Shown here piece after piece: positions 1 through 64,000 of a stretch of DNA of 64,000 nucleotides (positions are counted from its first letter, which is position 1; the number at the start of each line of letters is the position of its first letter). This DNA is from Candidatus Brocadiia bacterium (lineage in GTDB: Bacteria; Planctomycetota; Brocadiia; CAIUPP01), in NCBI GenBank assembly GCA_050015075.1, contig JBEKCB010000021.1, positions 24,303-88,302 on the forward strand, given 5' to 3'. The notes beneath the pieces were generated by a model, which did not search any database, was not told where the DNA came from, and worked only from the letters and a program-made list of their open reading frames with translations. A program made the position numbers and the translations under genes.

Positions 1-143
1 CGATAGTGCTCTTCAGCGACGTCACCTCGTTTTCGGCGACCATCCAGAACACGCCGACGAATTCGGTCGTCCAGCTCACCTGTACGTGCGTCGACGGGAC
101 TGAGACGGTTACCATGTCCACGCAGGCCTTGATGAGGAATTGA
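1..143 (+). CDS. 3' end of a probable minor pilin/pseudopilin (PilW/GspJ-like), truncated by the window edge
   Basis: Open frame from position 3 (IVLFSDVTSFSATIQNTPTNSVVQLTCTCVDGTETVTMSTQALMRN*). The C-terminal 'RN' is typical of PilW-like proteins. The stop abuts the pilX-like gene. Confidence 0.5.
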   Translation, partial: IVLFSDVTSFSATIQNTPTNSVVQLTCTCVDGTETVTMSTQALMRN

Positions 144-145
144 TC

Positions 146-1564
146 ATGCGCCCGAAAATCCGCAGAGTCCGCGGGCGACCCATTCCACAGCGAGCGACGC
201 AGTGCGGCATGGTATTGCCCTACGCTCTGTTCGTCACCGTCCTGATCCTGATCCTGGGGCTGGCGTTCCTGCAGACGAGCGCCACCGAAAGCCTCGTGGC
301 CACCCGCAACGTGCAGCGCCTCCAGGCCAACGCCGCGGCCGAGTACGGCATCGCCCGCGCTCGCGCCATGGCCGACAGCCAGTTCGGCGTCTGGTTTGCG
401 ATGACGTACAACGGCAGTCCCCTCAACTGGGCCACGAGCCCCTATTACAGCGGACACAGCATCTGCAACCTGTTCACCAACCAGACCGTTCCCTCTTTCT
501 CCACGGCGACTTACTCGGTGGTGATCGAGGACCTGACCGGCGACGTGGTCACCAGCGGCACCTACCGCATTCACGGTTACGGCACGGTCGGCACTTACAC
601 CCGGCAAGTGTCGCTCGATTCCCAGGCGCTCACCTTTGCCTCGTTCGGATGGCTCACCAACTCCGAGAACGGCGTCTGGTTCAGAACCGGCGACTGGCTC
701 AGCGGTCTGATCTGGACCAACGGCCAGTTCAACATTGACGGTAACCCCTCGTTCAACGGCCCCGTTTACAGCGGGAGCGGCACCATCAACTACATGAACG
801 GAGGCCCGCCGAATGATAATCCGACGTTCGCCGACGGCATTACCTACAACGCGGGCAACATCAACATCTCCTCGCTGATCAGCGGCGGCCAGATCACCGC
901 GATCCAGAACGCCGCCAACAGCGGCGGAATTTCCGAGCCCTCCAACAGCGGCCGCGGCTACACCTTGACCTTCAATCCCGCCGGCACGTTCACCCTCGTG
1001 AAGAACGGCGTCGGCGGCATGCACCCCGTCGCGCCGGTTACCCTCTACAATAACGCTGCGATCTCGACGATCAACGGCGCCTTCTACTTCCAGGACCCCG
1101 TCCAGGTCAGCGGCACCATTGACGGACAGGTCACCGTCGCCACCTCGTCGGGCAACGATATTGATATCACCGGCAACCTGGTCTATTCCTATCCCGCAAC
1201 CCCCGCGTCTATGTTCGTCGCCGGCTTCAACCAGAGCGACCCGCTCCTGACGAGCAAATGCGCCCTCATCTCCGGCGGCAACCTCGTCATAGACCAGACC
1301 TGGTCGGGCGGTTGGACGGACATGTACGTCACAGCAGTCTGCGCCTCGGTGACCGGCTCCTTCGAGAACCAATACTACACGAACTCGCCGCAGAAAACGC
1401 TCCACTTGTACGGCGGCATCACCCAGATGACGCGCGGCGCCGTTGGAACCGTATCGGGCACCGGCTTTCTGAAGGATTACCTTTACGACACGCGTTTCAT
1501 GACGTCGCCGCCGCCGTTCCTGCCGCCCGTCGGCGCCCAGTTCAGCAACTGGCAGCTCCATTGA
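146..1564 (+). CDS. PilX/GspK-like minor pilin with large C-terminal beta domain (DUF4900-like)
   Basis: Basic leader, then G|MVLPYALFVTVLILILGLAFL (class III signal lacking Glu5, as in PilX). It has the 'ANAAAEYGI' PilX N-terminal motif and a C-terminal 'KDYLYDTRF..PPPFLP'. Confidence 0.75.
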   Translation: MRPKIRRVRGRPIPQRATQCGMVLPYALFVTVLILILGLAFLQTSATESLVATRNVQRLQANAAAEYGIARARAMADSQFGVWFAMTYNGSPLNWATSPYYSGHSICNLFTNQTVPSFSTATYSVVIEDLTGDVVTSGTYRIHGYGTVGTYTRQVSLDSQALTFASFGWLTNSENGVWFRTGDWLSGLIWTNGQFNIDGNPSFNGPVYSGSGTINYMNGGPPNDNPTFADGITYNAGNINISSLISGGQITAIQNAANSGGISEPSNSGRGYTLTFNPAGTFTLVKNGVGGMHPVAPVTLYNNAAISTINGAFYFQDPVQVSGTIDGQVTVATSSGNDIDITGNLVYSYPATPASMFVAGFNQSDPLLTSKCALISGGNLVIDQTWSGGWTDMYVTAVCASVTGSFENQYYTNSPQKTLHLYGGITQMTRGAVGTVSGTGFLKDYLYDTRFMTSPPPFLPPVGAQFSNWQLH

Positions 1565-1653
1565 TTGAGCAGGGCACACATGCAACACCGCGAAGGACAT
1601 GAAGGGCCGAGGCGCAATACAATGAAACTCGCGGATTTTCTTTTTCGCGGGGG

Positions 1654-1678
1654 TCAATTTTGCGCCGATTACGCCGAT
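1654..1678 (+). promoter_or_regulatory. Candidate sigma28 (FliA)-type promoter upstream of pilM
   Basis: TCAA(1654-57)-N15-GCCGAT(1673-78), compared with the consensus TAAA-N15-GCCGATAA. Confidence 0.45.
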
Positions 1679-1787
1679 GTCAATAACAGCGGGGTTGTGC
1701 CGCGCGAAGGAAATGAAGCATTCGGCTGCCCGCGGTCAGCCAAGGGCTGAAAGCGACTAGCCCCCGAATGGGAGGAAAAAAAGGCGC

Positions 1788-2888
1788 ATGATCCTAGGAA
1801 ATGCCACGACTCTGGGCCTGGACCTCGGCGCTACGGGCGTGCGCGCCGCCGAAGTCGCCTGGCAGGGAGGCCGCCCGACCCTCGTGCGCTGGGCGGCCGC
1901 CGATTTCCCGGTCGAGGTGACCGACTGGCGCGCCATTGACCGGCCCGCCATGGTGGCCTCGATTCGCGGGATGCTCTCGCAGGCGCGCATGGACAAAATC
2001 AAATGGGCGGCCCATTCCATCAGCGGCGAATCGGTCGCCCTTCAGTACTTCAATTTCCCCAAACTCATGGCCGAGGACGTCGCCGAGGCGGTCCGCATCG
2101 AAGCCGAGACCGCGCTGCCGTTCCGCGCCGACGGCGCGCTCATCTCCTACGTACTCTACCCCGAGCAGCGCTCCGCCGCGGGGAAAGCGCGCAGCCACGG
2201 ACTGGCGATCGCCGCCGACGGCCAGTTCGCCAAAACGCGCATGGACATCCTCCGAGAAGCGCGCCTGGAACCGTTCTGCATCGAGACCGACGCCACCGCC
2301 ACCTGCAACGCCTTCCTCGCCACGCACGGCTTGAAAGGCGCCGGCGCCGGCACCACCGCGCTCGTCAACATCGGCTACCAGCGCAGCAACCTGGCCGTCC
2401 TCAACAGCAAAGGCACGCTGCTCATCCGCGACGTTCCCTGGGGCGGCGTCCATTTTACCAAGGCCCTCGGCGAACTCATGGGCGGCCCGGTCGAAGAGGC
2501 CGAAGGGACGAAGCGCGCGGACTGGAATGAGGGGGAGGCCGCGGCCAATCCTCAATCGCAAAGCCGCATCCAGGAAGCCATCCGCACCGGCGCCAAGGAG
2601 TTCGTCGGCCGCTTGCACGACACCATCGAATACTGGGTGAGCGAACAGCTCGCCGACAGCCTGGAACACGTCTTCATCACCGGCGGCGGTTCCCAGGTCC
2701 ACGGCCTGCCGGAATTCCTCGCCGATTCGCTCGCCGTCCCCGTCGAGCGATGGTCGCCGCTGCTGGATGCCGAAAGCCGAACCTCGAATGCGGAATCCGA
2801 CGCCCGCAATCCGAAGTCCGAAATCCATAAGTGGACCTACCGCATGAGCGTGGCCTTCGGGCTTGCCCTGCGGCGGTTCGGAGAATAA
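1788..2888 (+). CDS. pilM: Type IV pilus assembly protein PilM (actin-like ATPase fold)
   Basis: 'LGLDLGATGVR' phosphate-1 motif, 'LVNIGYQRS', 'VFITGGGSQVHGL' and C-terminal 'VAFGLALR'. It heads the pilMNOP-secretin block. Confidence 0.9.
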   Translation: MILGNATTLGLDLGATGVRAAEVAWQGGRPTLVRWAAADFPVEVTDWRAIDRPAMVASIRGMLSQARMDKIKWAAHSISGESVALQYFNFPKLMAEDVAEAVRIEAETALPFRADGALISYVLYPEQRSAAGKARSHGLAIAADGQFAKTRMDILREARLEPFCIETDATATCNAFLATHGLKGAGAGTTALVNIGYQRSNLAVLNSKGTLLIRDVPWGGVHFTKALGELMGGPVEEAEGTKRADWNEGEAAANPQSQSRIQEAIRTGAKEFVGRLHDTIEYWVSEQLADSLEHVFITGGGSQVHGLPEFLADSLAVPVERWSPLLDAESRTSNAESDARNPKSEIHKWTYRMSVAFGLALRRFGE

Positions 2889-2949
2889 TAGAGCGAAGCT
2901 GAACGCTCGTCACGGATAGCTGAGAGTTTTTCGAGGAGTCGTTCCGGCA

Positions 2950-3630
2950 ATGGCCAACGCACCAAACGAAGTCCGCCTCTTCGAGGTCAACCTGATCAGC
3001 GATCAGGTCAGTATGCTGCTGCGCCGGAGGGCCTTCCAGCAACTTTCCGGGATCGCGGCCGTGCTGATGCTGGTCGCGGGAACGGTCCTGGCGTTCTTGA
3101 TGGCCATGCACCTGATCACGGCCCTCCACATGCGAAGCGGGACCCAGATCAAGATCCAGGAACTCGCGGACCTGCAGAAGATCTGCACAGAACTCGATAA
3201 CCAACGCGAGAATGCGAAGAAGCGCGCGGACGCCGTGGCGCCGCTGCTGCCGATCGCGCGCCAGCGCGTGGCGTGGGCGCCCAAGCTCGCCGCCGCGGCC
3301 GCCGCCCTGCCGCCCGGCACCGGCATCGTCAGCCTCCAAGCCACCCAGCGCGATGTCTTCGTCGTCCGCACCCCCGCCGGCCCGAAGTCCGGACCCTCCG
3401 CGTTTGCCGCGCAGGACGAGGCTGGCCTGCCGCAGATCGCCCTCGCCATCCTCTACAGGTCTGCGCCAGGCGTCGAGGACAACCTCGGCTTGTATGCGGA
3501 GCGCCTCAAGAAAGATGCGACGTTCATGAACAAGTTTGACTCCGTCCACCTGGTGGCCATGGAGCAGGATTCCTGGGGGGGCAAGCCGGTGGAGGTTCTA
3601 CATATCCACGCACAGGGGACGCCGAAATGA
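2950..3630 (+). CDS. PilN-like protein
   Basis: N-terminal 'EVNLI' (the PilN INLL motif), one TM helix and a coiled coil. It follows pilM. Confidence 0.7.
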   Translation: MANAPNEVRLFEVNLISDQVSMLLRRRAFQQLSGIAAVLMLVAGTVLAFLMAMHLITALHMRSGTQIKIQELADLQKICTELDNQRENAKKRADAVAPLLPIARQRVAWAPKLAAAAAALPPGTGIVSLQATQRDVFVVRTPAGPKSGPSAFAAQDEAGLPQIALAILYRSAPGVEDNLGLYAERLKKDATFMNKFDSVHLVAMEQDSWGGKPVEVLHIHAQGTPK

Positions 3631-4199
3631 AACATAACTGGTCACTCGTGGTGGTGATCCTCTTCATGCTCGCAGCCGGAGCGGCCGAACGCTTCAGCGC
3701 TTACTACGTCCATAGCCTGGAGGCCAAAGACAAGGCCCTGGTCCGGCAAGCCGACGAGATGAGAATCCGGACCGATGGCGCCGCCGCGGAGACGAAGAAG
3801 TATCAGGAGATCGAACGTCTCGCCGTCCGCGTCCAGGACCAGATCCGCTGGGAGCCGGACAGCACCCGCGTCATGCGGTCGTTCGGCGACATCGCTGCGG
3901 GATTGGGCGTGAAGCTCGTCGAGACCCGCACTGTCGCGGTCAGTTCGGAGAACAAGCTTGTGGCCGGAGGCGCCTACCAGAGGATGCGCATTGAGTCGCG
4001 CCTCGTGGGTTCGTTCTGGAGCCTGGTTCAATTTGTGGACAGCATCGAGCGCAGTGCGCAGCCGATGGTGGTCGAGAACCTCGGCATGACGGCCGACCGC
4101 GACAAGGTCGGCACCGGCGAACTGCGCATGACCGTTTCCGCGCTTTATCCTGCCGAGCCTTCGCCGGGATCGGGCGCAACCACAGGGGATGTCAAATGA
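3627..4199 (+). CDS. PilO/GspM-like protein
   Basis: N-terminal TM and coiled coil; 'GSFWSLVQFVDSIERS..MVVENL' matches the PilO ferredoxin-like pattern. ATGA overlaps with both neighbours. Confidence 0.7.
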   Translation: MKHNWSLVVVILFMLAAGAAERFSAYYVHSLEAKDKALVRQADEMRIRTDGAAAETKKYQEIERLAVRVQDQIRWEPDSTRVMRSFGDIAAGLGVKLVETRTVAVSSENKLVAGGAYQRMRIESRLVGSFWSLVQFVDSIERSAQPMVVENLGMTADRDKVGTGELRMTVSALYPAEPSPGSGATTGDVK

Positions 4200-4750
4200 G
4201 CCAGCGGAACAAACTCATTCTCCTGGGCGCGCTCGTGCTCCTCCTGGGGCTCATGGCTTACGTCCAGTTGGGGCGGTCGAAAGAGCCGGCGCCGCGCAAC
4301 GAGAGTGCTCCGCCCTCGCCGGCGACGGCGTCCGCGCCCGCGACCGCGACCGCCGGCGCCGCAGCCACAACGGCCGACTCGCCCCAGGATGCAGGGCCGT
4401 CCGCGGCCGACCTCCGGGATCTGGCCGGCTGGTTCGACGTCCTTGGCCCTACCGGCGCCAACGTCGCAAGAGGCAGCTCGCCGGCCTTCGGCATAGCCAT
4501 GGCGGCGCCGCAGCCCGCGGCCGAGGCGACCCCGCAAAATCCCGCGCAGATACCCTGGGCGACGGAGCCGGGCAAGCTCGATGGGATTGTCAAGGTCGGC
4601 GCCGGCCCCGGCAAGGCGGTTTTCCAGGGCGAATTCTACCAGGTCGGCGATAGAGTCCGTGGAACGAGTTTCATCATCGTCGCCGTGGACGATGATTTCG
4701 TGACTCTCAAGAGTGGCGACCATGTGATCTGGCGCTTTTGGCATGACTGA
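4196..4750 (+). CDS. PilP/GspC-like protein
   Basis: TM anchor, Pro/Ala linker and a C-terminal beta domain ('KLDGIV...KAVFQGEFYQVGDRV'). It lies between the pilO-like gene and the secretin. Confidence 0.55.
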   Translation: MSQRNKLILLGALVLLLGLMAYVQLGRSKEPAPRNESAPPSPATASAPATATAGAAATTADSPQDAGPSAADLRDLAGWFDVLGPTGANVARGSSPAFGIAMAAPQPAAEATPQNPAQIPWATEPGKLDGIVKVGAGPGKAVFQGEFYQVGDRVRGTSFIIVAVDDDFVTLKSGDHVIWRFWHD

Positions 4751-6482
4751 AAGGAACCCCATGCGGTATGCACACGACTCAATGAAACACAGTCATCGCA
4801 GTGGCGGCAACCTGCCGTCCGGCCTCTGCACGGCGACCTGCCTGTTCCTGCTGGCGTTCTGCGCCGGAGTCTGCGGCGCCCAGCAGGAACCTCCCAAGCC
4901 GACGGACACCAGTTCCGCCCAGGCCGCCCCGATACCGGAAGCGCCTAAGCCGGCGGACAACAGTCTCGCCCAGGCCAGCCCGAAACCGGAAGCGCCCAAG
5001 CCGGCGGATACCGGGTTCGCCCAGACCAGCCCGGGCCAGGGCAAGGGCCTGGATACCGTCGTCAGCGTGCGCGTCAGCGAAATGGAACTGCCACAGGCGC
5101 TGCGTCTGCTGCACGACGCCTCCGGCATCAACTTCGCCATGGGCAGCGATGTGAAGGGCAAGGTGACGTGCAGCATCAAAGACAAGACCGCGCGCACCGT
5201 TTTGAACGCCTTCCTGGAGCCGAACGGTTATGATTACGTGGAGAAGGACGGCGTGCTGATCATCCAGGCAGCCAGCAAGAGTCCCAAGCCCGAAGGTCCC
5301 CCCTCCGGCATGCAGCAGGGCAAGATCGTCCGCCGCTCGTTCACCATTCCATACCTGGGCAGCGAGATCCTCACTGATGTCGTGGGCGGCGTCGAGAGTG
5401 GCGGCGGCGGCGGCAACACGGTGGCGCAGCCCGTCGCATCCAAGGCCATGGACCAGGTCATCCGCGAGATGCTCTCGCCGGCCGGGAAGATGGTGTTCTA
5501 CGACCGCGAGCATCTCATCATCATTGAAGACTACGAGCAGATCATCCAGAACGTCGCCGACCTGGTCGAGCAACTCTGGGCCGTGCCGGCGCAGGTCTAC
5601 ATTGACTCCAAGCTGCTCGAAGTGGACCTCAACGACGACAGCGCCATGGGCCTGCAGTGGCAGGTGGCGCAGGCGCCCGCCAACCGCACGAACTTCCCGC
5701 CCACCACGAGCGCGACCATCGTCCCGAATCCCCTCCTGGCCGGGAATCCGGGCACGGCGCTGGCCGGATACACGCCGACCGTGCCGACGTTCTCGGGGCA
5801 GAATGGGAACGGGTTCATTTTCGGCATCTCGAACCAGCACGTGGATGTTTTCCTGACCGCGCTCGCCGCGCGCAGTCGCGTGGATACGCGCAGCAACCCG
5901 CGCCTGCTGGTGGTGAACCATCGCAAGGCCACCATCGTCGCCGGCGAGGAAGTGCCGTACCTGACCAGCATTCAGAGCACCGGCGCGGAGCCGATCCAGA
6001 CCTACTCGTTCAAGGAGGTCGCGGTGCATCTCGAGGTCACGCCGCACGCGTCGGAAGACGGCATGATCTTCATGGACGTCCACCCGACCGTGAAAAACGT
6101 GATCGGCTTCACCGGATCGCCGGCCCAGCCGGTCCTGAGCGTCCGCGAGGCCTCGACCAGCGTCGTCATGCCGGACGCGACCACGCTGATCATCGGCGGC
6201 CTGCTGAAACGGGACATCAACAAGTCGTGGCAGGAAGTGCCGTTCCTCGCGCGGATTCCGCTCATCGGCTGGCTCTTCCAGCAGAAGGCCGCCTCCGACG
6301 AGAAAGACGATCTGATTTTCCTGGTCAACCCGCGCATCGTAACGCCGAAGTTGATGAAGGAACTGGCCAAGCAGAACAATGCGGCGAGGCTGCACGACGA
6401 CATGGATTTCAGGAAGAGCCCCCGTAACGCCGAACCGCCTGAACACTCAGGCGAATCTCCGGCGGACAAGTCGAAGTGGTAA
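4743..6482 (+). CDS. pilQ: Secretin (PilQ/GspD family) with STN/N0 domain
   Basis: Signal peptide, 'QVYIDSKLLEV', 'NPRLLVVNHRKATIVAGEEVPY' and 'VPFLARIPLIGWLF..DDLIFLVNPRIV'. The true start may lie slightly downstream. Confidence 0.9.
   Translation: MTERNPMRYAHDSMKHSHRSGGNLPSGLCTATCLFLLAFCAGVCGAQQEPPKPTDTSSAQAAPIPEAPKPADNSLAQASPKPEAPKPADTGFAQTSPGQGKGLDTVVSVRVSEMELPQALRLLHDASGINFAMGSDVKGKVTCSIKDKTARTVLNAFLEPNGYDYVEKDGVLIIQAASKSPKPEGPPSGMQQGKIVRRSFTIPYLGSEILTDVVGGVESGGGGGNTVAQPVASKAMDQVIREMLSPAGKMVFYDREHLIIIEDYEQIIQNVADLVEQLWAVPAQVYIDSKLLEVDLNDDSAMGLQWQVAQAPANRTNFPPTTSATIVPNPLLAGNPGTALAGYTPTVPTFSGQNGNGFIFGISNQHVDVFLTALAARSRVDTRSNPRLLVVNHRKATIVAGEEVPYLTSIQSTGAEPIQTYSFKEVAVHLEVTPHASEDGMIFMDVHPTVKNVIGFTGSPAQPVLSVREASTSVVMPDATTLIIGGLLKRDINKSWQEVPFLARIPLIGWLFQQKAASDEKDDLIFLVNPRIVTPKLMKELAKQNNAARLHDDMDFRKSPRNAEPPEHSGESPADKSKW
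4887..5039 (+). repeat. Three tandem 51-nt (17-aa) repeats in the secretin N-terminal linker
   Basis: EPPKPTDTSSAQAAPIP / EAPKPADNSLAQASPKP / EAPKPADTGFAQTSPGQ. Confidence 0.85.
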
Positions 6483-6561
6483 GAGAGAGGGATGAAGCGC
6501 GGGCGATGATGACGGCTGAAGCCTTTCATCAGCCGTCCGCCGGCTTCTGACTTAGACAACT

Positions 6562-7809
6562 ATGCCCACTTTTACGTTTGCAGCCGTGGACGAGGCCGGG
6601 AAGTCGATCTCCGGCGTGCGCGCGGCCGCCACGCGGCAAGAGGTCATCAGCCGCCTGCGCGCGGAGAACTTCGTCGTGACCTCCGTCGCCGAAGAGAGCG
6701 CCGCCGGCGCCTCCGACGCGAAGAGCCCCGGCCGAGTCGCCGCCGCTTTCGAGTCGGTCTTCGGCAACAAGGTCAAGCAGGCCGACCTGATGATCTTCTC
6801 GCGGCAGTTCGCGGCCATGCTCAAGGCGGGCATCTCGCTGACCGATGCGCTGCACACCATCTCGCACAGCGTCAACAATCCGTTGCTGCGCCAGACGCTG
6901 CAGACGGTGCGCACGGACGTGCAGCGCGGGCAGTCGCTCACCGAGGCGATGCGCCGGCATCGGCGCGCGTTCGACCCGCTCTTCCTGAGCATCGTGCACG
7001 CCGGCGAGACGAGCGGTTCGCTCGCCCAGAACGTGACGCGCCTCTCGCTGTACCTTCAGCGCCGCGAAGGGTTCCGCCTGAAGCTGCGCGCGGCCACCGC
7101 TTACCCGAAGTTCGTCGTGGTCTTCTTCTCGCTGCTGACCGGCGGCATCTTCCTCTTCCTCATTCCGAAGTTCAACGACCTCTTCAAGTCGTTCGGCGCG
7201 AAACTGCCGAAGCTGACCGCCACGGTCATGAACATGAGCCTCTTCATGAAGCATTACTTCCTGATCATCCTGCCGGTCCTCATCGTGCTGATCGTCACGC
7301 TGCTGGTGCTGCGGCGCACGCCCAAGGGCGGCGCGCTGGTGGACCGCTACGTCCTGAAGATCCCCTTCTTCGGTCCGCTGTTCCTTCATGCGGCGGTGGC
7401 GCGCCTGGCGATGACGCTGAGCACCCTGCTCTCGAACGGCCTGCCGCTGACCGACGCGCTGGAGATCGCCACCGGGACGATGGGCAATGCGGTGCTCGAA
7501 GAGGGCTGCCAGCGCGCGCGTAAAGATGTGATGAGCGGTTCGAGCCTGGCGGAAAGCCTCAGCCGCGTCGAGGAACTCCCGCGCCTGCTGCCGCGCATGG
7601 TGCGCGTGGGCGAGGAGGCCGGCACGCTGAGCAGCATGCTCGAGGACGTGGCAAGCTACTACGACCAGGAAGTGGATTACGCGCTCGGGCGCATCGCCGT
7701 GGTGATCGAGCCGGTGCTGATCTGCGGCATGGGCGCGGTGGTGCTCGTGGTGGTCATAGCGGTTTACCTGCCGATCTTCAGCATCGGACAGATGATGGGC
7801 GGCCATTGA
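6562..7809 (+). CDS. pilC: Type IV pilus inner-membrane platform protein PilC/GspF
   Basis: Two T2SSF repeats ('FSRQFAAMLKAGISL', 'GETSGSL', 'GEEAGTL') and C-terminal 'IEPVLI..AVYLPIF'. Confidence 0.93.
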   Translation: MPTFTFAAVDEAGKSISGVRAAATRQEVISRLRAENFVVTSVAEESAAGASDAKSPGRVAAAFESVFGNKVKQADLMIFSRQFAAMLKAGISLTDALHTISHSVNNPLLRQTLQTVRTDVQRGQSLTEAMRRHRRAFDPLFLSIVHAGETSGSLAQNVTRLSLYLQRREGFRLKLRAATAYPKFVVVFFSLLTGGIFLFLIPKFNDLFKSFGAKLPKLTATVMNMSLFMKHYFLIILPVLIVLIVTLLVLRRTPKGGALVDRYVLKIPFFGPLFLHAAVARLAMTLSTLLSNGLPLTDALEIATGTMGNAVLEEGCQRARKDVMSGSSLAESLSRVEELPRLLPRMVRVGEEAGTLSSMLEDVASYYDQEVDYALGRIAVVIEPVLICGMGAVVLVVVIAVYLPIFSIGQMMGGH

Positions 7810-7843
7810 CGAATGGCCACGACGGCCGTATTCGGTCATCGGC

Positions 7844-9736
7844 ATGACAGGGAGGTCGTTCGCCGTGGCTGCTTCTTCCGCACCGAATAAGACGGCGTTC
7901 AACAAGCCCCGTCCGGCGAGCACGCCGGCCGAGGACGTCCCGCCCGATACAGTCCCCGAAAAAGACGCGGGCGTCGCCGCGCCCGCTGAGGCGGCCGGCG
8001 ATTCCGAGTCGGGGACGAACGGCACCACGCCCGGCCGGCGCATCGGCGACATCCTCGTGGACCTGGGCTACGCCACGACGACGCAGATTGACCAGGCGAT
8101 CGAAAGCAAGGAAGACGCCTACGCCCGGCTGGGCCAGCGGCTGCTTCGCAAAGGGGTGATCAACGAAGCGCAGCTCGCCTACGCGATGAGCGTGCGGCTG
8201 GGAATCACCTTCACCGAACTGACCGAGCCTTCCGAGACGCAGGCGGCGGCGATTGCGGCGGTGCCGGACCGCATTGCGCGCCGGTACTCGCTGATTCCCC
8301 TGCGCATCGAGGGCAACGTCCTCGTCGTCGCCATGAGCAGCCCGGGCAACGTCTACGCGCTCGACGTGGTCCGCGCGGTGACCGGCTACGAAGTGAAGCC
8401 GGTGGCCGCGCCCGAACACGCCATCCGCCAGGCGCTCGGGCGCTGCTACGGGATCCGTTCCGACCTGCAGAGCAGCGCTTCCGAGCTGGCCACCACCCGG
8501 ACCGAACAGGAGATCGCCCTCAGCGCCGATGAGTCCGTCACGGACACCGAGCAACTGGTCAACGCGGCCGAGGACGCGCCGGTGGTCAAATACGTGGACT
8601 CGCTGATCAACGACTCCATCGCCGGGCGCGCCAGCGATATCCATATCGAGCCCGGCCGCAACGCGGTCTCCGTCCGCGTGCGCGTGGACGGCCGCCTGCG
8701 CCAGACGATCCCGCCGCCCAAGCAGATGCAGAACGCCGTGATCTCGCGCATCAAGATCCTCTCGCGGCTGGACATCGCGGAGAAACGGCTGCCGCTCGAC
8801 GGCCGCATGCGCGCAAAGTTCCAGGGGCGCGAGGTGGACCTGCGCGTTTCCACGCTGCCCTCGATCTACGGCGAGAAGGTCGTGCTGCGAATCCTCGACC
8901 GGGCTTCGGTGCAGCTCGACCTGAACAAGATCATCACCGACGCGAACTTCCTGGCGCACCTGCAGAAGATCCTCGCCCGGCAGAACGGCATGATCCTCGT
9001 CACCGGCCCGACCGGCAGCGGCAAGACCACCACGCTCTACGCGAGCCTTCAATACGTCAAGAACGTCACCAAGAACGTCATCTCCGTCGAAGACCCGATC
9101 GAGTACGAAGTCGAGGGCGTCACGCAGGTGCACGCGCGGCCGGAGATCGGGCTGACCTTCGCGCGCGCGCTGCGGTCCATCCTGCGGCAGGACCCGGACA
9201 TCATCATGGTCGGCGAGATGCGCGACCTCGACACGCTCGAGATCGGCATCCGCTCCGCGCTCACCGGGCACCTGGTCCTGAGCACGATCCATACCAACGA
9301 CTCCGTCTCCACCGTCACGCGTATGGTCAACATGGGCACCGAGCCGTACCTGATCGCCTCGACGCTGATCACGGCCGTCGCGCAACGGCTCGTGCGCTCG
9401 ATTTGCCCGCATTGCAAGGAAGAGTACGACCTGTCCGACCCGGTGCGGGCGCGCATGCACGAGATCCTCAAGCAGGACATTCCGAAGCGGCTCTGGCGCG
9501 GCGCCGGCTGCGCCACCTGCTCCGGGACCGGCTATCGCGGGCGCGCCGCCGTCTTCGAGTATTTCCACCTCGATGATGAGGCGAAAGAACTCGTGACGCG
9601 CCGCGCGTCGGAAACCGAACTGCGCGCCTGCCAGAGAAAGCACTCCTCCGGCAGCCTGCTCGAGAACGCCTTGCGCAAGGCCATCGCGGGAATTACCACT
9701 TTGGAAGACGCCTTCGAATTGGAGATGTCCATCTGA
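7844..9736 (+). CDS. pilB: Type IV pilus extension ATPase PilB/GspE
   Basis: MshEN-like 'RIGDILVDLG' and 'RLGQRLLRKG', 'ASDIHIEP', Walker A GPTGSGKTT, 'LRQDPDIIMVGEMRD' and tetracysteine CPHC...CATC. Confidence 0.95.
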   Translation: MTGRSFAVAASSAPNKTAFNKPRPASTPAEDVPPDTVPEKDAGVAAPAEAAGDSESGTNGTTPGRRIGDILVDLGYATTTQIDQAIESKEDAYARLGQRLLRKGVINEAQLAYAMSVRLGITFTELTEPSETQAAAIAAVPDRIARRYSLIPLRIEGNVLVVAMSSPGNVYALDVVRAVTGYEVKPVAAPEHAIRQALGRCYGIRSDLQSSASELATTRTEQEIALSADESVTDTEQLVNAAEDAPVVKYVDSLINDSIAGRASDIHIEPGRNAVSVRVRVDGRLRQTIPPPKQMQNAVISRIKILSRLDIAEKRLPLDGRMRAKFQGREVDLRVSTLPSIYGEKVVLRILDRASVQLDLNKIITDANFLAHLQKILARQNGMILVTGPTGSGKTTTLYASLQYVKNVTKNVISVEDPIEYEVEGVTQVHARPEIGLTFARALRSILRQDPDIIMVGEMRDLDTLEIGIRSALTGHLVLSTIHTNDSVSTVTRMVNMGTEPYLIASTLITAVAQRLVRSICPHCKEEYDLSDPVRARMHEILKQDIPKRLWRGAGCATCSGTGYRGRAAVFEYFHLDDEAKELVTRRASETELRACQRKHSSGSLLENALRKAIAGITTLEDAFELEMSI

Positions 9737-9782
9737 GAAAGCGGCCACGACCAATTTCCGAATCCAGACAACGGGCTAAGCC

Positions 9783-10880
9783 ATGGTGAAAGACGACTCA
9801 ACGAACGCGGCGATTAACATTGCCGCGGTGATGAAGAAGGCGCTGGACACGACGGCGTCGGACATCCACCTCATGCCCGGCCGGCCGCCGATGCTGCGGA
9901 TCAACGGCCAGCTCGCCCCGATGGCGGAGGCCCCGACCTTGACGGCGGAGGATACGCAGATGCTCGCCCGGGAGCTGGTCAACGACGAGCAGTGGGCCAA
10001 GTTCGAGAAGACGCGCGAACTCGACCTCTCCTCCAGCCACGCCGGGCTGGGCCGATTCCGGGTGAACCTCTACTGGCAGCGCGGCTCCGTGGCGATCGCC
10101 CTGCGCCTGATCCCGCACGAGATCCCGCGGTTCGAGCAACTCGGCGTGCCCCTCATCCTCCAGAAATTCGCCATGTACGATCACGGCCTCGTCCTCGTCA
10201 CCGGGCCGACCGGCAGCGGAAAGTCCACCACCCTCGCGGCCATGCTCGACCACATCAACGAGAACAGGACCTGCCACATCGTCACCATCGAGGACCCCAT
10301 CGAGCACCTGCACCGGCACAAGCAGTCCATCGTCAACCAGCGCGAAATGCACGACGATACGCTCTCCTTCCACGAGGCGCTGCGCCACGTCCTGCGCCAG
10401 GATCCCAACGTGATCCTCATCGGCGAAATGCGCGACCTCGAGACCATCCAGACCGCCCTGACCCTCGCGGAGACCGGCCACCTGGTCCTCGCCACGCTGC
10501 ACACCGGCGACGCTCCGCAGGCGTTGAGCCGCATCATTGACGCCTATCCGCCGCACCAGCAGACCCAGGCCCGCACGCAGCTCTCGCTCGTCCTGATCTG
10601 CATCATGGTCCAGCACCTGCTCCGCAAGAAAGACGGCAGCGGCCGAGTGCTGGCCTTCGAGCTGATGGTCGCTACGCAGGCGGTGGCGCACCTCATCCGC
10701 TCCGGCGAGGTCCAGCAGATCTACTCGAGCATGCAGAGCGGCATTGCCGAAGGCATGAGCACGCTCAATGCCTCGCTCATGAGACTCTACCGCGAGAACC
10801 AGATCACGCGCGAAGACATGATCCACATGTCCACGCGCCCGAAAGAGATCCTCGAGTTGCTCGGAAAAGGCCAGCTATAA
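9783..10880 (+). CDS. pilT: Type IV pilus retraction ATPase PilT
   Basis: 'ASDIHL', 'RFRVNLY', GPTGSGKSTT, 'LRQDPNVILIGEMRD', 'AETGHLVLATLH' and AIRNLIRE-like 'AVAHLIRSG'. Confidence 0.95.
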   Translation: MVKDDSTNAAINIAAVMKKALDTTASDIHLMPGRPPMLRINGQLAPMAEAPTLTAEDTQMLARELVNDEQWAKFEKTRELDLSSSHAGLGRFRVNLYWQRGSVAIALRLIPHEIPRFEQLGVPLILQKFAMYDHGLVLVTGPTGSGKSTTLAAMLDHINENRTCHIVTIEDPIEHLHRHKQSIVNQREMHDDTLSFHEALRHVLRQDPNVILIGEMRDLETIQTALTLAETGHLVLATLHTGDAPQALSRIIDAYPPHQQTQARTQLSLVLICIMVQHLLRKKDGSGRVLAFELMVATQAVAHLIRSGEVQQIYSSMQSGIAEGMSTLNASLMRLYRENQITREDMIHMSTRPKEILELLGKGQL

Positions 10881-10936
10881 GCCGGCCGGCGTCGGGGGAA
10901 ACGCAATGCGGCGGAGAGGCGCTGGGGCGAGGCGAA

Positions 10937-11806
10937 TCACGGCGTTTCGGCCCGGATATCCAGGCCGCCCACCAGCACGATGCAGTCTTCGTTCTGTTCG
11001 GAGTTGAGCAGCAGGACCAGCTTGGCGTACTTCGTGCCCTGCCACCAGTGCGCATTGCCGGCGCCCGCCGTGGACAGGCCCGCGACGGTGCCGCTGTATT
11101 GCGTCCACTCCGCCGGCACTGATTGCGCGGCGGCCGCGCAGTACAGGTAAGCCGGGCCGGCGGAATGCTCCCGGACCTTCGTCCCGGCCGGATAGGCGCG
11201 CCCGCAGGGCTCGTTCAGCCGGACTTCCCAATATCCTTCCTTCTCCTCGATCTTGAGGATCCCGAAGCCGCTCAGGTTCCGGTTCGGCAGGTCGGCGTAC
11301 TTGCCGGAGTCGTCCACGTCGAACGCAATGCAGGCGTGGGGGTCCTCTTTCCACTTGAACGCGTGCGCGACCTTGATGAGCGTATCTTCCTTCTTGCAGT
11401 CTTCGTGGAGGACCGTCTCGGTGGCGCCGAGGACGCCGACCTGCTCGGGCGCGATCAGCCGCTTGTCCGCGTCGAAGCACATGTAGCCGAAGTAGAGGCT
11501 GCTCGGGTCCTTCCCGACCGATCTGAACCAGCCCGTGAGCGTGTATCGCTTGACCGGATCAATGGTGATCCATTCGCTGCCCTTGATGGTCGTCGGACCC
11601 TTGCAGGGAAAACACAACTTGTCCAGCAACGGGTTCGCGGAAGCCGCCTGCGGCGAGGCGCTCGACGCCCCGCTCGGATCGCTCTTGCTCGTCGCCGCGA
11701 ACGCGCGGTCCGCGTCCAGACCGAAGCGCGCCGCCGCCATGAAAATCAGCAGCATGGCCGCCGTCGCAATCCAACGCAGTTTGACTGCTTTCCGATGATC
11801 GCTCAT
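10937..11806 (-). CDS. Secreted hypothetical protein, probable jelly-roll (CBM-like) domain with an insertion
   Basis: Signal-peptide-like N-terminus; 'IDPVKRYTLTGWFRS', 'EWTQYSGTV' and 'GTKYAKLVLL' resemble CBM_4_9-type strands. AGAGG RBS before ATG 11806. Confidence 0.55.
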   Translation of the reverse strand: MSDHRKAVKLRWIATAAMLLIFMAAARFGLDADRAFAATSKSDPSGASSASPQAASANPLLDKLCFPCKGPTTIKGSEWITIDPVKRYTLTGWFRSVGKDPSSLYFGYMCFDADKRLIAPEQVGVLGATETVLHEDCKKEDTLIKVAHAFKWKEDPHACIAFDVDDSGKYADLPNRNLSGFGILKIEEKEGYWEVRLNEPCGRAYPAGTKVREHSAGPAYLYCAAAAQSVPAEWTQYSGTVAGLSTAGAGNAHWWQGTKYAKLVLLLNSEQNEDCIVLVGGLDIRAETP

Positions 11807-11907
11807 GTGGTTCCTCTCTGCCGGCCCAGCGGCCCCCTTGCGGCGCATTATACTCCCACGGCGCCGATTTCGCCAGAGGCGCGCCGGGGACCCGGCCCCG
11901 TGTAATC

Positions 11908-12927
11908 CTATACGAGCGGCCGGCTGGTGATCAGGCCAATGCCTCTGCCCTTGTTCCCCACCGCATTGTAGAACATGTAGTACGTGCCGTTCTCAGGATT
12001 CCAGACCAGAGAGACCTTGTGCGCATATTGATCGTCCAGGCCGGATGGGTTGCCGCCGCTCTTGTAGATCGGGTCGGGATCAACGGTCCAGTCGCACAGG
12101 TCGCGCGAGAAGGCGGTCATGATGTGCGCGCCGCCGCGGCCCACGCCGAAAAAGAACATGACCCAGTGGTCCTTGTCCCGGAAAACCTTCCCATCGGAAC
12201 AGAAGGTCTGGTTGTAACTGCCCGCCGGGCCGCTGCGTATCACCGGATTGCGCGCGAAACGTTTCCAATGGATCAGATCTTCCGAAAGAGCCAGTCCCAT
12301 TTGTTCGATTTCCCCGGCGGCGGCGTTGTAGAAATTGTGGTACTTCCCGCCATGCTCCAAAAGCCATGGCTGGTAAATGCAGTCTTTTTCCCACGCGCCG
12401 CAGTCCGGCTGATGCACGGAAAGGATGGGCTCGTCCTTCGCCCGCTGCCAGGTCAAGCCGTCTTCGCTGGATGCGACTCCTTCATAACCCGGCCGCAACT
12501 CGTATCCGCCCTGGCGAGGATAGGCTCCGTAAAGCGACCAGTATTTGCCTTCATGTTTTTTCAGAATCCTCCGGGCCTTGATGTCGTAGTCGTCATAAAG
12601 GAAGGCCCCCAGAACAACGCCGCCGTGATCGAAGGAGCCTTCCGGTCCGTAACCCATGGCCAGGCGCATGTTGGACCAGTTCACAAGATCGTCGCTTTCG
12701 GCTGCAAATGACTGATAGCCGTTGCCGTCGAAACCGATGAAGGTCATGCGCCATTTTTTGCTGTCCGGCAGTTGGAAGACGGTGGGCACGTCGGTCGCGA
12801 GAACATTCTCGAAACCCTTGATGTCCGGTTTCGCGGGGATGACGTGCTCAGGATAGTAATGCCAGTTACGGTATGGCGCCGACCACTGCTTCACGCTGTC
12901 CGCGTCAATCGCCATGGCGGCAGACAT
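11908..12927 (-). CDS. Five-bladed beta-propeller glycoside hydrolase-like protein (GH32/43/130 clan)
   Basis: Repeated Asp-box-like 'SDDLVNW', 'SEDGLTW', 'SEDLIHW' and 'SRDLCDW'. Confidence 0.75.
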   Translation of the reverse strand: MSAAMAIDADSVKQWSAPYRNWHYYPEHVIPAKPDIKGFENVLATDVPTVFQLPDSKKWRMTFIGFDGNGYQSFAAESDDLVNWSNMRLAMGYGPEGSFDHGGVVLGAFLYDDYDIKARRILKKHEGKYWSLYGAYPRQGGYELRPGYEGVASSEDGLTWQRAKDEPILSVHQPDCGAWEKDCIYQPWLLEHGGKYHNFYNAAAGEIEQMGLALSEDLIHWKRFARNPVIRSGPAGSYNQTFCSDGKVFRDKDHWVMFFFGVGRGGAHIMTAFSRDLCDWTVDPDPIYKSGGNPSGLDDQYAHKVSLVWNPENGTYYMFYNAVGNKGRGIGLITSRPLV

Positions 12928-14116
12928 CCAGAAACTGCTGGTTGAGCCGAAGCGCGAAGTCGTCCATTCGGAAGTCCCGCAAGGCGCGTTCGCGCGCCGC
13001 GTCGCTCATCGCGCGCCACCGCTCGGGCGGATTGATGATGCTCTTCACCGCCTGCGCGATCGCCCGCGGGTCCAGGAGCCTGGGCTGCTGAAGGGCGTCC
13101 TTGACCGGATCGTATACCCACGCAGGACACTGCTCCGGCGAGCCGCCGAACTGCGGATAGTCTGAAATGGGCAGAGTGGGCTGGATGCACAACCCGGTCC
13201 TCTCGTGTTGCACCACTTCGGGCAGACCATCCACCGCCGCCGCCACGACCGGGCAGCCGGCGTAGGCGGCCTCGATCGCCACGTTTCCAAACGGCTCGCG
13301 GATGGACGGGCAAAGGAACACGTCAATCTCGCGATAGAACGCGGCGGGATTAGCGAACGAGCCCAGGAAACGGATATGGTCTTCCAGCGAAAGCTTCCTG
13401 GCCAACTCTTTCAAAGCCGCCTCATCGCGACCTTGTCCCGCCACGTGCAAGTCGCAAGCGATACCGTCGCGCAGGAGATGGGCCAACGCGTGGAACGCCA
13501 GCGGAAATCCCTTGAACGCAACCATGCGCCCGATGATGCCGAGCCGCAGCGGCGTGCGCGTACCTCTGCGGTGCTCCTCGAAGCCGCCCTCCGCCAGGTC
13601 GCTGCGGACCGGGTTGAGAAGGACGACGTTCTTCTTGCTCTCCGCTTTCCAGCGCAGTTCCAGCATGCGCCGGCTGGCGTAGGAGTTGCCGATCACCCTC
13701 GTCATCTTCCCAAGGAACCGCCCCACGTCCGCTTCGGGAGGGTTCCCCCAGGCGGCGCCCAGCTCGATGTAAACCGCCGGCGCGCGGGCCGCCGCATCGG
13801 CCAGATCCATCTCGCCCAGAGCGTTCCAGATGACCACCACGTCCGGCCTGACGGCGGATATCTCCCTGAAGATGTGCCGCCGCCGCAAGTCGCCCAGCGA
13901 GGGGACCTTGATGCCGCGCCAATAGTTGGCGTAACGGATGGATTTCGATTGCGACTCAAGCTTCGCGCGCCAGAACCGGTGGCAGCGCCCGTGCGTCACC
14001 AGGACGTGCTGCTCCGCGCCGGCAGGGTCCGACCGGGTGAGGTAGTCCACGAAAATGCTCTCCACCCCGCCGACGCCGTTGATCGCCAGCACATGAAGCA
14101 CTCGGGGTTTTTGCAT
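12905..14116 (-). CDS. Glycosyltransferase family 4 (GT-B)
   Basis: 'GGVES', 'IGRMVAFKGF', 'PSIREPFGNVAIEAAYAGCPVV' and 'GLPEVV'. The start may extend to about 14191. Confidence 0.9.
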   Translation of the reverse strand: MQKPRVLHVLAINGVGGVESIFVDYLTRSDPAGAEQHVLVTHGRCHRFWRAKLESQSKSIRYANYWRGIKVPSLGDLRRRHIFREISAVRPDVVVIWNALGEMDLADAAARAPAVYIELGAAWGNPPEADVGRFLGKMTRVIGNSYASRRMLELRWKAESKKNVVLLNPVRSDLAEGGFEEHRRGTRTPLRLGIIGRMVAFKGFPLAFHALAHLLRDGIACDLHVAGQGRDEAALKELARKLSLEDHIRFLGSFANPAAFYREIDVFLCPSIREPFGNVAIEAAYAGCPVVAAAVDGLPEVVQHERTGLCIQPTLPISDYPQFGGSPEQCPAWVYDPVKDALQQPRLLDPRAIAQAVKSIINPPERWRAMSDAARERALRDFRMDDFALRLNQQFLDVCRHGD

Positions 14117-14205
14117 GAATGCGGTCAACTCCAGTTCGCGCGCCTGGGCCGGGTCCGCACGCCACAGAATCGTCCGGGCCTGGCGCTCCATCAACGGATC
14201 CCCGG

Positions 14206-15114
14206 TTACGGGGAATTCGTCAGCCCGAGTGCGGCGGCGACCGTGTCATCGCGCACCAGTTCGCCCATGCCGCTCTCCGACACGTACACCTCGCGCTGGT
14301 ACATGTCGCGGACGCCCGCCTCGCCTTGGGCCTTCCACACGTTGTACACGCGCTTCAAATGCTGTCCATAAATTTCACGCAGGCCGCTGATCTCATATGC
14401 TTTGGAAATGTCCACGCATTTCCGCAGGTAATGCGCGAAGCCGCGCCACTGGTAGTGACAGATTCGCATCTCATCGGGCAGAAGCTGGACTTTGCGGCCT
14501 CCCCGAATATGTACGTTGTGGTTTCCCTGGTCAATCTTCAAGTAGCGGGCTGTCTCATGGAAGACTTTCCGGAATCCTCTGTCGGGCGCGCGTTCGCGCC
14601 ACCGCATGCGCGCAGTCGGGTCCGCCTCGGCGGTGTTCTCAGCGCAGCACGGGCGCATGCGGAAGGACGGCACCCATAGTCCGGAATACCACCGGCGCCG
14701 GTACCTGTGGGCGACGGCATGGAAGTCTCCCGTCCAGAACTCGTCCGCATCGCTGTTGATGACCCAATCCGCTCCCCGATCGCGGGCCATGCGGATCATT
14801 TGGTCAACCTCCTTGAATTGCATGTGAAACGGCGCCGGATCGTCAACGATGATCACCCGTTCGGACTCGAAGCCGGCCAGCATTTCGCGAGTGCCGTCGC
14901 TGCTGCCATTGTCCGTGACGATGAGGAAGTCAACCTTGGGCAGATGGTAGGTGAGGTGCTGCCGGATAATGTCGGCCTCATTCTTGCACAGGAGGGTCAT
15001 GGCGACCCGCGGCGGTTGCCGGCTCGTCCAGCCCGGAGCAGGCAGCCATTTCCTCAGCTCATATACGGCCGGTCGCAGCAGATCCTTGAGGGCGGTCTTG
15101 AAATTACCCGCCAT
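14206..15114 (-). CDS. Glycosyltransferase family 2-like protein (Glyco_tranf_2_4)
   Basis: 'KNEADII..HLTYHL', 'DNGSSDGTREML', 'DWVINSDADEFW', 'QGNH' and 'HYQWR'. Confidence 0.85.
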   Translation of the reverse strand: MAGNFKTALKDLLRPAVYELRKWLPAPGWTSRQPPRVAMTLLCKNEADIIRQHLTYHLPKVDFLIVTDNGSSDGTREMLAGFESERVIIVDDPAPFHMQFKEVDQMIRMARDRGADWVINSDADEFWTGDFHAVAHRYRRRWYSGLWVPSFRMRPCCAENTAEADPTARMRWRERAPDRGFRKVFHETARYLKIDQGNHNVHIRGGRKVQLLPDEMRICHYQWRGFAHYLRKCVDISKAYEISGLREIYGQHLKRVYNVWKAQGEAGVRDMYQREVYVSESGMGELVRDDTVAAALGLTNSP

Positions 15115-15201
15115 GTCGTTGACTCCATGATTTTCGGCCGGCTGCGCGGCGGCCGCCGAGAGGTCCGCGGCAGTTGCTTTTCCGCCCGCCTCCGGACGCG
15201 C

Positions 15202-16350
15202 TCACTGGAGCACGTCGCGAAGAGCGTCCACCACGTCGCGCGCGTCCGCTTCGGTCACGCGCGGCGAGAGCGGCACGCTGAACGTGCGCTCGGACAGGTA
15301 CTCCGCGTTCGGGAACTGCCCCGCGCGGTAGCCGTACTGCCGCTGGTAGAACGGGTGCAGGTGCAGCGCGATGTAGTGGACTCCCGTGCCGATGCACCGC
15401 TTCTTGAGCTCCTCGCGCAGCGCGTCGCGCGTCAGCGAGGTGCGCTCCGTGTCCACCAGGAGCGAATACAGATGCCGCGCGTGACGGCAGCCGGAGGCGA
15501 CCGGCGAGGGGCGGATCAGCGGCAGGCCGGCCAGCGCCTCGTCGTAGAACCGCCAGAGGCGCTCGCGGGATTCCAGATATCGTTCCACCTTCTCGAGCTG
15601 CTTCAGGCCGAGCGCAGCCTGGATGTCCGTCATGTTGTACTTGTAGCCGGCCTCGACCACTTGCACGAGCGCCGGCCCGTCCGCCTGGAACCGCTTCCAC
15701 GCGTCGGCCGAGGTCCCGTTGAGCGAGAGCGTGCGCAGCCGCTCGGCCCGCGCGGCGTCGGCGGTGACTGCCATGCCGCCCTCGGCGGTGGTGACGTTCT
15801 TCGTGGCGTAGAAGCTGAACGCGCCGCAGTCGCCGATCGAGCCGGCGCGCCGCCCTTTCCAGGTGGCCTCCAGCGCGTGGGCCGCGTCCTCGATCACCTT
15901 CAGCCCGCGCCGCTGGGCGATCTCCATAATCGCGTCCATGTCGCAGGCGCGCCCGCCCAGATGCACCGGCAGAATCGCCCGCGTGCGCTTCGTGACGGCC
16001 TGTTCGATCAACGCCGGGTCCAGGTTGCCCGTCGTCCGGCCCACGTCCACGAACACCGGCCGCGCGCCGCGATGCACGATGACGTTCGCGGTGGCGCACC
16101 AGGTGTACGGCGTGGTGATCACCTCGTCGCCCGGGCCGACGTCGAGCACGTGCAGCGCCAGGTGCAGCGCCGAGGTGCACGAGTTCACCGCCACGGCGTG
16201 GCGGACGCCGACGTACTCCTCGAAGCGCCGCTCGAACTGCTTCACGCGCGGCCCGGACCCGATCCAGCCGCTGCGAAGGGTCGCAACGACCTCCGCAATC
16301 TCGTCTTCCGAGATCAGCGGCGCGCCGAAAACCAGGAAGTCCTTTCGCAT
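15202..16350 (-). CDS. DegT/DnrJ/EryC1/StrS PLP-dependent sugar aminotransferase
   Basis: 'NSCTSALHLAL', 'IEDAAHA', 'SFYATKNVTTAEGG' (PLP lysine) and 'GYKYNMTDIQAA'. Confidence 0.93.
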   Translation of the reverse strand: MRKDFLVFGAPLISEDEIAEVVATLRSGWIGSGPRVKQFERRFEEYVGVRHAVAVNSCTSALHLALHVLDVGPGDEVITTPYTWCATANVIVHRGARPVFVDVGRTTGNLDPALIEQAVTKRTRAILPVHLGGRACDMDAIMEIAQRRGLKVIEDAAHALEATWKGRRAGSIGDCGAFSFYATKNVTTAEGGMAVTADAARAERLRTLSLNGTSADAWKRFQADGPALVQVVEAGYKYNMTDIQAALGLKQLEKVERYLESRERLWRFYDEALAGLPLIRPSPVASGCRHARHLYSLLVDTERTSLTRDALREELKKRCIGTGVHYIALHLHPFYQRQYGYRAGQFPNAEYLSERTFSVPLSPRVTEADARDVVDALRDVLQ

Positions 16351-16490
16351 GATGCCGCCGTCTCTCGAGAACGCGCGACCGAAAAACTCCGGCGCTCGAT
16401 CAGCCGGATTCTAGCAGACTCTTCGCTGCGCGGCAATTGCAGCGGCCGCGGCGCGTTGATCGGCCCCGACCGGCCCACGCCGCGCGGATT

Positions 16491-17318
16491 CTAAGGCTTC
16501 GCGCGGTCGCGCTCCCGCTCTCGGGCGATCTGGGCGCGGGCGGACTCGAACGCGCTTTGGACGAAGTCGCTGGTGCTGTCCCAGGTGCGGTCGGCGAAGC
16601 TGCGTTTGCGCACCGAGTTGAGGAAGCCCTCGAACTCGCGGAAGTACGAGCCGTAGATATGGAAGCTGTCCGCGATGTGCGCGTAGGCGCCGGGCCTCAG
16701 CGTGCGGTGCGCGCGGCGGCTCACGGCCTCGGCCACGAACTGCTGCAGCGCCGTGAACGCCCACATGTTCATGAACGCGGCCTTGTACGCGTCGTTCGAC
16801 CGCATGTGCACGTTCATCCGCAGCTCGTCGCCGTGGATGCGGAACCACATCCGCTGCAGGCAGGCCGGATCGTCCACGGCCGGATCCACGTCCGGCTTCC
16901 AGGTGATCGCTTGCGCCCGGCGGGAGTGCGGCGCGGAGGCGAGCTTCTCGATCAGGTAGTCGAACTGGTTGATGGCGCGTTTCTGGCCGTCCGGGCCGAA
17001 CAGGTCGTACGCGAACAGCCGCTGATGATACGTGTACGACCACTTCCCTTCTTCCGGATTCACCCAGTGGTCGTGGATGCCCTCCACCACTTCCTGCCGG
17101 TAAATCTCCAGGTCCTCGAGCGAACCGGGAAACGCCTTGTGAATGCGCGGCTCCTGGAAGGGCTTGCGCACCACGATCATGGCGGTGCAATCGCGGCTCT
17201 CCGGGTCGGCGGGCTTGTCGTACTCCGTCCGGATGCGATCTCCTTCCTCCCAGCACCGAAGCACGGCCTGCTCCCAAGCCTCGGGAAGCGTGTCGCAGAT
17301 GACGGTGAGATAACTCAT
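16491..17318 (-). CDS. thyA: Thymidylate synthase superfamily protein, archaeal-type ThyA
   Basis: 'YTYHQRL', 'SRRAQAITW', catalytic Cys in 'PACLQ', 'RSNDAYKAAFMN' and 'SFHIY'. AGGGAG RBS before ATG 17318. Confidence 0.8.
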   Translation of the reverse strand: MSYLTVICDTLPEAWEQAVLRCWEEGDRIRTEYDKPADPESRDCTAMIVVRKPFQEPRIHKAFPGSLEDLEIYRQEVVEGIHDHWVNPEEGKWSYTYHQRLFAYDLFGPDGQKRAINQFDYLIEKLASAPHSRRAQAITWKPDVDPAVDDPACLQRMWFRIHGDELRMNVHMRSNDAYKAAFMNMWAFTALQQFVAEAVSRRAHRTLRPGAYAHIADSFHIYGSYFREFEGFLNSVRKRSFADRTWDSTSDFVQSAFESARAQIARERERDRAKP

Positions 17319-17335
17319 ATCCAGCTCCCTTTTTC

Positions 17336-17430
17336 CTCGTAATCGTAATCTTACTCGCAATCGTAATCGCCGTTTCCACGACAGCCGGACGAGCGGCGAT
17401 TACGATTAGGATTACGAGCACGATTACGAG
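17336..17430. repeat. Palindromic element with 37-nt arms made of CGTAAT hexamers
   Basis: Left arm 17336-17372 and right arm 17394-17430 are reverse complements at 31/37 positions (counted by hand). Confidence 0.9.
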
Positions 17431-17451
17431 TTCACATAAGGCCCTGTTTCG

Positions 17452-18963
17452 CTACTTGGACTTCTCGTGTTTTTCCGGAATTCCGACCAGCGCATAGCAA
17501 ACCGCGTCCTCCAGCCCCGTCGCCGCGCCGACGGCGCCGGACCGGAATCCGTTGACGAGGACGGAAAAGGCGTAGATTTCACCGTCGGCCGCCTCGGCGT
17601 ACCCGCTGAGCGCACTGGCGCCGTTGGCCTTGATGGTGCCGGTCTTGGCGTGGATGCGCCCGCGCATCGCCGGGTCGGTCATGCGGTTCCGCAGCGTGGT
17701 CTCCGGCTGGCCGTTCGTCGCCAGCGAGCCGTAAAACGCCTCCTGGATCTTGCTGCGGTAGATCACCTCCAGCCACGCTGCGACCGCCTGCGGCGTGGCA
17801 CGGTCCTCGGGCGACAGGCCGCAGCCGTCCACCAGCGTCACCGCCACGTCGGGCAGTTGCGCCGCGCGCGTGAACTCGCGCACGGCCGCCGAGCCGGACT
17901 CGAAGCTGCCCTTCCCGAAGCGCGCCGCCCCCAGCGTCTTCAGAATCTGCTCGGCGCAGAAGTTGTGGCTCCGTTGGTTCGCGGCGGTGATCGAGTCGAG
18001 CAGCCTGGATTTCCACGCGAAGATCTCTTGCGCGCCCGGCTGCGGCTTTTCAAAGTCGCCCGCCAGGCGGGGTCGGCCATCGAGGCGAATGCCGGCCTTC
18101 GCCATCTCCGACTGGAGCGCCACGGCCAGAAAGAGCGCCGGGTCCTCGACGGCGATGGTCTCCGACCGGCTGACACCGATCGGCAGGCGGCCCGAGACCA
18201 CGATCGCGCCGTCGTCGCCCCGCTCGAACGTCACGTCGGCGGGCCGGTCCTTCGCGCCGGTGGAGCAATGGTTCACGAAGCGCATCGCGGGAAATGGCGG
18301 GACCGTGCTGATCGTCGCCGCCGCGTCCGGTGCGGAGCCGCCGGTGACCTTGACCTCGACGCAATTGTCGTTGAACGAGAGCGCGCTGATCGGCGCGGCG
18401 TACCACCAGAGCCACTCCGCCTTCGGCCAGCCGGGCGCGCGATAGACGCGGTCGAACAACCGGTCGTCCATGACCAGGTCGCCGGTGATCTGCCGGATGC
18501 CCGCCGCCTGGATGCCCTTGACGAACTCGCGCGGGACGGTCATCGCGCTGGGATGGACGCGGCTGGAAAAACTCGGGTCGCCGCTGCCGACGACGACCAG
18601 GTCGCCCTGGAGCACGCCGTCCTGGACCGTGCCGTTGGCGATCAGCGTCGTGCGGAACTCGTAATCCGCGCCCAGTTTCAGGAGCGCGACCGAGGTGGTG
18701 AAGATCTTCGTGTTCGAGGCCAGCTCGAACAGCTCGTTGCCGTGGAAGGAGAAGACTTCTCTGCCGTCGGAGATCCGCCGCGCCACGATGCCGACTTTCG
18801 CGCCGCGCAGGGGATGGCGGTCCACCACCGTCTGCAGCGCGGCGGTGACGGCTAACGGCTGGTCCTGCGCAAAAATGCGCGCCGCCCCGAACGCGAGGCA
18901 CGCGCAGAGGAGCCATCTGGGGAACACGGGCGATCTCATGGAATAATTGGGTGGTCGGGCCAT
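17452..18963 (-). CDS. dacB: D-alanyl-D-alanine carboxypeptidase/endopeptidase PBP4 (peptidase S13)
   Basis: SxxK 'ASNTK', 'GSGDP', SxN 'SHN', 'DGCGLS' and KTG 'AKTGT'; signal peptide present. Confidence 0.92.
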   Translation of the reverse strand: MARPPNYSMRSPVFPRWLLCACLAFGAARIFAQDQPLAVTAALQTVVDRHPLRGAKVGIVARRISDGREVFSFHGNELFELASNTKIFTTSVALLKLGADYEFRTTLIANGTVQDGVLQGDLVVVGSGDPSFSSRVHPSAMTVPREFVKGIQAAGIRQITGDLVMDDRLFDRVYRAPGWPKAEWLWWYAAPISALSFNDNCVEVKVTGGSAPDAAATISTVPPFPAMRFVNHCSTGAKDRPADVTFERGDDGAIVVSGRLPIGVSRSETIAVEDPALFLAVALQSEMAKAGIRLDGRPRLAGDFEKPQPGAQEIFAWKSRLLDSITAANQRSHNFCAEQILKTLGAARFGKGSFESGSAAVREFTRAAQLPDVAVTLVDGCGLSPEDRATPQAVAAWLEVIYRSKIQEAFYGSLATNGQPETTLRNRMTDPAMRGRIHAKTGTIKANGASALSGYAEAADGEIYAFSVLVNGFRSGAVGAATGLEDAVCYALVGIPEKHEKSK

Positions 18964-19296
18964 TCAGGGAGAGACGACGCCGATAACAAGTCCCTCGCGC
19001 CGGGCGATATCGAGAATGGGCCGACCGCCTTCGGTCTCCCATTCGCGTTCTCCGCAGGGAATCGGTTCGATGCGCGTGTCGGCCAGCGCTCGCGCGATCC
19101 AGAGCCTTTCGATCAGCCGGCGATTTCGCGGGCCGTCGAACTCGCGGGCAATCACGACCACGTCAATATCGCTGGTCTCCTTCGCCTCGCCGCGCGCGAA
19201 GGAGCCGAAGAGGACGGCCCGGCTCGCATGAATTCCTTCCTCGGGAAGGACACGCAAGTAGTGCCGTATGGCCTCTACAACAGGGACATCAACCAT
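18964..19296 (-). CDS. Minimal nucleotidyltransferase (MNT), antitoxin-like
   Basis: 'LFGSFARGEAKETSDIDVVV' (GS-x10-DxD). It overlaps the HEPN gene. Confidence 0.88.
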   Translation of the reverse strand: MVDVPVVEAIRHYLRVLPEEGIHASRAVLFGSFARGEAKETSDIDVVVIAREFDGPRNRRLIERLWIARALADTRIEPIPCGEREWETEGGRPILDIARREGLVIGVVSP

Positions 19297-19652
19297 TGAA
19301 GGCCCCTTTCAGCCTTGGCGAGTTCCGCTTGAGCCTCAGTCCTGTCCATGAGCGCCGATACCATGTCGGGGTACCGGCCTTCAAGCTGGTGCGCGTCGAA
19401 GGCCAGCAGGAAGTCGCGTTGCCAGAGTTCAAGCGGCAATGCGGCTTTCTCGGCCAATCGGGTCAAGTTGTGAATTTTCGGAGGGACCTCGCACGTCTTC
19501 CTCGTCACATGGGCCTTCAGGGCCTTCTCAATGGCCAAATGCGCAAAGAAAAGCGCGTGCCGGAAATGACCCTTTTCAAGCAAGGTCTTCGCAGCCTCCA
19601 GGTCTTCCTGGCTGCTTTTCTTCCAATAGTCAATCTGCTTCTGGACGTCCAC
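19275..19652 (-). CDS. HEPN domain protein
   Basis: 'EDLEAAKTLL', 'HLAIEKALKA', 'KIHNLTRL' and 'RYPD'. It is paired with the MNT gene; GTG start. Confidence 0.88.
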   Translation of the reverse strand: MDVQKQIDYWKKSSQEDLEAAKTLLEKGHFRHALFFAHLAIEKALKAHVTRKTCEVPPKIHNLTRLAEKAALPLELWQRDFLLAFDAHQLEGRYPDMVSALMDRTEAQAELAKAERGLQWLMSLL

Positions 19653-19809
19653 GGGTCATCTCGTCCCAAGCGACGATGGTCGTTGCACTCCAGTTTGTTT
19701 ATCACGCCCGCCGGCCGCTGTCAAGACTCAGGCAATCCCGCTCGTTGCAACTCCGGCGGCGATGTGATAGGTTTGATTCGCACTGCGCATTTTCGTCGGA
19801 GCGCCAGCT

Positions 19810-20862
19810 TTGCCGCTGCGATACCCGGCCGAACGAATCCTCATCCGCTGCCCGAACTGGATCGGCGACATGATCGCCGCGACGGCGGCGCTGCGCTGCA
19901 TGCGCGCGAATTACCCCAGGGCGCATATCGCACTGCTGCTGAAGGCGTATGTCCGGCCGGTGATCGCCCACGCGCCGTGGGCGGACGAGGTCGTCGAGGT
20001 GGACCCGCGCGGCGGACCGTCCGGGCTCTTCGCGACGGTCAGCCGGCTTCGCCGTGCGCCTCCTTATGACCTGGCGCTGCTCCTGACGCAGTCGTTCAAC
20101 TCGGCGCTGATGGTCCGACTCGCGGGAGCGAAGCGCCGGGTCGGTCATGCGCGCGATGGGCGGAGCCTGCTGCTCACCGATGCAGTGCCCTGGCCCGGGC
20201 GCGGAGAGAATCCGCGGCTGGTCCCCAAAGTGCAGGTCTACTCGAGCCTGCTCGAGCACCTCGGCTGCGAAGGCGCGGGCGACCAGCGGCCAGAGGTGTT
20301 CACCGCGCCGGAGGACGAGGCGCAGGCGGAAAAACTCCTGGCGGAGCGCGGGCGCGACGCGGGCCGGCCGCTGCTGGCGATCGTGCCGGGCGCGGCGTAC
20401 GGCGCCTCGAAGCTCTGGCCCCCGGCGCGTTTCGCGACCGTGGCCGACGCGCTCGCCGCGAGCCGCGGACTCCAGGCCGTCCTGCTCACCGGGCCCGGCG
20501 AGGAGCGGATCGGGGCCGAGATCGCCCAGGCGATGAAGGGCCGGCCGATCACGTTCCGCGAGGGCGAAGTCTCCTTCGGCGCGCTCAAAGCCATCGTGCG
20601 CCGCAGCGCCCTGATGATCTGCAACGACACCGGGCCGCGGCACCTGGCCATCGCGTACAATATCCCGGTCGTCGTCCTCATGGGCCCGACGAGCCCGGTC
20701 GTGACGCACAGCGATTATCCGCGGACCGTGATCCTGCGCCAGGACGTGCCGTGCGCGCCGTGCTACCTTCGGCGCTGCCCGACCGACCACCGCTGCATGA
20801 CGCTCATCACGCCGGAGATGGTGATCAGCGCGGCAGAAACGCTGCTTGACCATCGAACCTGA
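19810..20862 (+). CDS. waaF: Lipopolysaccharide heptosyltransferase II (GT9)
   Basis: 'PNWIGDMI', 'PGAAYGASKLWP', 'NDTGPRHLA' and 'CAPCYLRRCPTDHRCM'. Confidence 0.88.
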   Translation: MPLRYPAERILIRCPNWIGDMIAATAALRCMRANYPRAHIALLLKAYVRPVIAHAPWADEVVEVDPRGGPSGLFATVSRLRRAPPYDLALLLTQSFNSALMVRLAGAKRRVGHARDGRSLLLTDAVPWPGRGENPRLVPKVQVYSSLLEHLGCEGAGDQRPEVFTAPEDEAQAEKLLAERGRDAGRPLLAIVPGAAYGASKLWPPARFATVADALAASRGLQAVLLTGPGEERIGAEIAQAMKGRPITFREGEVSFGALKAIVRRSALMICNDTGPRHLAIAYNIPVVVLMGPTSPVVTHSDYPRTVILRQDVPCAPCYLRRCPTDHRCMTLITPEMVISAAETLLDHRT

Positions 20863-20869
20863 TAATATG

Positions 20870-20951
20870 TGTTAATATCTGATAAATTAACACTTGCTCT
20901 TGACTTTCAGTCCGAATGTGCTAAAATGTGTTAATATCTGAAATATTAACA
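20870..20951 (+). promoter_or_regulatory. Sigma70 promoter bracketed by two copies of a palindromic operator (TGTTAAT-N9-ATTAACA)
   Basis: Operators at 20870-20892 and 20929-20951; TTGACT at 20900-05; extended -10 TGcTAAAAT at 20919-27. Confidence 0.8.
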
Positions 20952-20968
20952 GTTGAACGGAGGGCAAC

Positions 20969-22306
20969 GTGAAACCCATAGACACTGGACCAACCGCGGA
21001 AATTCCCCAACGGATGCCATTTCTTCTATCGAATCAGGAGCTACAACCCCTTGTAGACAAAAGCAATGCGGAATATCTTGCTTGGGATAAGTTTAGACGA
21101 CACCCGATGCCACAAGGGGTCACTGCTGAGGAAGCGTGGTACTTTGTCAAGTTCGCCAGAAGTATGAACAGAAAGTATTTGCCGATAAAGGATACGCTAG
21201 GACGAACATTTCACTATTGGTTACCCGGCTCTTTCCAAGCCCAGTTACATCGAATTGACATGCACGCGGGCATGAGCATGGCCGCAACGCCGGAATCGGA
21301 AATGCTGCGCGCGAACCGCGAAAGGTACTTGGTTAGCTCGCTTATGGAGGAGGCCATCGCCTCGAGCCAACTGGAGGGCGCCTCCACGACTCGCCGCGTC
21401 GCGAAGGAGATGCTGCGAACTCAGCGGGCGCCTCGAAATCTGAACGAACGGATGATCCTGAATAATTACCGAACCGTTTTGCGGATTAGAGATTTGGTTA
21501 ACGAGAGGATGTCCATCGAGCTTCTTTGCGAGCTTCAGAAAGAGATAACGGACCAAACACTCAAGGATGCATCCGCCAGCGGACGGCTCCGCATCCCGGC
21601 GGAGGACGACATCGCCGTGGTTACTTCCGAAGGCGAAGTAGTCCATCAGCCGCCTCCAGCGGCGATGTTGCCTGGGCGTTTGAAAGTCTTCTGCGATTTC
21701 GCAAACGAAGAGCCGGATGATACGGGTCTAACATTTCGTCATCCGATTGTCACCGCGATCGTTCTGCATTTTTGGCTCGGTTATGAGCATGCGTTCGTGG
21801 ACGGCAACGGGCGAACCGCGCGGGCGGTGTTCCTATGGTACGTGTTGAAGCACGGATACTGGCTTATGGAATTCTTGCCGATTTCCACGATTATCAGGAA
21901 ATCGCCTTCGCAATATGGGCGCGCCTTCATCCTTGCCGAGCAGGACGAGAACGACATTTCCTATTTCCTCCAATACAATCTTCGAGCAATCAACCTGGCG
22001 CTGGACAACTTTCTTGCTTACGTGCGCGAGAAACAGCAGGAACTGAATGTAGTGCAGGCGGTGGCCGCGTTTTCGAGTGACATGAATATACGCCAACGGT
22101 CGCTGATCGCCCACGCGCTCAAGAATCCGGGCTTCTCATACACGGTCCGGTCGCATATGACGTCGCAGGGCATTTCGATAGTGACGGCCAGGAACGATCT
22201 TGTCGGATTGGCGCGACGGGGCCTGCTCGAAGAACGCCGCGAAGGGAAGAAGACGGTCTGGATTTCTCCGCCGGACCTGGCGACTCGACTGAAGCGGCCG
22301 ACCTGA
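20969..22306 (+). CDS. Fic family protein (class II) with C-terminal winged HTH
   Basis: Fic motif HAFVDGNGRTAR, inhibitory motif SSQLEG and C-terminal 'SIVTARNDLVGLARRGLL'. It is more AT-rich than its flanks. Confidence 0.92.
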   Translation: MKPIDTGPTAEIPQRMPFLLSNQELQPLVDKSNAEYLAWDKFRRHPMPQGVTAEEAWYFVKFARSMNRKYLPIKDTLGRTFHYWLPGSFQAQLHRIDMHAGMSMAATPESEMLRANRERYLVSSLMEEAIASSQLEGASTTRRVAKEMLRTQRAPRNLNERMILNNYRTVLRIRDLVNERMSIELLCELQKEITDQTLKDASASGRLRIPAEDDIAVVTSEGEVVHQPPPAAMLPGRLKVFCDFANEEPDDTGLTFRHPIVTAIVLHFWLGYEHAFVDGNGRTARAVFLWYVLKHGYWLMEFLPISTIIRKSPSQYGRAFILAEQDENDISYFLQYNLRAINLALDNFLAYVREKQQELNVVQAVAAFSSDMNIRQRSLIAHALKNPGFSYTVRSHMTSQGISIVTARNDLVGLARRGLLEERREGKKTVWISPPDLATRLKRPT

Positions 22307-22421
22307 ACGGCCGACTGCCGCGCTATTGCGGTTGCCCTGCGTCAAGAGCCTTGATAGAATCGCCGCTCGTCGGTTGTCCTCAACCGGACTTCCCGACCCC
22401 TCAACGGGAGAACAGCGCCGA

Positions 22422-23270
22422 ATGCATGCCTTCTGGATCGTGACGCTCTTCATCTTCGGCAGCATCGTGGGAAGCTTTCTCAACGTCTGCATCTACCGGC
22501 TGCCTCGGGACCGCTCGCCGGTGTGGCCGACGCGGTCGTATTGCCCGCACTGCCACGAGGTCATCGCCTGGTACGATAACATCCCGCTGGTAAGCTGGTT
22601 CGTGCTCTCGGCGCAATGCCGGCACTGCGGCTCGTACATCTCGGCGCGCTACATCATCGTCGAGTTCCTCACCGCGTGCCTGTTCGCGCTCACGTACGCC
22701 GTGCTGAGTTCGCGCGGCGAGTCGGCGGGCGTCATCATCGTCTATCTCGCCCTGATGGGGATGTTCGTCCTGAGCTCTTTCGTGGACGCGGAGCTGCGGA
22801 TCATCCCGGATTCCGTCACGATCGGCGCGATGATGCTGGCGCCGATCTGCAGCGTGCTGGTTCCGGACCTGCACCGCAATCCGCTGATGGCGCAGATGGG
22901 GCGGACGTTCCTGTTCAGCCAGGACAGCGTGCTCGGCTCGCTGTGCGCCTGCCTGGTCGGGATGGCGGTCGGCGCGGCGGCCACGTGGCTGGCCGGCGCT
23001 TTCGGCAAGCTCCTGTTTCGCCGCGAGGCGATGGGCATCGGCGACGTGAAGTTCATGGCCGCCCTCGGCGGCTTCCTGGGATGGCAGCCGCTCCTGCTGA
23101 CGTTCTTCATGGCGCCGCTGTTCGGCTCGGTGGTGGGCCTGATCTACATGGCGCGGACGAAGGACCACCATATTCCGTACGGCCCGTTCCTCTCGACCGC
23201 CGCCGTGGTGACGATGCTCTGGGGCGACCGGATCTTCGCGCTCCTCGGCTTCTCGCGGTGGATGGTGTGA
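22422..23270 (+). CDS. pilD: Prepilin peptidase/N-methyltransferase (A24A)
   Basis: 'GSFLNVCIYRLP', CPHC and CRHC zinc sites, 'MGIGDVKF' and 'IPYGPFL'. Confidence 0.93.
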   Translation: MHAFWIVTLFIFGSIVGSFLNVCIYRLPRDRSPVWPTRSYCPHCHEVIAWYDNIPLVSWFVLSAQCRHCGSYISARYIIVEFLTACLFALTYAVLSSRGESAGVIIVYLALMGMFVLSSFVDAELRIIPDSVTIGAMMLAPICSVLVPDLHRNPLMAQMGRTFLFSQDSVLGSLCACLVGMAVGAAATWLAGAFGKLLFRREAMGIGDVKFMAALGGFLGWQPLLLTFFMAPLFGSVVGLIYMARTKDHHIPYGPFLSTAAVVTMLWGDRIFALLGFSRWMV

Positions 23271-23278
23271 AGCGCGGC

Positions 23279-24199
23279 ATGAAGCCTGCACGCATCGCCG
23301 TCATCGGCAGCGCGAATATGGACCTGGTCATCCGGGCGCACCATGTGCCGGCGCCGGGCGAGAACGTTTTCGGCGACGACCTCCGCATGATCCCCGGCGG
23401 CAAGGGCGCGAACCAGGCGGTGGCCGTGGCGCGGCTCGGCGGGCGAGCGCGGTTCATCGGCCGGGTCGGGCGCGATTCCTTCGGCGAGATGCTGCTCGCG
23501 AGCCTCCGCGCCGGCGGCGTGGAGACCGGCGGCCTGGCGGCCCTTGCCGATGCGCCGACGGGCGTCGCGCTGATCGTGATTGACCGCTTGGGGCAGAACA
23601 GCATCGTCGTCGCGCCCGGCGCAAACCGCCGCCTGATGCCGGCGGACATCCAGGCGCTCCGGCCGGCGCTCGAGAAGCTCGACGCGATCCTGATGCAACT
23701 CGAGATCCCCATCGAGACTGTCGTCCACACCATCCGTCTGGCGCGGGAGATCAATGTGCCGGTCATCCTCGACGCCGGCCCGGCGCGCGGTCAGCCGCCG
23801 GATGAGCTCTTCCGCGTCGCCATCCTCTCGCCGAACGAGGCCGAAGCCGGCGCGCTGCTCGGGTGCGCCATCCGCGATTTGAAGGACGCCGAGGAGGCCG
23901 GCCGCGAGATGCTGCGCCGAGGCGCGGGCGCAGTGGTGCTCAAGCTCGGCTCGCAGGGCGCGCTGCTCGTGACCGAGGACGAGTGCCTGCACGTCCCCGC
24001 CCACCCGGTCAAAGTTGTGGATACCACCGCCGCCGGCGATGCGTTCACCGCCGCCCTCGCCGTCTATCGGGCCGAAGGGCTGGCGCTGCCGGAGGCCGTC
24101 CGCATGGCGAATAAGGCCGGCGCGCTGGCGACAACGAAACTCGGCGCGCAGCCTTCGATGCCGACGAGGGCCGAGCTGGATGCGATGGGCGAGTCCTGA
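23279..24199 (+). CDS. rbsK: Ribokinase (PfkB family)
   Basis: 'GSANMDL', 'PGGKGANQAVAVARLG', 'QLEIP', 'PNEAE' and 'DTTAAGDAF'. Confidence 0.92.
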   Translation: MKPARIAVIGSANMDLVIRAHHVPAPGENVFGDDLRMIPGGKGANQAVAVARLGGRARFIGRVGRDSFGEMLLASLRAGGVETGGLAALADAPTGVALIVIDRLGQNSIVVAPGANRRLMPADIQALRPALEKLDAILMQLEIPIETVVHTIRLAREINVPVILDAGPARGQPPDELFRVAILSPNEAEAGALLGCAIRDLKDAEEAGREMLRRGAGAVVLKLGSQGALLVTEDECLHVPAHPVKVVDTTAAGDAFTAALAVYRAEGLALPEAVRMANKAGALATTKLGAQPSMPTRAELDAMGES

Positions 24200-24250
24200 T
24201 TTCCCAATCTCCCAATTTCCTAATCTCTCGGAAATTAGGAGATTAGGAAA
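24199..24250. repeat. Short palindromic element of 8-nt units (TTCCCAAT-like / ATTAGGAR)
   Basis: atttcccaatctcccaatttcctaatctc followed by ggaaattaggagattaggaaa. Confidence 0.75.
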
Positions 24251-24374
24251 CTGCGCGCTGCACTCAACACACTGTGACACAGCACGTTAGAACATCTTCT
24301 GCGCCACCGGCAACCTGCCCTCATCTCCTGTCAGACCTTCGAGCTATACTTTCATCGAAGGGAGGTGATGGAGC

Positions 24375-24836
24375 ATGGCACAAGTTCGACGTGATGATCT
24401 TCCGGAGGCGCAGCCGACGGCGGGCGTCACTCACGCGCAGGTCGCGAAAATCTGGGCATGCGCGCACGACCTGGGTTTGGACCGCGAGATGCTCTACCTG
24501 CTGGTGCCGCGCGGCTCGATCAGCGCGCTCTCGCACCGCGAAGCGTCGGAGCTGATCGAGCACCTGGTGGAACTCGGGGCCAGGCGCACCGCCGAGCAGC
24601 CGATAGCGGCGGGCGATTTCGATCCGAACGCGGCGACGCAGGAGCAGCGGAACTTCATCCACTTCCTTTTCGGCCGCGTGGGCTGGATCGGTTCTCCGGC
24701 CCGCATTCGCGGCTTTCTGAGGAAATTCGCCGGCGTGGATACGGTGGAGGCGATCCGCGACCGTAAGCGCGCCAGCGCGATCATTGAGGCGCTGAAGGCG
24801 ATCCACCGGCGGCAGAGGAGCGCGAAAAGCGCCTAA
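24375..24836 (+). CDS. Phage Mu GemA/Gp16 (DUF1018)-like small protein
   Basis: 'AQVAKIWACAHDLGLDRE...SISALSHREASELIEHL' and 'ATQEQ..I..L...GW...RIRGFLRK..GVD....ASAIIEALK' match the two-lobe GemA pattern. GGAGGT RBS and TATACT -10 upstream. Confidence 0.65.
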   Translation: MAQVRRDDLPEAQPTAGVTHAQVAKIWACAHDLGLDREMLYLLVPRGSISALSHREASELIEHLVELGARRTAEQPIAAGDFDPNAATQEQRNFIHFLFGRVGWIGSPARIRGFLRKFAGVDTVEAIRDRKRASAIIEALKAIHRRQRSAKSA

Positions 24837-24906
24837 GAGATGTTAAGGGGCGGCCGATTAACTTCGGGAGCGGATCTCGGATTTCTGCGTGGCGCGGGAT
24901 CGCGGC

Positions 24907-25086
24907 CTAGACGCCGGCGTGCTCGGGACCCGATTCCGCAGCCAGCATCATTCGGCAGGCGTCGGCAATGTTCTCCTTGAGTTCCTCCAGCGTCCCGCCC
25001 TGGCTGAACATGCCCGGAACTTCATTGAGTCTGCCGATTAGTCAACCCTCGTCCGCCCAGTACTCCAGCGTGAAGAACCGCTTCAT
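24907..25086 (-). pseudogene. HicB-like antitoxin with an internal TGA stop
   Basis: MKRFFTLEYWADEG*LIGRLNEVPGMFSQGGTLEELKENIADACRMML. TGA at 25042-25044 where Trp is expected; GGAGG RBS; no hicA visible. Confidence 0.75.
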
Positions 25087-25488
25087 GCTTCGGCCTCCGG
25101 CAATGCGAGAGAAATGCTCACCCAATTGATTTTACCGCCTTGTCGCGGGGGATGGTTTTTCCGCTGTTAAAGAGGCGCGAGAGGTCGTCGCGGCATATTG
25201 AGAGCGATAGAGCTGCTCGCGGAGCAGGAGGAGCGGAAGGAGCAACCGGAGGCGAAGGAGCCTGAGCCGAGCGAGTGACCGTCTTTCTTTGGCGTAGGCA
25301 TCAGTCATCGCTGTCGGGCGCTCGCCTTCGTCAGGCCGCATAGGATTACCTAGGCGGTCACGCGCAACTCCAGAGGCATGCGACGGTCCTTTGCCGATGA
25401 CAAAAAGCGTATGGGCTGCCGGATACCCACAGGGCCGTATATTCCACAGGCCTCGTGCCGACCTGTTTTAATTACCTTGCGCCAGAGC

Positions 25489-25517
25489 TGAACCTTTTGC
25501 GGTTGAACTGGGATATA
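25489..25517 (+). promoter_or_regulatory. Candidate ECF-sigma autoregulatory promoter
   Basis: TGAACC-N15-GGGATATA; a second copy lies at 26116-26144. Confidence 0.65.
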
Positions 25518-25535
25518 ATCCCTGGCTGAACAAAC

Positions 25536-26165
25536 ATGCAGAAACCCAATGCCGAACTCAATGCGGATTCCCTGATTCCTCGCGCCCTGGCGGGTGAGCG
25601 TGAGGCTTTCTGCGAGCTTGCGCGACAGCACGAAGCGAGGCTCTATCGTCAGGCGTTTGGACTCTGCCGTAATCAGCACTTGGCGGAGGACCTGGCGCAA
25701 GAGACGCTGATCGAGGCGTGGAAGGGGCTGGCCAGGTACAATGGGGCGTGCAGGTTCTCCACGTGGCTCTACGCAATCCTCCTGCACCGGCATCAGAAGT
25801 CACAGCGAAGGAACCGGTCGGTGCTTCGGCTGTTCCTGGGTATAGAGCGACGAAGAGGCTCATCGCGCGAATGGGAGCTATCCGCAGGCGCCGATGCCGA
25901 CCCGGCCGAGGCGGCCTGGCGCGCGGAAGCAGCGGAGAAGCTCCGGGCGGATATCGAGGCGCTGCCGGAGGACGCGCGGGAAGTCATCCGGTTGCGCTTC
26001 TTCGCCGGCGCTTCGCTGAGCGAAATCTCCATCGCGCTCGGCATTCCGCTGGGGACCGCGAAGTCTCGGCTGCATTATGCCCTGATCCGCCTCCGCGAAA
26101 TGTGTGATCCGCAATTGAACCCATCCGCCCCGACCGGGGATTTACTATCGGAGGGAAGAACATGA
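25536..26165 (+). CDS. ECF sigma factor (sigma24 family)
   Basis: 'AEDLAQETLIEAW', 'RFSTWLYAI' and 'SLSEISIALGIPLGTAKSRLHYA'. Confidence 0.93.
   Translation: MQKPNAELNADSLIPRALAGEREAFCELARQHEARLYRQAFGLCRNQHLAEDLAQETLIEAWKGLARYNGACRFSTWLYAILLHRHQKSQRRNRSVLRLFLGIERRRGSSREWELSAGADADPAEAAWRAEAAEKLRADIEALPEDAREVIRLRFFAGASLSEISIALGIPLGTAKSRLHYALIRLREMCDPQLNPSAPTGDLLSEGRT
26116..26144 (+). promoter_or_regulatory. Second ECF promoter copy, inside the sigma gene's 3' end and upstream of the anti-sigma gene
   Basis: TGAACC-N15-GGGATTTA. Confidence 0.6.
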
Positions 26166-26779
26166 CGTGCGACCGATACAAAGAAGCGATTTCACTCCTC
26201 GCCTGCGGCGAGTTGCCGGCAGGCGACCGCGTCCCGGTGGAGCGGCATCTGGCCGAGTGCGCGAGTTGTCGAAGCGACTACGAGGCGCTGCAGCGCCTCT
26301 GCGGCCGGATCAGGAACCTTGCCGAACAGGACGACCTAGCCGAGGCACCTGGCGGGCTGTCCGGACGGCTCGAGGAATCGCTTCGGCCTGCAGCACACAC
26401 CGTCCGCTGGGCGGCGCTCGCGGCGGCGGCGTGCGTCTTGATCGGGCTGGCGGTATGGTTGATATCGAGCGCGGAGACGAACGACAACCGGGCCCGCCAG
26501 AAACAGGGGCCAGCCATCGGCGTCATCTCCACGCCGCATCCTTTCGTCGCTACGACTGACCTGCCGCCGGCCAGTTGGGCCGCGTATTACCAGGCGTGGC
26601 TGCAATCACCGGAGACGCTCGACGGAATGCTGGCGCGTGACGCTGCAGCGCGGTTGAAGCCCGAAAGGAACCTGGCCGGCCTGAATGTGCGTAGCTTGCT
26701 CCAGACCATGAACCATATTGAGGAGAAGTCCAATGAGAACCACAGTGTGCGTGGCTGCGGCGTTAGCTCTGTTGTGTAG
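26162..26779 (+). CDS. Anti-sigma factor with zf-HC2 domain and one TM helix
   Basis: 'MTC...HLAECASC' (HxxxCxxC) and TM 'WAALAAAACVLIGLAVWL'. ATGA-coupled to the sigma gene. Confidence 0.88.
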   Translation: MTCDRYKEAISLLACGELPAGDRVPVERHLAECASCRSDYEALQRLCGRIRNLAEQDDLAEAPGGLSGRLEESLRPAAHTVRWAALAAAACVLIGLAVWLISSAETNDNRARQKQGPAIGVISTPHPFVATTDLPPASWAAYYQAWLQSPETLDGMLARDAAARLKPERNLAGLNVRSLLQTMNHIEEKSNENHSVRGCGVSSVV

Positions 26780-27869
26780 CGCAGGAGCAGTTTCGGCGCA
26801 GGAAAGCAAGGCGCCGCCATCCGACCTCGGTCGCAACGCGGCGCTGACCTATTGGCGCGCCTTCGCCGCGTTTCCGGAATTGACAAAGGAGGAGTCCAGT
26901 ATCGTCGCCGCGTACCCCCCGGGTTTCGAACCGAAGTCAACGCCGGAGCAGAGGGCCGACCTGGCAAAACGATTGACCAGGGCGTTAGAGCTGATGCACG
27001 AAGCGTCACAAATTCCGCAGTGCAACTGGGGCATTGACTACGAAAAAGAAGGACCCAATGCCGACCTCACGTATCTGGCCAAGAGTCGTGACCTCGGCAG
27101 GGCCGCGGCCTTTCGCGCGCGGTACTTCTGGCAGGAAGGAAAACGCAAGGAGGCGGCGGAAGACCTGCGTGCCGCAGTCATCTTGGCGCGTCAGGTTGGA
27201 AACGACGGACATGATACGCAGATCGCAGTACTCGTACAGATTGTCACTGAGTCAATTGTAGATAACAACCTGGCGGTGTTGATGACCGATCGGGAATCGG
27301 CGGACGTCCTCGCAAATGGCCTAGGGGACCTCGTCAACGGGTCCGCAGCCCCACTCATGAGAAACGCGATCCTCACGGAGAAGAAGGTGTGTCTTCCGTG
27401 GATGGTATCCCTTGTTACGCAAGAAATGAGCGATCCGGGAGCAGCGGCGAAGCGGCCCGATTTCACCCCTGAGGCGATACGGCAGTGGATGGACGAGCTT
27501 GGAAGACAATATGACGAGGTGGCGGCTATCTTCGATTTGCCGTTCCAGGAGTTCCTGGCCACGAGGCCGGCGCTGGAGGAAAAGATCAAGGCCAGCAAGA
27601 ACCCTTTCGCAGAGTCTCCCCTTTCCTCACTGAAAGGCGCGCGCGATGAAGAGGAGAAATACCGCGTTCAGTGGGCGATGGTCCGGGCCGCCATCGAGAT
27701 CAGGCGCGAAGGGGAAGCAGCACTGCAGAAGGTCCTGAACCCGGCCGACGGAAAGCCGTTCGTCTACACCGCGTTGGAAGGCGGTGCGTTCGAACTGAAA
27801 TCAGCGCTGCCGATCCGCGACAAACAGGTCGCCATGACCTTCGGGCGCGCGCCGGCAAAGAAAAAGTAG
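26733..27869 (+). CDS. Secreted all-helical hypothetical protein (planctomycete type)
   Basis: GAGGAG RBS and signal peptide ending 'VSA|QE'; 'NAALTYWRAF', 'CNWGIDY' and 'NPADGKPFVY'. Confidence 0.75.
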   Translation: MRTTVCVAAALALLCSAGAVSAQESKAPPSDLGRNAALTYWRAFAAFPELTKEESSIVAAYPPGFEPKSTPEQRADLAKRLTRALELMHEASQIPQCNWGIDYEKEGPNADLTYLAKSRDLGRAAAFRARYFWQEGKRKEAAEDLRAAVILARQVGNDGHDTQIAVLVQIVTESIVDNNLAVLMTDRESADVLANGLGDLVNGSAAPLMRNAILTEKKVCLPWMVSLVTQEMSDPGAAAKRPDFTPEAIRQWMDELGRQYDEVAAIFDLPFQEFLATRPALEEKIKASKNPFAESPLSSLKGARDEEEKYRVQWAMVRAAIEIRREGEAALQKVLNPADGKPFVYTALEGGAFELKSALPIRDKQVAMTFGRAPAKKK

Positions 27870-27988
27870 TGCCGTCCGGCGAGAACGAGTTTTGCCGAGA
27901 AGAGGCGCAGACCGGACGCGGATGCCTTGCTCTCCCGCGCGCAGACGAACGACGCAGAGGACGATGGACCTTCTTGAGGAAAATTACA

Positions 27989-28276
27989 ATGAGAACCACC
28001 GCGTGCGTGGCTGCGGCGTTAGCTCTGTTGTGCAGCGCGGGCGCAGCTTGCAGAGCGCGGACATCCGACCTCGGTCGTAACGCGGCGCTGTTCTATCGGC
28101 GCGCCTTCGCAGCGTTTCCTGAAGTGACAGAGGAGGAGTCCAGTATCGTCGCGGCGTACCGCCCTGGTTTCGAACCGAAGTTAACGCCGGAACAGAGGCC
28201 CGATCTCGCCAGACGATGGGGCAGCTTTCACGACCTGGCGCGGTATGGGATTCTCAGAAGCGAATGGGCGGTTTAA
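27989..28276 (+). pseudogene. Truncated paralog of the 26733 gene (5' part only)
   Basis: 27974-28218 aligns closely with about 26718-26975, including the RBS, with an in-frame deletion. Similarity then ends abruptly. Confidence 0.8.
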
Positions 28277-28458
28277 AAGGAGGCACCCTCCACCTTACGT
28301 GCGGGAGTTCCGCAGCTTGCCCGGGTCCCTGTTAGCTCAAGTTCAGCGCTACCGCTTCGAGCTGAATGTTTTTTGCTGGCCCGGCAGTCAGGGTTTCTCC
28401 GCAACGGCAGAGGGCGCGTGTCCTCCTTATACTTCCTGCATGGGGGTATTCCCCGTTA
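28275..28458 (-). ncRNA. Candidate structured ncRNA (rod-like hairpin; 6S-like or CsrA-binding sRNA)
   Basis: Perfect sigma28 promoter upstream, no ORF, nested end-to-end helices with G-U pairs on the minus strand, and a 3' GGAGG/CCTCC hairpin plus TTTT. Confidence 0.5.
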
Positions 28459-28464
28459 CCTTGA

Positions 28465-28491
28465 TTATCGGCCGCGATGCGGCGGGATTTA
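28465..28491 (-). promoter_or_regulatory. Sigma28 (FliA/WhiG)-type promoter
   Basis: The minus strand reads TAAA-N15-GCCGATAA, an exact consensus match. Confidence 0.7.
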
Positions 28492-28552
28492 GGAAAAATC
28501 GAGAGCCTTTCGGGCCGCCCGGGACGCCGGCGAGAACGCGCGTCCGCGCGAT

Positions 28553-28582
28553 TTGACCGACGCCGCCGCCGGCCCCTATAAT
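28553..28582 (+). promoter_or_regulatory. Sigma70 promoter giving a probably leaderless mRNA
   Basis: TTGACC-N18-TATAAT; ATG at 28589, with 6 nt between it and the -10 box and no SD. Confidence 0.55.
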
Positions 28583-28588
28583 CCCGGC

Positions 28589-29860
28589 ATGACGACGACC
28601 GACATACTCATTCAGCGGGCTCCCGAGCTTGCCGCCATCATCATCCTCCTGAGTTGTTCGGCCGTATTCAGCGCGGCGGAGACTGCGCTTTTCTCGCTGA
28701 CCCATGAGGACTTGCGGAAGCTCAGTCTTTCTTCGTCCCGGTCGAGCCGCGCCATCCGGTCGCTGCTGCGGGACCCGCAGGCGCTGCTGGCGGCCGTGCT
28801 GCTCGGGAACATGGTCGTCAACCTGAGCATCTACGGCCTGAGCATCCTCATCGCCATCCAGCTCGCGGAGGTCTCGCACTTTGCCGCGGCGGTCTGCGGC
28901 GTCGTCTCGCTGCTGGCGGTCATCCTCCTGACCGAGGCGAGCCCCAAAGGGATTGCGGTCGGCCGGCCGGTGGAGGTCGCGCATTGGGTTGCGTGGCCTC
29001 TGCTCCAGTTTTTCCGCGTCGTCCGCCCGGTCAGCAACCTGATTCGATTCGTGGCGCGGGAGTGCACGGACGCGCTGACCCGGCGCTTCAGCCCGGCGCC
29101 GTACGTCACGCGCGGCGAACTCCAGACGCTCATCGCCATGGCCGAGCAGCAGGGAACCCTGAGCGGCCAGGCGCGCGGGATGATCGAGCAGGTGGTGGAC
29201 CTCACGAACCTGCGCGCCAGGGAGCTGATGACGCCGCGCGTGGATATGCCGCTGTTCAACGTGGCCGCCGGCGCCGAAGGGTTCTCCGAGCTGGTGCAGA
29301 TTGACCGCCAGGAACGCGTGCTCGCCTATGAGGGATCGGCCGATAATGTGGTCGGCATGCTCTTCACGCGTGACGTGCTGCTCCATCCCGAGGCGGAGAT
29401 CCACAGCCTGCTCCGGCCGGTGAGGTTCGTGCCGGAGACGCAGCCGGCCGAGGCGCTGCTGCGTTACTTCACGCACGCGCGCGATTCCGTCGCCATCGTC
29501 GTGGACGAGTACGGCGGCACGGCCGGGCTGGTGACGATCGAGCATATCCTCGAGGAGGTCGTCGGCGAGATCCGCGAGAAGCCGCGCGCCGAGGAGCCGG
29601 CCGTCCGGAGGCTCGATGAGGACACCTACGTCCTGGCCGGGAACCTGAGCACGCGCGACTGGCGGCCGCTGCTGGGCGCCGGCTTCGACCCGGCCGGCGT
29701 CGAGACGCTCGGCGGATTCGTCATGTCGCTGCTCGGCCGCGTCCCGAAGGAAGGCGAAAGCGTCGAGAGGCGCGGGCTGCGTTTTGTCGTCGAGAAGATG
29801 TCCGGCCGCCGCGTCGCACGCGTTCGAGTCCAGCGGCTTCGGCGAGAGGGCGAGGCATGA
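28589..29860 (+). CDS. CNNM (DUF21)-CBS-CorC/HlyC metal transporter family protein
   Basis: 'FSAAETALFSL', 'LLGNMVVN', 'EASPK', 'MTPRVD', 'VVDEYGGTAGLVTIEHILEEVVGEI' and 'ETLGGFV'. Confidence 0.92.
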   Translation: MTTTDILIQRAPELAAIIILLSCSAVFSAAETALFSLTHEDLRKLSLSSSRSSRAIRSLLRDPQALLAAVLLGNMVVNLSIYGLSILIAIQLAEVSHFAAAVCGVVSLLAVILLTEASPKGIAVGRPVEVAHWVAWPLLQFFRVVRPVSNLIRFVARECTDALTRRFSPAPYVTRGELQTLIAMAEQQGTLSGQARGMIEQVVDLTNLRARELMTPRVDMPLFNVAAGAEGFSELVQIDRQERVLAYEGSADNVVGMLFTRDVLLHPEAEIHSLLRPVRFVPETQPAEALLRYFTHARDSVAIVVDEYGGTAGLVTIEHILEEVVGEIREKPRAEEPAVRRLDEDTYVLAGNLSTRDWRPLLGAGFDPAGVETLGGFVMSLLGRVPKEGESVERRGLRFVVEKMSGRRVARVRVQRLRREGEA

Positions 29861-30834
29861 TGACCGCGCTGTGGATCGCCCTGTCCATCCTCGTGGCGGC
29901 ATTTTACGCCGCGGCGGAGACGGGCGCCTATCGCCTCAACCGAATCCGGCTTCACGGCGAGGCGAAACACGGGCGGCGTACGGCGGCGCTGACCGAAAGC
30001 GTGGTCGCGGACATGGAACGATACGTCTGCATGACGCTGACGGCGCACAACACGGCGGTTTACTGCGGCACGGTGTTCTTCACGGCGCTGGTCGCCCACT
30101 GCCTGCGGGGGCAGCGCGAGCTGGTGGTGGAGCTCATCAGCACGGTAACGCTGTCGCCGGTGATGCTGATCTTCGGCGAGGTGGTTCCCAAGAGCGTGGC
30201 CCAGGTGCTGGCGGACCCGCTGATGCGCTGGTCGAGCCCGCTGCTCTGGCTGACGAACAAAGCGCTCTGGCCGGTGGTCACGATGCTGCTCGGCCTGGTG
30301 GCGTTCTGGCGGCGGCTGCTCGGAGGCCGAGCCGAGCCGCGCAAGACCGTCGTCACGGCGCAGTACCTCGGCACGCTGCTTTCGGCGGGCACTCAGGAAG
30401 GCGTGATCACGCCGCAGCAGGACGTGATCGTCCGGAACATCCTGCAATTGCGGGGCCGGCCGGTGCGGGAGATCATGACGGCGATGTCGCACGTGCAGAT
30501 GGTCCCGGTGGATGCGGACCCGCAGCAGGCGCGGCAGGAGATCGCGCGCTTCACCCACGCGCGGCTGCCGGTCTACGAGGGCGACCGGTCGAATGTCGTC
30601 GGGAGTTTGCGGGTCCTCGATTACCTCTGCGGCGATGAAGGCGGCGACATTCGCAAGCTGCTTCGCCCGCCGCTGTTCCTCAACGCGGAGACCGGCGTGG
30701 ACGAGGCCTTCCGCCGCCTGCAGGAAAGCGCCCAGAGCATGGCCGTCGTCGTAGGCGCGCATGACCGCGCCGTCGGCGTCATCACGATAGACGACCTGCT
30801 GCAAGGCGTTTTCAGCACCCTCGGCTCGTTTTAG
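29857..30834 (+). CDS. CNNM (DUF21)-CBS protein lacking the CorC domain
   Basis: 'FYAAAETGAY', 'IFGEVVPKS', 'ARLPVY' and 'GVITIDDLL'. ATGA-coupled to the previous gene. Confidence 0.9.
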   Translation: MMTALWIALSILVAAFYAAAETGAYRLNRIRLHGEAKHGRRTAALTESVVADMERYVCMTLTAHNTAVYCGTVFFTALVAHCLRGQRELVVELISTVTLSPVMLIFGEVVPKSVAQVLADPLMRWSSPLLWLTNKALWPVVTMLLGLVAFWRRLLGGRAEPRKTVVTAQYLGTLLSAGTQEGVITPQQDVIVRNILQLRGRPVREIMTAMSHVQMVPVDADPQQARQEIARFTHARLPVYEGDRSNVVGSLRVLDYLCGDEGGDIRKLLRPPLFLNAETGVDEAFRRLQESAQSMAVVVGAHDRAVGVITIDDLLQGVFSTLGSF

Positions 30835-30858
30835 GCCCGGATAAGCCAACCGGGTTGC

Positions 30859-30998
30859 TTGACAGCGGCAATTAGGCCGTATAATCTACGGCTGCGAAGG
30901 CCGGAAGCCCTCTGTCAATGCACCATTTCCCGGGGCATGGCCGATACGGCAGCGAGATTCCGAAGTGGTGCGCTTAGCCTTTTGCAGGAACCACACCG
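30859..30998 (+). promoter_or_regulatory. Sigma70 promoter plus structured 5' leader (riboswitch candidate)
   Basis: TTGACA at 30859; TATAAT/TAATCT at 30880-87. Helices 30892-30901/30977-30987, 30920-29/30962-71 and 30940-43/30947-50. Confidence 0.45.
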
Positions 30999-31814
30999 AT
31001 GCTGGACCCGGGTACAGTCGGCCTGGCGACCGCGGTGTTCGTCGCGTCCTCGGTCGAGTGCGTGGAGGCGTTCACCATTGTGCTCGCGGTGGGGATGACG
31101 CGAAGCTGGAAGTCCACCATCGTCGGCTCGATTCTGGCCCTGCTGGCGCTGACCGTGATTGTAGCGGTCGCCGGGGTCGGCCTGCGCAACACCATTTCAC
31201 CATCGCTGCTTCAGTTGATCATCGGCGCGCTGCTGCTGGTCTTCGGCTTGCAATGGCTGCGCAAGGCCATCCTGCGCGAGAGCGGCCTGAAGGCAAAGCA
31301 TGACGAGGCGAGCATCTACCGCCGCGAACAGGAAGAAGCGCGCCAGGCGAGTCACCTGATGCGCGGCGGCCTCGACTGGTTCGCGTTCGTCGTATCCTTC
31401 AAGGGAGTCTTCCTGGAAGGGCTCGAGGTCGTCTTCATCGTGATCACGTTCGGCCTGAGCGCGAGCGTGCAGAATCCGCACAGCATGTTCATCGCCTCCA
31501 TGGCCGCGCTGGCCGCGTTCGTGGTGGTGTTGATCGCGGGCGTCATGGTCCACAAGCCGTTGTCCTCCGTGCCGGAGAACCTGCTCAAGTTCGGCGTGGC
31601 CATCCTGCTGTGCACCTTTGGAACGTTCTGGTCCACGGAGGGCCTGGGCTACTTCACGGCCGGCCACGGAAGCCTTGAGTGGCCGGGCGGCGAATGGGCC
31701 CTGCTGGGCGTGCTCCTGTCCTGGATCATCGTATCGTCTCTCTTCGTTCGCGCACTCCGTCGCCTTCATCCGGCCGTGGCCTCGGCCCCGGCCGTCACGG
31801 GAGCGGACAAATGA
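30999..31814 (+). CDS. COG4280-like membrane protein (LysE superfamily, related to FTR1/GDT1), probable metal transporter
   Basis: Two intramembrane ExxE repeats ('VECVEAFTIV', 'LEGLEVVFIV') and about 7 TM helices. Confidence 0.7.
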   Translation: MLDPGTVGLATAVFVASSVECVEAFTIVLAVGMTRSWKSTIVGSILALLALTVIVAVAGVGLRNTISPSLLQLIIGALLLVFGLQWLRKAILRESGLKAKHDEASIYRREQEEARQASHLMRGGLDWFAFVVSFKGVFLEGLEVVFIVITFGLSASVQNPHSMFIASMAALAAFVVVLIAGVMVHKPLSSVPENLLKFGVAILLCTFGTFWSTEGLGYFTAGHGSLEWPGGEWALLGVLLSWIIVSSLFVRALRRLHPAVASAPAVTGADK

Positions 31815-32029
31815 AATATGTACTCGGCTTCCTGCGGTTCTGGTATGACTTCGTCATCGGCGACTGCTGGCAGATCGCCGCGGGCGTGGTCGTCGTGCTC
31901 GGGTGCGGGGCGTGGCTGGCGCACTCGCAGATCATCCGCCCCGGCCTGATCCCTCCGGTCGCCGGACTCGGCGTCGTCCTGGTCGTCGTCATCAGCCTGC
32001 TCGCGACCGCGCGAGAGCGCGCACGGTAG
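31811..32029 (+). CDS. Small two-TM membrane protein
   Basis: MKYVLGFLRFWYDFVIGDCWQIAAGV...; ATGA overlap with the COG4280-like gene. Confidence 0.7.
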   Translation: MKYVLGFLRFWYDFVIGDCWQIAAGVVVVLGCGAWLAHSQIIRPGLIPPVAGLGVVLVVVISLLATARERAR

Positions 32030-32075
32030 GCGCCGCAATCCGGTTCGACGGGGGAAAATGGGGCGAATCGAACCT

Positions 32076-33344
32076 ATGTCCCAACCGCTATCCGCCTGGC
32101 GGCGAGCCATGGAGTTCCTCGGCCTGAAACGCAGCATGGCCGGCATGCTGGGCATGGTCATCCTCGTCGGAATGGGCGAGCAGATCGGCGAGCGTTTCCT
32201 CCCGCGGTACATCGAGGTGTTGTCGGGCGGCGCCGTCGGCAAAGTCCTCACGGTGACGAGTATCCTCGCCATCGGCTTGCTCGCCGGCATGGACGACCTG
32301 CTTTCGGCGCTCTACTCGTTCCCCGGTGGGTACCTCAGCGACCGGCTGGGCACGAAGCGCGCGCTCCTGGTTTTCAACTTCCTCTCCATGTTCGGGTACG
32401 TCGTCATCCTCGTCATTCACACCTGGTGGGCGGTGCTGGTCGGGGCGGCGTTCTTCATCTCCTGGTCGGCCATTTCGCTGCCGGCGACGATGGAGATCGT
32501 GGCGAAGGTAGTGCCGAAGAACAAGCGCGCCATGGGCGTTTCGATGACCTCGCTGATCCGGCGCGTCCCCAAGACGCTCGGGCCGGTCATCGGCGGCACG
32601 TTCATTGCGCTCTGGGGCATAGACCGCGGCGTGCGCGCGGCGTTTGTGGCGGCCATCGCGCTGGCGCTCGTCGGGATGATCGTGCAACAACGCTTCATCG
32701 AGGACGACCGGCTCCGCCCCGGCGATCCGCCTCGCCCGAAGGCGGAGAAAAATCCGTTCAGGCTCTATCGTGAAATGAGCCCCCAACTGCGCAATCTGCT
32801 CATCTCCGACATCCTCATCCGCTTCTGCGAGCGCATTCCCGATTGCTTTGTCATCATCTGGTGCACCGTGCAGATCCTGCGGCCGGTCACGGATTTCACT
32901 TTCGGCTGGCTCTCGGCCGTCGAGCAGGTGACCGCGGTGCTCTGCTACATCCCGGTGGCGCACATGGCCGACCGGTTCGGGAAGAAGCCGTTCGTGGCGG
33001 TCACCTTCGGCTTCTTCACGCTCTTCCCGCTGATGCTCATGTTCGCGCAGTCGCTCTGGGCGCTGGTGCCGGTGTTCGTCCTGCGCGGCCTGAAGGAGTT
33101 CGGCGAGCCGTCGCGCAAGGCGCTCATCATGGACCTGGCCCCGGAGGACCGGAAGGCGGCCATGTTCGGGCTGTACTACCTGATCCGCGACGTCTTCGTG
33201 TCGCTCGCGGCCTTCGGCGGGTCGCTGCTCTGGCTGATCGGCCCGAGAGTCAACCTGCTGGCCGCCTTCGCCTTCGGCGTCATCGGCACGACCTGGTTCG
33301 TGCTGAAAGGACGCGACCTGTCGCGCGCTCCAGGAGCCGCGTGA
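32076..33344 (+). CDS. MFS transporter
   Basis: Motif A 'GGYLSDRLGTKR' and 'MADRFGKK'; about 12 TM helices. The start could be 32058. Confidence 0.9.
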   Translation: MSQPLSAWRRAMEFLGLKRSMAGMLGMVILVGMGEQIGERFLPRYIEVLSGGAVGKVLTVTSILAIGLLAGMDDLLSALYSFPGGYLSDRLGTKRALLVFNFLSMFGYVVILVIHTWWAVLVGAAFFISWSAISLPATMEIVAKVVPKNKRAMGVSMTSLIRRVPKTLGPVIGGTFIALWGIDRGVRAAFVAAIALALVGMIVQQRFIEDDRLRPGDPPRPKAEKNPFRLYREMSPQLRNLLISDILIRFCERIPDCFVIIWCTVQILRPVTDFTFGWLSAVEQVTAVLCYIPVAHMADRFGKKPFVAVTFGFFTLFPLMLMFAQSLWALVPVFVLRGLKEFGEPSRKALIMDLAPEDRKAAMFGLYYLIRDVFVSLAAFGGSLLWLIGPRVNLLAAFAFGVIGTTWFVLKGRDLSRAPGAA

Positions 33345-33482
33345 CCAGGTTCTGACCCGCAGCGCAGCCGATTGCCGAGGCGCGAAAATCCGGCCCTCCT
33401 TGCATCTTTCCGTTGCAAGCGATACATTCTCTTTCGACCGCGGCGGTGACCGCGGCATGATCTTCAAGACGAGAGCAGCCGG

Positions 33483-34874
33483 ATGACGCGCGAGAGTGCG
33501 ATCCTCGAACGAAGAAATGGAACCCGGAACAAGCTTCTCGCCGGGGACCGTCAAGCACATGACTGGTACCGTTTTGTTCTTTCGTTCCCGCCGCACCTTG
33601 TCCGCGACTATCTCCAGCGCTTCCGGGTGAGCGCGGGACAATGTGCACTCGATCCGTTCTGCGGCACTGGAACCACACTCGTCGAATGCAAGAAACTGGG
33701 GATACGCAGCGTCGGCGTCGAGGCCAATCCCATGGCTTGGTTTGCCAGCCGCGTTAAAACGAATTGGAGCGGACGCCCGGAAGGACTGCGCCAGCACGCA
33801 GAATTCGTCGCCGACAGGACCTTGGAGCGTTTGCGGGCCGACGGGATTGAGGACGATCCATTCTTTCGCGCCCCCAGACGAGCCCGTACCGCCTTGCGCG
33901 GATTGGCGCCGGAGCAAGAAAGTTTACTCCTCAGCGGCTCCATCAGCCCGATGCCGTTACACAAGACTCTCGTCCTCCTGGAAACTCTGCAAGAGCACCG
34001 CGATGAACGCTTTGACGATTACGAGCGGTTGGCCCTCGCCAAGGCCCTTGTTCAGACCATCGGCAACTTGCATTTCGGGCCGGAAGTCGGCGTAGGACCG
34101 GCCAAGCCGGACGCGCGCGTGGTTTCCTCCTGGCTGGAAGGCGTCAACGCTATTGCGAATGATCTGCGCGAGTTGGCGCGCTTGGAGCGGACTCCGGCAA
34201 CCGTTCACAACGCGGACTCGCGTCAGATTGCAGACCTGCTTCAGCCCGAAAGCGTTGACGCCGTAATTACGTCGCCCCCTTACCCGAACGAGAAAGACTA
34301 CACGCGCACGACCCGGTTGGAGTTGGTCATCCTCGGGTTGATTCACAGCAAGGAGGAATTGCGTAATCTCAAGAAAGGCCTTGTGCGTTCCAACACGCGC
34401 AGCGTGTACGTCGCCGACGACGACGATCAGTGGATTCGTGACCATCCGGAAATCAAGCGAATCGCCGACGCGATCGAGAGCCGACGTATCGAGTTGGGCA
34501 AGACCTCCGGTTTTGAACGGCTTTATCCGCGCGTGACCAAGCTCTACTTCGGCGGCATGGCGCGACATCTGGCCGGATTACGCCAAGTCCTTCGACCGGG
34601 CGCGCAACTGGCCTATGTCGTCGGGGACCAAGCATCGTACTTGCGCGTCATGATCCGCACGGGCAAGATACTCGCGGAAATCGCGCAATCACTCGGGTAT
34701 GAATTGACCGGCATTGACCTCTTCCGCACGCGACTCGCGACGGCAACGCGGGAGCAGTTGCGCGAGGAAGTCGTATTGCTTCGCTGGCCGGGGACCGTGG
34801 CAACAACATGCGTCCGGGAGCGTCCGGCAAAATACCGACGGAAGCTACGAAGAACAGGGAAGAAACGGAGATGA
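33483..34874 (+). CDS. Amino-DNA methyltransferase (probably N4-cytosine, alpha-type motif order)
   Basis: Motif I 'LDPFCGTGTT' precedes motif IV 'TSPPY'. Confidence 0.88.
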   Translation: MTRESAILERRNGTRNKLLAGDRQAHDWYRFVLSFPPHLVRDYLQRFRVSAGQCALDPFCGTGTTLVECKKLGIRSVGVEANPMAWFASRVKTNWSGRPEGLRQHAEFVADRTLERLRADGIEDDPFFRAPRRARTALRGLAPEQESLLLSGSISPMPLHKTLVLLETLQEHRDERFDDYERLALAKALVQTIGNLHFGPEVGVGPAKPDARVVSSWLEGVNAIANDLRELARLERTPATVHNADSRQIADLLQPESVDAVITSPPYPNEKDYTRTTRLELVILGLIHSKEELRNLKKGLVRSNTRSVYVADDDDQWIRDHPEIKRIADAIESRRIELGKTSGFERLYPRVTKLYFGGMARHLAGLRQVLRPGAQLAYVVGDQASYLRVMIRTGKILAEIAQSLGYELTGIDLFRTRLATATREQLREEVVLLRWPGTVATTCVRERPAKYRRKLRRTGKKRR

Positions 34875-35686
34875 GCAAGCAGAACCGATACGAGGATATC
34901 ATTGAGGCCATCTTTCGTTCGCATTCCATAGTACCAAGCGGATATAAGGAGTTCGAGTTCGGCCGAGACGAAATAGAACGTCAAGCGAAAAAGCTTCGCA
35001 TCCAGCTGCCCAAAAACCTGGGCGACCTCATCTATAGTTTCCGCTATCGGACAGAGCTGCCGCCCTGGATTCGTCATTATGCGCCTGAAGGAAAGCAGTG
35101 GGTTATTCGCCCTGCTGGGCGCAGCCGGTATCGCTTCGCGCTCGTCAGCGCGGCGCGTATCGAACCACATCCGCTCGCGCCCGAGATAAAGATACCCGAT
35201 GCGACTCCGGGAATCATCGCCAGGCATTCCCTGTCTGATGAACAGGCGCTTCTGGCTAGAGTACGATACAACCGCCTCCTGGACATCTTCTGCGGCGTTG
35301 CAGCCTATTCGCTTCAAAGCCACTTGCGCAGTTCAGTTCCGGAAATGGGACAAGTAGAGACAGACGAAGTTTACGTCGGCATTCATCGCCGCGGAGCGCA
35401 GTACGTCTTTCCGGTTCAGGCGAAGGGCAAAAAGGACAAGCTCAGTCTTATCCAGATCGAGCAAGACCTCGCCCTTTGCAAGCTGAGATTCCCAGGCTTG
35501 ATTTGCCGGCCTATCGGCGCACAGTTCCTTCCAGACCAAGGCATCGTCCTGTTCGAGTTTCGGGAAATGGAGGGGGTGGTCAAGCTGATTGCCGAAGAAC
35601 ACTATCGTCTTGTTCCCTCCGATCAAATCACACAGGAAGACCTCAAGGCTTACGCGGCGCTTGTCGGCAAAGACCAGCTACAATAG
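34871..35686 (+). CDS. Putative type II restriction endonuclease (PD-(D/E)xK)
   Basis: ATGA-coupled to the MTase; 'GQVETDEVYVG...PVQAKG' catalytic-like motif; more AT-rich than its flanks. Confidence 0.75.
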   Translation: MSKQNRYEDIIEAIFRSHSIVPSGYKEFEFGRDEIERQAKKLRIQLPKNLGDLIYSFRYRTELPPWIRHYAPEGKQWVIRPAGRSRYRFALVSAARIEPHPLAPEIKIPDATPGIIARHSLSDEQALLARVRYNRLLDIFCGVAAYSLQSHLRSSVPEMGQVETDEVYVGIHRRGAQYVFPVQAKGKKDKLSLIQIEQDLALCKLRFPGLICRPIGAQFLPDQGIVLFEFREMEGVVKLIAEEHYRLVPSDQITQEDLKAYAALVGKDQLQ

Positions 35687-35773
35687 ACTCCACCGCTGTT
35701 GAAAGATTCCGCCCAACCCGCTAGATTCTTGTATCCGGCCGCGCCTGCGCCGGCTTTATCTCAAGGGTGAGAA

Positions 35774-38700
35774 ATGTTTCGTCCTGTCGAAAAGAATTTC
35801 GATCTCGTCGCCGCCGAACATGAAATCCTCCAGTTCTGGAAGGACACGGACGCGTTCGAGAAACTGCGCGCGAAGAACGCGGGGAAGCCGAAGTGGTCCT
35901 TCCTCGACGGCCCGATCACGGCCAATAATCCGATGGGCGTCCACCACGCCTGGGGCCGCTCGCTCAAGGACTGCTACCAGCGCTTCCACGCGATGAAGGG
36001 CCGCGAACTCCGCTACCAGAACGGCTTCGATTGCCAGGGCCTCTGGGTCGAGGTCGAGGTCGAGAAGGAGCTGGGCTTCAAGACCAAGCGCGATATCGAG
36101 GCGCACGGTCTCGAGAGGTTCATCAACCAGTGCAAGGAGCGCGTGAATAAGTTCGCCCGCATTCAGACGGAGCAGTCCATCCGGCTCGGCTATTGGATGG
36201 ACTGGGACCGCGAGGAGGACTGGGCCAAGGCGCCGGGCGAGCGCCGCAGTTACTTCACGATGTCCGACGAGAACAATTACACGATCTGGGCGTTCCTGAA
36301 GAAGTGCCACGAGCGCAAGCTGATCTACAAGGGACTCGACGCGATGCCCTGGTGCCCGCGCTGCGGCACGGGCATTTCCGAGCAGGAGCGCCGCGAGGGC
36401 TATAAGCGGATTCTCGACCAGGCGGTGTACATTAAGCTGCGCCTGCGCGGGCGGCCGGGCGAGCACCTGCTGGTGTGGACGACCACGCCGTGGACGCTCG
36501 CCGCCAACGTGGCCTGCGCGGTGCACCCGGAGATGCCGTACGTGAAGGTCCGCCAGGGCGACGAGGTTTACTATCTCGCTCGCGAGTTGCTGCGCGTGAT
36601 GAAGGAGCACGGGCCGTTCGAGGTCCTCGAGGAACTGCCCGGCAGCCGGCTGCTCGGACTGGAGTACGAAGGGCCGTTCGACGACCTGCCCAAGCCGGCC
36701 GAGGTCCAGGCCGCGCATCGCGTGATCGCGTGGAAGGAGGTCACCGCCACCGAGGGAACCGGCATCGTGCACATCGCGCCAGGCTGCGGCAAGGAGGATT
36801 TCGACCTCTCGAAGGAGCTGAACCTGCCCGTGCTGGCGCCGATTGACGAGGCGGGCATTTACGTGCAGGGCTACGGGTTCCTTTCCGGCCGGTTCGCCGG
36901 CGAGGTCGCCAACGACGTGCTCGAAGAGCTGCGCCGGCGCAACGTCTATTACAAGCGCGAGATGTACGAGCACGATTACCCGCACTGCTGGCGCTGCAAG
37001 ACGCAATTGCTCTTCCGCGCCGTGGACGAGTGGTACATCAACATGTCCTGGCGCGAGGAGATCATGAAGATCGTCCACCAGATCCGCTGGATCCCCGACT
37101 ACGGCAAGGACCTGGAGCTGGACTGGCTGGCGAACATGCACGACTGGATGATCAGCAAAAAGCGGTACTGGGGGCTCGCGCTGCCGATCTTCTCGTGCGA
37201 GTGCGGCTGGTTCGACGTCATCGGCGGCAAGGAGGAACTCAAAGCGCGCGCGGTCGCCGGCTGGGAGCAGTTCGAAGGCAACTCGCCGCATCGGCCCTGG
37301 GTGGACGCCATCCGCATCCGGTGCGAGAAGTGCGGCGGCCAAGCCGCGCGCATCCCGGACGTCGGCAACCCGTGGCTCGACGCCGGCATCGTCCCCTACT
37401 CGACCGTCCGCTACAACAGCGACCGCGAGTACTGGAAGAAATGGATCCCGGCCGACCTCGTGCTCGAGTGTTTCCCCGGCCAGTTCCGCAACTGGTTCTA
37501 CGCCCTGCTCTCCATGAGCGCGATGATGGAGCAGACGCCGCCCTTCCGCACGCTCCTCGGCCACGCCTTCGTCCGCGACGAAAAGGGCGAGGAGATGAGC
37601 AAGTCCGGCCCCAACTCCATCGTCTTCGACGAGGGAGCGGAGAAGGCGGGCGTGGACGCCATGCGCTGGCTCTTCTGCCGCCAGAACCCGAGCAACAACC
37701 TGAACTTCGGCTACACGCTCACCGAGCAGGTCCGGCGCAAGGTCTTCAACACCTGGTGGAATACCCTCAGCTTCTTTATCAGCTACGCGCGGACGGACGA
37801 TTTCGATCCGGCGCTGCCCAAGGTCCCGGTCGCCGAGCGGCAGGATCTCGACCGCTGGATCCTCTCGCGGCTACAGGAACTGCTGGCGACGGCCAACGAG
37901 CGGCTGGCGGAGTACGATGCGCCGTCGCTGGTGCGCGCGGCGGAGGAGTTCATTGACGCGCTGAGCACCTGGTACGTGCGGCGCTCGCGCCGGCGCTTCT
38001 GGCGGCCGAAGGACCCGAACGACCGCGACAAGCTCGCCGCGTACCAGACGCTGCACGAGGCGCTCGTGGCGCTCTGCAAGGCGCTCGCGCCGGTCGTCCC
38101 GTTCCTCACCGAGCGGTTCTACCAGCGGCTCGTCCGCGACGTGGACCCGGCCGCGCCGGAGAGCGTCCACCATTGCGATTATCCGCAGCCGGACCCGGCG
38201 CTCCACGACGAGGCGCTCAGCCGCGAGATGGATGCGGCGATGCAGATCGTCTCCGACACGCTGGCGCTCCGCGAGTCGCGCCAGTTGCGCGTCCGCCAGC
38301 CGCTGAGCGAGATGATCCGGCTCCCGGCCCCTGCCGATGAGACGCAGGCGAACGCACTGCGCCGCTTCAAAGCACATATCCTGGACGAGCTCAACATCAA
38401 GAAGCTGACGATAGCACATGATCTTACAGGGATCGTTTCGTACGAGATCAAGCCGAACATGAAACTCCTCGGCCCGAAATACGGCAACGAGGCTGGACGG
38501 CTCCGGGAGCTGCTTGCTGTTCTGGTAGAAAAGCAAGGCGCAGCATGGGTGGCCGAGCAAGTGCTGAAGAAGAATCCGATCAAGCTTCGTAGCGGAGAGG
38601 AATTCCTTCCGGAGGAAATCATCGTCGACAGGAAAGAGGCCGCCGGCTGGGCGGTGTCAGCCCAGGGCCAAGGCTGGACAGGGATCAATTACATCATCAC

Positions 38701-38968
38701 GCCGGAACTTGAACGCGAAGGTTTCGCTCGCGACATCGTCCGGCACATCCAGCAGATTCGCAAGGAACTCGACCTCGACCTCATGGACCACGTCACCGTC
38801 GCGTACGAGACCGCCGACGAAGTTCTGCTCAAGGCGATCGAGGAGAACCGGCCGCACATCCGCGGCGAGACGCTGTGCGACGATCTGTTCCCAGGCCACA
38901 GCGAATCGGCAAAGGACATCACTCTTTCCGGCCGCGACATCCGGCTCACGGTTCAGAAAGTCGGCTGA
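35774..38968 (+). CDS. ileS: Isoleucine-tRNA ligase, type 2
   Basis: 'FLDGPITAN', HIGH variant GVHH, 'GFDCQGL', editing 'WTTTPWTL' and 'GTGIVHIAP', 'DWMISKKRYWG', KMSKS variant EMSKS, 'WYVRRSRRRFW' and the type 2 C-terminal 'EGFARDIVRHIQQIRK'. Confidence 0.95.
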   Translation: MFRPVEKNFDLVAAEHEILQFWKDTDAFEKLRAKNAGKPKWSFLDGPITANNPMGVHHAWGRSLKDCYQRFHAMKGRELRYQNGFDCQGLWVEVEVEKELGFKTKRDIEAHGLERFINQCKERVNKFARIQTEQSIRLGYWMDWDREEDWAKAPGERRSYFTMSDENNYTIWAFLKKCHERKLIYKGLDAMPWCPRCGTGISEQERREGYKRILDQAVYIKLRLRGRPGEHLLVWTTTPWTLAANVACAVHPEMPYVKVRQGDEVYYLARELLRVMKEHGPFEVLEELPGSRLLGLEYEGPFDDLPKPAEVQAAHRVIAWKEVTATEGTGIVHIAPGCGKEDFDLSKELNLPVLAPIDEAGIYVQGYGFLSGRFAGEVANDVLEELRRRNVYYKREMYEHDYPHCWRCKTQLLFRAVDEWYINMSWREEIMKIVHQIRWIPDYGKDLELDWLANMHDWMISKKRYWGLALPIFSCECGWFDVIGGKEELKARAVAGWEQFEGNSPHRPWVDAIRIRCEKCGGQAARIPDVGNPWLDAGIVPYSTVRYNSDREYWKKWIPADLVLECFPGQFRNWFYALLSMSAMMEQTPPFRTLLGHAFVRDEKGEEMSKSGPNSIVFDEGAEKAGVDAMRWLFCRQNPSNNLNFGYTLTEQVRRKVFNTWWNTLSFFISYARTDDFDPALPKVPVAERQDLDRWILSRLQELLATANERLAEYDAPSLVRAAEEFIDALSTWYVRRSRRRFWRPKDPNDRDKLAAYQTLHEALVALCKALAPVVPFLTERFYQRLVRDVDPAAPESVHHCDYPQPDPALHDEALSREMDAAMQIVSDTLALRESRQLRVRQPLSEMIRLPAPADETQANALRRFKAHILDELNIKKLTIAHDLTGIVSYEIKPNMKLLGPKYGNEAGRLRELLAVLVEKQGAAWVAEQVLKKNPIKLRSGEEFLPEEIIVDRKEAAGWAVSAQGQGWTGINYIITPELEREGFARDIVRHIQQIRKELDLDLMDHVTVAYETADEVLLKAIEENRPHIRGETLCDDLFPGHSESAKDITLSGRDIRLTVQKVG

Positions 38969-38979
38969 AGGAGGCACTC

Positions 38980-39630
38980 ATGCGTGCGAGGAGAATGCTT
39001 GGCGCGTTGGGCGTTGCGCTGTTCCTGGGCGGCATGGCGCTGGCGGCGGACGAGGCGCTCAAGCCGATCCCGCTGCCGAAGCCGCAGATGGAGGGCGGCA
39101 AGCCGTTGATGCGGGCGCTGAAGGACCGGCAGACCTCGCGCAGCTTCAGCTCCGAGAAGCTGTCGAAGCAGATCCTCTCGAACCTGCTCTGGGCGGCGGA
39201 CGGAGTGAATCGGCCGGACGGCAAGCGCACCGCTCCGTCAGCGGTAAACTGGCAGGAAATTGACGTCTACGTCGCCATGGCCGACGGACTTTTTCTTTAC
39301 GACGCGAAGGCGAACGCGCTGCAGCCCGTGCTGGAGAAGGACATCCGGGAAACGACCGGAAAGCAGCCGTTCGTGAAGGACGCGCCGCTGAGCCTGGTCT
39401 TCGTCGCGGATTACGCGAAGATGGGCGACATATCCGACGCCGACAAGGCAATGTATTCGGCGGCGGACACGGGGTTCATCAGCCAGAACGTCTACCTGTT
39501 CTGCGCGTCGGAGGGGCTGGCGACGGGCGTGCGCGGGATGATACCCAGGGAAGAACTCGCGCAGGCGATGAAGCTGCGCCCGGACCAGAAGATCGTCCTG
39601 GCCCAGGGCGTCGGCTATCCGAAGAAGTAA
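38980..39630 (+). CDS. Exported nitroreductase-family (SagB/ThcOx-like) protein
   Basis: Signal peptide; 'LSNLLWAADGVNR', 'RTAPSA' and 'DTGFISQNVYLFCASEGL'. AGGAGG RBS. Confidence 0.88.
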   Translation: MRARRMLGALGVALFLGGMALAADEALKPIPLPKPQMEGGKPLMRALKDRQTSRSFSSEKLSKQILSNLLWAADGVNRPDGKRTAPSAVNWQEIDVYVAMADGLFLYDAKANALQPVLEKDIRETTGKQPFVKDAPLSLVFVADYAKMGDISDADKAMYSAADTGFISQNVYLFCASEGLATGVRGMIPREELAQAMKLRPDQKIVLAQGVGYPKK

Positions 39631-39650
39631 GCCTTCGAGGGGAAGGCAAC

Positions 39651-39709
39651 GAGTTTTTGCCGCAAAGAGACGCAAAAGCTCTATCGTCCATCGTCCATCG
39701 TCTATCGTC
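39651..39709. repeat. Hairpin plus CCATCGT heptamer tract
   Basis: gagtttttgc..gcaaaagctc, then ctatcgtccatcgtccatcgtctatcgtc. Related to the element at 42200-42297. Confidence 0.75.
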
Positions 39710-39729
39710 ACCGCCCCCCGAAATCCCCC

Positions 39730-39781
39730 TTGACATGCCTAGGATGCCATGGTATAGTTACATAGGTGATCTATGTAACTA
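39730..39781 (+). promoter_or_regulatory. Sigma70 promoter overlapped by a perfect 11-5-11 inverted repeat (probable PadR operator)
   Basis: TTGACA(39730)-N17-TATAGT(39753); TAGTTACATAG-gtgat-CTATGTAACTA at 39755-39781. Confidence 0.8.
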
Positions 39782-39791
39782 GGGCAAGGAG

Positions 39792-40136
39792 GTGGATGAG
39801 ATGGAATTCCGCAGCGACCTGGTGAAAGGGAGCGTGGCGCCGATCGCGCTGAAGCTGCTGTCCGAGCGCGAGCGGTACGGGTACGAGATCGTCAAGCTCG
39901 TCAACGAGCGCACGCAGGGCGCGCTCCAGTGGAAGGAAGGCACGCTCTATCCATGCCTGCACCAACTGGAGGCCGACGGGCTGCTCAGTTCCGCCTGGCG
40001 CGAGGCGGAGAGCGGCAAGCAGCGGAAATACTACCGCATCACCCGCAAGGGCCGCGCCGAGCTGGCCAGCCGCACCGACGAGTGGGCCGCCTTTTCCAAG
40101 ACGATAACCGCCCTGCTCATGGGAGCCACGGCATGA
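39792..40136 (+). CDS. PadR family transcriptional regulator
   Basis: 'YGYEIVK', 'EGTLYPCLHQLE..GLL' and 'RKYYRIT..G'. Confidence 0.93.
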   Translation: MDEMEFRSDLVKGSVAPIALKLLSERERYGYEIVKLVNERTQGALQWKEGTLYPCLHQLEADGLLSSAWREAESGKQRKYYRITRKGRAELASRTDEWAAFSKTITALLMGATA

Positions 40137-42184
40137 AACGCGTGGACGACCTGGTCCAGGCGGTGACCTACCGCTTTGGGCCGGATGCGGAGCTGCAGCG
40201 GGAAATCGCCCGCGAGCTCCGCGCGCACCTTGAGGATGCCGTCGCCGCCGCGCGCGCCGGCGGGATGGACGAGGCGCGCGCCGAGGAGACCGCTCTCCGC
40301 GCTTTCGGCGATCCAGAGGAGATCGGCGAGAAACTCTGGCAGGCCAATCGCCGCCGGATGCGCCTGCGCGCCGTGGCGAAGTGGACCGGCCGGCTCGTCC
40401 TGATGCCGGCGGGCATCCTCCTGGCGGTGTGGCTCTGCGCCGCCATGGTGGAGCTTGCGGGCGTGGTTCTCCTGGCTTCTGAGCTGAGTGGAAGTTTTTC
40501 TTTTGTCGGCCCCGTAAAGGCGTTCCTGCCGAATAAGCTGAATCCGGAACTGTACCCTCCTCATGTTGCAGCCCGAAACGGCCTGAAGGAAGACGAGCGG
40601 TTGCTGCTGGAAGCAAATCAGTTCGATGAAAGCCCGTCTCAGAGCTTAGAGAGATGGGAGAAATTGGTTTACTTTCATCCGAACAATCCGGTCTACCGCG
40701 CGCGTCAGTACGTCGCGTTCCTCTCCAGCTTACGGGCCAGTAACGTTGATACGCTTGCGCCTTCCGACAAGAACTTCGCCCAGGCAAAGGCGATTCTCGA
40801 CGCGGGCGAAAGGGCCGATCCGGACAACGCGTTCTGGAATTACATGAAGGCGGACCTGCTGATGTACAAAAGCGGAGCGGCGAAACAGGAAGAGGACCCT
40901 TCGTTCACCTTTACGCGCGCCGCCGGCAATCCAACAACCACCGCCCACGGAGAACGTCTCGTCTTCGCCGACCGGGCCTTGTTCGAGCGCGGCCTCGATG
41001 AATACCGGAAGGGCCTGACAAAGCCGTTTTACAAGTCTTATGCAATGGAATCACAGGAAGAGTTGCTATCCCTTGAAAAACCGCCGACTACGTTGCGGGA
41101 AGAGCTCTCTCTGATAGCGCGATGGGCGGCCATACTGCTCCCCGACCTCGCCTGCATGAGAAACGTGTCGCGCGGCGTCATGGCCTACGCTGCATTGCTC
41201 ATCAAGGAAGGGCATCCGGAGGAAGCCGAAACGTTGATCCGGATGGCCCCCATTGGCGGCGAGCAGGTCGGGGCCGCGAGCAGGACGCTAATTGACCTCC
41301 TCGTGGCCAATGCCATGCGGCAAATTACGTTGCGCCAAGGCGCGGCGCTGTACGAACGATTGGGGAACCACGGTCTGGCGGACCGGGCGCTGGCGCTGGC
41401 CCGAAAAGAGTCCCAGCAAGAAGGGAGTTTCCTCCAGCGCATTGACCCGAATGCAGAAGAGTTCAAGTTCGTCGCTGCGCGGACGGGATTCTTAGGCGAT
41501 TTGACGTTCCCGCCGTTCGTGCCGTTGGCGGACCTTTCGATCATAACCGATCTTCAGCGGGCCGAGCGCTTTTTAGCCGAGCGCGCGGCGCTGGGCTGCC
41601 TGGCGCTGCTCTATTTGATCGCCGTCGGCTGGCTGGGCATCCGGACCTTGTGGAGTCTGTGGCGCCACCGCAAGGACACGACCGGGCCAAAGCTCCACTT
41701 CATCGGCTGGCGGCGGCTCGGCTGGATTGCGCTGATCGCCGTGGCGCTTCCGCTGGCGGCGTACGCGATTCTCACGCGCGCGTTCGCCGGCGGCAGCGCG
41801 CACTATGGCATCAACTACCAGCTGCTGCGCGTGGCGCTGGAAATGGGCGGCGCGATGCTGCTGATCTTCGGCCTCTCGCTGTTCCTGGGCCAGCGCGCCG
41901 CGACGTTCTCCTGCCGCGCCGCGGGCATCAGCGACCGCGCCGAGCTCCGCATGAGCGTCCGGCGGAGCCTGCTGCCTGTCCTCGTCGTGTGCTTCCTGCT
42001 CGTGGGGATCGTCTCGCAGGCGTATCTGCGCTACGGCGAATCTTCGGCCGTGAAGGCCCTCTCGCAGCCCGGCCGGCGGCCGTTCCTCGACGAGATGAAT
42101 TATGTCGCATGGAAGGACTACAAAGACTACCTGCGCGCGCTGCCGGACCACGGCGCGCTCCCGGCTGACGAAATCCGCCGGTGA
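40133..42184 (+). CDS. Membrane protein with 'permease prefix domain 1', large periplasmic helical domain and C-terminal TM bundle
   Basis: 'EIARELRAHLED...AEETALRAFGDPEEI'; ATGA-coupled to padR. Confidence 0.8.
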   Translation: MKRVDDLVQAVTYRFGPDAELQREIARELRAHLEDAVAAARAGGMDEARAEETALRAFGDPEEIGEKLWQANRRRMRLRAVAKWTGRLVLMPAGILLAVWLCAAMVELAGVVLLASELSGSFSFVGPVKAFLPNKLNPELYPPHVAARNGLKEDERLLLEANQFDESPSQSLERWEKLVYFHPNNPVYRARQYVAFLSSLRASNVDTLAPSDKNFAQAKAILDAGERADPDNAFWNYMKADLLMYKSGAAKQEEDPSFTFTRAAGNPTTTAHGERLVFADRALFERGLDEYRKGLTKPFYKSYAMESQEELLSLEKPPTTLREELSLIARWAAILLPDLACMRNVSRGVMAYAALLIKEGHPEEAETLIRMAPIGGEQVGAASRTLIDLLVANAMRQITLRQGAALYERLGNHGLADRALALARKESQQEGSFLQRIDPNAEEFKFVAARTGFLGDLTFPPFVPLADLSIITDLQRAERFLAERAALGCLALLYLIAVGWLGIRTLWSLWRHRKDTTGPKLHFIGWRRLGWIALIAVALPLAAYAILTRAFAGGSAHYGINYQLLRVALEMGGAMLLIFGLSLFLGQRAATFSCRAAGISDRAELRMSVRRSLLPVLVVCFLLVGIVSQAYLRYGESSAVKALSQPGRRPFLDEMNYVAWKDYKDYLRALPDHGALPADEIRR

Positions 42185-42199
42185 ACGGAAGGCGGCGGA

Positions 42200-42297
42200 T
42201 TTTACCGCGAAGGGGCGTAAGAGACGCAAGAAAGACGATGGACCAGGGACGATGGACGATAGAACTCTGGCGTCTCTTGAGCCTTTTTGCGACTAAA
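42200..42297. repeat. Imperfect palindrome enclosing GACGATG heptamers
   Basis: aagagacgc ... gcgtctctt arms; ggacgatggacgatag (42247-62) is the exact reverse complement of 39681-96. Confidence 0.75.
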
Positions 42298-42370
42298 CTT
42301 CAAGCCTTCGGCACTGCGTCGTCGGGCTGACGGCAAGCGCCTTGGCCGCGCGTACTTTCGTACACCTCGC

Positions 42371-42472
42371 TGTGTCATTTCACACAAACCCGCCAAACAT
42401 GCGGCCGGCCATTCTGACAAACCCGCGAAAAACCGACGCTGCGGCAATGACCGGCGACGGCACGGCCTTTGC
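42371..42472 (+). promoter_or_regulatory. Sigma54 promoter with upstream activator-like site
   Basis: GGCACGGCCTTTGC (GG-N10-GC) at 42459-72; TGT-N10-ACA palindrome at 42371-86. Confidence 0.65.
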
Positions 42473-42517
42473 TGATCTCCGAATGGAAGCAAGAAGTTTC
42501 TCTTGAAGGAGGCGGAC

Positions 42518-42883
42518 ATGAACCTCATCAGTTTCGGCGGAAGGACGTTGAGCGCGGTGGCGCTGGCCGGTGTAATCGGAGGCGGTATTTGGCTGTTCGG
42601 CTGCGGGCGAAACGACACCGCGGCGCAAGGCGCATCGTCCGACCCGAGCCCGGCCAGTGCGCCCGCGGCGACCGCGTCTGACGCCAAAGCCACGGTCGGA
42701 ACTGCGCAGACTAACTGTCCGGTCATGGGAGGCAAAATCAGCAAGGCGATATTCGCCGACTACCGGGGCAAGCGAGTTTACTTCTGCTGTGGCGGCTGCC
42801 CGGCAGTATTCGCCAAGGATCCGGCGAAGTACGTCAAAGCGCTGGAGGACAAGGGCGTCGTTCTCGACAAGACCCCGCAATAG
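42518..42883 (+). CDS. Exported YHS-domain (metal-binding) protein
   Basis: 'QTNCPVMGGKI..DYRGKRVYFCCGGC...F.KDPAKY'; signal peptide or lipobox 'FGC'; AGGAGG RBS. Confidence 0.85.
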   Translation: MNLISFGGRTLSAVALAGVIGGGIWLFGCGRNDTAAQGASSDPSPASAPAATASDAKATVGTAQTNCPVMGGKISKAIFADYRGKRVYFCCGGCPAVFAKDPAKYVKALEDKGVVLDKTPQ

Positions 42884-42917
42884 TGAGCGGCCGCGTCAAC
42901 AGCAGGAGATTCATGAC

Positions 42918-43475
42918 ATGTGGAAAGTCACGGCCGTCGTCGCGTTCGCGGGCGCCGTGCTCTGCGGCTGCATCGGGCCGAACCCGTACCGAAGCGTTGA
43001 CCTGAAGCACGACCTGGATCAAGCGGCGCTGGCGCGGTACGAAAGCGAATGGAAGGCGTTGCAGGCAACCGGGCACGCCGAGCCGATGGTCCGGATCGAG
43101 CACAGCAACTGGTGGCCGCTGGGACTGATCGCCTATCACCGGGACTGTTCCGTCACGCGCATGGATACGCCCAAAGGCCCGGTCTACCATGTCATGAGCG
43201 GGCATGGGTTCGGCCCCTTGAGCGTTCTCTACGCCGTTTCAACCGACGCCACGTACACCGCCGCGGGCGAGCGCGTGAACTGGATGCGGATGCAGACCGC
43301 GCTGACCGGCTGCCTGGTCATGGGCCACGAGACCGACGCGAAGCTCTCCGACGGCCGCGAGGAGTGGTCCTCTTCCTGGATGCTGATCCACCACGTCTTC
43401 AACATCCACGCCATGGACGGCCACACGTACTACTCGCTCTTCACCATGCCCAACGCGATCGGGGTTGATCCATGA
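42918..43475 (+). CDS. Hypothetical lipoprotein
   Basis: MWKVTAVVAFAGAVLCG|C lipobox; AGGAG RBS. Confidence 0.65.
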   Translation: MWKVTAVVAFAGAVLCGCIGPNPYRSVDLKHDLDQAALARYESEWKALQATGHAEPMVRIEHSNWWPLGLIAYHRDCSVTRMDTPKGPVYHVMSGHGFGPLSVLYAVSTDATYTAAGERVNWMRMQTALTGCLVMGHETDAKLSDGREEWSSSWMLIHHVFNIHAMDGHTYYSLFTMPNAIGVDP

Positions 43476-43572
43476 GCGGCGTCGGCCGGCTGCGGCTGCT
43501 GACGCCGGCGCGAACGCTCGGGCCGTTTATCGCGGGCCGGAACTGCGGCTCGGCGGGAAGATCAGCCGTCGG

Positions 43573-44583
43573 TCACTTGTTGAACTGGAAGTGCTTCCTG
43601 CGGAACAACTTGACGCAGGCGTTCACGGCTTCCGCGTCATAGCGGGTGCCCTTTCCGCCGGCGATTTCCTGCAACGCCTTGCCGATGCCGAGCGCGGCTC
43701 GATAGGGGCGATGGGAGCACATGGCCTCGACGACGTCGGCGACCGCCAGGACGCGGGCTTCGAGGATGATTCTATCGCCTTTCAGGTGATTCGGATAGCC
43801 GGAGCCGTCCAGCCGTTCGTGGTGTTGGAGCGTCGCCTCGGCGACCGGCCAGATGAAGTCAATCTTCTTGAGGACATCCGCTCCGAACTGCGGGTGCGTC
43901 TTGATGATGCCGAACTCGTGATCGCTGATCTTGCTCGGCTTGGCGAGGATTTCGGCGGGCACGGCGATCTTGCCGATGTCGTGGACATAGCAGGCGATGC
44001 GCAGGCCCTCGATCCGGTCCTCGGGCATTCCCATTTCGGCGAACATGGCGCAGGCGAGTTGCGCGACTTGCCGCTGGTGGCCGGCCGTGTACGGATCGCG
44101 CAGCTCCAGCGTCGAGGCGATCGCCTGGATGCTGCCGTCCATCATCTGTTCCAGTTTCCGGGCGCCGTCCTTGAGCCGCTGCTCCGTCTCAACGCGATCG
44201 GTGACGTCGAATATGAAGTGGACGTAGCCGGTGATCCGCCCGTCTTCGCGCATCGCGTCCACCACGGTTTCCAGCCAACGGTCTCCCATCCGCCAGACGA
44301 GCCGCTCTTTGAGGCCGCTCTTCCGCATGCGGACCGCCGGGCAGTTGTCTATGCGCCGGCACGTCGTGTGAGCGACTTCCCAGCAGGGACGCCCGATGAC
44401 CTCAGCCGAACGCTTCCCCAGAAGCTTCAGAAGCGCCGCGTTGCACAGCAGGATGCGGCCTTCCTTGTTGCAGAGAAAAATGCCTTCGCTGAGGGCTTCG
44501 AACGTCGCATGCCAGAACTGGATGAATTCCTGCAACGCTTTTTGCGGATGATGCCCCGGTCCGCGCGCCTGCTTCCTCACCAT
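43573..44583 (-). CDS. PAS + HD-GYP cyclic-di-nucleotide phosphodiesterase
   Basis: Cys-rich PAS domain; 'RDPYTAGHQ', 'HDIGK' and 'HHERLDGSGYP'. Confidence 0.92.
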   Translation of the reverse strand: MVRKQARGPGHHPQKALQEFIQFWHATFEALSEGIFLCNKEGRILLCNAALLKLLGKRSAEVIGRPCWEVAHTTCRRIDNCPAVRMRKSGLKERLVWRMGDRWLETVVDAMREDGRITGYVHFIFDVTDRVETEQRLKDGARKLEQMMDGSIQAIASTLELRDPYTAGHQRQVAQLACAMFAEMGMPEDRIEGLRIACYVHDIGKIAVPAEILAKPSKISDHEFGIIKTHPQFGADVLKKIDFIWPVAEATLQHHERLDGSGYPNHLKGDRIILEARVLAVADVVEAMCSHRPYRAALGIGKALQEIAGGKGTRYDAEAVNACVKLFRRKHFQFNK

Positions 44584-44660
44584 GGTCTCCTTGCAACCCA
44601 CGAGAGCTTCTCCCTAAGACACCTGCACACAAGCCGCCAAGCCGCGCGCAGCGAAACCGG

Positions 44661-45740
44661 TCAGCTCGCCGCGGGAATCAGCTCCTTGATGCGCTCGCGG
44701 ATTTTGATCGAGTTGGGGCATTTGCTCTCGCAAGCGCCGCAGAACGTGCAGTGATCGGGCCGCGCCTCTTCCGGGAGCGCCTTGAGCGCATCTCGCGCCC
44801 AATCATGGAGTTGGAACGCCTTGTCGTGCTGCCAGATCTCCATCAACTGGGCCACGTTGAGCTTCGCCGGACAGCCGGCGCAGTAGTTGCAGAACGTGCA
44901 GAAGCGCCCGCCGGCTTTCTCCCGCAGGCGGTCGAGTCCCGCGCACATCTGCTGGAAGTTCTCCTCTTTCGGCTCGAACTTCCCGACGCAGGCGACGTTC
45001 TCCTCGAGCATCTGCAGCGTGTTCATGCCGGAGCAGGCGGTGCTGATGTTCGGGTTCGAGAGGACGAATCGCAGCGCGATCGCGGGCGTGGGCAGGTCGA
45101 GGCCGATCGCCTCGCGCAAAGCCGGCGACGGACAACTCAGCACGCCTCCGGCCACCGGCGTCATCGCGATGACGCCGACGCCGAGTTCCCCCGCGCGCTG
45201 GATCGCCGGCTCGTACGCGCGGTTGATCATGTTGTAGGGCACCGTGAAGCTGTCGAAGAGGCCCGTCTCCGCCATCTTGATCACATTCTCCGGCAGGTCG
45301 TGCCCGGTGAACCCGATGTGCTGAACGAGGCCCTCGTCCTGCGCCCGGCGCAGCGCGTCGAGCGCGCCGCCGCGCCTGAGCAGGTACGGGAAATTCTTCC
45401 ACTGGATCCAGCCGACCTGGTAGAACTTGAAATGCGAAAGTCCGAGGATGTCGAGCTGCAGCTCGATCTCTTTGCGAAACGAGTGCGCGGTGGTGTCCGG
45501 GCCGAGGCCGCTCTTGCCGGAGACGATGACGCGGTCGGTCTTGCCCTTGACTCCCGGCGCCGTGCGGTGCTGACAGGTGCCGCCGAGGTAAAAGCGCGTG
45601 GTCTCGAAGTAGTTGACGCCCAGCTCGATCGCGCGCGAGAGCAGCTTCTCGTTGAGCGGCGGATCGTCCGCCAGGCGCATGCAGCCGAACGACAGGGCCG
45701 AGACCGAAAGGCCGGTTCGCCCCAGCGGCCGGTACTTCAT
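44661..45740 (-). CDS. Aldo/keto reductase with C-terminal 4Fe-4S dicluster
   Basis: 'YRPLGRTGLSVSALSFGCMRL', 'CTFCNYCAGCP' and 'CTFCGACESKCP'. Confidence 0.92.
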   Translation of the reverse strand: MKYRPLGRTGLSVSALSFGCMRLADDPPLNEKLLSRAIELGVNYFETTRFYLGGTCQHRTAPGVKGKTDRVIVSGKSGLGPDTTAHSFRKEIELQLDILGLSHFKFYQVGWIQWKNFPYLLRRGGALDALRRAQDEGLVQHIGFTGHDLPENVIKMAETGLFDSFTVPYNMINRAYEPAIQRAGELGVGVIAMTPVAGGVLSCPSPALREAIGLDLPTPAIALRFVLSNPNISTACSGMNTLQMLEENVACVGKFEPKEENFQQMCAGLDRLREKAGGRFCTFCNYCAGCPAKLNVAQLMEIWQHDKAFQLHDWARDALKALPEEARPDHCTFCGACESKCPNSIKIRERIKELIPAAS

Positions 45741-46072
45741 TGTCTCGTCATTGCGGATCAACGGCTCGGAGTTCGCGATTGCGACAGTAGCCATTCGGCG
45801 CCTCCTGGAGTGATTCGCGAGCGGAAGAAGGTTCGGATACGATCCCGGCCGGCGATGGGCGCGACCGACAGGCCTTCATTCTACCAGAATGAGCGGACGT
45901 GGCAACCCCGAATTCCTAAGTTTGGCAACTAACCTCACTTACAACGTTACAATTGCGCCTATTGCGAGACGCGCGACGGGGTTGTCGTTTCGCTTTCTGA
46001 AGTCAGGTAAAAAGCGTATACTTTCAAACGTACGAATACAAAAGCAGGTGGCAGAAAAAAGGAGGGCACGAG

Positions 46073-48535
46073 GTGGGCAACTTCAAGACGCTTGCGCGCG
46101 CGGCGGTATTGCTTTCGGCTTTCCTCGCGGGCGGCTTGGGTTACGCGGCCGCCTCGCCATCTGCGGCCCCGGCCGCGCCGGCCGCTCAGCCGCTGAACTG
46201 GCCGCGCACCTTTCAGCAGGGCCCGGACACTCTCACGATGTACCAGCCGCAGATCGAGAAGTGGGACGACACGACCATCACCTTCCGCGCGGCCATCGCG
46301 ATCGAGCCGGCCGAGGGCGCTGAGCCGGTTTACGGCATGGTGCGGACCATCGCCAAGGCGGACGTGGACAAGGCATCGAACATGGTGACGCTTCACGATT
46401 TCCAGATCGTCAAGGTCTCCTTCCCGACCGCGCCCGAGAGGGACATTTCGTACCTGGCGATCCTCAACCAGCAGTTGCCGACCCGCGCGAAGGAGATCTC
46501 GCTCGACCGGCTCGAAGCCAGCCTGGCCGTATCGGAAGCGGTCAAGAAGCAGCGCGGGCTGGGCGTCAAGAACGATCCACCGCGCATCTTTTTCAGCACG
46601 CATCCGGCGCTGCTCGTGCTGGTGGATGGCGCCCCGGTGCTCCGCCCGTTCGGCGGCGCCGAGCGCGTCATCAACACGCGCGCGCTCATCGTGAAAGCCG
46701 GCGGCAACTTCTACCTTTCGGCCCTGAACTTCTGGTACCAGGCGCTCGACATCGCCGGCCCATGGTCTCCGCTGGCCCGACCGTCGGACTTCCTCGCGCA
46801 GATGCGGCAGGCCGCCGGCGAGCAGGTGGACCTGATCGCTCCGGCGGCGGACGCCGCGCCGCCCGCGGCCCCGCCGGCGCTCTTCGTCAGCACCGTCCCC
46901 GCTGAATTGATCCAGACCGATGGACCGCCGCAGTTCATCCCGATCGCGAACACCGCCCAGCTCCAGCCGGCTGAACTGACCCAGGCCGACGGAACCCCGC
47001 AGTTCATCGAGGTCGCGGACACCGCCCTGCTCCAGGCGCAGAACAGCGACGACGCCATCTTCCTGGATAGGCAGACCGGGGAGTATTTCGTCCTCATCTC
47101 CGGCCGCTGGTTCAAGTCGGCGTCGCTCGACCGCGGACCGTGGCAATTTATCTCCTCGCGCGAGCTGCCGGCCGACTTCGCCAAGATCCCGCCGGACAAC
47201 CCGCGCGCGAACGTCCTAGCCTCCGTGGCCGGCACGCCGGAGGCGCACGAGGCGCTCATCGCCGACGCTATCCCGCAGACCGCCGCCGTCACGCCCGGCC
47301 CGGCGGACCTGAACGTGCCCTATGACGGCGCCGCCGACGGCGCCCCGCAGTTCGCGCCGGTCCAAGGCGTCCCGAGCCTGCAATACGCCGTGAACGCCTC
47401 GCTCCCGGTGATCGAGTCCGCGCCCAATGCGTTCTATTGCGTGCAGAACGGCATCTGGTTCGCCGCCCCGAGCGCCGCCGGACCGTGGATGGTCGCGACG
47501 GCGGTGCCGCCCGCGATCTACGACATTCCGCCTTCCTGCCCGCTGCACTACGTCACCTACTGCCGCATCTTCGCCGTCACGCCGGAAGCCGTATACGTCG
47601 GCTACACGCCCGGCTATCTCGGCGCCGTGACCTCGGCCGACGGCGTGGTGGTCTTCGGCACCGGTTACTGCTATCCGCCGTGCGTCGGGCTCGTGTGGAC
47701 CCCGCAGCCGTGCACGTACGGCTTCGACGCGGGCTTCGAGTGCGGGCCGGACACGGGATTCGATTTCGGGTTCGGTGAGGACAACTTCGGCGGCGGATGC
47801 CTTGCGCCGTATTGGGGACCTTTCGATTGGGGATGGCGGCATCACTTCAACTACAGCCGCATCGGCGTCAATCACGTGAACCTTTACCATCATTGGGGCG
47901 GCAAAGTCGTCTCGATCCGGCAGCACCCGGCGCACGCCGGCGAGGAGGAAAACGCGCGGCTCCATCCGGAGGCGCGGTTCAACCCGTACTCCGCCCGGCC
48001 GACGGCCGTCCAGCACGGTCCTGGGGAGCATCAGCCGGCCGCGAACGCCGGCAAACTCGATTGGAGCGCCAACGCCAAGCCGCGTCCGGAGATTTCCACC
48101 TCCGCGGCCGCGGCCGCGGATGCGAATCGCCGGGCGCAGGTCGCCAGGGTGAACAACGTCTTCGTCAGCGCGACAGGCGAAATCTACCGCCGCGCCTCGG
48201 CGACCGAGCCGGGTGCGCACGCGGAGTCGGGCGAGCCCTCGCGCGAAACACGCGCGCGTGAACCGGGCGCAGCGCAAGGTGAAGCCCCGGCGCTCGGGCG
48301 CGAACTGCCCCAACCGGCCCAATGGCAGCAGCACACCGCCTCCGGCTGGCAGCCCGCCGCGCAGAGCCCGTCATTCCGTCAAGCCGCCCCGGAGTTGAAC
48401 CGCGAAGCCGCCGCGCGTGACATCGGCGAAAGACGCGCCGTCAGCGGTCCGGCCAGGGCCGAGGCGCCGCCGAGCATCCCGCCCGCGCCGAGCCGTCCGT
48501 CCGCCCCAACACCCGGCGGCGCGCCACGGCGATAA
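46073..48535 (+). CDS. Large secreted hypothetical protein with aromatic-rich repeats and a disordered tail
   Basis: Signal peptide; repeated 'Y.....WF.A....GPW' units; 'YVGYTPGYLG'; GGAGG RBS before GTG. Confidence 0.75.
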   Translation: MGNFKTLARAAVLLSAFLAGGLGYAAASPSAAPAAPAAQPLNWPRTFQQGPDTLTMYQPQIEKWDDTTITFRAAIAIEPAEGAEPVYGMVRTIAKADVDKASNMVTLHDFQIVKVSFPTAPERDISYLAILNQQLPTRAKEISLDRLEASLAVSEAVKKQRGLGVKNDPPRIFFSTHPALLVLVDGAPVLRPFGGAERVINTRALIVKAGGNFYLSALNFWYQALDIAGPWSPLARPSDFLAQMRQAAGEQVDLIAPAADAAPPAAPPALFVSTVPAELIQTDGPPQFIPIANTAQLQPAELTQADGTPQFIEVADTALLQAQNSDDAIFLDRQTGEYFVLISGRWFKSASLDRGPWQFISSRELPADFAKIPPDNPRANVLASVAGTPEAHEALIADAIPQTAAVTPGPADLNVPYDGAADGAPQFAPVQGVPSLQYAVNASLPVIESAPNAFYCVQNGIWFAAPSAAGPWMVATAVPPAIYDIPPSCPLHYVTYCRIFAVTPEAVYVGYTPGYLGAVTSADGVVVFGTGYCYPPCVGLVWTPQPCTYGFDAGFECGPDTGFDFGFGEDNFGGGCLAPYWGPFDWGWRHHFNYSRIGVNHVNLYHHWGGKVVSIRQHPAHAGEEENARLHPEARFNPYSARPTAVQHGPGEHQPAANAGKLDWSANAKPRPEISTSAAAAADANRRAQVARVNNVFVSATGEIYRRASATEPGAHAESGEPSRETRAREPGAAQGEAPALGRELPQPAQWQQHTASGWQPAAQSPSFRQAAPELNREAAARDIGERRAVSGPARAEAPPSIPPAPSRPSAPTPGGAPRR
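46898..47035 (+). repeat. In-frame 69-nt tandem duplication
   Basis: PAELIQTDGPPQFIPIANTAQLQ / PAELTQADGTPQFIEVADTALLQ. Confidence 0.85.
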
Positions 48536-48636
48536 CAGGACCAGCGGCGACCACGACCGGCCGAAAAACGAACGACGGGATGTCGGTAGCAGGAGCTAAA
48601 ATGGGTGGCTGCTCCTAAAGCCTATTCAATAGCCCT

Positions 48637-48661
48637 AGATCCCCGCTTTCGCGGGAATGAC
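48637..48661. repeat. REP-like palindrome (GATxCCCGC-TTTC-GCGGGAATGAC)
   Basis: agatccccgctttcgcgggaatgac matches a widespread REP half-unit. Confidence 0.65.
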
Positions 48662-48681
48662 ATGAACATCCGTTTCCCCAC

Positions 48682-49332
48682 TTATCGCATGGACGATCTA
48701 ACTATTCGGCGTTGCTCTCGCATGAGAAATCGTTTCGCACACCTGTTAGCCGGATTATAGTGCAGAGCGAGTTCGGCCGCTCTTGCCGCCCGGACGTTTC
48801 TTCCTATGCCGGAAAGCCTCATGGCTTCAGCAATCCAGCAATTGCTCAAGTTGCCATTGTTTCGGGCAACGTCCTTCGGGGCGGATATGTACTTCCGTCT
48901 CTTCTTGAGGACATCCTGGGCCTGTCGGAACTTCCCGAGTTCGTAAAGGGATTCGCCAAGCGCCTCAAGCACCCAGGCTTTTCTCTCGTGAGATTCACGG
49001 GAATAGAGGCGCCAGGCTCTGGAGAGCCAGTGCAGGGCCTTCTCATACGCCTTCAGGTCCATGTATGCGATTCCGACGTGATAGTATACGGTCCGCAGTT
49101 CGGGATTAGGTCTTAGCGCCTGCATGTATAGCGACAACGCCTGCTTGCTGCGGCCCATTCGATGCAAGCAAATGCCTTCAAGGTTAAGAAGATATCCGTC
49201 GCGTTTGTGGCTTTGCCTCTTGAGCGCCTTGATACGGCGCACCGCCTGTGACGTACGCCCTTCACTTAGCAATTGGCAAATATCTTGATAGGTGTCGCAC
49301 GGCTTGTCATCAAGTGCGATTCTATCTCGCAT
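48682..49332 (-). CDS. TPR-repeat protein (AT-rich)
   Basis: TPR-like 'LNLEGICLHRMGR..QALSLY', 'YYHVGIAYMDLKAYEKAL' and 'LGESLYELGKFRQA'. Confidence 0.7.
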   Translation of the reverse strand: MRDRIALDDKPCDTYQDICQLLSEGRTSQAVRRIKALKRQSHKRDGYLLNLEGICLHRMGRSKQALSLYMQALRPNPELRTVYYHVGIAYMDLKAYEKALHWLSRAWRLYSRESHERKAWVLEALGESLYELGKFRQAQDVLKKRRKYISAPKDVARNNGNLSNCWIAEAMRLSGIGRNVRAARAAELALHYNPANRCAKRFLMREQRRIVRSSMR

Positions 49333-49337
49333 TGATA

Positions 49338-51671
49338 TCAAGCCTCGGCGGTTGATCCGGAGCGCGGTGCAGCTTGACGCTCCGTGTGTGCAGGCGACGG
49401 AGCGGTCTGCGAAGGAGCCCCGCCGGCGGGCGCGGCTTTTTGCTGGACTTCGGGGCGGTGGAACCACCGGTCAAGGGTGCCGTTTGTCCACAGGACATAG
49501 CTCGTGACGGCCGCGGCGGCGAGCGCCAGGAGGATGACCCAGAGGGCGATCTTCGTCGTCTTCGACGCGGCGGCGTACGGGTCCTTGAGCATGCGGATGG
49601 AGCCCTTCGGCAGGTGAGCGGTCTTCGTGAGCGCCGCGCCGAACGGGATGTTGATCTTGACGCGGCCGTTGACGGCCCAGCCGTTCGCGTCGAGGATCGG
49701 CCCGAGGTTGCGCTTGCGCAGTTTGAACGCCGCGAGGATGACCGATACGGTGGAGATCACGACGAGGATGGCAAGGACCGCCAGCGGCATCTGCCACCAC
49801 GTCAGCTTGAAGAACTCCGCCAGGAGCGTGGCGATGGCGCCGCCGATGGCGCCGACGGCCAGGCCGACCGCGGCCAGAATGCCGACCATTTTCGCAATGT
49901 CAAATGGCGGTTTCTGCGGCGGCGGCTGCGCTGCGGCCGGCGTCGCGCCCGGCGCAGCAGGCGTTTGCAGCGTCGCCTGGGCAGCTTGCGTGGCGGCGGC
50001 CATTCTCTCCTGCGCGGCCTGGTCGCGCGCCGCAGCGGCCTTCTGCATCTGCTCGCCGATCAGCCGGCCGAGCCGCTTGTAGGGCGACAGGATCCCCTGC
50101 CAGATGCTGATCGGCTTCTCGATGATCTTCGTAATCGTCGCGTCCCAGTCCCGGCCCTGACGGTCGTAGAAAATGCCGTTGCGCCCGACCATGAGGTTGT
50201 CGGAATCGCCGCCGGTGAAGGCCGCCGCGATCTGGAGTTTCTCGGGGACGTCCTTGCGGGTGCAGTCGCAATAGGCCAGGTAGGTCTCGCTCAGGCCGGC
50301 GAGCGCGGCGTGTTTGGCGGGGTCCTCGACCCGCACGCAGAGGTCGCAACTGCGGCCGTCGAGATATAGCGTGCCGACCTGGAAAATGGCCTTGCGCCGC
50401 CCGCTGTAGAAGTCGCGGAAGGAGACGAAGTTGCGCAGGAGCACGATCAGGTCGCGGTGGTAACGGACCAGGCGGTCCACGACGACGATCTGGTTCATGG
50501 TGGCTTCGAGCGATTTGTCCCTGGCGATGGCGGCGGCGAGAAGGGCGCGGGAATCGCCGGCGAGGATCTCGCGGACGCGCGCGAGGCCGAGCTTCTCGAC
50601 CGGGGCGCCGGCCCGCGCGGCGAGCCACGCTTCGTAGGGGACGAATTTCTCGTTGATTTTCGCCCAGTCGTCGGGCGTCAGGCGCGGCGCTTGAGGCGCG
50701 ATCAGCGGGACGACCACCTGGTGATAGAGCTTGGCGAGCGCGAGCGTCCAGGCCGGGTTGACGCCCGCGAGGAGCGGCAGCGGACGGTCCGGCTCGATCC
50801 GCGAGAGCGGGAACCCGCTCATCTCGCCGCCCGACGGCGAAAGCTCCCTGGCGGCGATCGCCTGGTACTCCGATTCGGCGCGGTTGAGCGCGGCGGCGGC
50901 GCGGCTGTCGAACGCGGCCAGCCGGCAGCGCGCGAAGTAGTCGTCCACCTTCGACCGGACCGACTTGACCGCCTCATACGCGTCCGCGGTCGCGTCGCCC
51001 AGCGGCAGGATCGTCGCAGGCTCGTCTTCGGCTTTCGCGCGCCAGTCGGAGAACGCCCGGAGTTCGCCGAAGAACTGGTCGAGCCTGGCCTGCGTGACGC
51101 CGGGCACGCCGCTGCGGTCCATCTCGCCGCCGACGCAGGCGATAATGTCGGCGATGACGGCGCGGGCTGCGGCGTCGTCCACCGAATCGGGCGGGATGAC
51201 GCCGTCGCCGTTGAACTTCGTCTTGGCGAAGATCGCCGCCGTGTCGGTGGTGTCGGCGAGGCTGATCGCCGTGGCGTCGGGCTTGCCGAGGCTGGCGAGC
51301 ACCTGCTTGGCCGCCGCGAGCAGTTGCGCGCCCTCGGGCGAGGCGGCGCGGATGGAGGACAAGGGCAGCGTCTCGGAGCCCTGGAGGATCTCGACCGGAT
51401 CCTCGAGGACTTCGACGACCCAGGCGACCGCGGCGATGACCTCCGGCGCGCGGACGTGGCCGTCGTGGTCGGTGTCGAGCAGGTCGAGCGTCTTCGAATC
51501 GAACTCCAGGTCGTGCGTCGGGCAGCTTAGCGCCACCCAGAGTTTCTGGTCGAGGTCCTTGAGCGCGGCCAAGTCGGAGTTCTTGTCGAGCGTCACCTGG
51601 TCCACGCCGCCGGCGCGGAAGAATTTCCAGCGGTGCGCGGCGCGCGGCGCGGCGGAGTCCGATGCGTTCAT
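49338..51671 (-). CDS. Conserved hypothetical membrane protein with N-terminal EF-hand-like motif
   Basis: 'WKFFRAGGVDQV', EF-hand-like 'DTDHDGHVRAPE', 'VGRNGIFYDRQGRDWDA' and C-terminal TM helices. Confidence 0.8.
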   Translation of the reverse strand: MNASDSAAPRAAHRWKFFRAGGVDQVTLDKNSDLAALKDLDQKLWVALSCPTHDLEFDSKTLDLLDTDHDGHVRAPEVIAAVAWVVEVLEDPVEILQGSETLPLSSIRAASPEGAQLLAAAKQVLASLGKPDATAISLADTTDTAAIFAKTKFNGDGVIPPDSVDDAAARAVIADIIACVGGEMDRSGVPGVTQARLDQFFGELRAFSDWRAKAEDEPATILPLGDATADAYEAVKSVRSKVDDYFARCRLAAFDSRAAAALNRAESEYQAIAARELSPSGGEMSGFPLSRIEPDRPLPLLAGVNPAWTLALAKLYHQVVVPLIAPQAPRLTPDDWAKINEKFVPYEAWLAARAGAPVEKLGLARVREILAGDSRALLAAAIARDKSLEATMNQIVVVDRLVRYHRDLIVLLRNFVSFRDFYSGRRKAIFQVGTLYLDGRSCDLCVRVEDPAKHAALAGLSETYLAYCDCTRKDVPEKLQIAAAFTGGDSDNLMVGRNGIFYDRQGRDWDATITKIIEKPISIWQGILSPYKRLGRLIGEQMQKAAAARDQAAQERMAAATQAAQATLQTPAAPGATPAAAQPPPQKPPFDIAKMVGILAAVGLAVGAIGGAIATLLAEFFKLTWWQMPLAVLAILVVISTVSVILAAFKLRKRNLGPILDANGWAVNGRVKINIPFGAALTKTAHLPKGSIRMLKDPYAAASKTTKIALWVILLALAAAAVTSYVLWTNGTLDRWFHRPEVQQKAAPAGGAPSQTAPSPAHTERQAAPRSGSTAEA

Positions 51672-51722
51672 GGCTGTCTCCTCGCGGACGGACGAAAGCC
51701 CGGTTCCCGCCGGATGAGCGGC

Positions 51723-52748
51723 TCAGAAGTTGATGCCGACGCCGAGGATGTACGCCGTGTCCGTGCGCTCCTGCCCGGCGGCGGGATTCGAGTCGTAATC
51801 AATCAGCACCTTGAAACTGGCGAAGATCGCCTTGTACAGGGCGGCGCGCAGCTCCGCGCTCGTCTCGAGCTTGTAGTTCGAGAACTTCTCCAGGTCGGGG
51901 TTGAGGCGGAAATCGTGCAGGAAGGTCAGCGTGTCGGTCAGCGCCCGGTCGAAGTGCCAGCCGATCTGCGCGACGATGGTGTCGTCGTTCCGGTCCGGAT
52001 GGGTGTAGGACTCATGCATGCCGCCGAAGCTGAGATTGGTGTTGAAGTTCATCTTCTTCGATTCGACCCACTGATAGCCCATGCCCAGCGTGCCGATCGC
52101 GCGCCCGTCGAGGTTCGCGATGCGGTTCTTCATGTAATTGACATCCGCGAGCACAAAGAGCTGCTTGGAGACGAAGTAGTCGTACTCGACGTCCACGAAC
52201 CACTTGTCCGTCGTGGTGCTCTGGATGTTGGTGCTGGGGTCCTCGGATTCCGCGTACAGGTAGTAGGCGTTCACGTTGATGCGGTCGTCCTCGGTGCGCC
52301 GCTCCAGGCTGGCGTCGCCGCTGGCGGTGGTCGAACGGGAATTGCCGGTGGTCTTGGTCGCGCCGAAGGTCACGTGCCCGGTCCATTTGACCTTGGGCTT
52401 CTCCGGCGGGTTCGCGGCGGCCAGGTCAGCCAGCGCCAGGTCCTGCGGCGCGAGGAGGCCGCCCGCCTGGACCGCGACCATGCCGTCCCCCGCGGCCGCG
52501 ACTTTCTGATGAACGACGGTGCCGTCTTTGAACACCAGCAGGATCGGCTCATCCGTGGAGAAGGTCATCACTTTGGACATGTCTATGGTGACTTCGGCCA
52601 TCGCGTCGGTCTTGATGCGGAGCTTGCCGTCGGCGAGCGACTCGATGATCCCCGTCACCCGGTCGCCGTTCTTCAGGACCACCACGTCGGCCGTCGCGAC
52701 GGAACCGCAGACCGCCAGGATGCCGAGTGCGATGAGCATGGACCGCAT
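51723..52748 (-). CDS. DUF481 (YdiY-like) outer-membrane beta-barrel protein
   Basis: Signal peptide, 'DVVVLKNGDRVTG' N-domain, alternating beta strands and terminal Phe. Confidence 0.85.
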   Translation of the reverse strand: MRSMLIALGILAVCGSVATADVVVLKNGDRVTGIIESLADGKLRIKTDAMAEVTIDMSKVMTFSTDEPILLVFKDGTVVHQKVAAAGDGMVAVQAGGLLAPQDLALADLAAANPPEKPKVKWTGHVTFGATKTTGNSRSTTASGDASLERRTEDDRINVNAYYLYAESEDPSTNIQSTTTDKWFVDVEYDYFVSKQLFVLADVNYMKNRIANLDGRAIGTLGMGYQWVESKKMNFNTNLSFGGMHESYTHPDRNDDTIVAQIGWHFDRALTDTLTFLHDFRLNPDLEKFSNYKLETSAELRAALYKAIFASFKVLIDYDSNPAAGQERTDTAYILGVGINF

Positions 52749-52922
52749 CGTTTTCCCTCCAACAGATGCCGCCGGCGAAGTCAGTCCAGGAAAAGACGCC
52801 CCGCCGATAATGGCCGGCTGATGAGCCCGCAATCCGGCCTGCGAGTATTCTACGGATTTTCCGGCGGCATGCAAGCCGAATCCGGCCGAGCATTCGGCAT
52901 TCCGTATTCCGCATGGGCGGTG

Positions 52923-53585
52923 CTATTCGGGCTCTGCGGCCTTCGGCTTGTCGGTCCTGGGCTTGAGCCATTCCACCTGCCGGGCTTCGTAGTAGCCTTC
53001 GCTGACGTACACGAAGTGCGTCACGAAGACTTCATCGCCGAGGAGCATCGCGAGGACCGGCTTGTCGGCGTCGCGGCTGATGGCGCGCACGGGCGCCCCG
53101 ACGGCGGCCACCAGGGCGACCGGGCCCATGCCCAGGTTGCTCAACTGGCACGCGCTGGAATGGACCAGGCGGATCGTATAGACGGGGTTCCAGAAGCCGC
53201 GGACCTTCGCGGCGCCCGGCGCGGCGTTCATCTTGTTCTGGAGCGGGGTCACCACGTCCTGGTCGGCGCTCAGCACCGGCGCCCAGTTCGACAGGTCGCC
53301 GAGGTTGAACGGAGGGAGAGCGGCGATCTGCCGGACCGCCTCGGTGTGCAGGACGTCCTTCTGAGGCGCCAGGATGCGCTCGGCAATCGCGGTGGTCGCC
53401 GCTTCGAGTTCCTCACGGGTCATGTTGTCCACCTTGCCGATCAACTCGCGGTAAGCCGTCTGGCTGTAGTTCGCCCACAGATCGTCGAAGGTCATCACGG
53501 GTTTGGCGTCGTCGGCGGCCAGCGCGAGCCCGCACAGAACGACGCCCGCCGCAAGCGCCCACGCCGGCGGCCGATGGATTTTCAT
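52923..53585 (-). CDS. Secreted hypothetical protein
   Basis: GGAGG RBS; signal peptide ending 'ALA|AD'. Confidence 0.65.
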   Translation of the reverse strand: MKIHRPPAWALAAGVVLCGLALAADDAKPVMTFDDLWANYSQTAYRELIGKVDNMTREELEAATTAIAERILAPQKDVLHTEAVRQIAALPPFNLGDLSNWAPVLSADQDVVTPLQNKMNAAPGAAKVRGFWNPVYTIRLVHSSACQLSNLGMGPVALVAAVGAPVRAISRDADKPVLAMLLGDEVFVTHFVYVSEGYYEARQVEWLKPRTDKPKAAEPE

Positions 53586-53657
53586 CGCGGTTCCTCCGAA
53601 GTTCGGATTTGCCCGGTACGGAGGCGATCCCAATCGCCCCGCTGCGCCCCTGCGCGA

Positions 53658-55061
53658 TCAGCCCTTTGCGACGGCGCTGGATTCGAAGACCAGCCGGACG
53701 TGGCCGATCTCGATCTCGTCGCCCGGCCGCAGCGCAACGGAGCTGATCGGCCGCCCGTTGACTTGCGTGCCCAAGTGCCCGCCGAGATCGCGAAGCACGA
53801 AACGGCCTTCCTGGAGTTCGATCACGGCGTGCTCGCTGGAGACGCGGTGATCGTCAATGCAGACCTGGCTGTTCGGATCGCGGCCGATGCGGGTCTGCTT
53901 TCCGTCAATCTCGAAGAGCGCGCCGCGCGGCAGGCCGGCGGTCGCCACGAGCCGGGCGCGCGGCTGAGCCGCCGCGCCCTCCTGTCGGAGGCCGGCGTCG
54001 CGCGCGGCGGCGGAGACCGCGACGCCATGCCGCCGGAAGGCGTACCAGATTTCTTTGCGCAGGTCGCTCTGCACCACCGGCGCGGACTCGTAGTTGTCCA
54101 CCCACACCTGCAATTCGTAGGCAAGAGCGTTCTCGCGAAAATCCATCAGGTGCGCGGCCGGGGCCGGCCGCGTCAGGACGCCTTCCACGCGCGCGGCCGC
54201 TTCCAGCAGGGCATGCGCGGCGAGTCCGGGCGGCGTATCGTCCGCCACGGTGATGCAGATCGTCAGCAGGTGCAGCGAAGACGGCTGGTTGAAGTTCAGG
54301 ATAGGCGCCTGGACGATGACGCAGTTGGGGATCTCCACCAAGTCGCTCTGCCGGGTGCGCAGGCGCGTCGAGCGCCACCCGATCTCAATCACCTCGCCTT
54401 CGGCGTCACCGATCTGGACCCAGTCGCCGACTTCGAACAGCCGTTCGGCGCTGACCAGCACGCCGGACATCAGGTTGCCCAGCAGCGACTGGACGCCCAA
54501 CCCGATGACGAGGGTGACGATGCCGGAAGTGACAAAGATGGGCGTCAGGCTCAGGTCGGGAAAGGACCACATCAGCAGCAGGAACAGGCCGAGGAATCCC
54601 GCGAACAGCAGCACGAAGGTGCGGATCAGCGGCGGCAGGCCCGCGCGCGTGCGCTGGGCCTCCGAGGGAATCGCCGCCTTCGACACCAGGTACAGCAGAC
54701 TGACGAAGAGCATGAAAACGAACAGGAACCGGGCGAAGTGATACAGGTTCTCGACGCTCGAATGGTTCGCCTGCATCATTCCCAGCCAGACCGCTCCGCT
54801 CAACACGACGAGGATCGGCATGAAAATGGCGGGGCTCTTGAAGAGCTTGCGGCTCAGCAGCAGGCGCGTGATCAGGATGCCGGCAAGAAAAATGACCGTG
54901 GGCACGATGATCATCAGGACCGGCTCGTAGGGATTGCCGGACTGCACCGGCCCCTCAGCCGCTTTCTCCGCACCCTGAGCCAGGGCCACGCCGCCCTGCA
55001 GGGCCAGGGCGAGGACCGCCAAAACGGTCGCCGGCGTCGAAAGCACCGCGGAATCTCTCAT
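53658..55061 (-). CDS. MscS-family mechanosensitive channel with C-terminal FHA domain
   Basis: TM3 'VIGLGVQSLLGNLMSG', 'FEVGDWVQIG..GEVIEIGWRSTRLRT' and 'EIWYAFRRHGV'; FHA 'IGRDPNSQVCIDDHRVSSEHA...GTQVNG...LRPGDEIEIG'. Confidence 0.88.
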   Translation of the reverse strand: MRDSAVLSTPATVLAVLALALQGGVALAQGAEKAAEGPVQSGNPYEPVLMIIVPTVIFLAGILITRLLLSRKLFKSPAIFMPILVVLSGAVWLGMMQANHSSVENLYHFARFLFVFMLFVSLLYLVSKAAIPSEAQRTRAGLPPLIRTFVLLFAGFLGLFLLLMWSFPDLSLTPIFVTSGIVTLVIGLGVQSLLGNLMSGVLVSAERLFEVGDWVQIGDAEGEVIEIGWRSTRLRTRQSDLVEIPNCVIVQAPILNFNQPSSLHLLTICITVADDTPPGLAAHALLEAAARVEGVLTRPAPAAHLMDFRENALAYELQVWVDNYESAPVVQSDLRKEIWYAFRRHGVAVSAAARDAGLRQEGAAAQPRARLVATAGLPRGALFEIDGKQTRIGRDPNSQVCIDDHRVSSEHAVIELQEGRFVLRDLGGHLGTQVNGRPISSVALRPGDEIEIGHVRLVFESSAVAKG

Positions 55062-55080
55062 GCCGCATCCTTGAAGACGA

Positions 55081-56523
55081 TCACCGGTCCGCGTTCAGGC
55101 GCTTGCGCGCGGCCGCTGCACGCGGATCGTCGGGGAAGTCACGGACAAAGCGCGCGTACATCTCCTGCGCGGCGGCCTTGTCCTTGAGCTTGCCATTGTA
55201 GAGCTCGGCCGCCTGGAACAGCGGGTCCGCGCCGTTGGCCGGCTCGCGCTCGGAAAGGCGGACGAGAGCGTCCGTCGCCGTCTTCCAGTCATTCAGGTCC
55301 GGCTGCTGACAAACCTCCGCGATGAGCTGCAGGGCCGGCGACACCTGCTGGCTCTTGGGATAGTCCGAGATGAGCTTGTTCAGCTTATTCACCAACTGCT
55401 GCTGCTCGGGGGCGTAGTAGCTCGAGGAGAATGTCCCGTGCTTCTTCAAGGCCTTCCACTCGAGCTGGCAGTTCTCCATCCGCTCGGCGAGGAGCGCGTC
55501 CTCTTCGGCCTGCGCGTCTGCGGCTGCGGCCGCTGCGGCGGTTGCCGCGGCGCTCGGAGGGGTTGGGGCGTGGCGCCTGTGAATGAGAAACGCGGCCGCG
55601 ATGGCGATCACCAGGACGGCCGCGCCTCCGGCGATCGCGTAGCGCCGCGCCAGGGAACGCCAGTCACGGACCGGCGTCGGACCGGATTTGCTCTGGGGCT
55701 TCAAGTGCCGGCCGGTAATCCGGCCGAGATCGGCCTTGATTTCGGCGGCGCTCTGGTAGCGGTCGGCCGGCGATTGCGCCAGGCATTTTTTGACGACCTC
55801 GTCGAACCCGATCGGCGCCTGGTGGTTGACAAAACTGGGCAGCTTGAAATGACCGATCGGCAGACTGCCGGTCAGCAGCTCGTAAAGCACGACGCCAAAA
55901 GAGAATATGTCGGTGTGGACCGTGACCGTGTGCGAGTTGAGACGCTGTTCCGGCGACATATAATTGATGGTGCCGAGCGCGACGTTTTCCCTCGTGAGCG
56001 TGGAGAGTTCCGAGCCGGTCGCCTCGATCGCCGCAATGCCGAAGTCGGAAATCTTCGCGCGCCCGGTCTCGTTGTCCACGAGGATGTTCGAGGGCTTCAG
56101 GTCGCGATGGATGACCCCTTTCGCGTGCGCGTACTCGAGCGCATCGCAGATCTGCACAGCGTAGTCGAGCGCCTGGACGACGGAAATCTTCCCTTCCCGG
56201 ATCAGCCGGTCGAGGCTCACGCCATTCACGAATTCCATGACGATGAAAAGCGTTTCGCCCTCTTTGCCGCGGTCAATGACCTGGACAATGTTGGGGTGAT
56301 TCAGTTGCGCGGCGATATTCGCCTCGCGGTCGAACCGCGCCAGCAGTTCCTCCGTGCGGGCGAACCGCTCCGGCAGCACCTTGATCGCCACGGTGCGGTT
56401 GAGCGACGGCTGCAGCCCTTTGTAGACGATGGCCATGCCGCCCTGGCCGATCTGCTCGAGCATCTCGTAATGCCCCAGCATTCGCGTTGCCGGCCGCTCG
56501 GCGTTGGTCTGCTCTTCCACCAT
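55081..56523 (-). CDS. Hanks-type Ser/Thr protein kinase with TM helix and periplasmic TPR-like domain
   Basis: 'IGQGGMAIVY', 'VAIK', 'HRDLKPSN', 'DFG' and 'YMSPEQ'; TM 'YAIAGGAAVLVIAIAAAFLI'; BamD/YbgF-like helical tail. Confidence 0.93.
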   Translation of the reverse strand: MVEEQTNAERPATRMLGHYEMLEQIGQGGMAIVYKGLQPSLNRTVAIKVLPERFARTEELLARFDREANIAAQLNHPNIVQVIDRGKEGETLFIVMEFVNGVSLDRLIREGKISVVQALDYAVQICDALEYAHAKGVIHRDLKPSNILVDNETGRAKISDFGIAAIEATGSELSTLTRENVALGTINYMSPEQRLNSHTVTVHTDIFSFGVVLYELLTGSLPIGHFKLPSFVNHQAPIGFDEVVKKCLAQSPADRYQSAAEIKADLGRITGRHLKPQSKSGPTPVRDWRSLARRYAIAGGAAVLVIAIAAAFLIHRRHAPTPPSAAATAAAAAAADAQAEEDALLAERMENCQLEWKALKKHGTFSSSYYAPEQQQLVNKLNKLISDYPKSQQVSPALQLIAEVCQQPDLNDWKTATDALVRLSEREPANGADPLFQAAELYNGKLKDKAAAQEMYARFVRDFPDDPRAAAARKRLNADR

Positions 56524-56595
56524 CGTTTCCCCTGACGGACGCGCAGGCAGGCCGGCTACTCCCGGCCGACACAACCCGCTTGCGCCCCTCTTACT

Positions 56596-56764
56596 ATTAT
56601 CCGCCCGCCCGGCGGCGTGTCAAGCTTCTTCCGGAATGCGCGCATGGCCTCAGGGCGCGCGGGGCCGCGCGCGGACGCATCGTTTCCCAGAACAGCGCGA
56701 GGAAGCCCGTCACACGGCTCTGTCGCTGCGGGCAATTGACAAGCGGCGGTCTAACGGTCACAAT
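56596..56764. promoter_or_regulatory. Divergent sigma70 promoters for the kinase operon (-) and the DUF2059 gene (+)
   Basis: Minus strand: TTGACA-N16-GATAAT (56623-56596). Plus strand: TTGACA-N17-CACAAT (56736-56764). Confidence 0.55.
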
Positions 56765-56867
56765 TCGCCACTGATGACTGCCCGGCATGTGGACGGCTTG
56801 TCCGTGGTCTGTGCGGCAGGTCGCGTGAAGGGCGGCAGCCGGAAAATTCCTGTCAAGGAGAACTCGC

Positions 56868-57347
56868 ATGCGTTGCGCACTGACGGCCCTCTTGCTGGCG
56901 TGCCTGCTGGGAGCGGGAAGCAAGCCGGTTTTCGCCCAGGAAGATGCCAAGGCCAAGGCGCATCTCGCCGCCGCTACGGAATTGTTCCAAGCCATGCAAT
57001 TGGACAAGACGGTCGCGCAAACGATAGACAGTGTGATAGAGGCGCAAATCAAGGGGAACCCGCAGCTTGCGCCTTACCGTTCGGTGATGCAGGATTTTCT
57101 TCGCAAGTACATGGGCTGGGACGGCATCAAGGACGAAATGGCCCAGCTTTACATGGACGAGTTCACCACCGAGGAACTCAGAGATATCACCGCCTTTTAC
57201 AAGACGCCTACCGGCCAGAAAATGGCCCTGCGCCTTCCCACGCTGACAACCAAGGGGGCCGCCATCGGCCAGCAGCGGGTCCAGGAACACATGGGGGAAC
57301 TGCAAGAAATGATCGCGAAGAAAAAGGCGGAACTGGGCGACAAATAG
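56868..57347 (+). CDS. DUF2059 domain protein
   Basis: Signal peptide; 'LYMDEFTTEELRDITAFYKTPTGQK'. Confidence 0.88.
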   Translation: MRCALTALLLACLLGAGSKPVFAQEDAKAKAHLAAATELFQAMQLDKTVAQTIDSVIEAQIKGNPQLAPYRSVMQDFLRKYMGWDGIKDEMAQLYMDEFTTEELRDITAFYKTPTGQKMALRLPTLTTKGAAIGQQRVQEHMGELQEMIAKKKAELGDK

Positions 57348-57377
57348 CGGTTTTCCCAATTATAAGGAATCACTGAC

Positions 57378-58214
57378 ATGTGGGCCCTCGGCGTCTATGC
57401 TGGAGAATCCCCGCTCAAGTTGCGACCGGCGCCGAAGGCGGCCAACCCGGTGTTGACGCCTGCGGATGTCACGGATATGAAGGTGGATGCCGTCGCCCAC
57501 CCCTTCATGGTGATCAAGGACAAGCGGTATTACGTGTACTTCACAGCCAAGGACCTGAAATCCGACAAGGGCGGCATCGCGCTGGCGGAGAGCGGCGACG
57601 GCGTGAAGTGGAAATTCCGGCGGACCGTCATCCGCGAGCCGTTCGTTCAGTCGTACCCGTACGTCTTCGAATGGCGCAACGAGTACTACCTGATTCCGGA
57701 AGCCCACACGGAGACGTCGCTCCGGATGTACAAGGCGACGGCGTTTCCGGACGAGTGGAAGTGCGTGGGAAGCCTTTTAGAGGGCGACGTGCCTTTCAGA
57801 AGCCCGACGCTGGCGCACTACAAGGACCTGTGGTGGCTGTTCACGTCGCTTGCCGGGGACGACACGCTGCGCCTCTTCTACGCTCCCGATTTCAAAGGGC
57901 CCTGGAAGTTACACCCGCTCAGCCCCATCGTGAAAAAGGACTTGCGTAGCGCCCGGCCCGCCGGCCGGCCTTTCCTGCTCGACGGAGCTTTTTACCGCTT
58001 GGGGCAGGACTGTTACCCGACCTACGGGCGAGCCGTACGCGCGTGCCGGATCACCGACATCAGCGCCACGACGTACGCCGAGGAGGTGCTGGAGACGCCC
58101 GTGGTCGAAGCCTCGGGAAGCGGCTGGAACTCCCAGGGGATGCACCACGTTGATGCGCAGCGGACGGCTGCGGGACAGTGGATCGCGGTGGTGGACGCGG
58201 TTAGCGCGCAGTGA
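57378..58214 (+). CDS. Beta-propeller glycosylase-like protein (GINT1 N-terminal/GH43-like)
   Basis: 'NPVLT', 'AHPF', 'SGDGVKW', 'SYPYVF', 'GPWKLHPLSP', 'ARPAG', 'QDC..YG' and 'GMHHVD'. It may be 5'-truncated. Confidence 0.75.
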   Translation: MWALGVYAGESPLKLRPAPKAANPVLTPADVTDMKVDAVAHPFMVIKDKRYYVYFTAKDLKSDKGGIALAESGDGVKWKFRRTVIREPFVQSYPYVFEWRNEYYLIPEAHTETSLRMYKATAFPDEWKCVGSLLEGDVPFRSPTLAHYKDLWWLFTSLAGDDTLRLFYAPDFKGPWKLHPLSPIVKKDLRSARPAGRPFLLDGAFYRLGQDCYPTYGRAVRACRITDISATTYAEEVLETPVVEASGSGWNSQGMHHVDAQRTAAGQWIAVVDAVSAQ

Positions 58215-58370
58215 GCGGGGACTGGTTCTTCATATCCTAGAATCGGCGAACAATCACCTGATTATTGGCTGTTTTTTAGGGGCAACCATGGACTGTGCAC
58301 AGCTATTTAATGGCGGGTGACTGCTCTAACGATTAAGGTTCCAAATGAGCGTGTAAACAGGGGCAATACG

Positions 58371-58769
58371 ATGAACTGGGGTAATACGCCTTTTCTGTTT
58401 AGCGACAAGCCACACACTATTGCCACTAGCGATGACTTCCTGTTAGTGATCCCTCAAGGCATTCTTACGAAACAACAGCTTCTTGCCCACTACGCAAGCG
58501 CAGGCTCATTTCCATCGTATTTCGGGCATAACTGGGATGCTCTGGAAGAGTGTTTGGGAGATTTGTCATGGATAAGGCCACAGCGCATCCTCATTGTCCA
58601 CGAGGATTTACCTTTAGCGAATGATGACCAACAGTGCCGTGTCTATCTGGATATATTGGCGGGGGCGGTCGAACTCTGGAACGGCGACAAGAGTCACGGG
58701 ATGTTGGTCGTTTTTCCTTCCACTTTTTTAGCCGCAGTCTCCCCGTTAGTCAGCAAAAATCGAAGATAG
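58371..58769 (+). CDS. Barstar-family protein
   Basis: 'FPSYFGHNWDALEECLGDLSW'; AT-rich; no barnase-like gene adjacent. Confidence 0.85.
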   Translation: MNWGNTPFLFSDKPHTIATSDDFLLVIPQGILTKQQLLAHYASAGSFPSYFGHNWDALEECLGDLSWIRPQRILIVHEDLPLANDDQQCRVYLDILAGAVELWNGDKSHGMLVVFPSTFLAAVSPLVSKNRR

Positions 58770-59060
58770 GATTCATGGACTCGGCTCGGATTTCCGGGGG
58801 CACGAACTCTCGCTTGACATCGCCACAGCGTTGAGGACAATACGTCCCCTTTTCTCCGCGATTCGATCCGGCTCATCACGGCCCTCAGCACAGGACCATT
58901 ACGCCGGCCAGGTTAGACTGGAATGAGTACTTGAGCATCCAGGACTCCAGCCTGGAGTGCCTGATCCAGAGTCAGGTGCATTAGCATCGGCCGTCCGGCC
59001 GCTGGCCGGAGGTCCAAACGTGGCTGCGAATTCCGGATCGAAAGCCGGGCCGACGAGCGG

Positions 59061-61340
59061 TTATTCCGCCGCCGAGACGATTTCGATGGGGATCGCGGGC
59101 AGGTTGCCGTAGGAGCGGCCGCGCCTGGTGACGACGGCTGGGCGGCCTTGACCGCCGGGGACCGCTTCGAGCGTATAGGCCTCGACGATCAGGTTGTCGG
59201 TGTAGCCGGGTTTTTCGCCGGCGGGGTCGGCGGCGGCTTTCAGGGTGAGCGTCAGGCCACCCTTGACGACGGCGATCTCGCCGACGCTCAGGCCTTTGGG
59301 CGGCTCGACGAGATCGAAGCGCGTCTCGGCGATCGCCACGTACGGCGGACAGTTGACCTGGATCTGGGTCTCGCCGCCGGCGGGAATTTTGACGACGCTG
59401 GCGGCCTGGGGGAGCACGAAGGTCGGCCCTCCGTTTCCGGCAACCGTGGCCAGGAGTTCCTGCGCGGGGACCAGGTGCCAGTACGCGAACGCCTGCATCT
59501 CGTTGTCGGCGGGAACGGCTGCGCGGGTGACGGTTGCGCCGGCGATCTCGGCGCGGCCCACGACGCGCAGCGCGGTGGTCCGCTGCGGCGGTATCCGCGC
59601 CGGGGTCAGGGTCATGCGCACGCTGTCGCGCCCGTGCGGGATGACGTTGCCGCTGAGTTTGAAGCCGGCGGGAGCGCCGTCCAATGCGATTTCAATATCG
59701 CCGTCGAACCCGTCCTTGCGGATGGCGTAGACCCAGACCGGGGTGGCGCGGCCGGCGAGCAGGTTGATGGCGGAAGGCGATATCCGCAGGGCGAAATCCG
59801 GCTGCGGGGCGCTGATGCGCAGGCGATAGACGTGCGCGTCGCTTCCGGCATTCTCCGCGTCGGTCAGCCAGACGTAGTAGGTCCCGTCGGCGGGCAGCTT
59901 GGCGCACAGCCAGGAGTCGGCCTGGTGCGTGAGCAGGCCGCACTCCTTGTCCGGGTAATCGTCGTTCCACGCGAGCACTTTCCCGGCCGCGTCCGTGAGG
60001 CGCAGGAACGAGTCGAGCGGCGAGCCGAGCCTGCGGGCCTGGACTTCGGCGACGACCTCGTCTCCGCCGCGGCCCTCGAACCGGAAGACATTTGCGTCGC
60101 CGGGGCGCTCGATGCGGCCGTTGACGACGATCGGCAGGGTGACCGGCTGCGCGGTCTGAGCGGTGCTGTTCGGCTTGACTGACCGGCACTCGGGCAGCGG
60201 GTCCACCGCGTACAGGACGTCGTTTGAGACGGCGTCATTGCCGCGCCACGCGGTCTGCCGGATGCCGGCGCCGCCGGGCTCGGTATCGAGCGTCAACCGG
60301 CTCTCCGGCAGGTTCCAGCCGCTGATCGCCGCCGACGCGGGGACTCCGGCTTGCCCGCCGAGCGGGAAGACCTGCGTGATGAACGGCTGCTCGCCGATGG
60401 AGACGCGATAGACGAAGTCCTCGCGGCCGCGATAGATCGAGTCGCGGACTTCCAACTGGTATTCCGCGTCCGCCGGGACTGCGTAGAAGAGGACCGGGTC
60501 GGGATCGAAAAGGTAATGGTCGGTGCAGGCCAGTTGCCGGCCCTGGGCGTCGTACAGGGCGATGACGGCCTGGAACCAGCCGGGGACCGCGTCGGCCATG
60601 TAGGGGATCAGGTGGCGCGCCTGCGCGCGGACGACCAGGCGCTGCCCGCTCCGCGCGCTGAAGCGAACGCGGTCCACTTCGGCGGGCAGGATCTGCCCGT
60701 TCACGAGCGCGGGCAGCGCCAGCGGCGTGGCAGGGTTGAGGTCCTTCTGGTCGTACTCGCGGACCGAGCCGACCTGGAAGCACATCGGGTTGGTCAGCCC
60801 GACGGGCGCGATGAGCCGGAGTTCGCGGTCGCCGGGCGTCGCGTCGGGATCAATCATCAACTGGATGATCACGCGCTCGGCGATGGAGTTCTTGGTCGTC
60901 TGCTTCTTGTTGGGATCGAGGAACTCCCGGGCCACCAACTGAAGGTCGCTTTCGCTGAGATCGTCCAGGCTGTCGAGCAGAGGATCGTTGGGCAGCCGGA
61001 CGGCTCTGGTATTGGGGACCTCCGGCACGGTGGCGCCGGAACGCTTCAGGCGGATTTCGTCGAGCCTTCGCCGGAGTTCCATCATCTGCGCCCGGTTGAG
61101 CGGCCTCAAGCGGCCCATGTAGCGGATGCCGGCGAGGCGCACGCCCTCGCCGGAGACGTAGACGCCGGTGATGTTCTGAAGGTTCTGGCCGCCGACGGTG
61201 ACGGAGAAAATGTCGCCGGCGCGCCCGCCGGCGGGATAAAGGTAACCGATGTGCGGTTGGGCCCACGCGGTGGAGGCGCAGATCGCCAGCGCCGCGAGCA
61301 TTGCGGCGCAAAAGACACTAGATGGTTTAAGCAGTTTCAT
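59061..61340 (-). CDS. Secreted protein with repeated PPC (pre-peptidase C-terminal)-like domains, DUF1501-cluster partner
   Basis: 'PHIGYLYPAGG', 'VNGQI..EVDRVRF', 'VRDSIYRGREDFVYR' and 'RRLGSPLDS'. Confidence 0.8.
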   Translation of the reverse strand: MKLLKPSSVFCAAMLAALAICASTAWAQPHIGYLYPAGGRAGDIFSVTVGGQNLQNITGVYVSGEGVRLAGIRYMGRLRPLNRAQMMELRRRLDEIRLKRSGATVPEVPNTRAVRLPNDPLLDSLDDLSESDLQLVAREFLDPNKKQTTKNSIAERVIIQLMIDPDATPGDRELRLIAPVGLTNPMCFQVGSVREYDQKDLNPATPLALPALVNGQILPAEVDRVRFSARSGQRLVVRAQARHLIPYMADAVPGWFQAVIALYDAQGRQLACTDHYLFDPDPVLFYAVPADAEYQLEVRDSIYRGREDFVYRVSIGEQPFITQVFPLGGQAGVPASAAISGWNLPESRLTLDTEPGGAGIRQTAWRGNDAVSNDVLYAVDPLPECRSVKPNSTAQTAQPVTLPIVVNGRIERPGDANVFRFEGRGGDEVVAEVQARRLGSPLDSFLRLTDAAGKVLAWNDDYPDKECGLLTHQADSWLCAKLPADGTYYVWLTDAENAGSDAHVYRLRISAPQPDFALRISPSAINLLAGRATPVWVYAIRKDGFDGDIEIALDGAPAGFKLSGNVIPHGRDSVRMTLTPARIPPQRTTALRVVGRAEIAGATVTRAAVPADNEMQAFAYWHLVPAQELLATVAGNGGPTFVLPQAASVVKIPAGGETQIQVNCPPYVAIAETRFDLVEPPKGLSVGEIAVVKGGLTLTLKAAADPAGEKPGYTDNLIVEAYTLEAVPGGQGRPAVVTRRGRSYGNLPAIPIEIVSAAE

Positions 61341-61379
61341 GGTCGCGCTCCACAACGGATTGTTCGAGTGAAAATGCAT

Positions 61380-62705
61380 TCAGTTCATGAGTTCTCTGAG
61401 CCGTCCGAGGTCCTTGCCGCTCTTGCCATTCTCCCAGAGCGGCATGACCTGCAGTTTCATCTCCCGCGAGTTCGGCAGCGGGCCGTCCGGATCAATGCCG
61501 AGCAGTTCGCAGATGCTGCCGAGCAGGTCGGGCGGATAGACGGGCCGTTCGGCCACGCGCTCGCCTTTCGCGTCGGACTCGCCGACGACGCGGCCGCCCT
61601 TGAATCCGCCGCCGGCGACGAGGACGGAGAAACAACTCCCCCAGTGATTCCGGCCGCCGTTCCAGGGCGGATCCCAGTCCAGCTTGGGCTTGCGCCCGAA
61701 CTCGCCGGAGCACCAGACGATGGTGCTGTCGAGCAGGCCGCGGTCGGAGAGATCCTGCAACAGCGCCGCCAGGCCCTTGTCGAGGTCGGGCAGCCTCACC
61801 CGGAGTTTTTCGAAGATGCGATCGTGGTCGTCCCAGCCGCCGTAGTTGATGGTGATGTAGGGCACGCCGCGCTCGACGAGGCGGCGGGCCATCAGGCAGG
61901 ATTGGCCGAACTGCGTGCGGCCGTAGCGGTCGCGGAGTTCGGGCTTTTCCTGCGACAGGTCGAACAGCTTGCGGGCGTCGCCGAGGGTGGCTTCGGCATT
62001 CTCCTCGGTGCGGTCGAGCAGCGCGAAGGCCGGATTATCGGGCATCGCCTTGCCGAGCGAATCGAGTGTGTGCATCAGGTCGCGGCGGTTGCGCTGGCGC
62101 TGGTCGGAGATGCCGAGGGTGAAAATTCCCTCGACCGCGAAAACCGGCTGGGTCGGATTGCCGCCGGTGACGAACGGCTTGTATCGCTGGCCCAGGAAGC
62201 CCGTCTCGTTGAAGCGGCCGAGCGAGGCGGTCAGGACGACGTACGGCGGAATCACGCTCTTGTACCCGCGGTCATATCCTTTGAAGTACGAGACGAGCAC
62301 GCCGAGGGACGGATAGACCACGTCGTCGCTCGGCACGTGGCCGGTCTGCATCACGTAGGCGGCGGTCTCGTGGCCGTCGTCGCCGTGCGTCATGCTGCGG
62401 ATGAGGGAATACTTGTCGGCCTGCTGGGCCAGCAGCGGCAGGAGTTGGGAGATTTTGATCGCCGGCGCGTTGGTTTGAATCGGGCTGACCAGCGGGCCGC
62501 TGTAGTCCACGCCGGCGTCGGGCTTGGGATCGAAGGTGTCCAGGTGCGACGGGCCGCCCGACAGCCAGATTTGAATGACGGCCTTGGCGTGCGCCTTCGG
62601 CGCGGGGACCGTCGCCGGACCGGCCGCCTGCTGCGCCCAGGCGGTGCAACAGACGAAGAGCGCCAGCGCGGCTGCGGCCACGGTGAGCCTGTGTTGCGCG
62701 TTCAT
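61380..62705 (-). CDS. DUF1501 domain protein
   Basis: 'IWLSGGPSHLDTFDPKP', 'GQSCLMARRLVERGV', 'GWDDH', 'GEFGRKP' and 'GRNHW'. Confidence 0.92.
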   Translation of the reverse strand: MNAQHRLTVAAAALALFVCCTAWAQQAAGPATVPAPKAHAKAVIQIWLSGGPSHLDTFDPKPDAGVDYSGPLVSPIQTNAPAIKISQLLPLLAQQADKYSLIRSMTHGDDGHETAAYVMQTGHVPSDDVVYPSLGVLVSYFKGYDRGYKSVIPPYVVLTASLGRFNETGFLGQRYKPFVTGGNPTQPVFAVEGIFTLGISDQRQRNRRDLMHTLDSLGKAMPDNPAFALLDRTEENAEATLGDARKLFDLSQEKPELRDRYGRTQFGQSCLMARRLVERGVPYITINYGGWDDHDRIFEKLRVRLPDLDKGLAALLQDLSDRGLLDSTIVWCSGEFGRKPKLDWDPPWNGGRNHWGSCFSVLVAGGGFKGGRVVGESDAKGERVAERPVYPPDLLGSICELLGIDPDGPLPNSREMKLQVMPLWENGKSGKDLGRLRELMN

Positions 62706-62733
62706 GCTTGCTCCCTTGGGTTAGTCGAACGAC

Positions 62734-62839
62734 CGATTTGTGATTTCTGATATCTGATTACTGATTTCTGATTGAAGGAGTATGCGCGTTTCACACGCCA
62801 ATCAGAAATCAGTAATCAGAAATCACAAATCAGAAATCG
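62734..62839. repeat. Palindromic element with 41-nt arms made of TGATTTC-type heptamers
   Basis: 62734-62774 and 62799-62839 are reverse complements with 3 mismatches (counted by hand). Confidence 0.9.
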
Positions 62840-62845
62840 CCGTTC

Positions 62846-64000
62846 CTAATGCCTGTACAAGAACTCCTTTGAGTTGATCAGCGCCCAGGCCAGGTCGTCG
62901 GCGCCCTGCTTCGGGCCCACGCCGCCGTTCTTGAAATAGTTCTCCGCCGCCGCAGTCTCCGGCGTCGTCGGGTAACGCGACAGGAGCAGCAGATAGGTCG
63001 AGCGGACGATCTCGGTGCGGTTGCCCTTGGCGGCCTGGAGCAGCTTTCGCAGCAGCGGGCTGTTTTCGATCTTCCGCTGGACGTCCGTCGAATTGAGCAG
63101 GTGCAACCGCTGGGCGTCGGTGGGATCATTGTTGCGCTCCGACTCCAACCCGGTGTCGCGAACGGGCCGGCCGAACATCTCGAGGAACGGGCTGGTGATG
63201 CTGCCGTCCGCCAGCGAGATGGTCCGCTGGCTGGGCGGAATATTGGTGTACGGCTCCGGGATGATGCTCTGGTATTCTTCGCCGGCGCCGCCGATCCAGC
63301 AGAGCGCGTCAATCAGCACCTCCGCATCGAGCCGGCGCACGGGGTAGAAGGCGAACTGCGCGAGCGCCTGGGGATCGCTCGTGCGCGCGATGGAGGACTG
63401 CTGGTAGGTCCGGGAATTGAGGATCAGCCGAAAGAGGTGCCGCAGGTCGTAATGCGCCGCCACCAGCTCGGACTGGAGGTAAGCGAGCAACTCAGGATTG
63501 GCCGGCGGGTTGTCCGGCCGGATGTCGTCGGGCTCATGAATAATGCCGCGGCCGAGCAGCCAGGACCAGGCGCGGTTCGCGATGTTGCGCGTGAACCAGG
63601 GGTTGTCCGGCGTGATCAGCCAATCGGCGAAGACCGCGCGCGGGTCCTTCTCCGGCGGAATGCTCACCGGGACGCCGTCGGGGAAAACGGCCTTCAGCGG
63701 GTCGGTCGAGTTGAAGTTGCAGTAAACGATCTCCTCTTTCCACTCGCCGGTCCACTTATAGGCGACGCGCTTGAAGAAGGCCGCCATGCCGGCGCGCTGC
63801 GCCTCCGGCCACTTGTCCACGCGCACGCCCATAAAAGTCAGGCCCACCGCGGCGGCGATGGCGCCGGGATCGCGGCCCTGGACCGCGCGGTAGAAATTGA
63901 CCGGCGGCACGCGGAAGTTGCTGCCGCTCGAGGTCAGCAACTGGCGGACGAACTGGTCGTAGGGCATGCCGTCGCGGCCCGCGTCGTGGACCCAGCGATG
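62846..64000 (-). CDS. DUF1549/DUF1553 (PSD1) protein, 5' end beyond the window
   Basis: 'NMPYDQFVRQLL'-type DUF1549 segment, 'NPWFTRNIANRAWSWLLGRGII', 'NSRTYQQSS', 'RRLDAEVLIDA' and 'WALINSKEF'. Confidence 0.9.
   Translation of the reverse strand, partial: HRWVHDAGRDGMPYDQFVRQLLTSSGSNFRVPPVNFYRAVQGRDPGAIAAAVGLTFMGVRVDKWPEAQRAGMAAFFKRVAYKWTGEWKEEIVYCNFNSTDPLKAVFPDGVPVSIPPEKDPRAVFADWLITPDNPWFTRNIANRAWSWLLGRGIIHEPDDIRPDNPPANPELLAYLQSELVAAHYDLRHLFRLILNSRTYQQSSIARTSDPQALAQFAFYPVRRLDAEVLIDALCWIGGAGEEYQSIIPEPYTNIPPSQRTISLADGSITSPFLEMFGRPVRDTGLESERNNDPTDAQRLHLLNSTDVQRKIENSPLLRKLLQAAKGNRTEIVRSTYLLLLSRYPTTPETAAAENYFKNGGVGPKQGADDLAWALINSKEFLYRH

Follow-up and report, generated by a model that had tools for sequence, protein, structure and literature searches.

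Sigma-28-dependent small RNAs (sRNAs) have been described in E. coli, where MotR and others derive from untranslated regions (PMC10578931), and in Campylobacter jejuni, where CJnc170/FlmR is reported to be a post-transcriptional regulator (PMC11187230). The leaders of flagellin mRNAs have also been associated with RNA-based regulation. That of C. jejuni flaA, which is sigma-28-dependent, is described as having two GGA stem-loops, the second of them over the ribosome-binding site, and as titrating the protein CsrA from within its own mRNA (PMC4894983), and that of B. subtilis hag is described as having two CsrA sites, one of which lies over the Shine-Dalgarno (SD) sequence (PMC7652899). For CsrA outside the Gammaproteobacteria, the reported antagonist is either the FliW protein or an mRNA leader (PMC7652899, PMC4894983), and the CsrB/RsmZ-type RNAs are characterised by many GGA motifs in hairpin loops (PMC4894983). 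The CsrA consensus obtained by SELEX is given as including ACA (PMC7652899), and CsrA has been reported to be widespread in Planctomycetota (PMC13443453). Another structured RNA, 6S RNA, is described with a canonical layout that has a "large 5'-central bulge" (PMC8414754).

A limited search of open-access text found no papers on planctomycete sRNAs. Here, we describe an element of an uncultured planctomycete that is probably a genuine, stand-alone, structured non-coding sRNA dependent on sigma-28. It is like the E. coli and C. jejuni set in being a candidate small RNA under a FliA-type promoter (PMC10578931, PMC11187230), and unlike the UTR-derived sRNAs of E. coli in being free-standing, with a CorC/CNNM gene on one side and an unrelated convergent gene on the other, and in coming from a different phylum. 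It also differs from sRNAs of the MotR/FlmR type in having a 150-nt rod and no Rfam match. The element is a new architectural variant among sigma-28-controlled sRNAs and no Rfam family fits it.

The locus and its relatives

The window, i.e. the whole stretch of DNA that was analysed, comprises 64,000 nt of Candidatus Brocadiia bacterium (GCA_050015075.1, contig JBEKCB010000021.1, positions 24,303-88,302 of the forward strand). The element is on the minus strand, inside a 312-nt gap between two genes. One flank is a plus-strand ORF of 95 amino acids that ends at 28276 (stop codon 28274-28276) and the other is a plus-strand gene for a CorC/CNNM transporter that starts at 28589; 3' of CorC there is a second CNNM gene and then a GDT1-like gene. 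As both the 95-aa ORF and CorC are read from the plus strand, the RNA would be convergent with the first and divergent from the second. CorC has a promoter of its own, TTGACC-N18-TATAAT, with 6 nt between its end and the CorC ATG, and the rod is therefore dispensable as a CorC leader. That the element is a riboswitch or leader read from the plus strand and serving the CorC/CNNM and GDT1-like genes was rejected on account of this promoter, and further because the minus strand folds better and is the only strand with the G-U pairs and A-to-G changes described below. The window also encodes DUF1501 and PSD1/DUF1553 proteins, which identify it as planctomycete DNA.

Genome contigs were searched with CorC as the anchor, and the comparison at the DNA level is that of the window with one locus, L001, from a Candidatus Brocadiia MAG. 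Its CorC is 95% identical, making it a close relative of the window, and the element is found in it at 2850-3064, on the side of CorC where the window has it. Four further CorC loci are from Phycisphaerae (30-33% identity), and the element and its promoter pattern are absent from all four. Synteny between the window and L001 covers window positions 28215-33496. To the left of 28215, the window has a 3-kb island with an ECF sigma factor and L001 has a GNAT gene; this rearrangement breakpoint is 60 nt past the 3' end of the rod. No fliA, csrA, fliW or flagellar gene was found within the 64-kb window or the L001 locus.

A spurious plus-strand ORF that runs across the element (P0001) was used as a protein query. 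Against 5.8 billion protein clusters it gave nine candidates, two of which are carriers of the element, namely P0003 (86% identity) and P0004 (72% identity), both on metagenome contigs where the element is known from the translation of the spurious ORF only. A profile of three sequences gave the same two among 3021 candidates, and a search for carriers among shorter proteins gave eight candidates, none of them significant. An HMMER scan of 1.84 billion representatives again returned P0003 and P0004, together with two long proteins, P0005 and P0006; P0005 was rejected as a carrier, being a chance match to a repeat protein. Just past the U tail of the element, the four genomes cease to be similar, and the P0004 translation also runs through the CorC promoter and start. 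Judging from the comparisons of the window, L001, P0003 and P0004, the element is present in at least four genomes, always beside CorC and with a variable far flank. The evidence thus comprises two DNA sequences and two translations, all from close relatives.

A covariance model (R1) searched over the window and L001-L005 (150,311 bases) found the two known copies only, one per genome; the next match had a score of 6.7 bits and an E-value of 5.5. In blastn searches of plasmid and phage collections, the element had no match.

Promoter, 5' module and rod

The features of the element are given in Table 1.

Table 1. Coordinates of the promoter and of the predicted RNA features, by window position.
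Feature	Position	Strand	Details
T-rich stretch, UP-element-like	28492-28510	minus	directly upstream of -35; 1/19 differs in L001; putative function
-35 box TAAA, sigma-28 (FliA/WhiG-class)	28488-28491	minus	exact consensus; 0/4 positions changed in L001
-10 box GCCGATAA	28465-28472	minus	exact consensus; 0/8 changed in L001
Predicted transcription start zone	28456-28459	minus	6-9 nt past the -10 box; placed by spacing
Hairpin 1	28443-28454	minus	GGGG 28454-28451, loop AAUA, CCCC 28446-28443
Hairpin 2, weak	28429-28441	minus	AUGC 28441-28438, loop AGGAA, GUAU 28432-28429
SD-like AAGGAGG	28422-28428	minus	5' half of closing helix; paired with probability near 1
Irregular rod, about 50 base pairs, 154 nt	28275-28428	minus	minimum free energy (MFE) -64.4 kcal/mol; same architecture in L001
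A-rich 14-nt 5' bulge	28364-28377	minus	faces 5 nt at 28329-28333
Apical stem-loop	28334-28363	minus	7 bp, 4-nt bulge, 4 bp, tetraloop GNAG
CCUCCUU and U4 tail, terminator-like	28275-28283	minus	3' half of closing helix; U4 at 28278-28275

A perfect sigma-28 promoter had been claimed for this site from the letters of the DNA, without database searches, by an earlier model-generated note (hereafter, the sequence-only reading). The pattern TAAA-N15-GCCGATAA (28491-28465, minus strand) is indeed exact both in the window and in L001; it occurs once in the 64 kb and in none of 100 dinucleotide shuffles. With two mismatches allowed, the window has 2 matches against 1.46 expected, which is the level of chance, and the remarkable part is therefore the exact match only. 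Between the window and L001, none of the 12 positions in the boxes differs, as against 6 of the 15 in the spacer, and 10 of the 42 nt upstream of the T-rich stretch differ. The P0003 and P0004 translations show no change in the residues overlying either promoter box, those over the -10 box being LIIG in the plus frame. A start 6-9 nt after the -10 box is the usual spacing of sigma-28 promoters. As far as the sequence indicates, the element would be transcribed by the sigma-28 holoenzyme.

The predicted RNA is about 184 nt long, running on the minus strand from approximately 28458 to 28275, and begins with a 5' module of about 35 nt that consists of a G-C hairpin, a weak hairpin exposing a GGA, and the AAGGAGG box. 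The first 8 nt past the predicted start do not differ between the window and L001, and P0003 and P0004 conserve them at the amino acid level. Both of the hairpins that had been picked out beforehand (GGGG-AAUA-CCCC and AUGC-AGGAA-GUAU, at 28454-28443 and 28441-28429) are present in the window. In L001, the first is kept as a 4-bp G-C hairpin with its register moved by one base, and the second is itself poorly preserved. The hairpin-2 segment has an unpaired probability of at least 0.9 in both the window and L001; it is the most variable segment of the element, yet its GGA is retained in L001 and, going by the translation, is also kept in P0004 through a 1-nt shift.

A second GGA is inside the SD-like box, 10-13 nt downstream of that in hairpin 2. 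It is buried in the closing helix, with an unpaired probability of 0-0.2, which leaves only one free GGA site. The absence of a start codon behind the SD-like box, as reported by the sequence-only reading, applies to the window at any usable distance: there is no ATG, GTG or TTG 5-13 nt past AAGGAGG, and the next start codon is a TTG at 28404 that opens an ORF of 43 amino acids. The "several" GGA motifs noted at the outset number 8 in the 187-nt RNA, compared to 3.6 +/- 1.9 per 187 nt of the window. This is a mild enrichment, reached by 2.8% of 187-nt windows. Only the GGA in the hairpin-2 loop is clearly exposed, in both genomes; two others are partly exposed and the rest are in helices.

The remainder of the RNA is the irregular rod. 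On the minus strand, the window rod has a z-score of -2.57, with 2 of 200 shuffles folding as well, and that of L001 (-69.8 kcal/mol) has a z-score of -4.68 (0/200). The corresponding plus-strand values are -2.14 (4/200) for the window and -3.72 (0/200) for L001. Both strands fold, and the minus strand is the more stable by 1.6 kcal/mol in the window and by 5.3 kcal/mol in L001. The five nested helices named in the earlier reading are all part of the minimum free energy fold, which has three more pairs (GCG with UGC) and a closing helix displaced into the U tail by one base; outermost in the rod, AAGGAGG is paired with CCUCCUU.

The A-rich bubble that had been described is likewise found, with 14 nt facing 5 nt. 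It is not central, since the apical arm past it has only 11 pairs (31 nt) and each strand of the closing arm has about 50 nt. Two of the 14 bulge positions differ in L001, which is about the neutral rate. The second base of the apical tetraloop is U in the window, A in L001 and, from its translation, probably C in P0003. The four-T tail is also present, and shares bases with the stop codon of the convergent plus-strand ORF. A consensus terminator scan (at least 5 T in 8 bases) made no call at this minus-strand end, despite the G+C-rich helix followed by U4, because the tail has only four U. Transcription would presumably terminate at this U4.

Conservation, strand and coding capacity

At fourfold-degenerate sites of CorC, 35 of 252 differ between the window and L001 (13.9%). 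The RNAalifold consensus structure computed from the window and L001 has 53 pairs, including hairpin 1, and none of them is broken. The two sequences differ in 13 columns in total, i.e. in 2 of 100 paired columns and in 11 of 53 unpaired columns (Fisher p = 0.0002 for paired against unpaired columns and 0.0004 for paired columns against fourfold CorC sites). Both of the changed paired columns keep the pair, one by a change from U-A to U-G and the other by the reverse. As the consensus was built from the same two sequences that were compared, which inflates the contrast between paired and unpaired columns, the count was repeated with the minimum free energy structure of the window only; the differences then amount to 4 among 98 paired positions and 10 among 54 unpaired ones (p of approximately 0.005-0.006). 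Two pairs appear as "broken" in this second count; they adjoin bulges, and the L001 fold accommodates them by slipping one base. Paired positions are 3-7 times better conserved than fourfold sites (2-4% changed versus 13.9%).

The metagenomic carriers add to this at the level of translation. In P0004, the amino acids imply at least five base changes in the rod, three of which are unpaired and two pair-keeping (one G-U to G-C, one U-A to U-G), and the apical stem of P0003 retains its 5' half, with a wholly different 3' half. Covariation, which the sequence-only reading had put forward as a check, is absent in the strict sense: none of the 53 pairs is changed on both sides between the window and L001, a comparison of two sequences for which the shuffle control is uninformative.

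With the promoter boxes and helices kept while the spacer, loops and bulges drift, the pattern suggests selection on the helices. The earlier proposal of a structured non-coding RNA gene on the minus strand, behind a promoter of the sigma-28/FliA class, is supported by this conservation in L001.

The strand is indicated by the kinds of pairs involved. Four invariant G-U pairs of the minus strand would turn into A-C mismatches if the plus strand were the RNA, an asymmetry that had already been pointed out, and the consensus structure has no A-C oppositions, its G-U pairs being on one strand only. At columns 145 (in L001) and 163 (in P0004), a U-A pair becomes U-G. Both the G-U pairs and the changes from A to G speak for the minus strand as the one that is read.

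With regard to coding capacity, no ORF of at least 40 amino acids is common to the window and L001 on either strand, and the RNA may be described as ORF-less, as it had been. L001 has two short ORFs with AUG starts, of 16 and 30 codons, where the window has ACG and AUA instead. In L001, no more than 2 nt separate GGAGG from the AUG beside the SD-like box.

Possible functions of the RNA

A search of the whole window against Rfam 15 gave no family match at the gathering score, and at E-values up to 10 neither RF00013 nor any other 6S family was matched by the 501 nt or the 196 nt around the element. The comparison with RF00013 and with all families that the sequence-only reading had recommended thus yielded no relevant match. 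The low-scoring matches were to two archaeal snoRNA models, in the CorC start region, and to one vertebrate lncRNA model.

Our guess is that the role of the sRNA is probably regulation tied to the flagellar programme. The RNA may act in trans, and its 5' module has the design of a flagellin leader: the element has the sigma-28 promoter, the GGA in a loop and the GGA in an SD-like box, the last of which is paired in the full-length RNA. With the flaA and hag leaders it shares a promoter of the sigma-28 class, small 5' hairpins and the combination of a loop GGA with an SD GGA, as these leaders are described (PMC4894983, PMC7652899). It is unlike them in having no coding sequence, in the locking of its SD-like box with the 3' end and in having one loop GGA, and its binding of CsrA is a prediction by analogy. 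No flagellin coding sequence is found downstream of the element, where there is neither a usable start codon nor an ORF common to the window and L001. The spacing of 10-13 nt between the two GGA motifs compares with 21 nt reported for flaA (PMC4894983), and the GGA site of hairpin 2 is without the ACA of the published SELEX consensus (PMC7652899).

On these grounds, we tentatively propose, as a possible reading of the whole, that the element is a sigma-28-dependent sRNA that acts as a CsrA decoy by means of a 5' module resembling a flagellin leader. Expression of the RNA would coincide with that of the late flagellar genes. Its 5' module, imitating the leader of a flagellin mRNA through the sigma-28 promoter, the loop GGA and the GGA in the Shine-Dalgarno box, would bind the translational repressor CsrA. 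As a decoy, the RNA would then tune flagellin synthesis that is under CsrA control, an arrangement for which the flaA leader of C. jejuni, said to titrate CsrA from within its own mRNA, offers a precedent (PMC4894983). The rod would serve as a terminator and as a nuclease-resistant scaffold that gates access to the second GGA. Counted for this reading are the loop GGA, which is accessible in both genomes and is retained within the most variable segment, and the reported frequency of CsrA in Planctomycetota (PMC13443453). Counted against it are the burial of the second GGA, the poor preservation of hairpin 2 in L001, the missing ACA, and selection that falls on the rod, to which the model gives an auxiliary role only.

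For the CsrA sponge suggested by the sequence-only reading, the observations point both ways: the 5' module is like flagellin leaders bound by CsrA, but only one of the eight GGA motifs is clearly accessible and the SD-like GGA is paired. The element is similar to the CsrB/RsmZ RNAs in being non-coding and in having GGA motifs above background (8 versus 3.6 per 187 nt), and dissimilar in that most of its GGA motifs are inside helices. The exposure of many GGA motifs in loops that is typical of those RNAs was not found.

The foremost rival, which we hold to be rather unlikely, is a sigma-28-dependent sRNA that acts by base pairing. The 5' end, the loop of hairpin 2 or the A-rich bulge would pair with mRNAs, either from the flagellar regulon or from another, and the rod would provide stability and termination. 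Known sigma-28 sRNAs are described as acting in this manner or as post-transcriptional regulators (PMC10578931, PMC11187230), and the conservation of the first 8 nt, as bases in L001 and as amino acids in P0003 and P0004, is in keeping with such a role. Against it, unpaired positions change at about the neutral rate or faster (11/53 versus 35/252), so that no conserved seed stands out. None of the 46 gene start regions of the window, among which there is no flagellar gene, scored above shuffled controls. In addition, a rod of 50 pairs is unusual among base-pairing sRNAs.

It is unlikely, in our estimate, that the element is a protein-sequestering RNA programmed by sigma-28 in the broader sense, i.e. 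either a CsrA-titrating RNA that is descended from a flagellin leader and devoid of an ORF, or a rod that mimics promoter DNA and sequesters the holoenzyme.

A protein binder that depends on shape, whether a 6S-like mimic of the open promoter for RNA polymerase or a double-stranded substrate for a protein of the RNase III type, is improbable. The selection on helices and not on loop sequences would suit it, as would the length of about 185 nt. The element is like 6S RNA in its size, its irregular rod, the large bulge in the 5' strand (14 nt against 5 nt) and the conservation of shape over sequence, in so far as the canonical form has been described (PMC8414754). A hypothetical product RNA started from a C two bases inside the bulge would have GG at positions 4-5, next to an A in the template, in both genomes, which is a weak feature in a G+C-rich sequence. 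It is unlike 6S RNA (RF00013) in that the covariance model failed to match at E-values up to 10 in either the 501-nt or the 196-nt sequence, in its short apical arm and in its additional 5' module and sigma-28-type promoter. To our knowledge, a 5' extension of 34 nt and a sigma-28 promoter are not traits of 6S RNAs. A 6S rod as we know it has a large central bulge and a long apical stem, and this layout was not found, the bulge being off-centre with 31 nt in the apical arm and about 50 nt in each strand of the closing arm. The 6S-like RNA of the sequence-only reading is thus disfavoured.

Still more improbable is that the element has no function in trans and is a bidirectional terminator or insulator, or a DNA palindrome of the MITE/ERIC kind, with a promoter that is fortuitous or vestigial. 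Both strands fold well, the rod abuts the stop codon of a convergent ORF, and the rearrangement breakpoint is close to its 3' end, all of which would fit. However, the covariance model finds a single copy per genome (150,311 bases), G-U pairs occur on one strand only with no A-C oppositions, the exact promoter boxes are kept amid a diverged spacer, and the element occupies the same site beside CorC in four genomes with the other flank variable. A MITE/ERIC-like repeat was specifically rejected by the copy number within the 150,311 bases searched and by the strand asymmetry.

We regard as very improbable that the element is a decaying remnant of a late flagellar gene, for instance flagellin, that has lost its coding region by deletion and kept its promoter, leader and terminator. 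Such a remnant would be expected to combine a sigma-28 promoter and a GGA hairpin with a strong SD-like box that serves no coding sequence, and the neighbourhood is rearranged; but paired positions change far less than fourfold sites, the unit recurs in four genomes, ORF-less and with the same ends each time, and there is no trace of a flagellin N-terminus in any frame. The sequence-only reading had itself named the leader of a deleted flagellin gene as the case that would overturn it; given the selection on helices this is unlikely as a description of the present element, and possible as its evolutionary origin. Equally hard to credit is a leader peptide or small protein encoded in the 5' strand of the rod by a short ORF whose translation would control formation of the terminator: the L001 AUG just past the SD-like box opens 16 codons with a stop in the bulge, and the changes deduced for P0003 and P0004 would make the same stop, but the window has ACG in place of AUG and no stop, the AUG is a mere 2 nt away from GGAGG, the SD-like box is itself paired, and there is nothing downstream on the minus strand to regulate.

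If the element is only a lineage-restricted sRNA, it is a modest addition to the catalogue. If the protein-sequestering reading is true, late flagellar expression would be coupled to a dedicated decoy RNA. The Planctomycetota have a life cycle that alternates between motile and sessile stages. An element that resembles a flagellin leader without its gene may offer a handle on the post-transcriptional control of this motile-sessile switch, and would be a test case for RNA decoys that operate alongside FliW in CsrA systems.

Promoter motifs beside the candidate sRNA

The octamer GCCGATAA was counted five times in the window against 1.38 expected, and at least five copies occurred in 1 of 100 shuffles. 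The copy at 28465 is the sole one with TAAA placed 15 nt upstream. The ATG of the adjoining CorC/CNNM gene (28589) lies 6 nt past the end of TATAAT, a gap which suggests, from sequence, that the mRNA is leaderless. The promoter-ATG layout is kept in L001, the locus of a related Candidatus Brocadiia MAG, and, as judged by translation, in P0004, a spurious-ORF translation from a metagenome contig.

Apical stem of the rod in P0003

P0003, a spurious plus-strand translation of the RNA element on another metagenome contig, agrees with the window translation across the promoter, the leader and the 5' rod strand. At its residues 28-36 (alignment columns 119-137) the translation comparison showed the 3' half of the apical stem to be wholly unlike that of the window, reflecting either a hairpin re-registered by indels or a fault in the 813-nt contig.

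The flanking region

A 3-kb, window-specific island (25151-28215), with its breakpoint 60 nt past the 3' end of the candidate sRNA, stands where L001 has a GNAT acetyltransferase gene (2150-2792). Besides a sigma factor of the ECF type and an anti-sigma factor of the zf-HC2 type, the island encodes an unknown protein of 383 aa. It also holds an ORF of 95 aa (27989-28276) whose tail is formed by all that is left of the GNAT gene, its last ~20 codons. Separately, 33496-35718 is missing from the otherwise collinear L001 locus.

Coordinates of features in the window
Feature	Position	Strand	Remark
GCCGATAA copies	18979, 21181, 28465, 29339, 52803		
CorC/CNNM promoter to start	28553-28591	+	TTGACC-N18-TATAAT, near-consensus
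PilM/secretin/T2SS-F/T2SS-E cluster	1788-10880		type IV pilus or type II secretion
HEPN/nucleotidyltransferase pair	18964-19652	-	upstream
Fic-domain protein	20969-22306	+	upstream
Phage-Mu GemA-like gene, lone	24375-24836	+	upstream
DNA-methylase-like ORF	33483-34874		in segment without L001 counterpart
DUF1501 + PSD1 gene pair	61380-63967		

The DUF1501 + PSD1 pair is typical of Planctomycetota. GemA is also present in L001 (1418-1882), and the stretch holding the HEPN/nucleotidyltransferase pair, the Fic gene and the GemA-like gene may be a variable region or one prone to mobile DNA.

Follow-up and report, generated by a model that had tools for sequence, protein, structure and literature searches.

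MscS-like channels are usually regarded as tension-gated safety valves, and to our knowledge, Hanks-kinase signaling and mechanosensitive channels have so far remained unconnected. What, then, is known of the systems that come closest? In the two-gene pknF–Rv1747 operon, the kinase positively regulates an FHA-bearing ABC transporter (PMC3138270 and PMC3908365, in the parts available), and the FHA domains of Rv1747 have been modelled on the phosphorylated activation loop of the kinase (PMC8339232, available part). The same part of that paper gives GR, SRxH, and SxNG as the FHA motif set and, citing Wagner 2019, has the FHA pocket of GarA binding the phosphothreonine of the PknB activation loop. 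In mycobacteria, phosphorylation by PknB of the intracellular pseudokinase domain of MviN (MurJ-like) leads to recruitment of an FHA domain (FhaA) and regulation of the transporter's pathway, according to the available text of a 2025 review of bacterial pseudokinase families, text that does not mention channels (PMC12599244). A 2026 review of MscS-like gating names the bCNG forms as the unusual case and, in its available text, makes no mention of FHA, phosphorylation, or kinase (PMC13591265).

Here, we take up a single pair of genes from a Candidatus Brocadiia bacterium, lying within a window of 64,000 nucleotides (by which we mean the whole stretch of DNA that was analyzed), and we ask a simple question of it: could a channel of the mechanosensitive type be wired to a Ser/Thr kinase through an FHA domain? 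A preliminary description of this DNA knew of no characterized MscS-FHA protein, and our full-text literature search, recent reviews included, likewise found no description of an MscS-FHA/kinase unit. The pairing, which recurs in three phyla, points to an undescribed kinase-coupled channel.

The Two Genes and Their Products

Both genes are on the minus strand, the kinase upstream of the channel, and the ORF list reproduces the 19-nt gap reported earlier. Pfam and AlphaFold2 agree with the architectures first proposed, an intact Hanks kinase with a TM helix and a TPR-like outer domain next to an MscS protein with a C-terminal FHA domain:

56596..56623, minus strand: sigma-70-like promoter match, TTGACA-16-GATAAT, 11/12, about 73 nt upstream of the kinase ATG (consensus match only)
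55081..56523, minus strand: gene for a receptor-type Hanks Ser/Thr kinase, 480 aa (ORF list; Pfam Pkinase, 4.4e-53)
55711..56469, minus strand: kinase domain, residues 19–271, with K48, H139-R140-D141, N146, and D160-F161-G162 intact (alignment; residues invariant in 11 orthologues)
55993..56001, minus strand: activation-loop T175-L176-T177, proposed phosphothreonine ligand of the FHA domain (invariant in 11/11 unfused orthologues)
55576..55659, minus strand: single TM helix of the kinase, residues 289–316, preceded by a disordered juxtamembrane stretch, 273–291 (AlphaFold2 model)
55087..55548, minus strand: extracytoplasmic all-helical TPR-like domain of the kinase, residues 326–479 (seven helices, pLDDT 88–93; sub-threshold TPR_6)
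55062..55080, minus strand: 19-nt intergenic spacer with a ribosome-binding-like AGGA seven bases ahead of the channel ATG
53658..55061, minus strand: MscS-FHA channel gene, 467 aa (ORF list, Pfam, AlphaFold2; Foldseek to 7onl, 5aji, and 2oau at E about 1e-15)
54960..55034, minus strand: N-terminal hydrophobic helix of the channel, residues 10–34 (AlphaFold2 model and family alignment)
54444..54926, minus strand: five TM helices, 46–70, 77–98, 104–130, 144–166, and the pore helix 173–206 (model and alignments)
54003..54443, minus strand: MscS cytoplasmic beta and alpha/beta domains (the "cage"), residues 207–353 (Pfam, AlphaFold2, Foldseek)
53967..54002, minus strand: flexible linker, residues 354–365, pLDDT <50 at 354–363 (AlphaFold2 model)
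53670..53966, minus strand: FHA domain, residues 366–464, with G393-R394 and S408-x-x-H411 kept and GGHLGT (427–432) in place of SxNGT (Pfam, GarA alignment, Foldseek)

The kinase ORF, read from the ATG at 56523, gives 480 aa, with a TTG at 56574 as the alternative start. Its Pkinase match covers residues 19–225, and the Hanks catalytic motif set is complete: the Gly-rich loop (GQGGMA), K48 of VAIK, D141 of HRD, N146, D160 of DFG, and the APE-like S190-P191-E192, with VAIK, HRD, DFG, and SPE invariant in the alignment of 11 orthologues. By these motifs, the kinase of this organism is most likely catalytically competent. The best structural match of the AlphaFold2 model (mean pLDDT 76) is the kinase domain of Mycobacterium tuberculosis PknB (1mru_A; Z 28.5, rmsd 2.3 Å, 241 residues aligned, 40% identity). 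A fold search with the whole model returned kinase-domain matches only; the outer domain owes the label "TPR-like" to its secondary structure and to Pfam, in which TPR_6 on residues 435–465 scores 23.9 bits, under the 26.3-bit cut-off (the Myxococcota orthologue has TPR_6 above threshold, at 40.2 bits). A search for relatives of the outer domain gave two matches, both TPR_6-bearing kinases, a number too small to judge whether the domain is exclusive to the module.

The channel has the MscS-family core, a pore helix followed by beta and alpha/beta domains; MscM, MscS, and YnaI match at E 1e-11 to 1e-14, and the pore helix aligns with theirs. Pfam finds MS_channel_2nd (residues 193–258; 5e-19, 68.6 bits, cut-off 20.2), MS_channel_3rd (266–348; 4.2e-12, 46.8 bits, cut-off 21), and FHA (PF00498; 390–453; 8.9e-18, 64.9 bits, cut-off 20.7). 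The AlphaFold2 model (mean pLDDT 77) runs from helix 10–34 through the five TM helices and the cage to the disordered residues 354–363 and the FHA sandwich. Helix 10–34 is probably a signal peptide (ALA-QG) that would be cleaved off. A family-specific motif, WSFP-x-L-x-LTP-x-FVTSG, sits in the TM region, and by the topology of the models, the kinase domain and the FHA domain are both on the cytoplasmic side.

What of the FHA domain itself? Its beta-sandwich fold is confirmed (pLDDT 84–91; rmsd 1.1–1.3 Å and about 40% identity to the FHA domains of GarA and OdhI), and its gapless alignment with GarA (E 3.8e-16) upholds the deviation noticed earlier: GR and SxxH are kept, and GarA has GSLNGT where the channel has GGHLGT. 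The SxNG motif is thus absent from the window FHA, which reads G-H-L-G, with both Ser and Asn lost. G393, R394, S408, and H411 are invariant in an alignment spanning both subfamilies, A and B. Asn stands at the SxNG position in 0/24 subfamily A and 1/10 subfamily B proteins examined, and in 13 of the 19 other FHA matches of this genome. Because the window FHA has neither the Asn nor the Ser, its canonical phosphopeptide binding may be weakened or altered, and its binding of phosphothreonine is uncertain.

As for the setting, the genome holds 23 Pkinase matches in 4.64 Mb, 20 FHA matches, and two MscS-family genes, the MscS-FHA channel among them. A promoter-like site lies upstream of the kinase only (the scanned region has 4 such matches, 0.5 being expected from shuffles), and the kinase and the FHA-bearing transport gene share one strand in an operon-like arrangement. 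A wider operon, taking in a 236-aa ORF, a DUF481 porin-like protein, and a 777-aa protein, was rejected: none of these adjoins the pair in any other locus. The sequencing runs that carry this sequence are peat and wetland metagenomes; the window organism is a peat bacterium, and the carriers of the pair are bacteria of peat, soil, and sediment.

Conservation of the Pair

Conservation of the pairing in other genomes had been named beforehand as one of the points on which the idea could fall, and the pairing is conserved. A kinase-fold gene is adjacent or fused to the MscS-FHA gene in 24/24 loci with sufficient flanking DNA (window included), a count that overstates independence, because the loci are kin and each was retrieved with a single peptide pattern or query protein. 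The carriers come from three phyla: Planctomycetota-type metagenome contigs and genomes; Myxococcota, with one genome; and Acidobacteriota, with nine (searches of Myxococcota and Acidobacteriota samples gave the taxonomy of subfamily B).

Within the Planctomycetota class, only 3 of 132 genomes have an orthologue, and kinase and channel are linked in all three: in the window, in G039 (kinase, one inserted lipoprotein-like ORF, channel), and in G010, where Pkinase, MscS, and FHA share a single 798-aa ORF. Of the 13 metagenome contigs, 11 carry the kinase orthologue either fused to the channel or just upstream of it on that strand (the remaining two have no upstream DNA), and in several, the stop codon overlaps the next start codon or is separated from it by 3–10 nt. 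In the Myxococcota genome (G787), the MscS-FHA gene begins 20 nt after the end of a kinase gene whose product shares 49% identity with the window kinase. The gene order has a second form in the Acidobacteriota, where the kinase-fold gene is immediately downstream of the channel in 9/9 loci fetched and overlaps the channel stop codon in the six loci with a complete partner ORF.

No further conserved neighbor was found across the loci, and no conserved third gene of the module, such as a PP2C phosphatase. A PALP enzyme gene that five acidobacterial loci, all close relatives, have upstream is a matter of local synteny. The metagenome loci were found with a pattern from a 12-sequence subset of TM segments, and they are detectable only if [LF]TP[VM]FVTSG is present; 19 TM segments aligned together gave no stretch conserved enough for a pattern search. 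Two of the loci (L111 and L112) code for nearly identical protein. A contig scan with generic MscS patterns of the full family alignment gave at least 80 loci, those listed being ordinary MscS genes with at most 35% identity. The best explanation of the conserved pairing would be that the kinase and channel genes form one functional unit.

Fusions and Predicted Pseudokinases

One protein (P0016/L111) is a natural kinase–channel–FHA fusion. In the fused lineage, the kinase TM helix takes the place of the channel N-terminal helix, so the topology is retained. The catalytic motifs of the fused partner have become HGN and DFA, and five of the six complete acidobacterial partners have lost the HRD Asp, the DFG motif, and the Gly-rich loop; these are short, tail-anchored proteins with no sensor domain. 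Because their catalytic motifs have decayed, the fused form and these five partners look like pseudokinases. No catalytic motif is missing from the Myxococcota kinase or from any of the 11 unfused kinases of subfamily A, and the T175 position is Thr in 12/12 sequences aligned, the fused form and predicted pseudokinases included.

The first proposal for this locus, that a periplasmic signal activates the kinase, does not survive as a common principle, because the partners in the fused lineage and in the Acidobacteriota have no periplasmic domain and, for the most part, no catalytic Asp.

Discussion

How might such a unit work? We imagine an MscS-type heptamer, its cage bearing tethered FHA domains, and beside it a kinase-fold partner anchored in the membrane. 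The kinase would autophosphorylate its activation loop (T175/T177) in the manner of PknB, possibly under the control of its TPR-like outer domain; the FHA domains of the channel, a few nanometres from the membrane, would dock on that phosphothreonine, as GarA does on PknB; docking would gather kinase domains round the cage or allow the kinase to phosphorylate the channel; and the channel would then behave differently in gating threshold, inactivation, or clustering. For lineages with predicted pseudokinases, the phosphate would have to come from another kinase, or docking would be phosphate-independent. To this four-step mechanism as a whole, in which docking of the FHA domain on the activation-loop phosphothreonine of its partner couples the channel to phosphorylation, we assign a probability of about 0.5. 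The docking step we infer; its effect on gating is speculative. A complex prediction with kinase residues 1–290 and FHA residues 362–467 scored 0.00 (mark 0.32), by a method that cannot place a phosphate. A bolder form of the idea, which we offer tentatively and with real doubt, is that MscS-FHA and its obligate kinase or pseudokinase "beta-subunit" may constitute an unrecognized class of bacterial ion channel complex, in which the FHA domain, by reading a phosphothreonine of that subunit, would directly control how often an MscS-type pore is open.

Because the pseudokinase partners cannot phosphorylate themselves, a constitutive, phosphate-independent complex is a real alternative: the kinase fold would be a structural auxiliary subunit, the FHA domain would bind it or another protein, and kinase activity in this organism would be an extra that serves other substrates. 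The FHA domain of GarA binds metabolic enzyme targets without phosphothreonine, and GarA and OdhI FHA domains bound to KGD and OdhA (6i2r, 8p5x) are among our fold matches. The clade-wide loss of the canonical SxNG Asn fits this alternative, as do the decayed motifs of the fused partner and the short, tail-anchored, sensorless acidobacterial ones. However, the phosphate-contacting R394 and S408 are invariant in both subfamilies together with the structural Gly and His, which would not be expected had phosphate binding been abandoned; the activation-loop Thr is retained even in predicted pseudokinases; and the Myxococcota kinase, like the unfused ones of subfamily A, has every catalytic motif. 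We judge such a complex unlikely, though far from negligible.

Could the signal flow the other way? The MscS-like protein might be a sensor of membrane tension or crowding that governs the clustering or activity of the kinase by way of its FHA domains, so that other targets would be phosphorylated on Ser/Thr in response to mechanical stress. Dimerization activates PknB-type kinases, and seven FHA domains per presumed heptamer could bring kinase domains together. The genome has just one other MscS-family gene, and the bCNG relatives of the channel gave E. coli no protection in downshock (PMC13591265, available text), a hint of roles beyond that of safety valve. Predicted pseudokinases and the fused form could not relay a signal by phosphorylation, however, and the active kinases own an outer domain that resembles an input module, both of which make reversed flow improbable.

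More doubtful still is that the channel is a mere substrate, its FHA domain only recruiting the kinase (as with GarA and Rv1747) while regulation comes from phosphorylation of a channel residue. The candidate, T138, lies in the cytoplasmic TM3–TM4 loop, which corresponds to the TM1–TM2 loop of E. coli MscS; the Thr-Arg of its RTR sequence is invariant in 19 aligned subfamily A segments, the loop is disordered in the model (pLDDT <50 at 135–138), and PknF phosphorylates its transporter in the PknF–Rv1747 precedent (PMC8339232, available part). But we have discarded T138 as a general phosphosite, conserved as it is only in subfamily A and not in B; family alignments reveal no conserved Ser or Thr in the cage-to-FHA linker and no channel phospho-acceptor that both subfamilies have kept; and pseudokinase partners would be unable to phosphorylate it. 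That the genes are unrelated and neighbors by accident, as some must be expected to be in a genome with so many kinase and FHA genes, is contradicted by the synteny, with its 24 of 24 loci, three phyla, two gene orders, start and stop codons overlapping in several loci, and no other neighbor conserved.

What would follow? A channel family always accompanied by a kinase-fold partner, in three phyla, would connect Hanks-kinase signaling with mechanosensitive channels, and bacterial pseudokinases would gain a new context. Were the bolder form of the idea to hold, it would give the first case among bacteria of a channel that Ser/Thr phosphorylation gates or licenses, and in the natural single-chain fusion, structural work would find a ready-made sample. 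Peat, soil, and sediment undergo swings in water table and osmolarity, so regulated solute release is a plausible physiology for the bacteria there that carry the pair.

Comparison with Known Systems

The channel shares its pore helix, beta domain, and alpha/beta domain with E. coli MscS, YnaI, and MscM, and YnaI also has five TM helices; it differs from all three in its added FHA domain, its family-specific TM motifs, and its partner gene. Among solved FHA domains, those of GarA and OdhI are the closest to that of the channel (6i2p is among the fold matches of the channel model), just as the PknB kinase domain is the closest to the window kinase. GarA, however, is a small soluble protein that regulates metabolic enzymes and has its phospho-switch peptide at the N terminus, whereas the channel FHA is C-terminal and has no such peptide.

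MviN resembles the fused and acidobacterial variants in being a membrane transporter joined to a pseudokinase. [quoted passage not shown]

With pknF–Rv1747, our locus has in common a membrane Hanks kinase gene beside a gene for membrane transport with a cytoplasmic FHA domain (operon-like here), and an Rv1747 FHA structure (6cah) matches the window FHA at E 1.6e-6. The differences are that the transport protein is an MscS-family channel here and an ABC exporter there; that each subunit has one C-terminal FHA domain (presumably seven per channel) instead of two N-terminal ones; that the FHA domain here has no SxNG Asn; and that some lineages have a predicted pseudokinase partner or a fusion.

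The nearest non-FHA relatives in sequence are the bCNG-type (cNMP-binding) MscS channels. P0101, P0102, P0140, and P0191 combine MS_channel and cNMP_binding domains, as do P0027 and P0028 by precomputed Pfam, and a FastTree tree built on the MscS core intermixes the FHA with the cNMP forms (joint-clade support 0.79). Each form appends its regulatory domain to a multi-TM MscS core, and does so at the same C-terminal place; Pfam finds no cNMP_binding match in the window channel, where FHA holds that place. What sets the two apart is the kind of domain appended, a small-molecule binder in bCNG and a reader of proteins or phosphopeptides here, and the obligate kinase-fold partner gene that accompanies the MscS-FHA channel.

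The kinase and channel genes

The pair lies on the minus strand as two open reading frames (ORFs), kinase first:

55081-56523, minus strand: Hanks-type Ser/Thr kinase ORF, 480 aa from ATG, the upstream ORF of the pair
53658-55061, minus strand: MscS-FHA channel ORF, 467 aa, the downstream ORF of the pair, after a gap of 19 nt

The kinase (Pfam Pkinase, 4.4e-53) has a complete set of catalytic motifs (K48, H139-R140-D141, N146 and D160-F161-G162), and its top structural match is the kinase domain of M. tuberculosis PknB (1mru_A; Z 28.5, rmsd 2.3 A, 40% identity over 241 aligned residues). Its AlphaFold2 model (mean pLDDT 76.4) runs from the kinase domain through a disordered juxtamembrane stretch to a single transmembrane (TM) helix (289-316); beyond it, seven confidently modelled helices make up an outer domain, residues 326-479. 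A sigma-70-like site stands 5' of the kinase gene, and the stretch between the two genes shows no terminator-like site on their strand.

In the channel, Pfam finds MS_channel_2nd, MS_channel_3rd and FHA domains, and the AlphaFold2 model (mean pLDDT 77.0) begins at the N-terminus with a hydrophobic helix, followed by five TM helices (the number found in YnaI) and the MscS cage domains; a disordered linker (354-363) then leads to an FHA sandwich (366-464, pLDDT 84-91). Foldseek matches the protein to MscS structures at E about 1e-15 and its FHA part to GarA/OdhI with an rmsd of 1.1-1.3 A. With five TM helices and an intracellular cage, the model therefore puts the FHA domain in the cytoplasm together with the kinase domain, and presumably seven such domains sit under the cage on flexible tethers.

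The architecture and 19-nt spacing of the preliminary description are thus borne out by the Pfam domains, the two models and the intact motifs. It had also spoken of a periplasmic TPR-like sensor, of which the helical outer domain stands; the TPR-like character is a fair reading rather than a proven one, with TPR_6 matching the window kinase at 23.9 bits, under the Pfam cut-off of 26.3 bits, and its Myxococcota orthologue at 40.2 bits, over the cut-off.

An FHA domain with one altered motif

Against GarA, the window FHA aligns without a gap (E 3.8e-16), and the alignment agrees with the motif reading made at the outset: GR (G393-R394) and SxxH (S408, H411) are kept, and the NGT motif deviates, with GGHLGT where GarA has GSLNGT. 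To judge from the alignments, this deviation is a trait of the whole MscS-FHA clade. The Asn is found in 0 of 24 proteins of subfamily A, the window-type clade (a count that excludes P0025, whose FHA is gone via an apparent frameshift), in 0 of 16 sequences of a second set overlapping the 24, and in 1 of 10 MscS-FHA proteins that are more distantly related; of the 19 FHA matches elsewhere in the window's genome, 13 have it. G393, R394, S408 and H411 are invariant in subfamily A and in the more distant subfamily B (Myxococcota and Acidobacteriota). The phosphate-contacting residues are retained, and the Asn, which in work on Rad53 FHA1 is reported to hold the peptide backbone, is lost.

The genome as a whole (4.64 Mb) has 20 FHA and 23 Pkinase matches. 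Four open frames carry both and are apparent FHA-kinase fusions (C5:15840-16880, C5:22148-23284, C15:98540-99772 and C17:19186-20805). There are just two MscS-family genes, the second at C3:51154-51384, within a 428-aa open frame.

Is the pair kept elsewhere?

Orthologues of the channel are rare. Within the Planctomycetota class, 3 of 132 species genomes have one (the window's own, G039 and G010); in G001, a 91% complete genome of the same genus, no match reached E 1e-20, and 400 further genomes sampled from Planctomycetota gave none extending to the FHA part. In G039, a single lineage-specific ORF separates kinase from channel (L110:10525-11175(-); 216 aa, lipoprotein-like, coiled-coil, with an Ala/Pro-rich tail; absent from other loci). 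In G010, one 798-aa ORF comprises Pkinase, MscS and FHA; its counterpart is P0016, a protein listed by NCBI under a Candidatus Brocadiaceae MAG. P0016 (770 aa; L111:9465-11861(-), and L112) is a single-chain fusion in which the kinase TM helix takes the place of the channel's N-terminal helix.

Scanning metagenome contigs with the family-specific motif [LF]TP[VM]FVTSG gave 13 loci, in 11 of which tblastn places a kinase orthologue immediately 5' of the channel gene in the same orientation, or fused to it, with the outer domain inside the match in most of the 11; L115 and L116 have no DNA upstream and stand outside the pairing count. At one metagenome locus, a small ORF of four-helix-bundle type (L124:100-720) lies between the kinase and MscS-FHA genes; proteins of this kind are encoded by intervening sequences of 23S rRNA genes.

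Subfamily B emerged when 1.84 billion representatives were searched exhaustively with HMMER. Its members are 29-40% identical to the window channel across the whole alignment, all 11 scanned have FHA and MscS domains (Pfam), and they occur in 1 of 301 sampled Myxococcota genomes and 10 of 301 sampled Acidobacteriota genomes (11 places). The Myxococcota kinase is 49% identical to that of the window, and its gene stops 20 nt short of the channel's. In Acidobacteriota, the order is the reverse: a kinase-fold gene follows immediately 3' of the channel gene in 9/9 loci (two short contigs of G825 excluded), overlapping the channel stop codon by a few bases wherever the partner ORF is complete (six loci), and six of the partners, scanned in Pfam, match Pkinase over the cut-off (6e-17 to 6e-36).

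The preliminary description had made its case depend on the pairing being conserved in other genomes, and we find adjacency or fusion in 24 of 24 informative loci, the window included, across three phyla; these loci are kin, each set was found via one motif or one query, and they are hence not 24 independent events. No other conserved neighbour stands beside the pair among them. A membrane-anchored kinase fold is obligately paired with an FHA-bearing MscS-type channel, and its occurrence in three phyla, in two gene orders and once as a fusion is difficult to account for other than by a functional link, which we regard as well supported and very probably real.

Around the pair in the window are several other ORFs. 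Downstream on the same strand lie ORFs of 777 aa (49338-51671, minus; hydrophobic C-terminal part) and 236 aa (52923-53633, minus), neither with a Pfam match and neither beside the pair in any other locus. At 58317-58769 (plus) is a barstar-like ORF (Barstar 1.4e-16), with no recognisable barnase-type gene adjoining it and with a GINT1_N-like, weakly GH43-like neighbour upstream (57378-58214). Contigs of numerous peat metagenome runs dated 2018 to 2025, and of a single wetland run, contain DNA near-identical to window positions 53400-56700, and the source organism therefore seems to live in peat recurrently.

Nearest kin of the channel

The next-nearest proteins are MscS channels of the bCNG type, with a C-terminal cNMP-binding domain (confirmed by scan in P0101, P0102, P0140 and P0191 and by precomputed Pfam in P0027 and P0028). 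In a FastTree core tree (213 columns), subfamily A is monophyletic with support 1.0 and sister to a Myxococcota-type pair, and FHA and cNMP forms interleave in a joint clade (support 0.79), a tree in which eight "cNMP" tips are labelled from length and match range only and the weak rooting gives no order of events. The tree does suggest swapping of the C-terminal regulatory domain within one MscS lineage. Automated annotation calls the MscS-FHA proteins "small-conductance mechanosensitive channel," and the architecture is therefore surely visible in domain databases.

Partners that may not be kinases

Pseudokinase partners form no part of the preliminary description. Every catalytic motif is intact in the Myxococcota kinase and in all 11 subfamily A kinases that are not fused. 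In the fused partner, HGN replaces HRD and DFA replaces DFG. The acidobacterial partners are about 305 aa long, with one C-terminal TM helix as a tail anchor and no outer domain, as at two example loci:

L144:7997-8914, plus strand: acidobacterial kinase-fold partner with decayed catalytic motifs, about 305 aa
L146:4944-5861, minus strand: acidobacterial kinase-fold partner with decayed catalytic motifs, about 305 aa

Five of the six with complete ORF calls have no HRD Asp (HGC, CEG, HGC, CEG, HGS), no DFG (EPG, DVG, EPG, DVG, DAA) and no Gly-rich loop, and are predicted pseudokinases; the L140 partner retains HRD and DFG. Those of L142, L143 and L147 are short in the ORF calls, which may reflect frameshifts, assembly errors or real truncations. 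Despite the decay of these motifs, a Thr stands at the position of window T175, in the activation loop, in 12/12 aligned sequences.

What might the FHA domain bind?

A passage of PMC8339232, citing Wagner 2019, has the activation-loop pThr of PknB bound in the FHA pocket of GarA, and 6i2p is among the fold matches of the window channel. Since the window FHA is GarA-like and the kinase PknB-like, we propose that the FHA may dock on pT175/pT177 of the partner kinase fold, which we consider plausible, with a probability of about one in two. The same losses that we describe, of the canonical FHA Asn and of kinase motifs in some partners, would suit a purely structural complex of kinase fold and channel in which phosphate plays no part; the FHA Arg and Ser are invariant, however, and the activation-loop Thr is conserved, and we think such a complex unlikely. 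A little less likely again is signalling in reverse, with the channel as sensor and the kinase as output; in its favour, PknB-type kinases are activated through dimerisation. That the channel is a plain kinase substrate seems to us the most doubtful of these three rivals.

If docking on phosphothreonine is right, the kinase of the window organism would place its own phosphate, perhaps controlled by its TPR-like outer domain. Where the partner is a pseudokinase, the phosphate would have to come from a second kinase, the part that PknB plays for MviN. An effect of docking on gating is speculative, and it could come through altered cage access or dynamics, channel phosphorylation or clustering. 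One candidate phosphosite in subfamily A is T138, which is not conserved in subfamily B. It sits in a cytoplasmic loop whose counterpart in E. coli MscS, the TM1-TM2 loop, contacts the cage.

Comparison with known systems

Among titles, abstracts and passages of freely available papers, we found no description of the MscS-FHA architecture, in keeping with the initial remark that no characterised example was known. The main text of a 2026 review of MscS-like gating does not contain FHA, forkhead, phosphoryl- or kinase, and by term search, a 2025 review of bacterial pseudokinases contains neither mechanosensitive, MscS nor channel and does not name the acidobacterial predicted pseudokinases. The kinase and MscS-FHA unit is real and conserved and, within the literature searched, undescribed.

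Its nearest characterised relative in logic is pknF-Rv1747, a two-gene operon in which, according to the abstracts of PMC3138270 and PMC3908365 (with a model in PMC8339232), an FHA-bearing ABC transporter is positively regulated by a receptor kinase; the window unit has no ABC transporter, the defining feature of that system. In channel type, it is nearest to bCNG but has no cNMP domain, which defines bCNG. The pseudokinase variants come nearest to MviN-FhaA, in which, as a passage of PMC12599244 has it, the MviN pseudokinase is phosphorylated by PknB and then recruits FhaA. The parts of the unit are all of known kinds; their combination is new, and it belongs neither to the pknF-Rv1747 type nor to bCNG.
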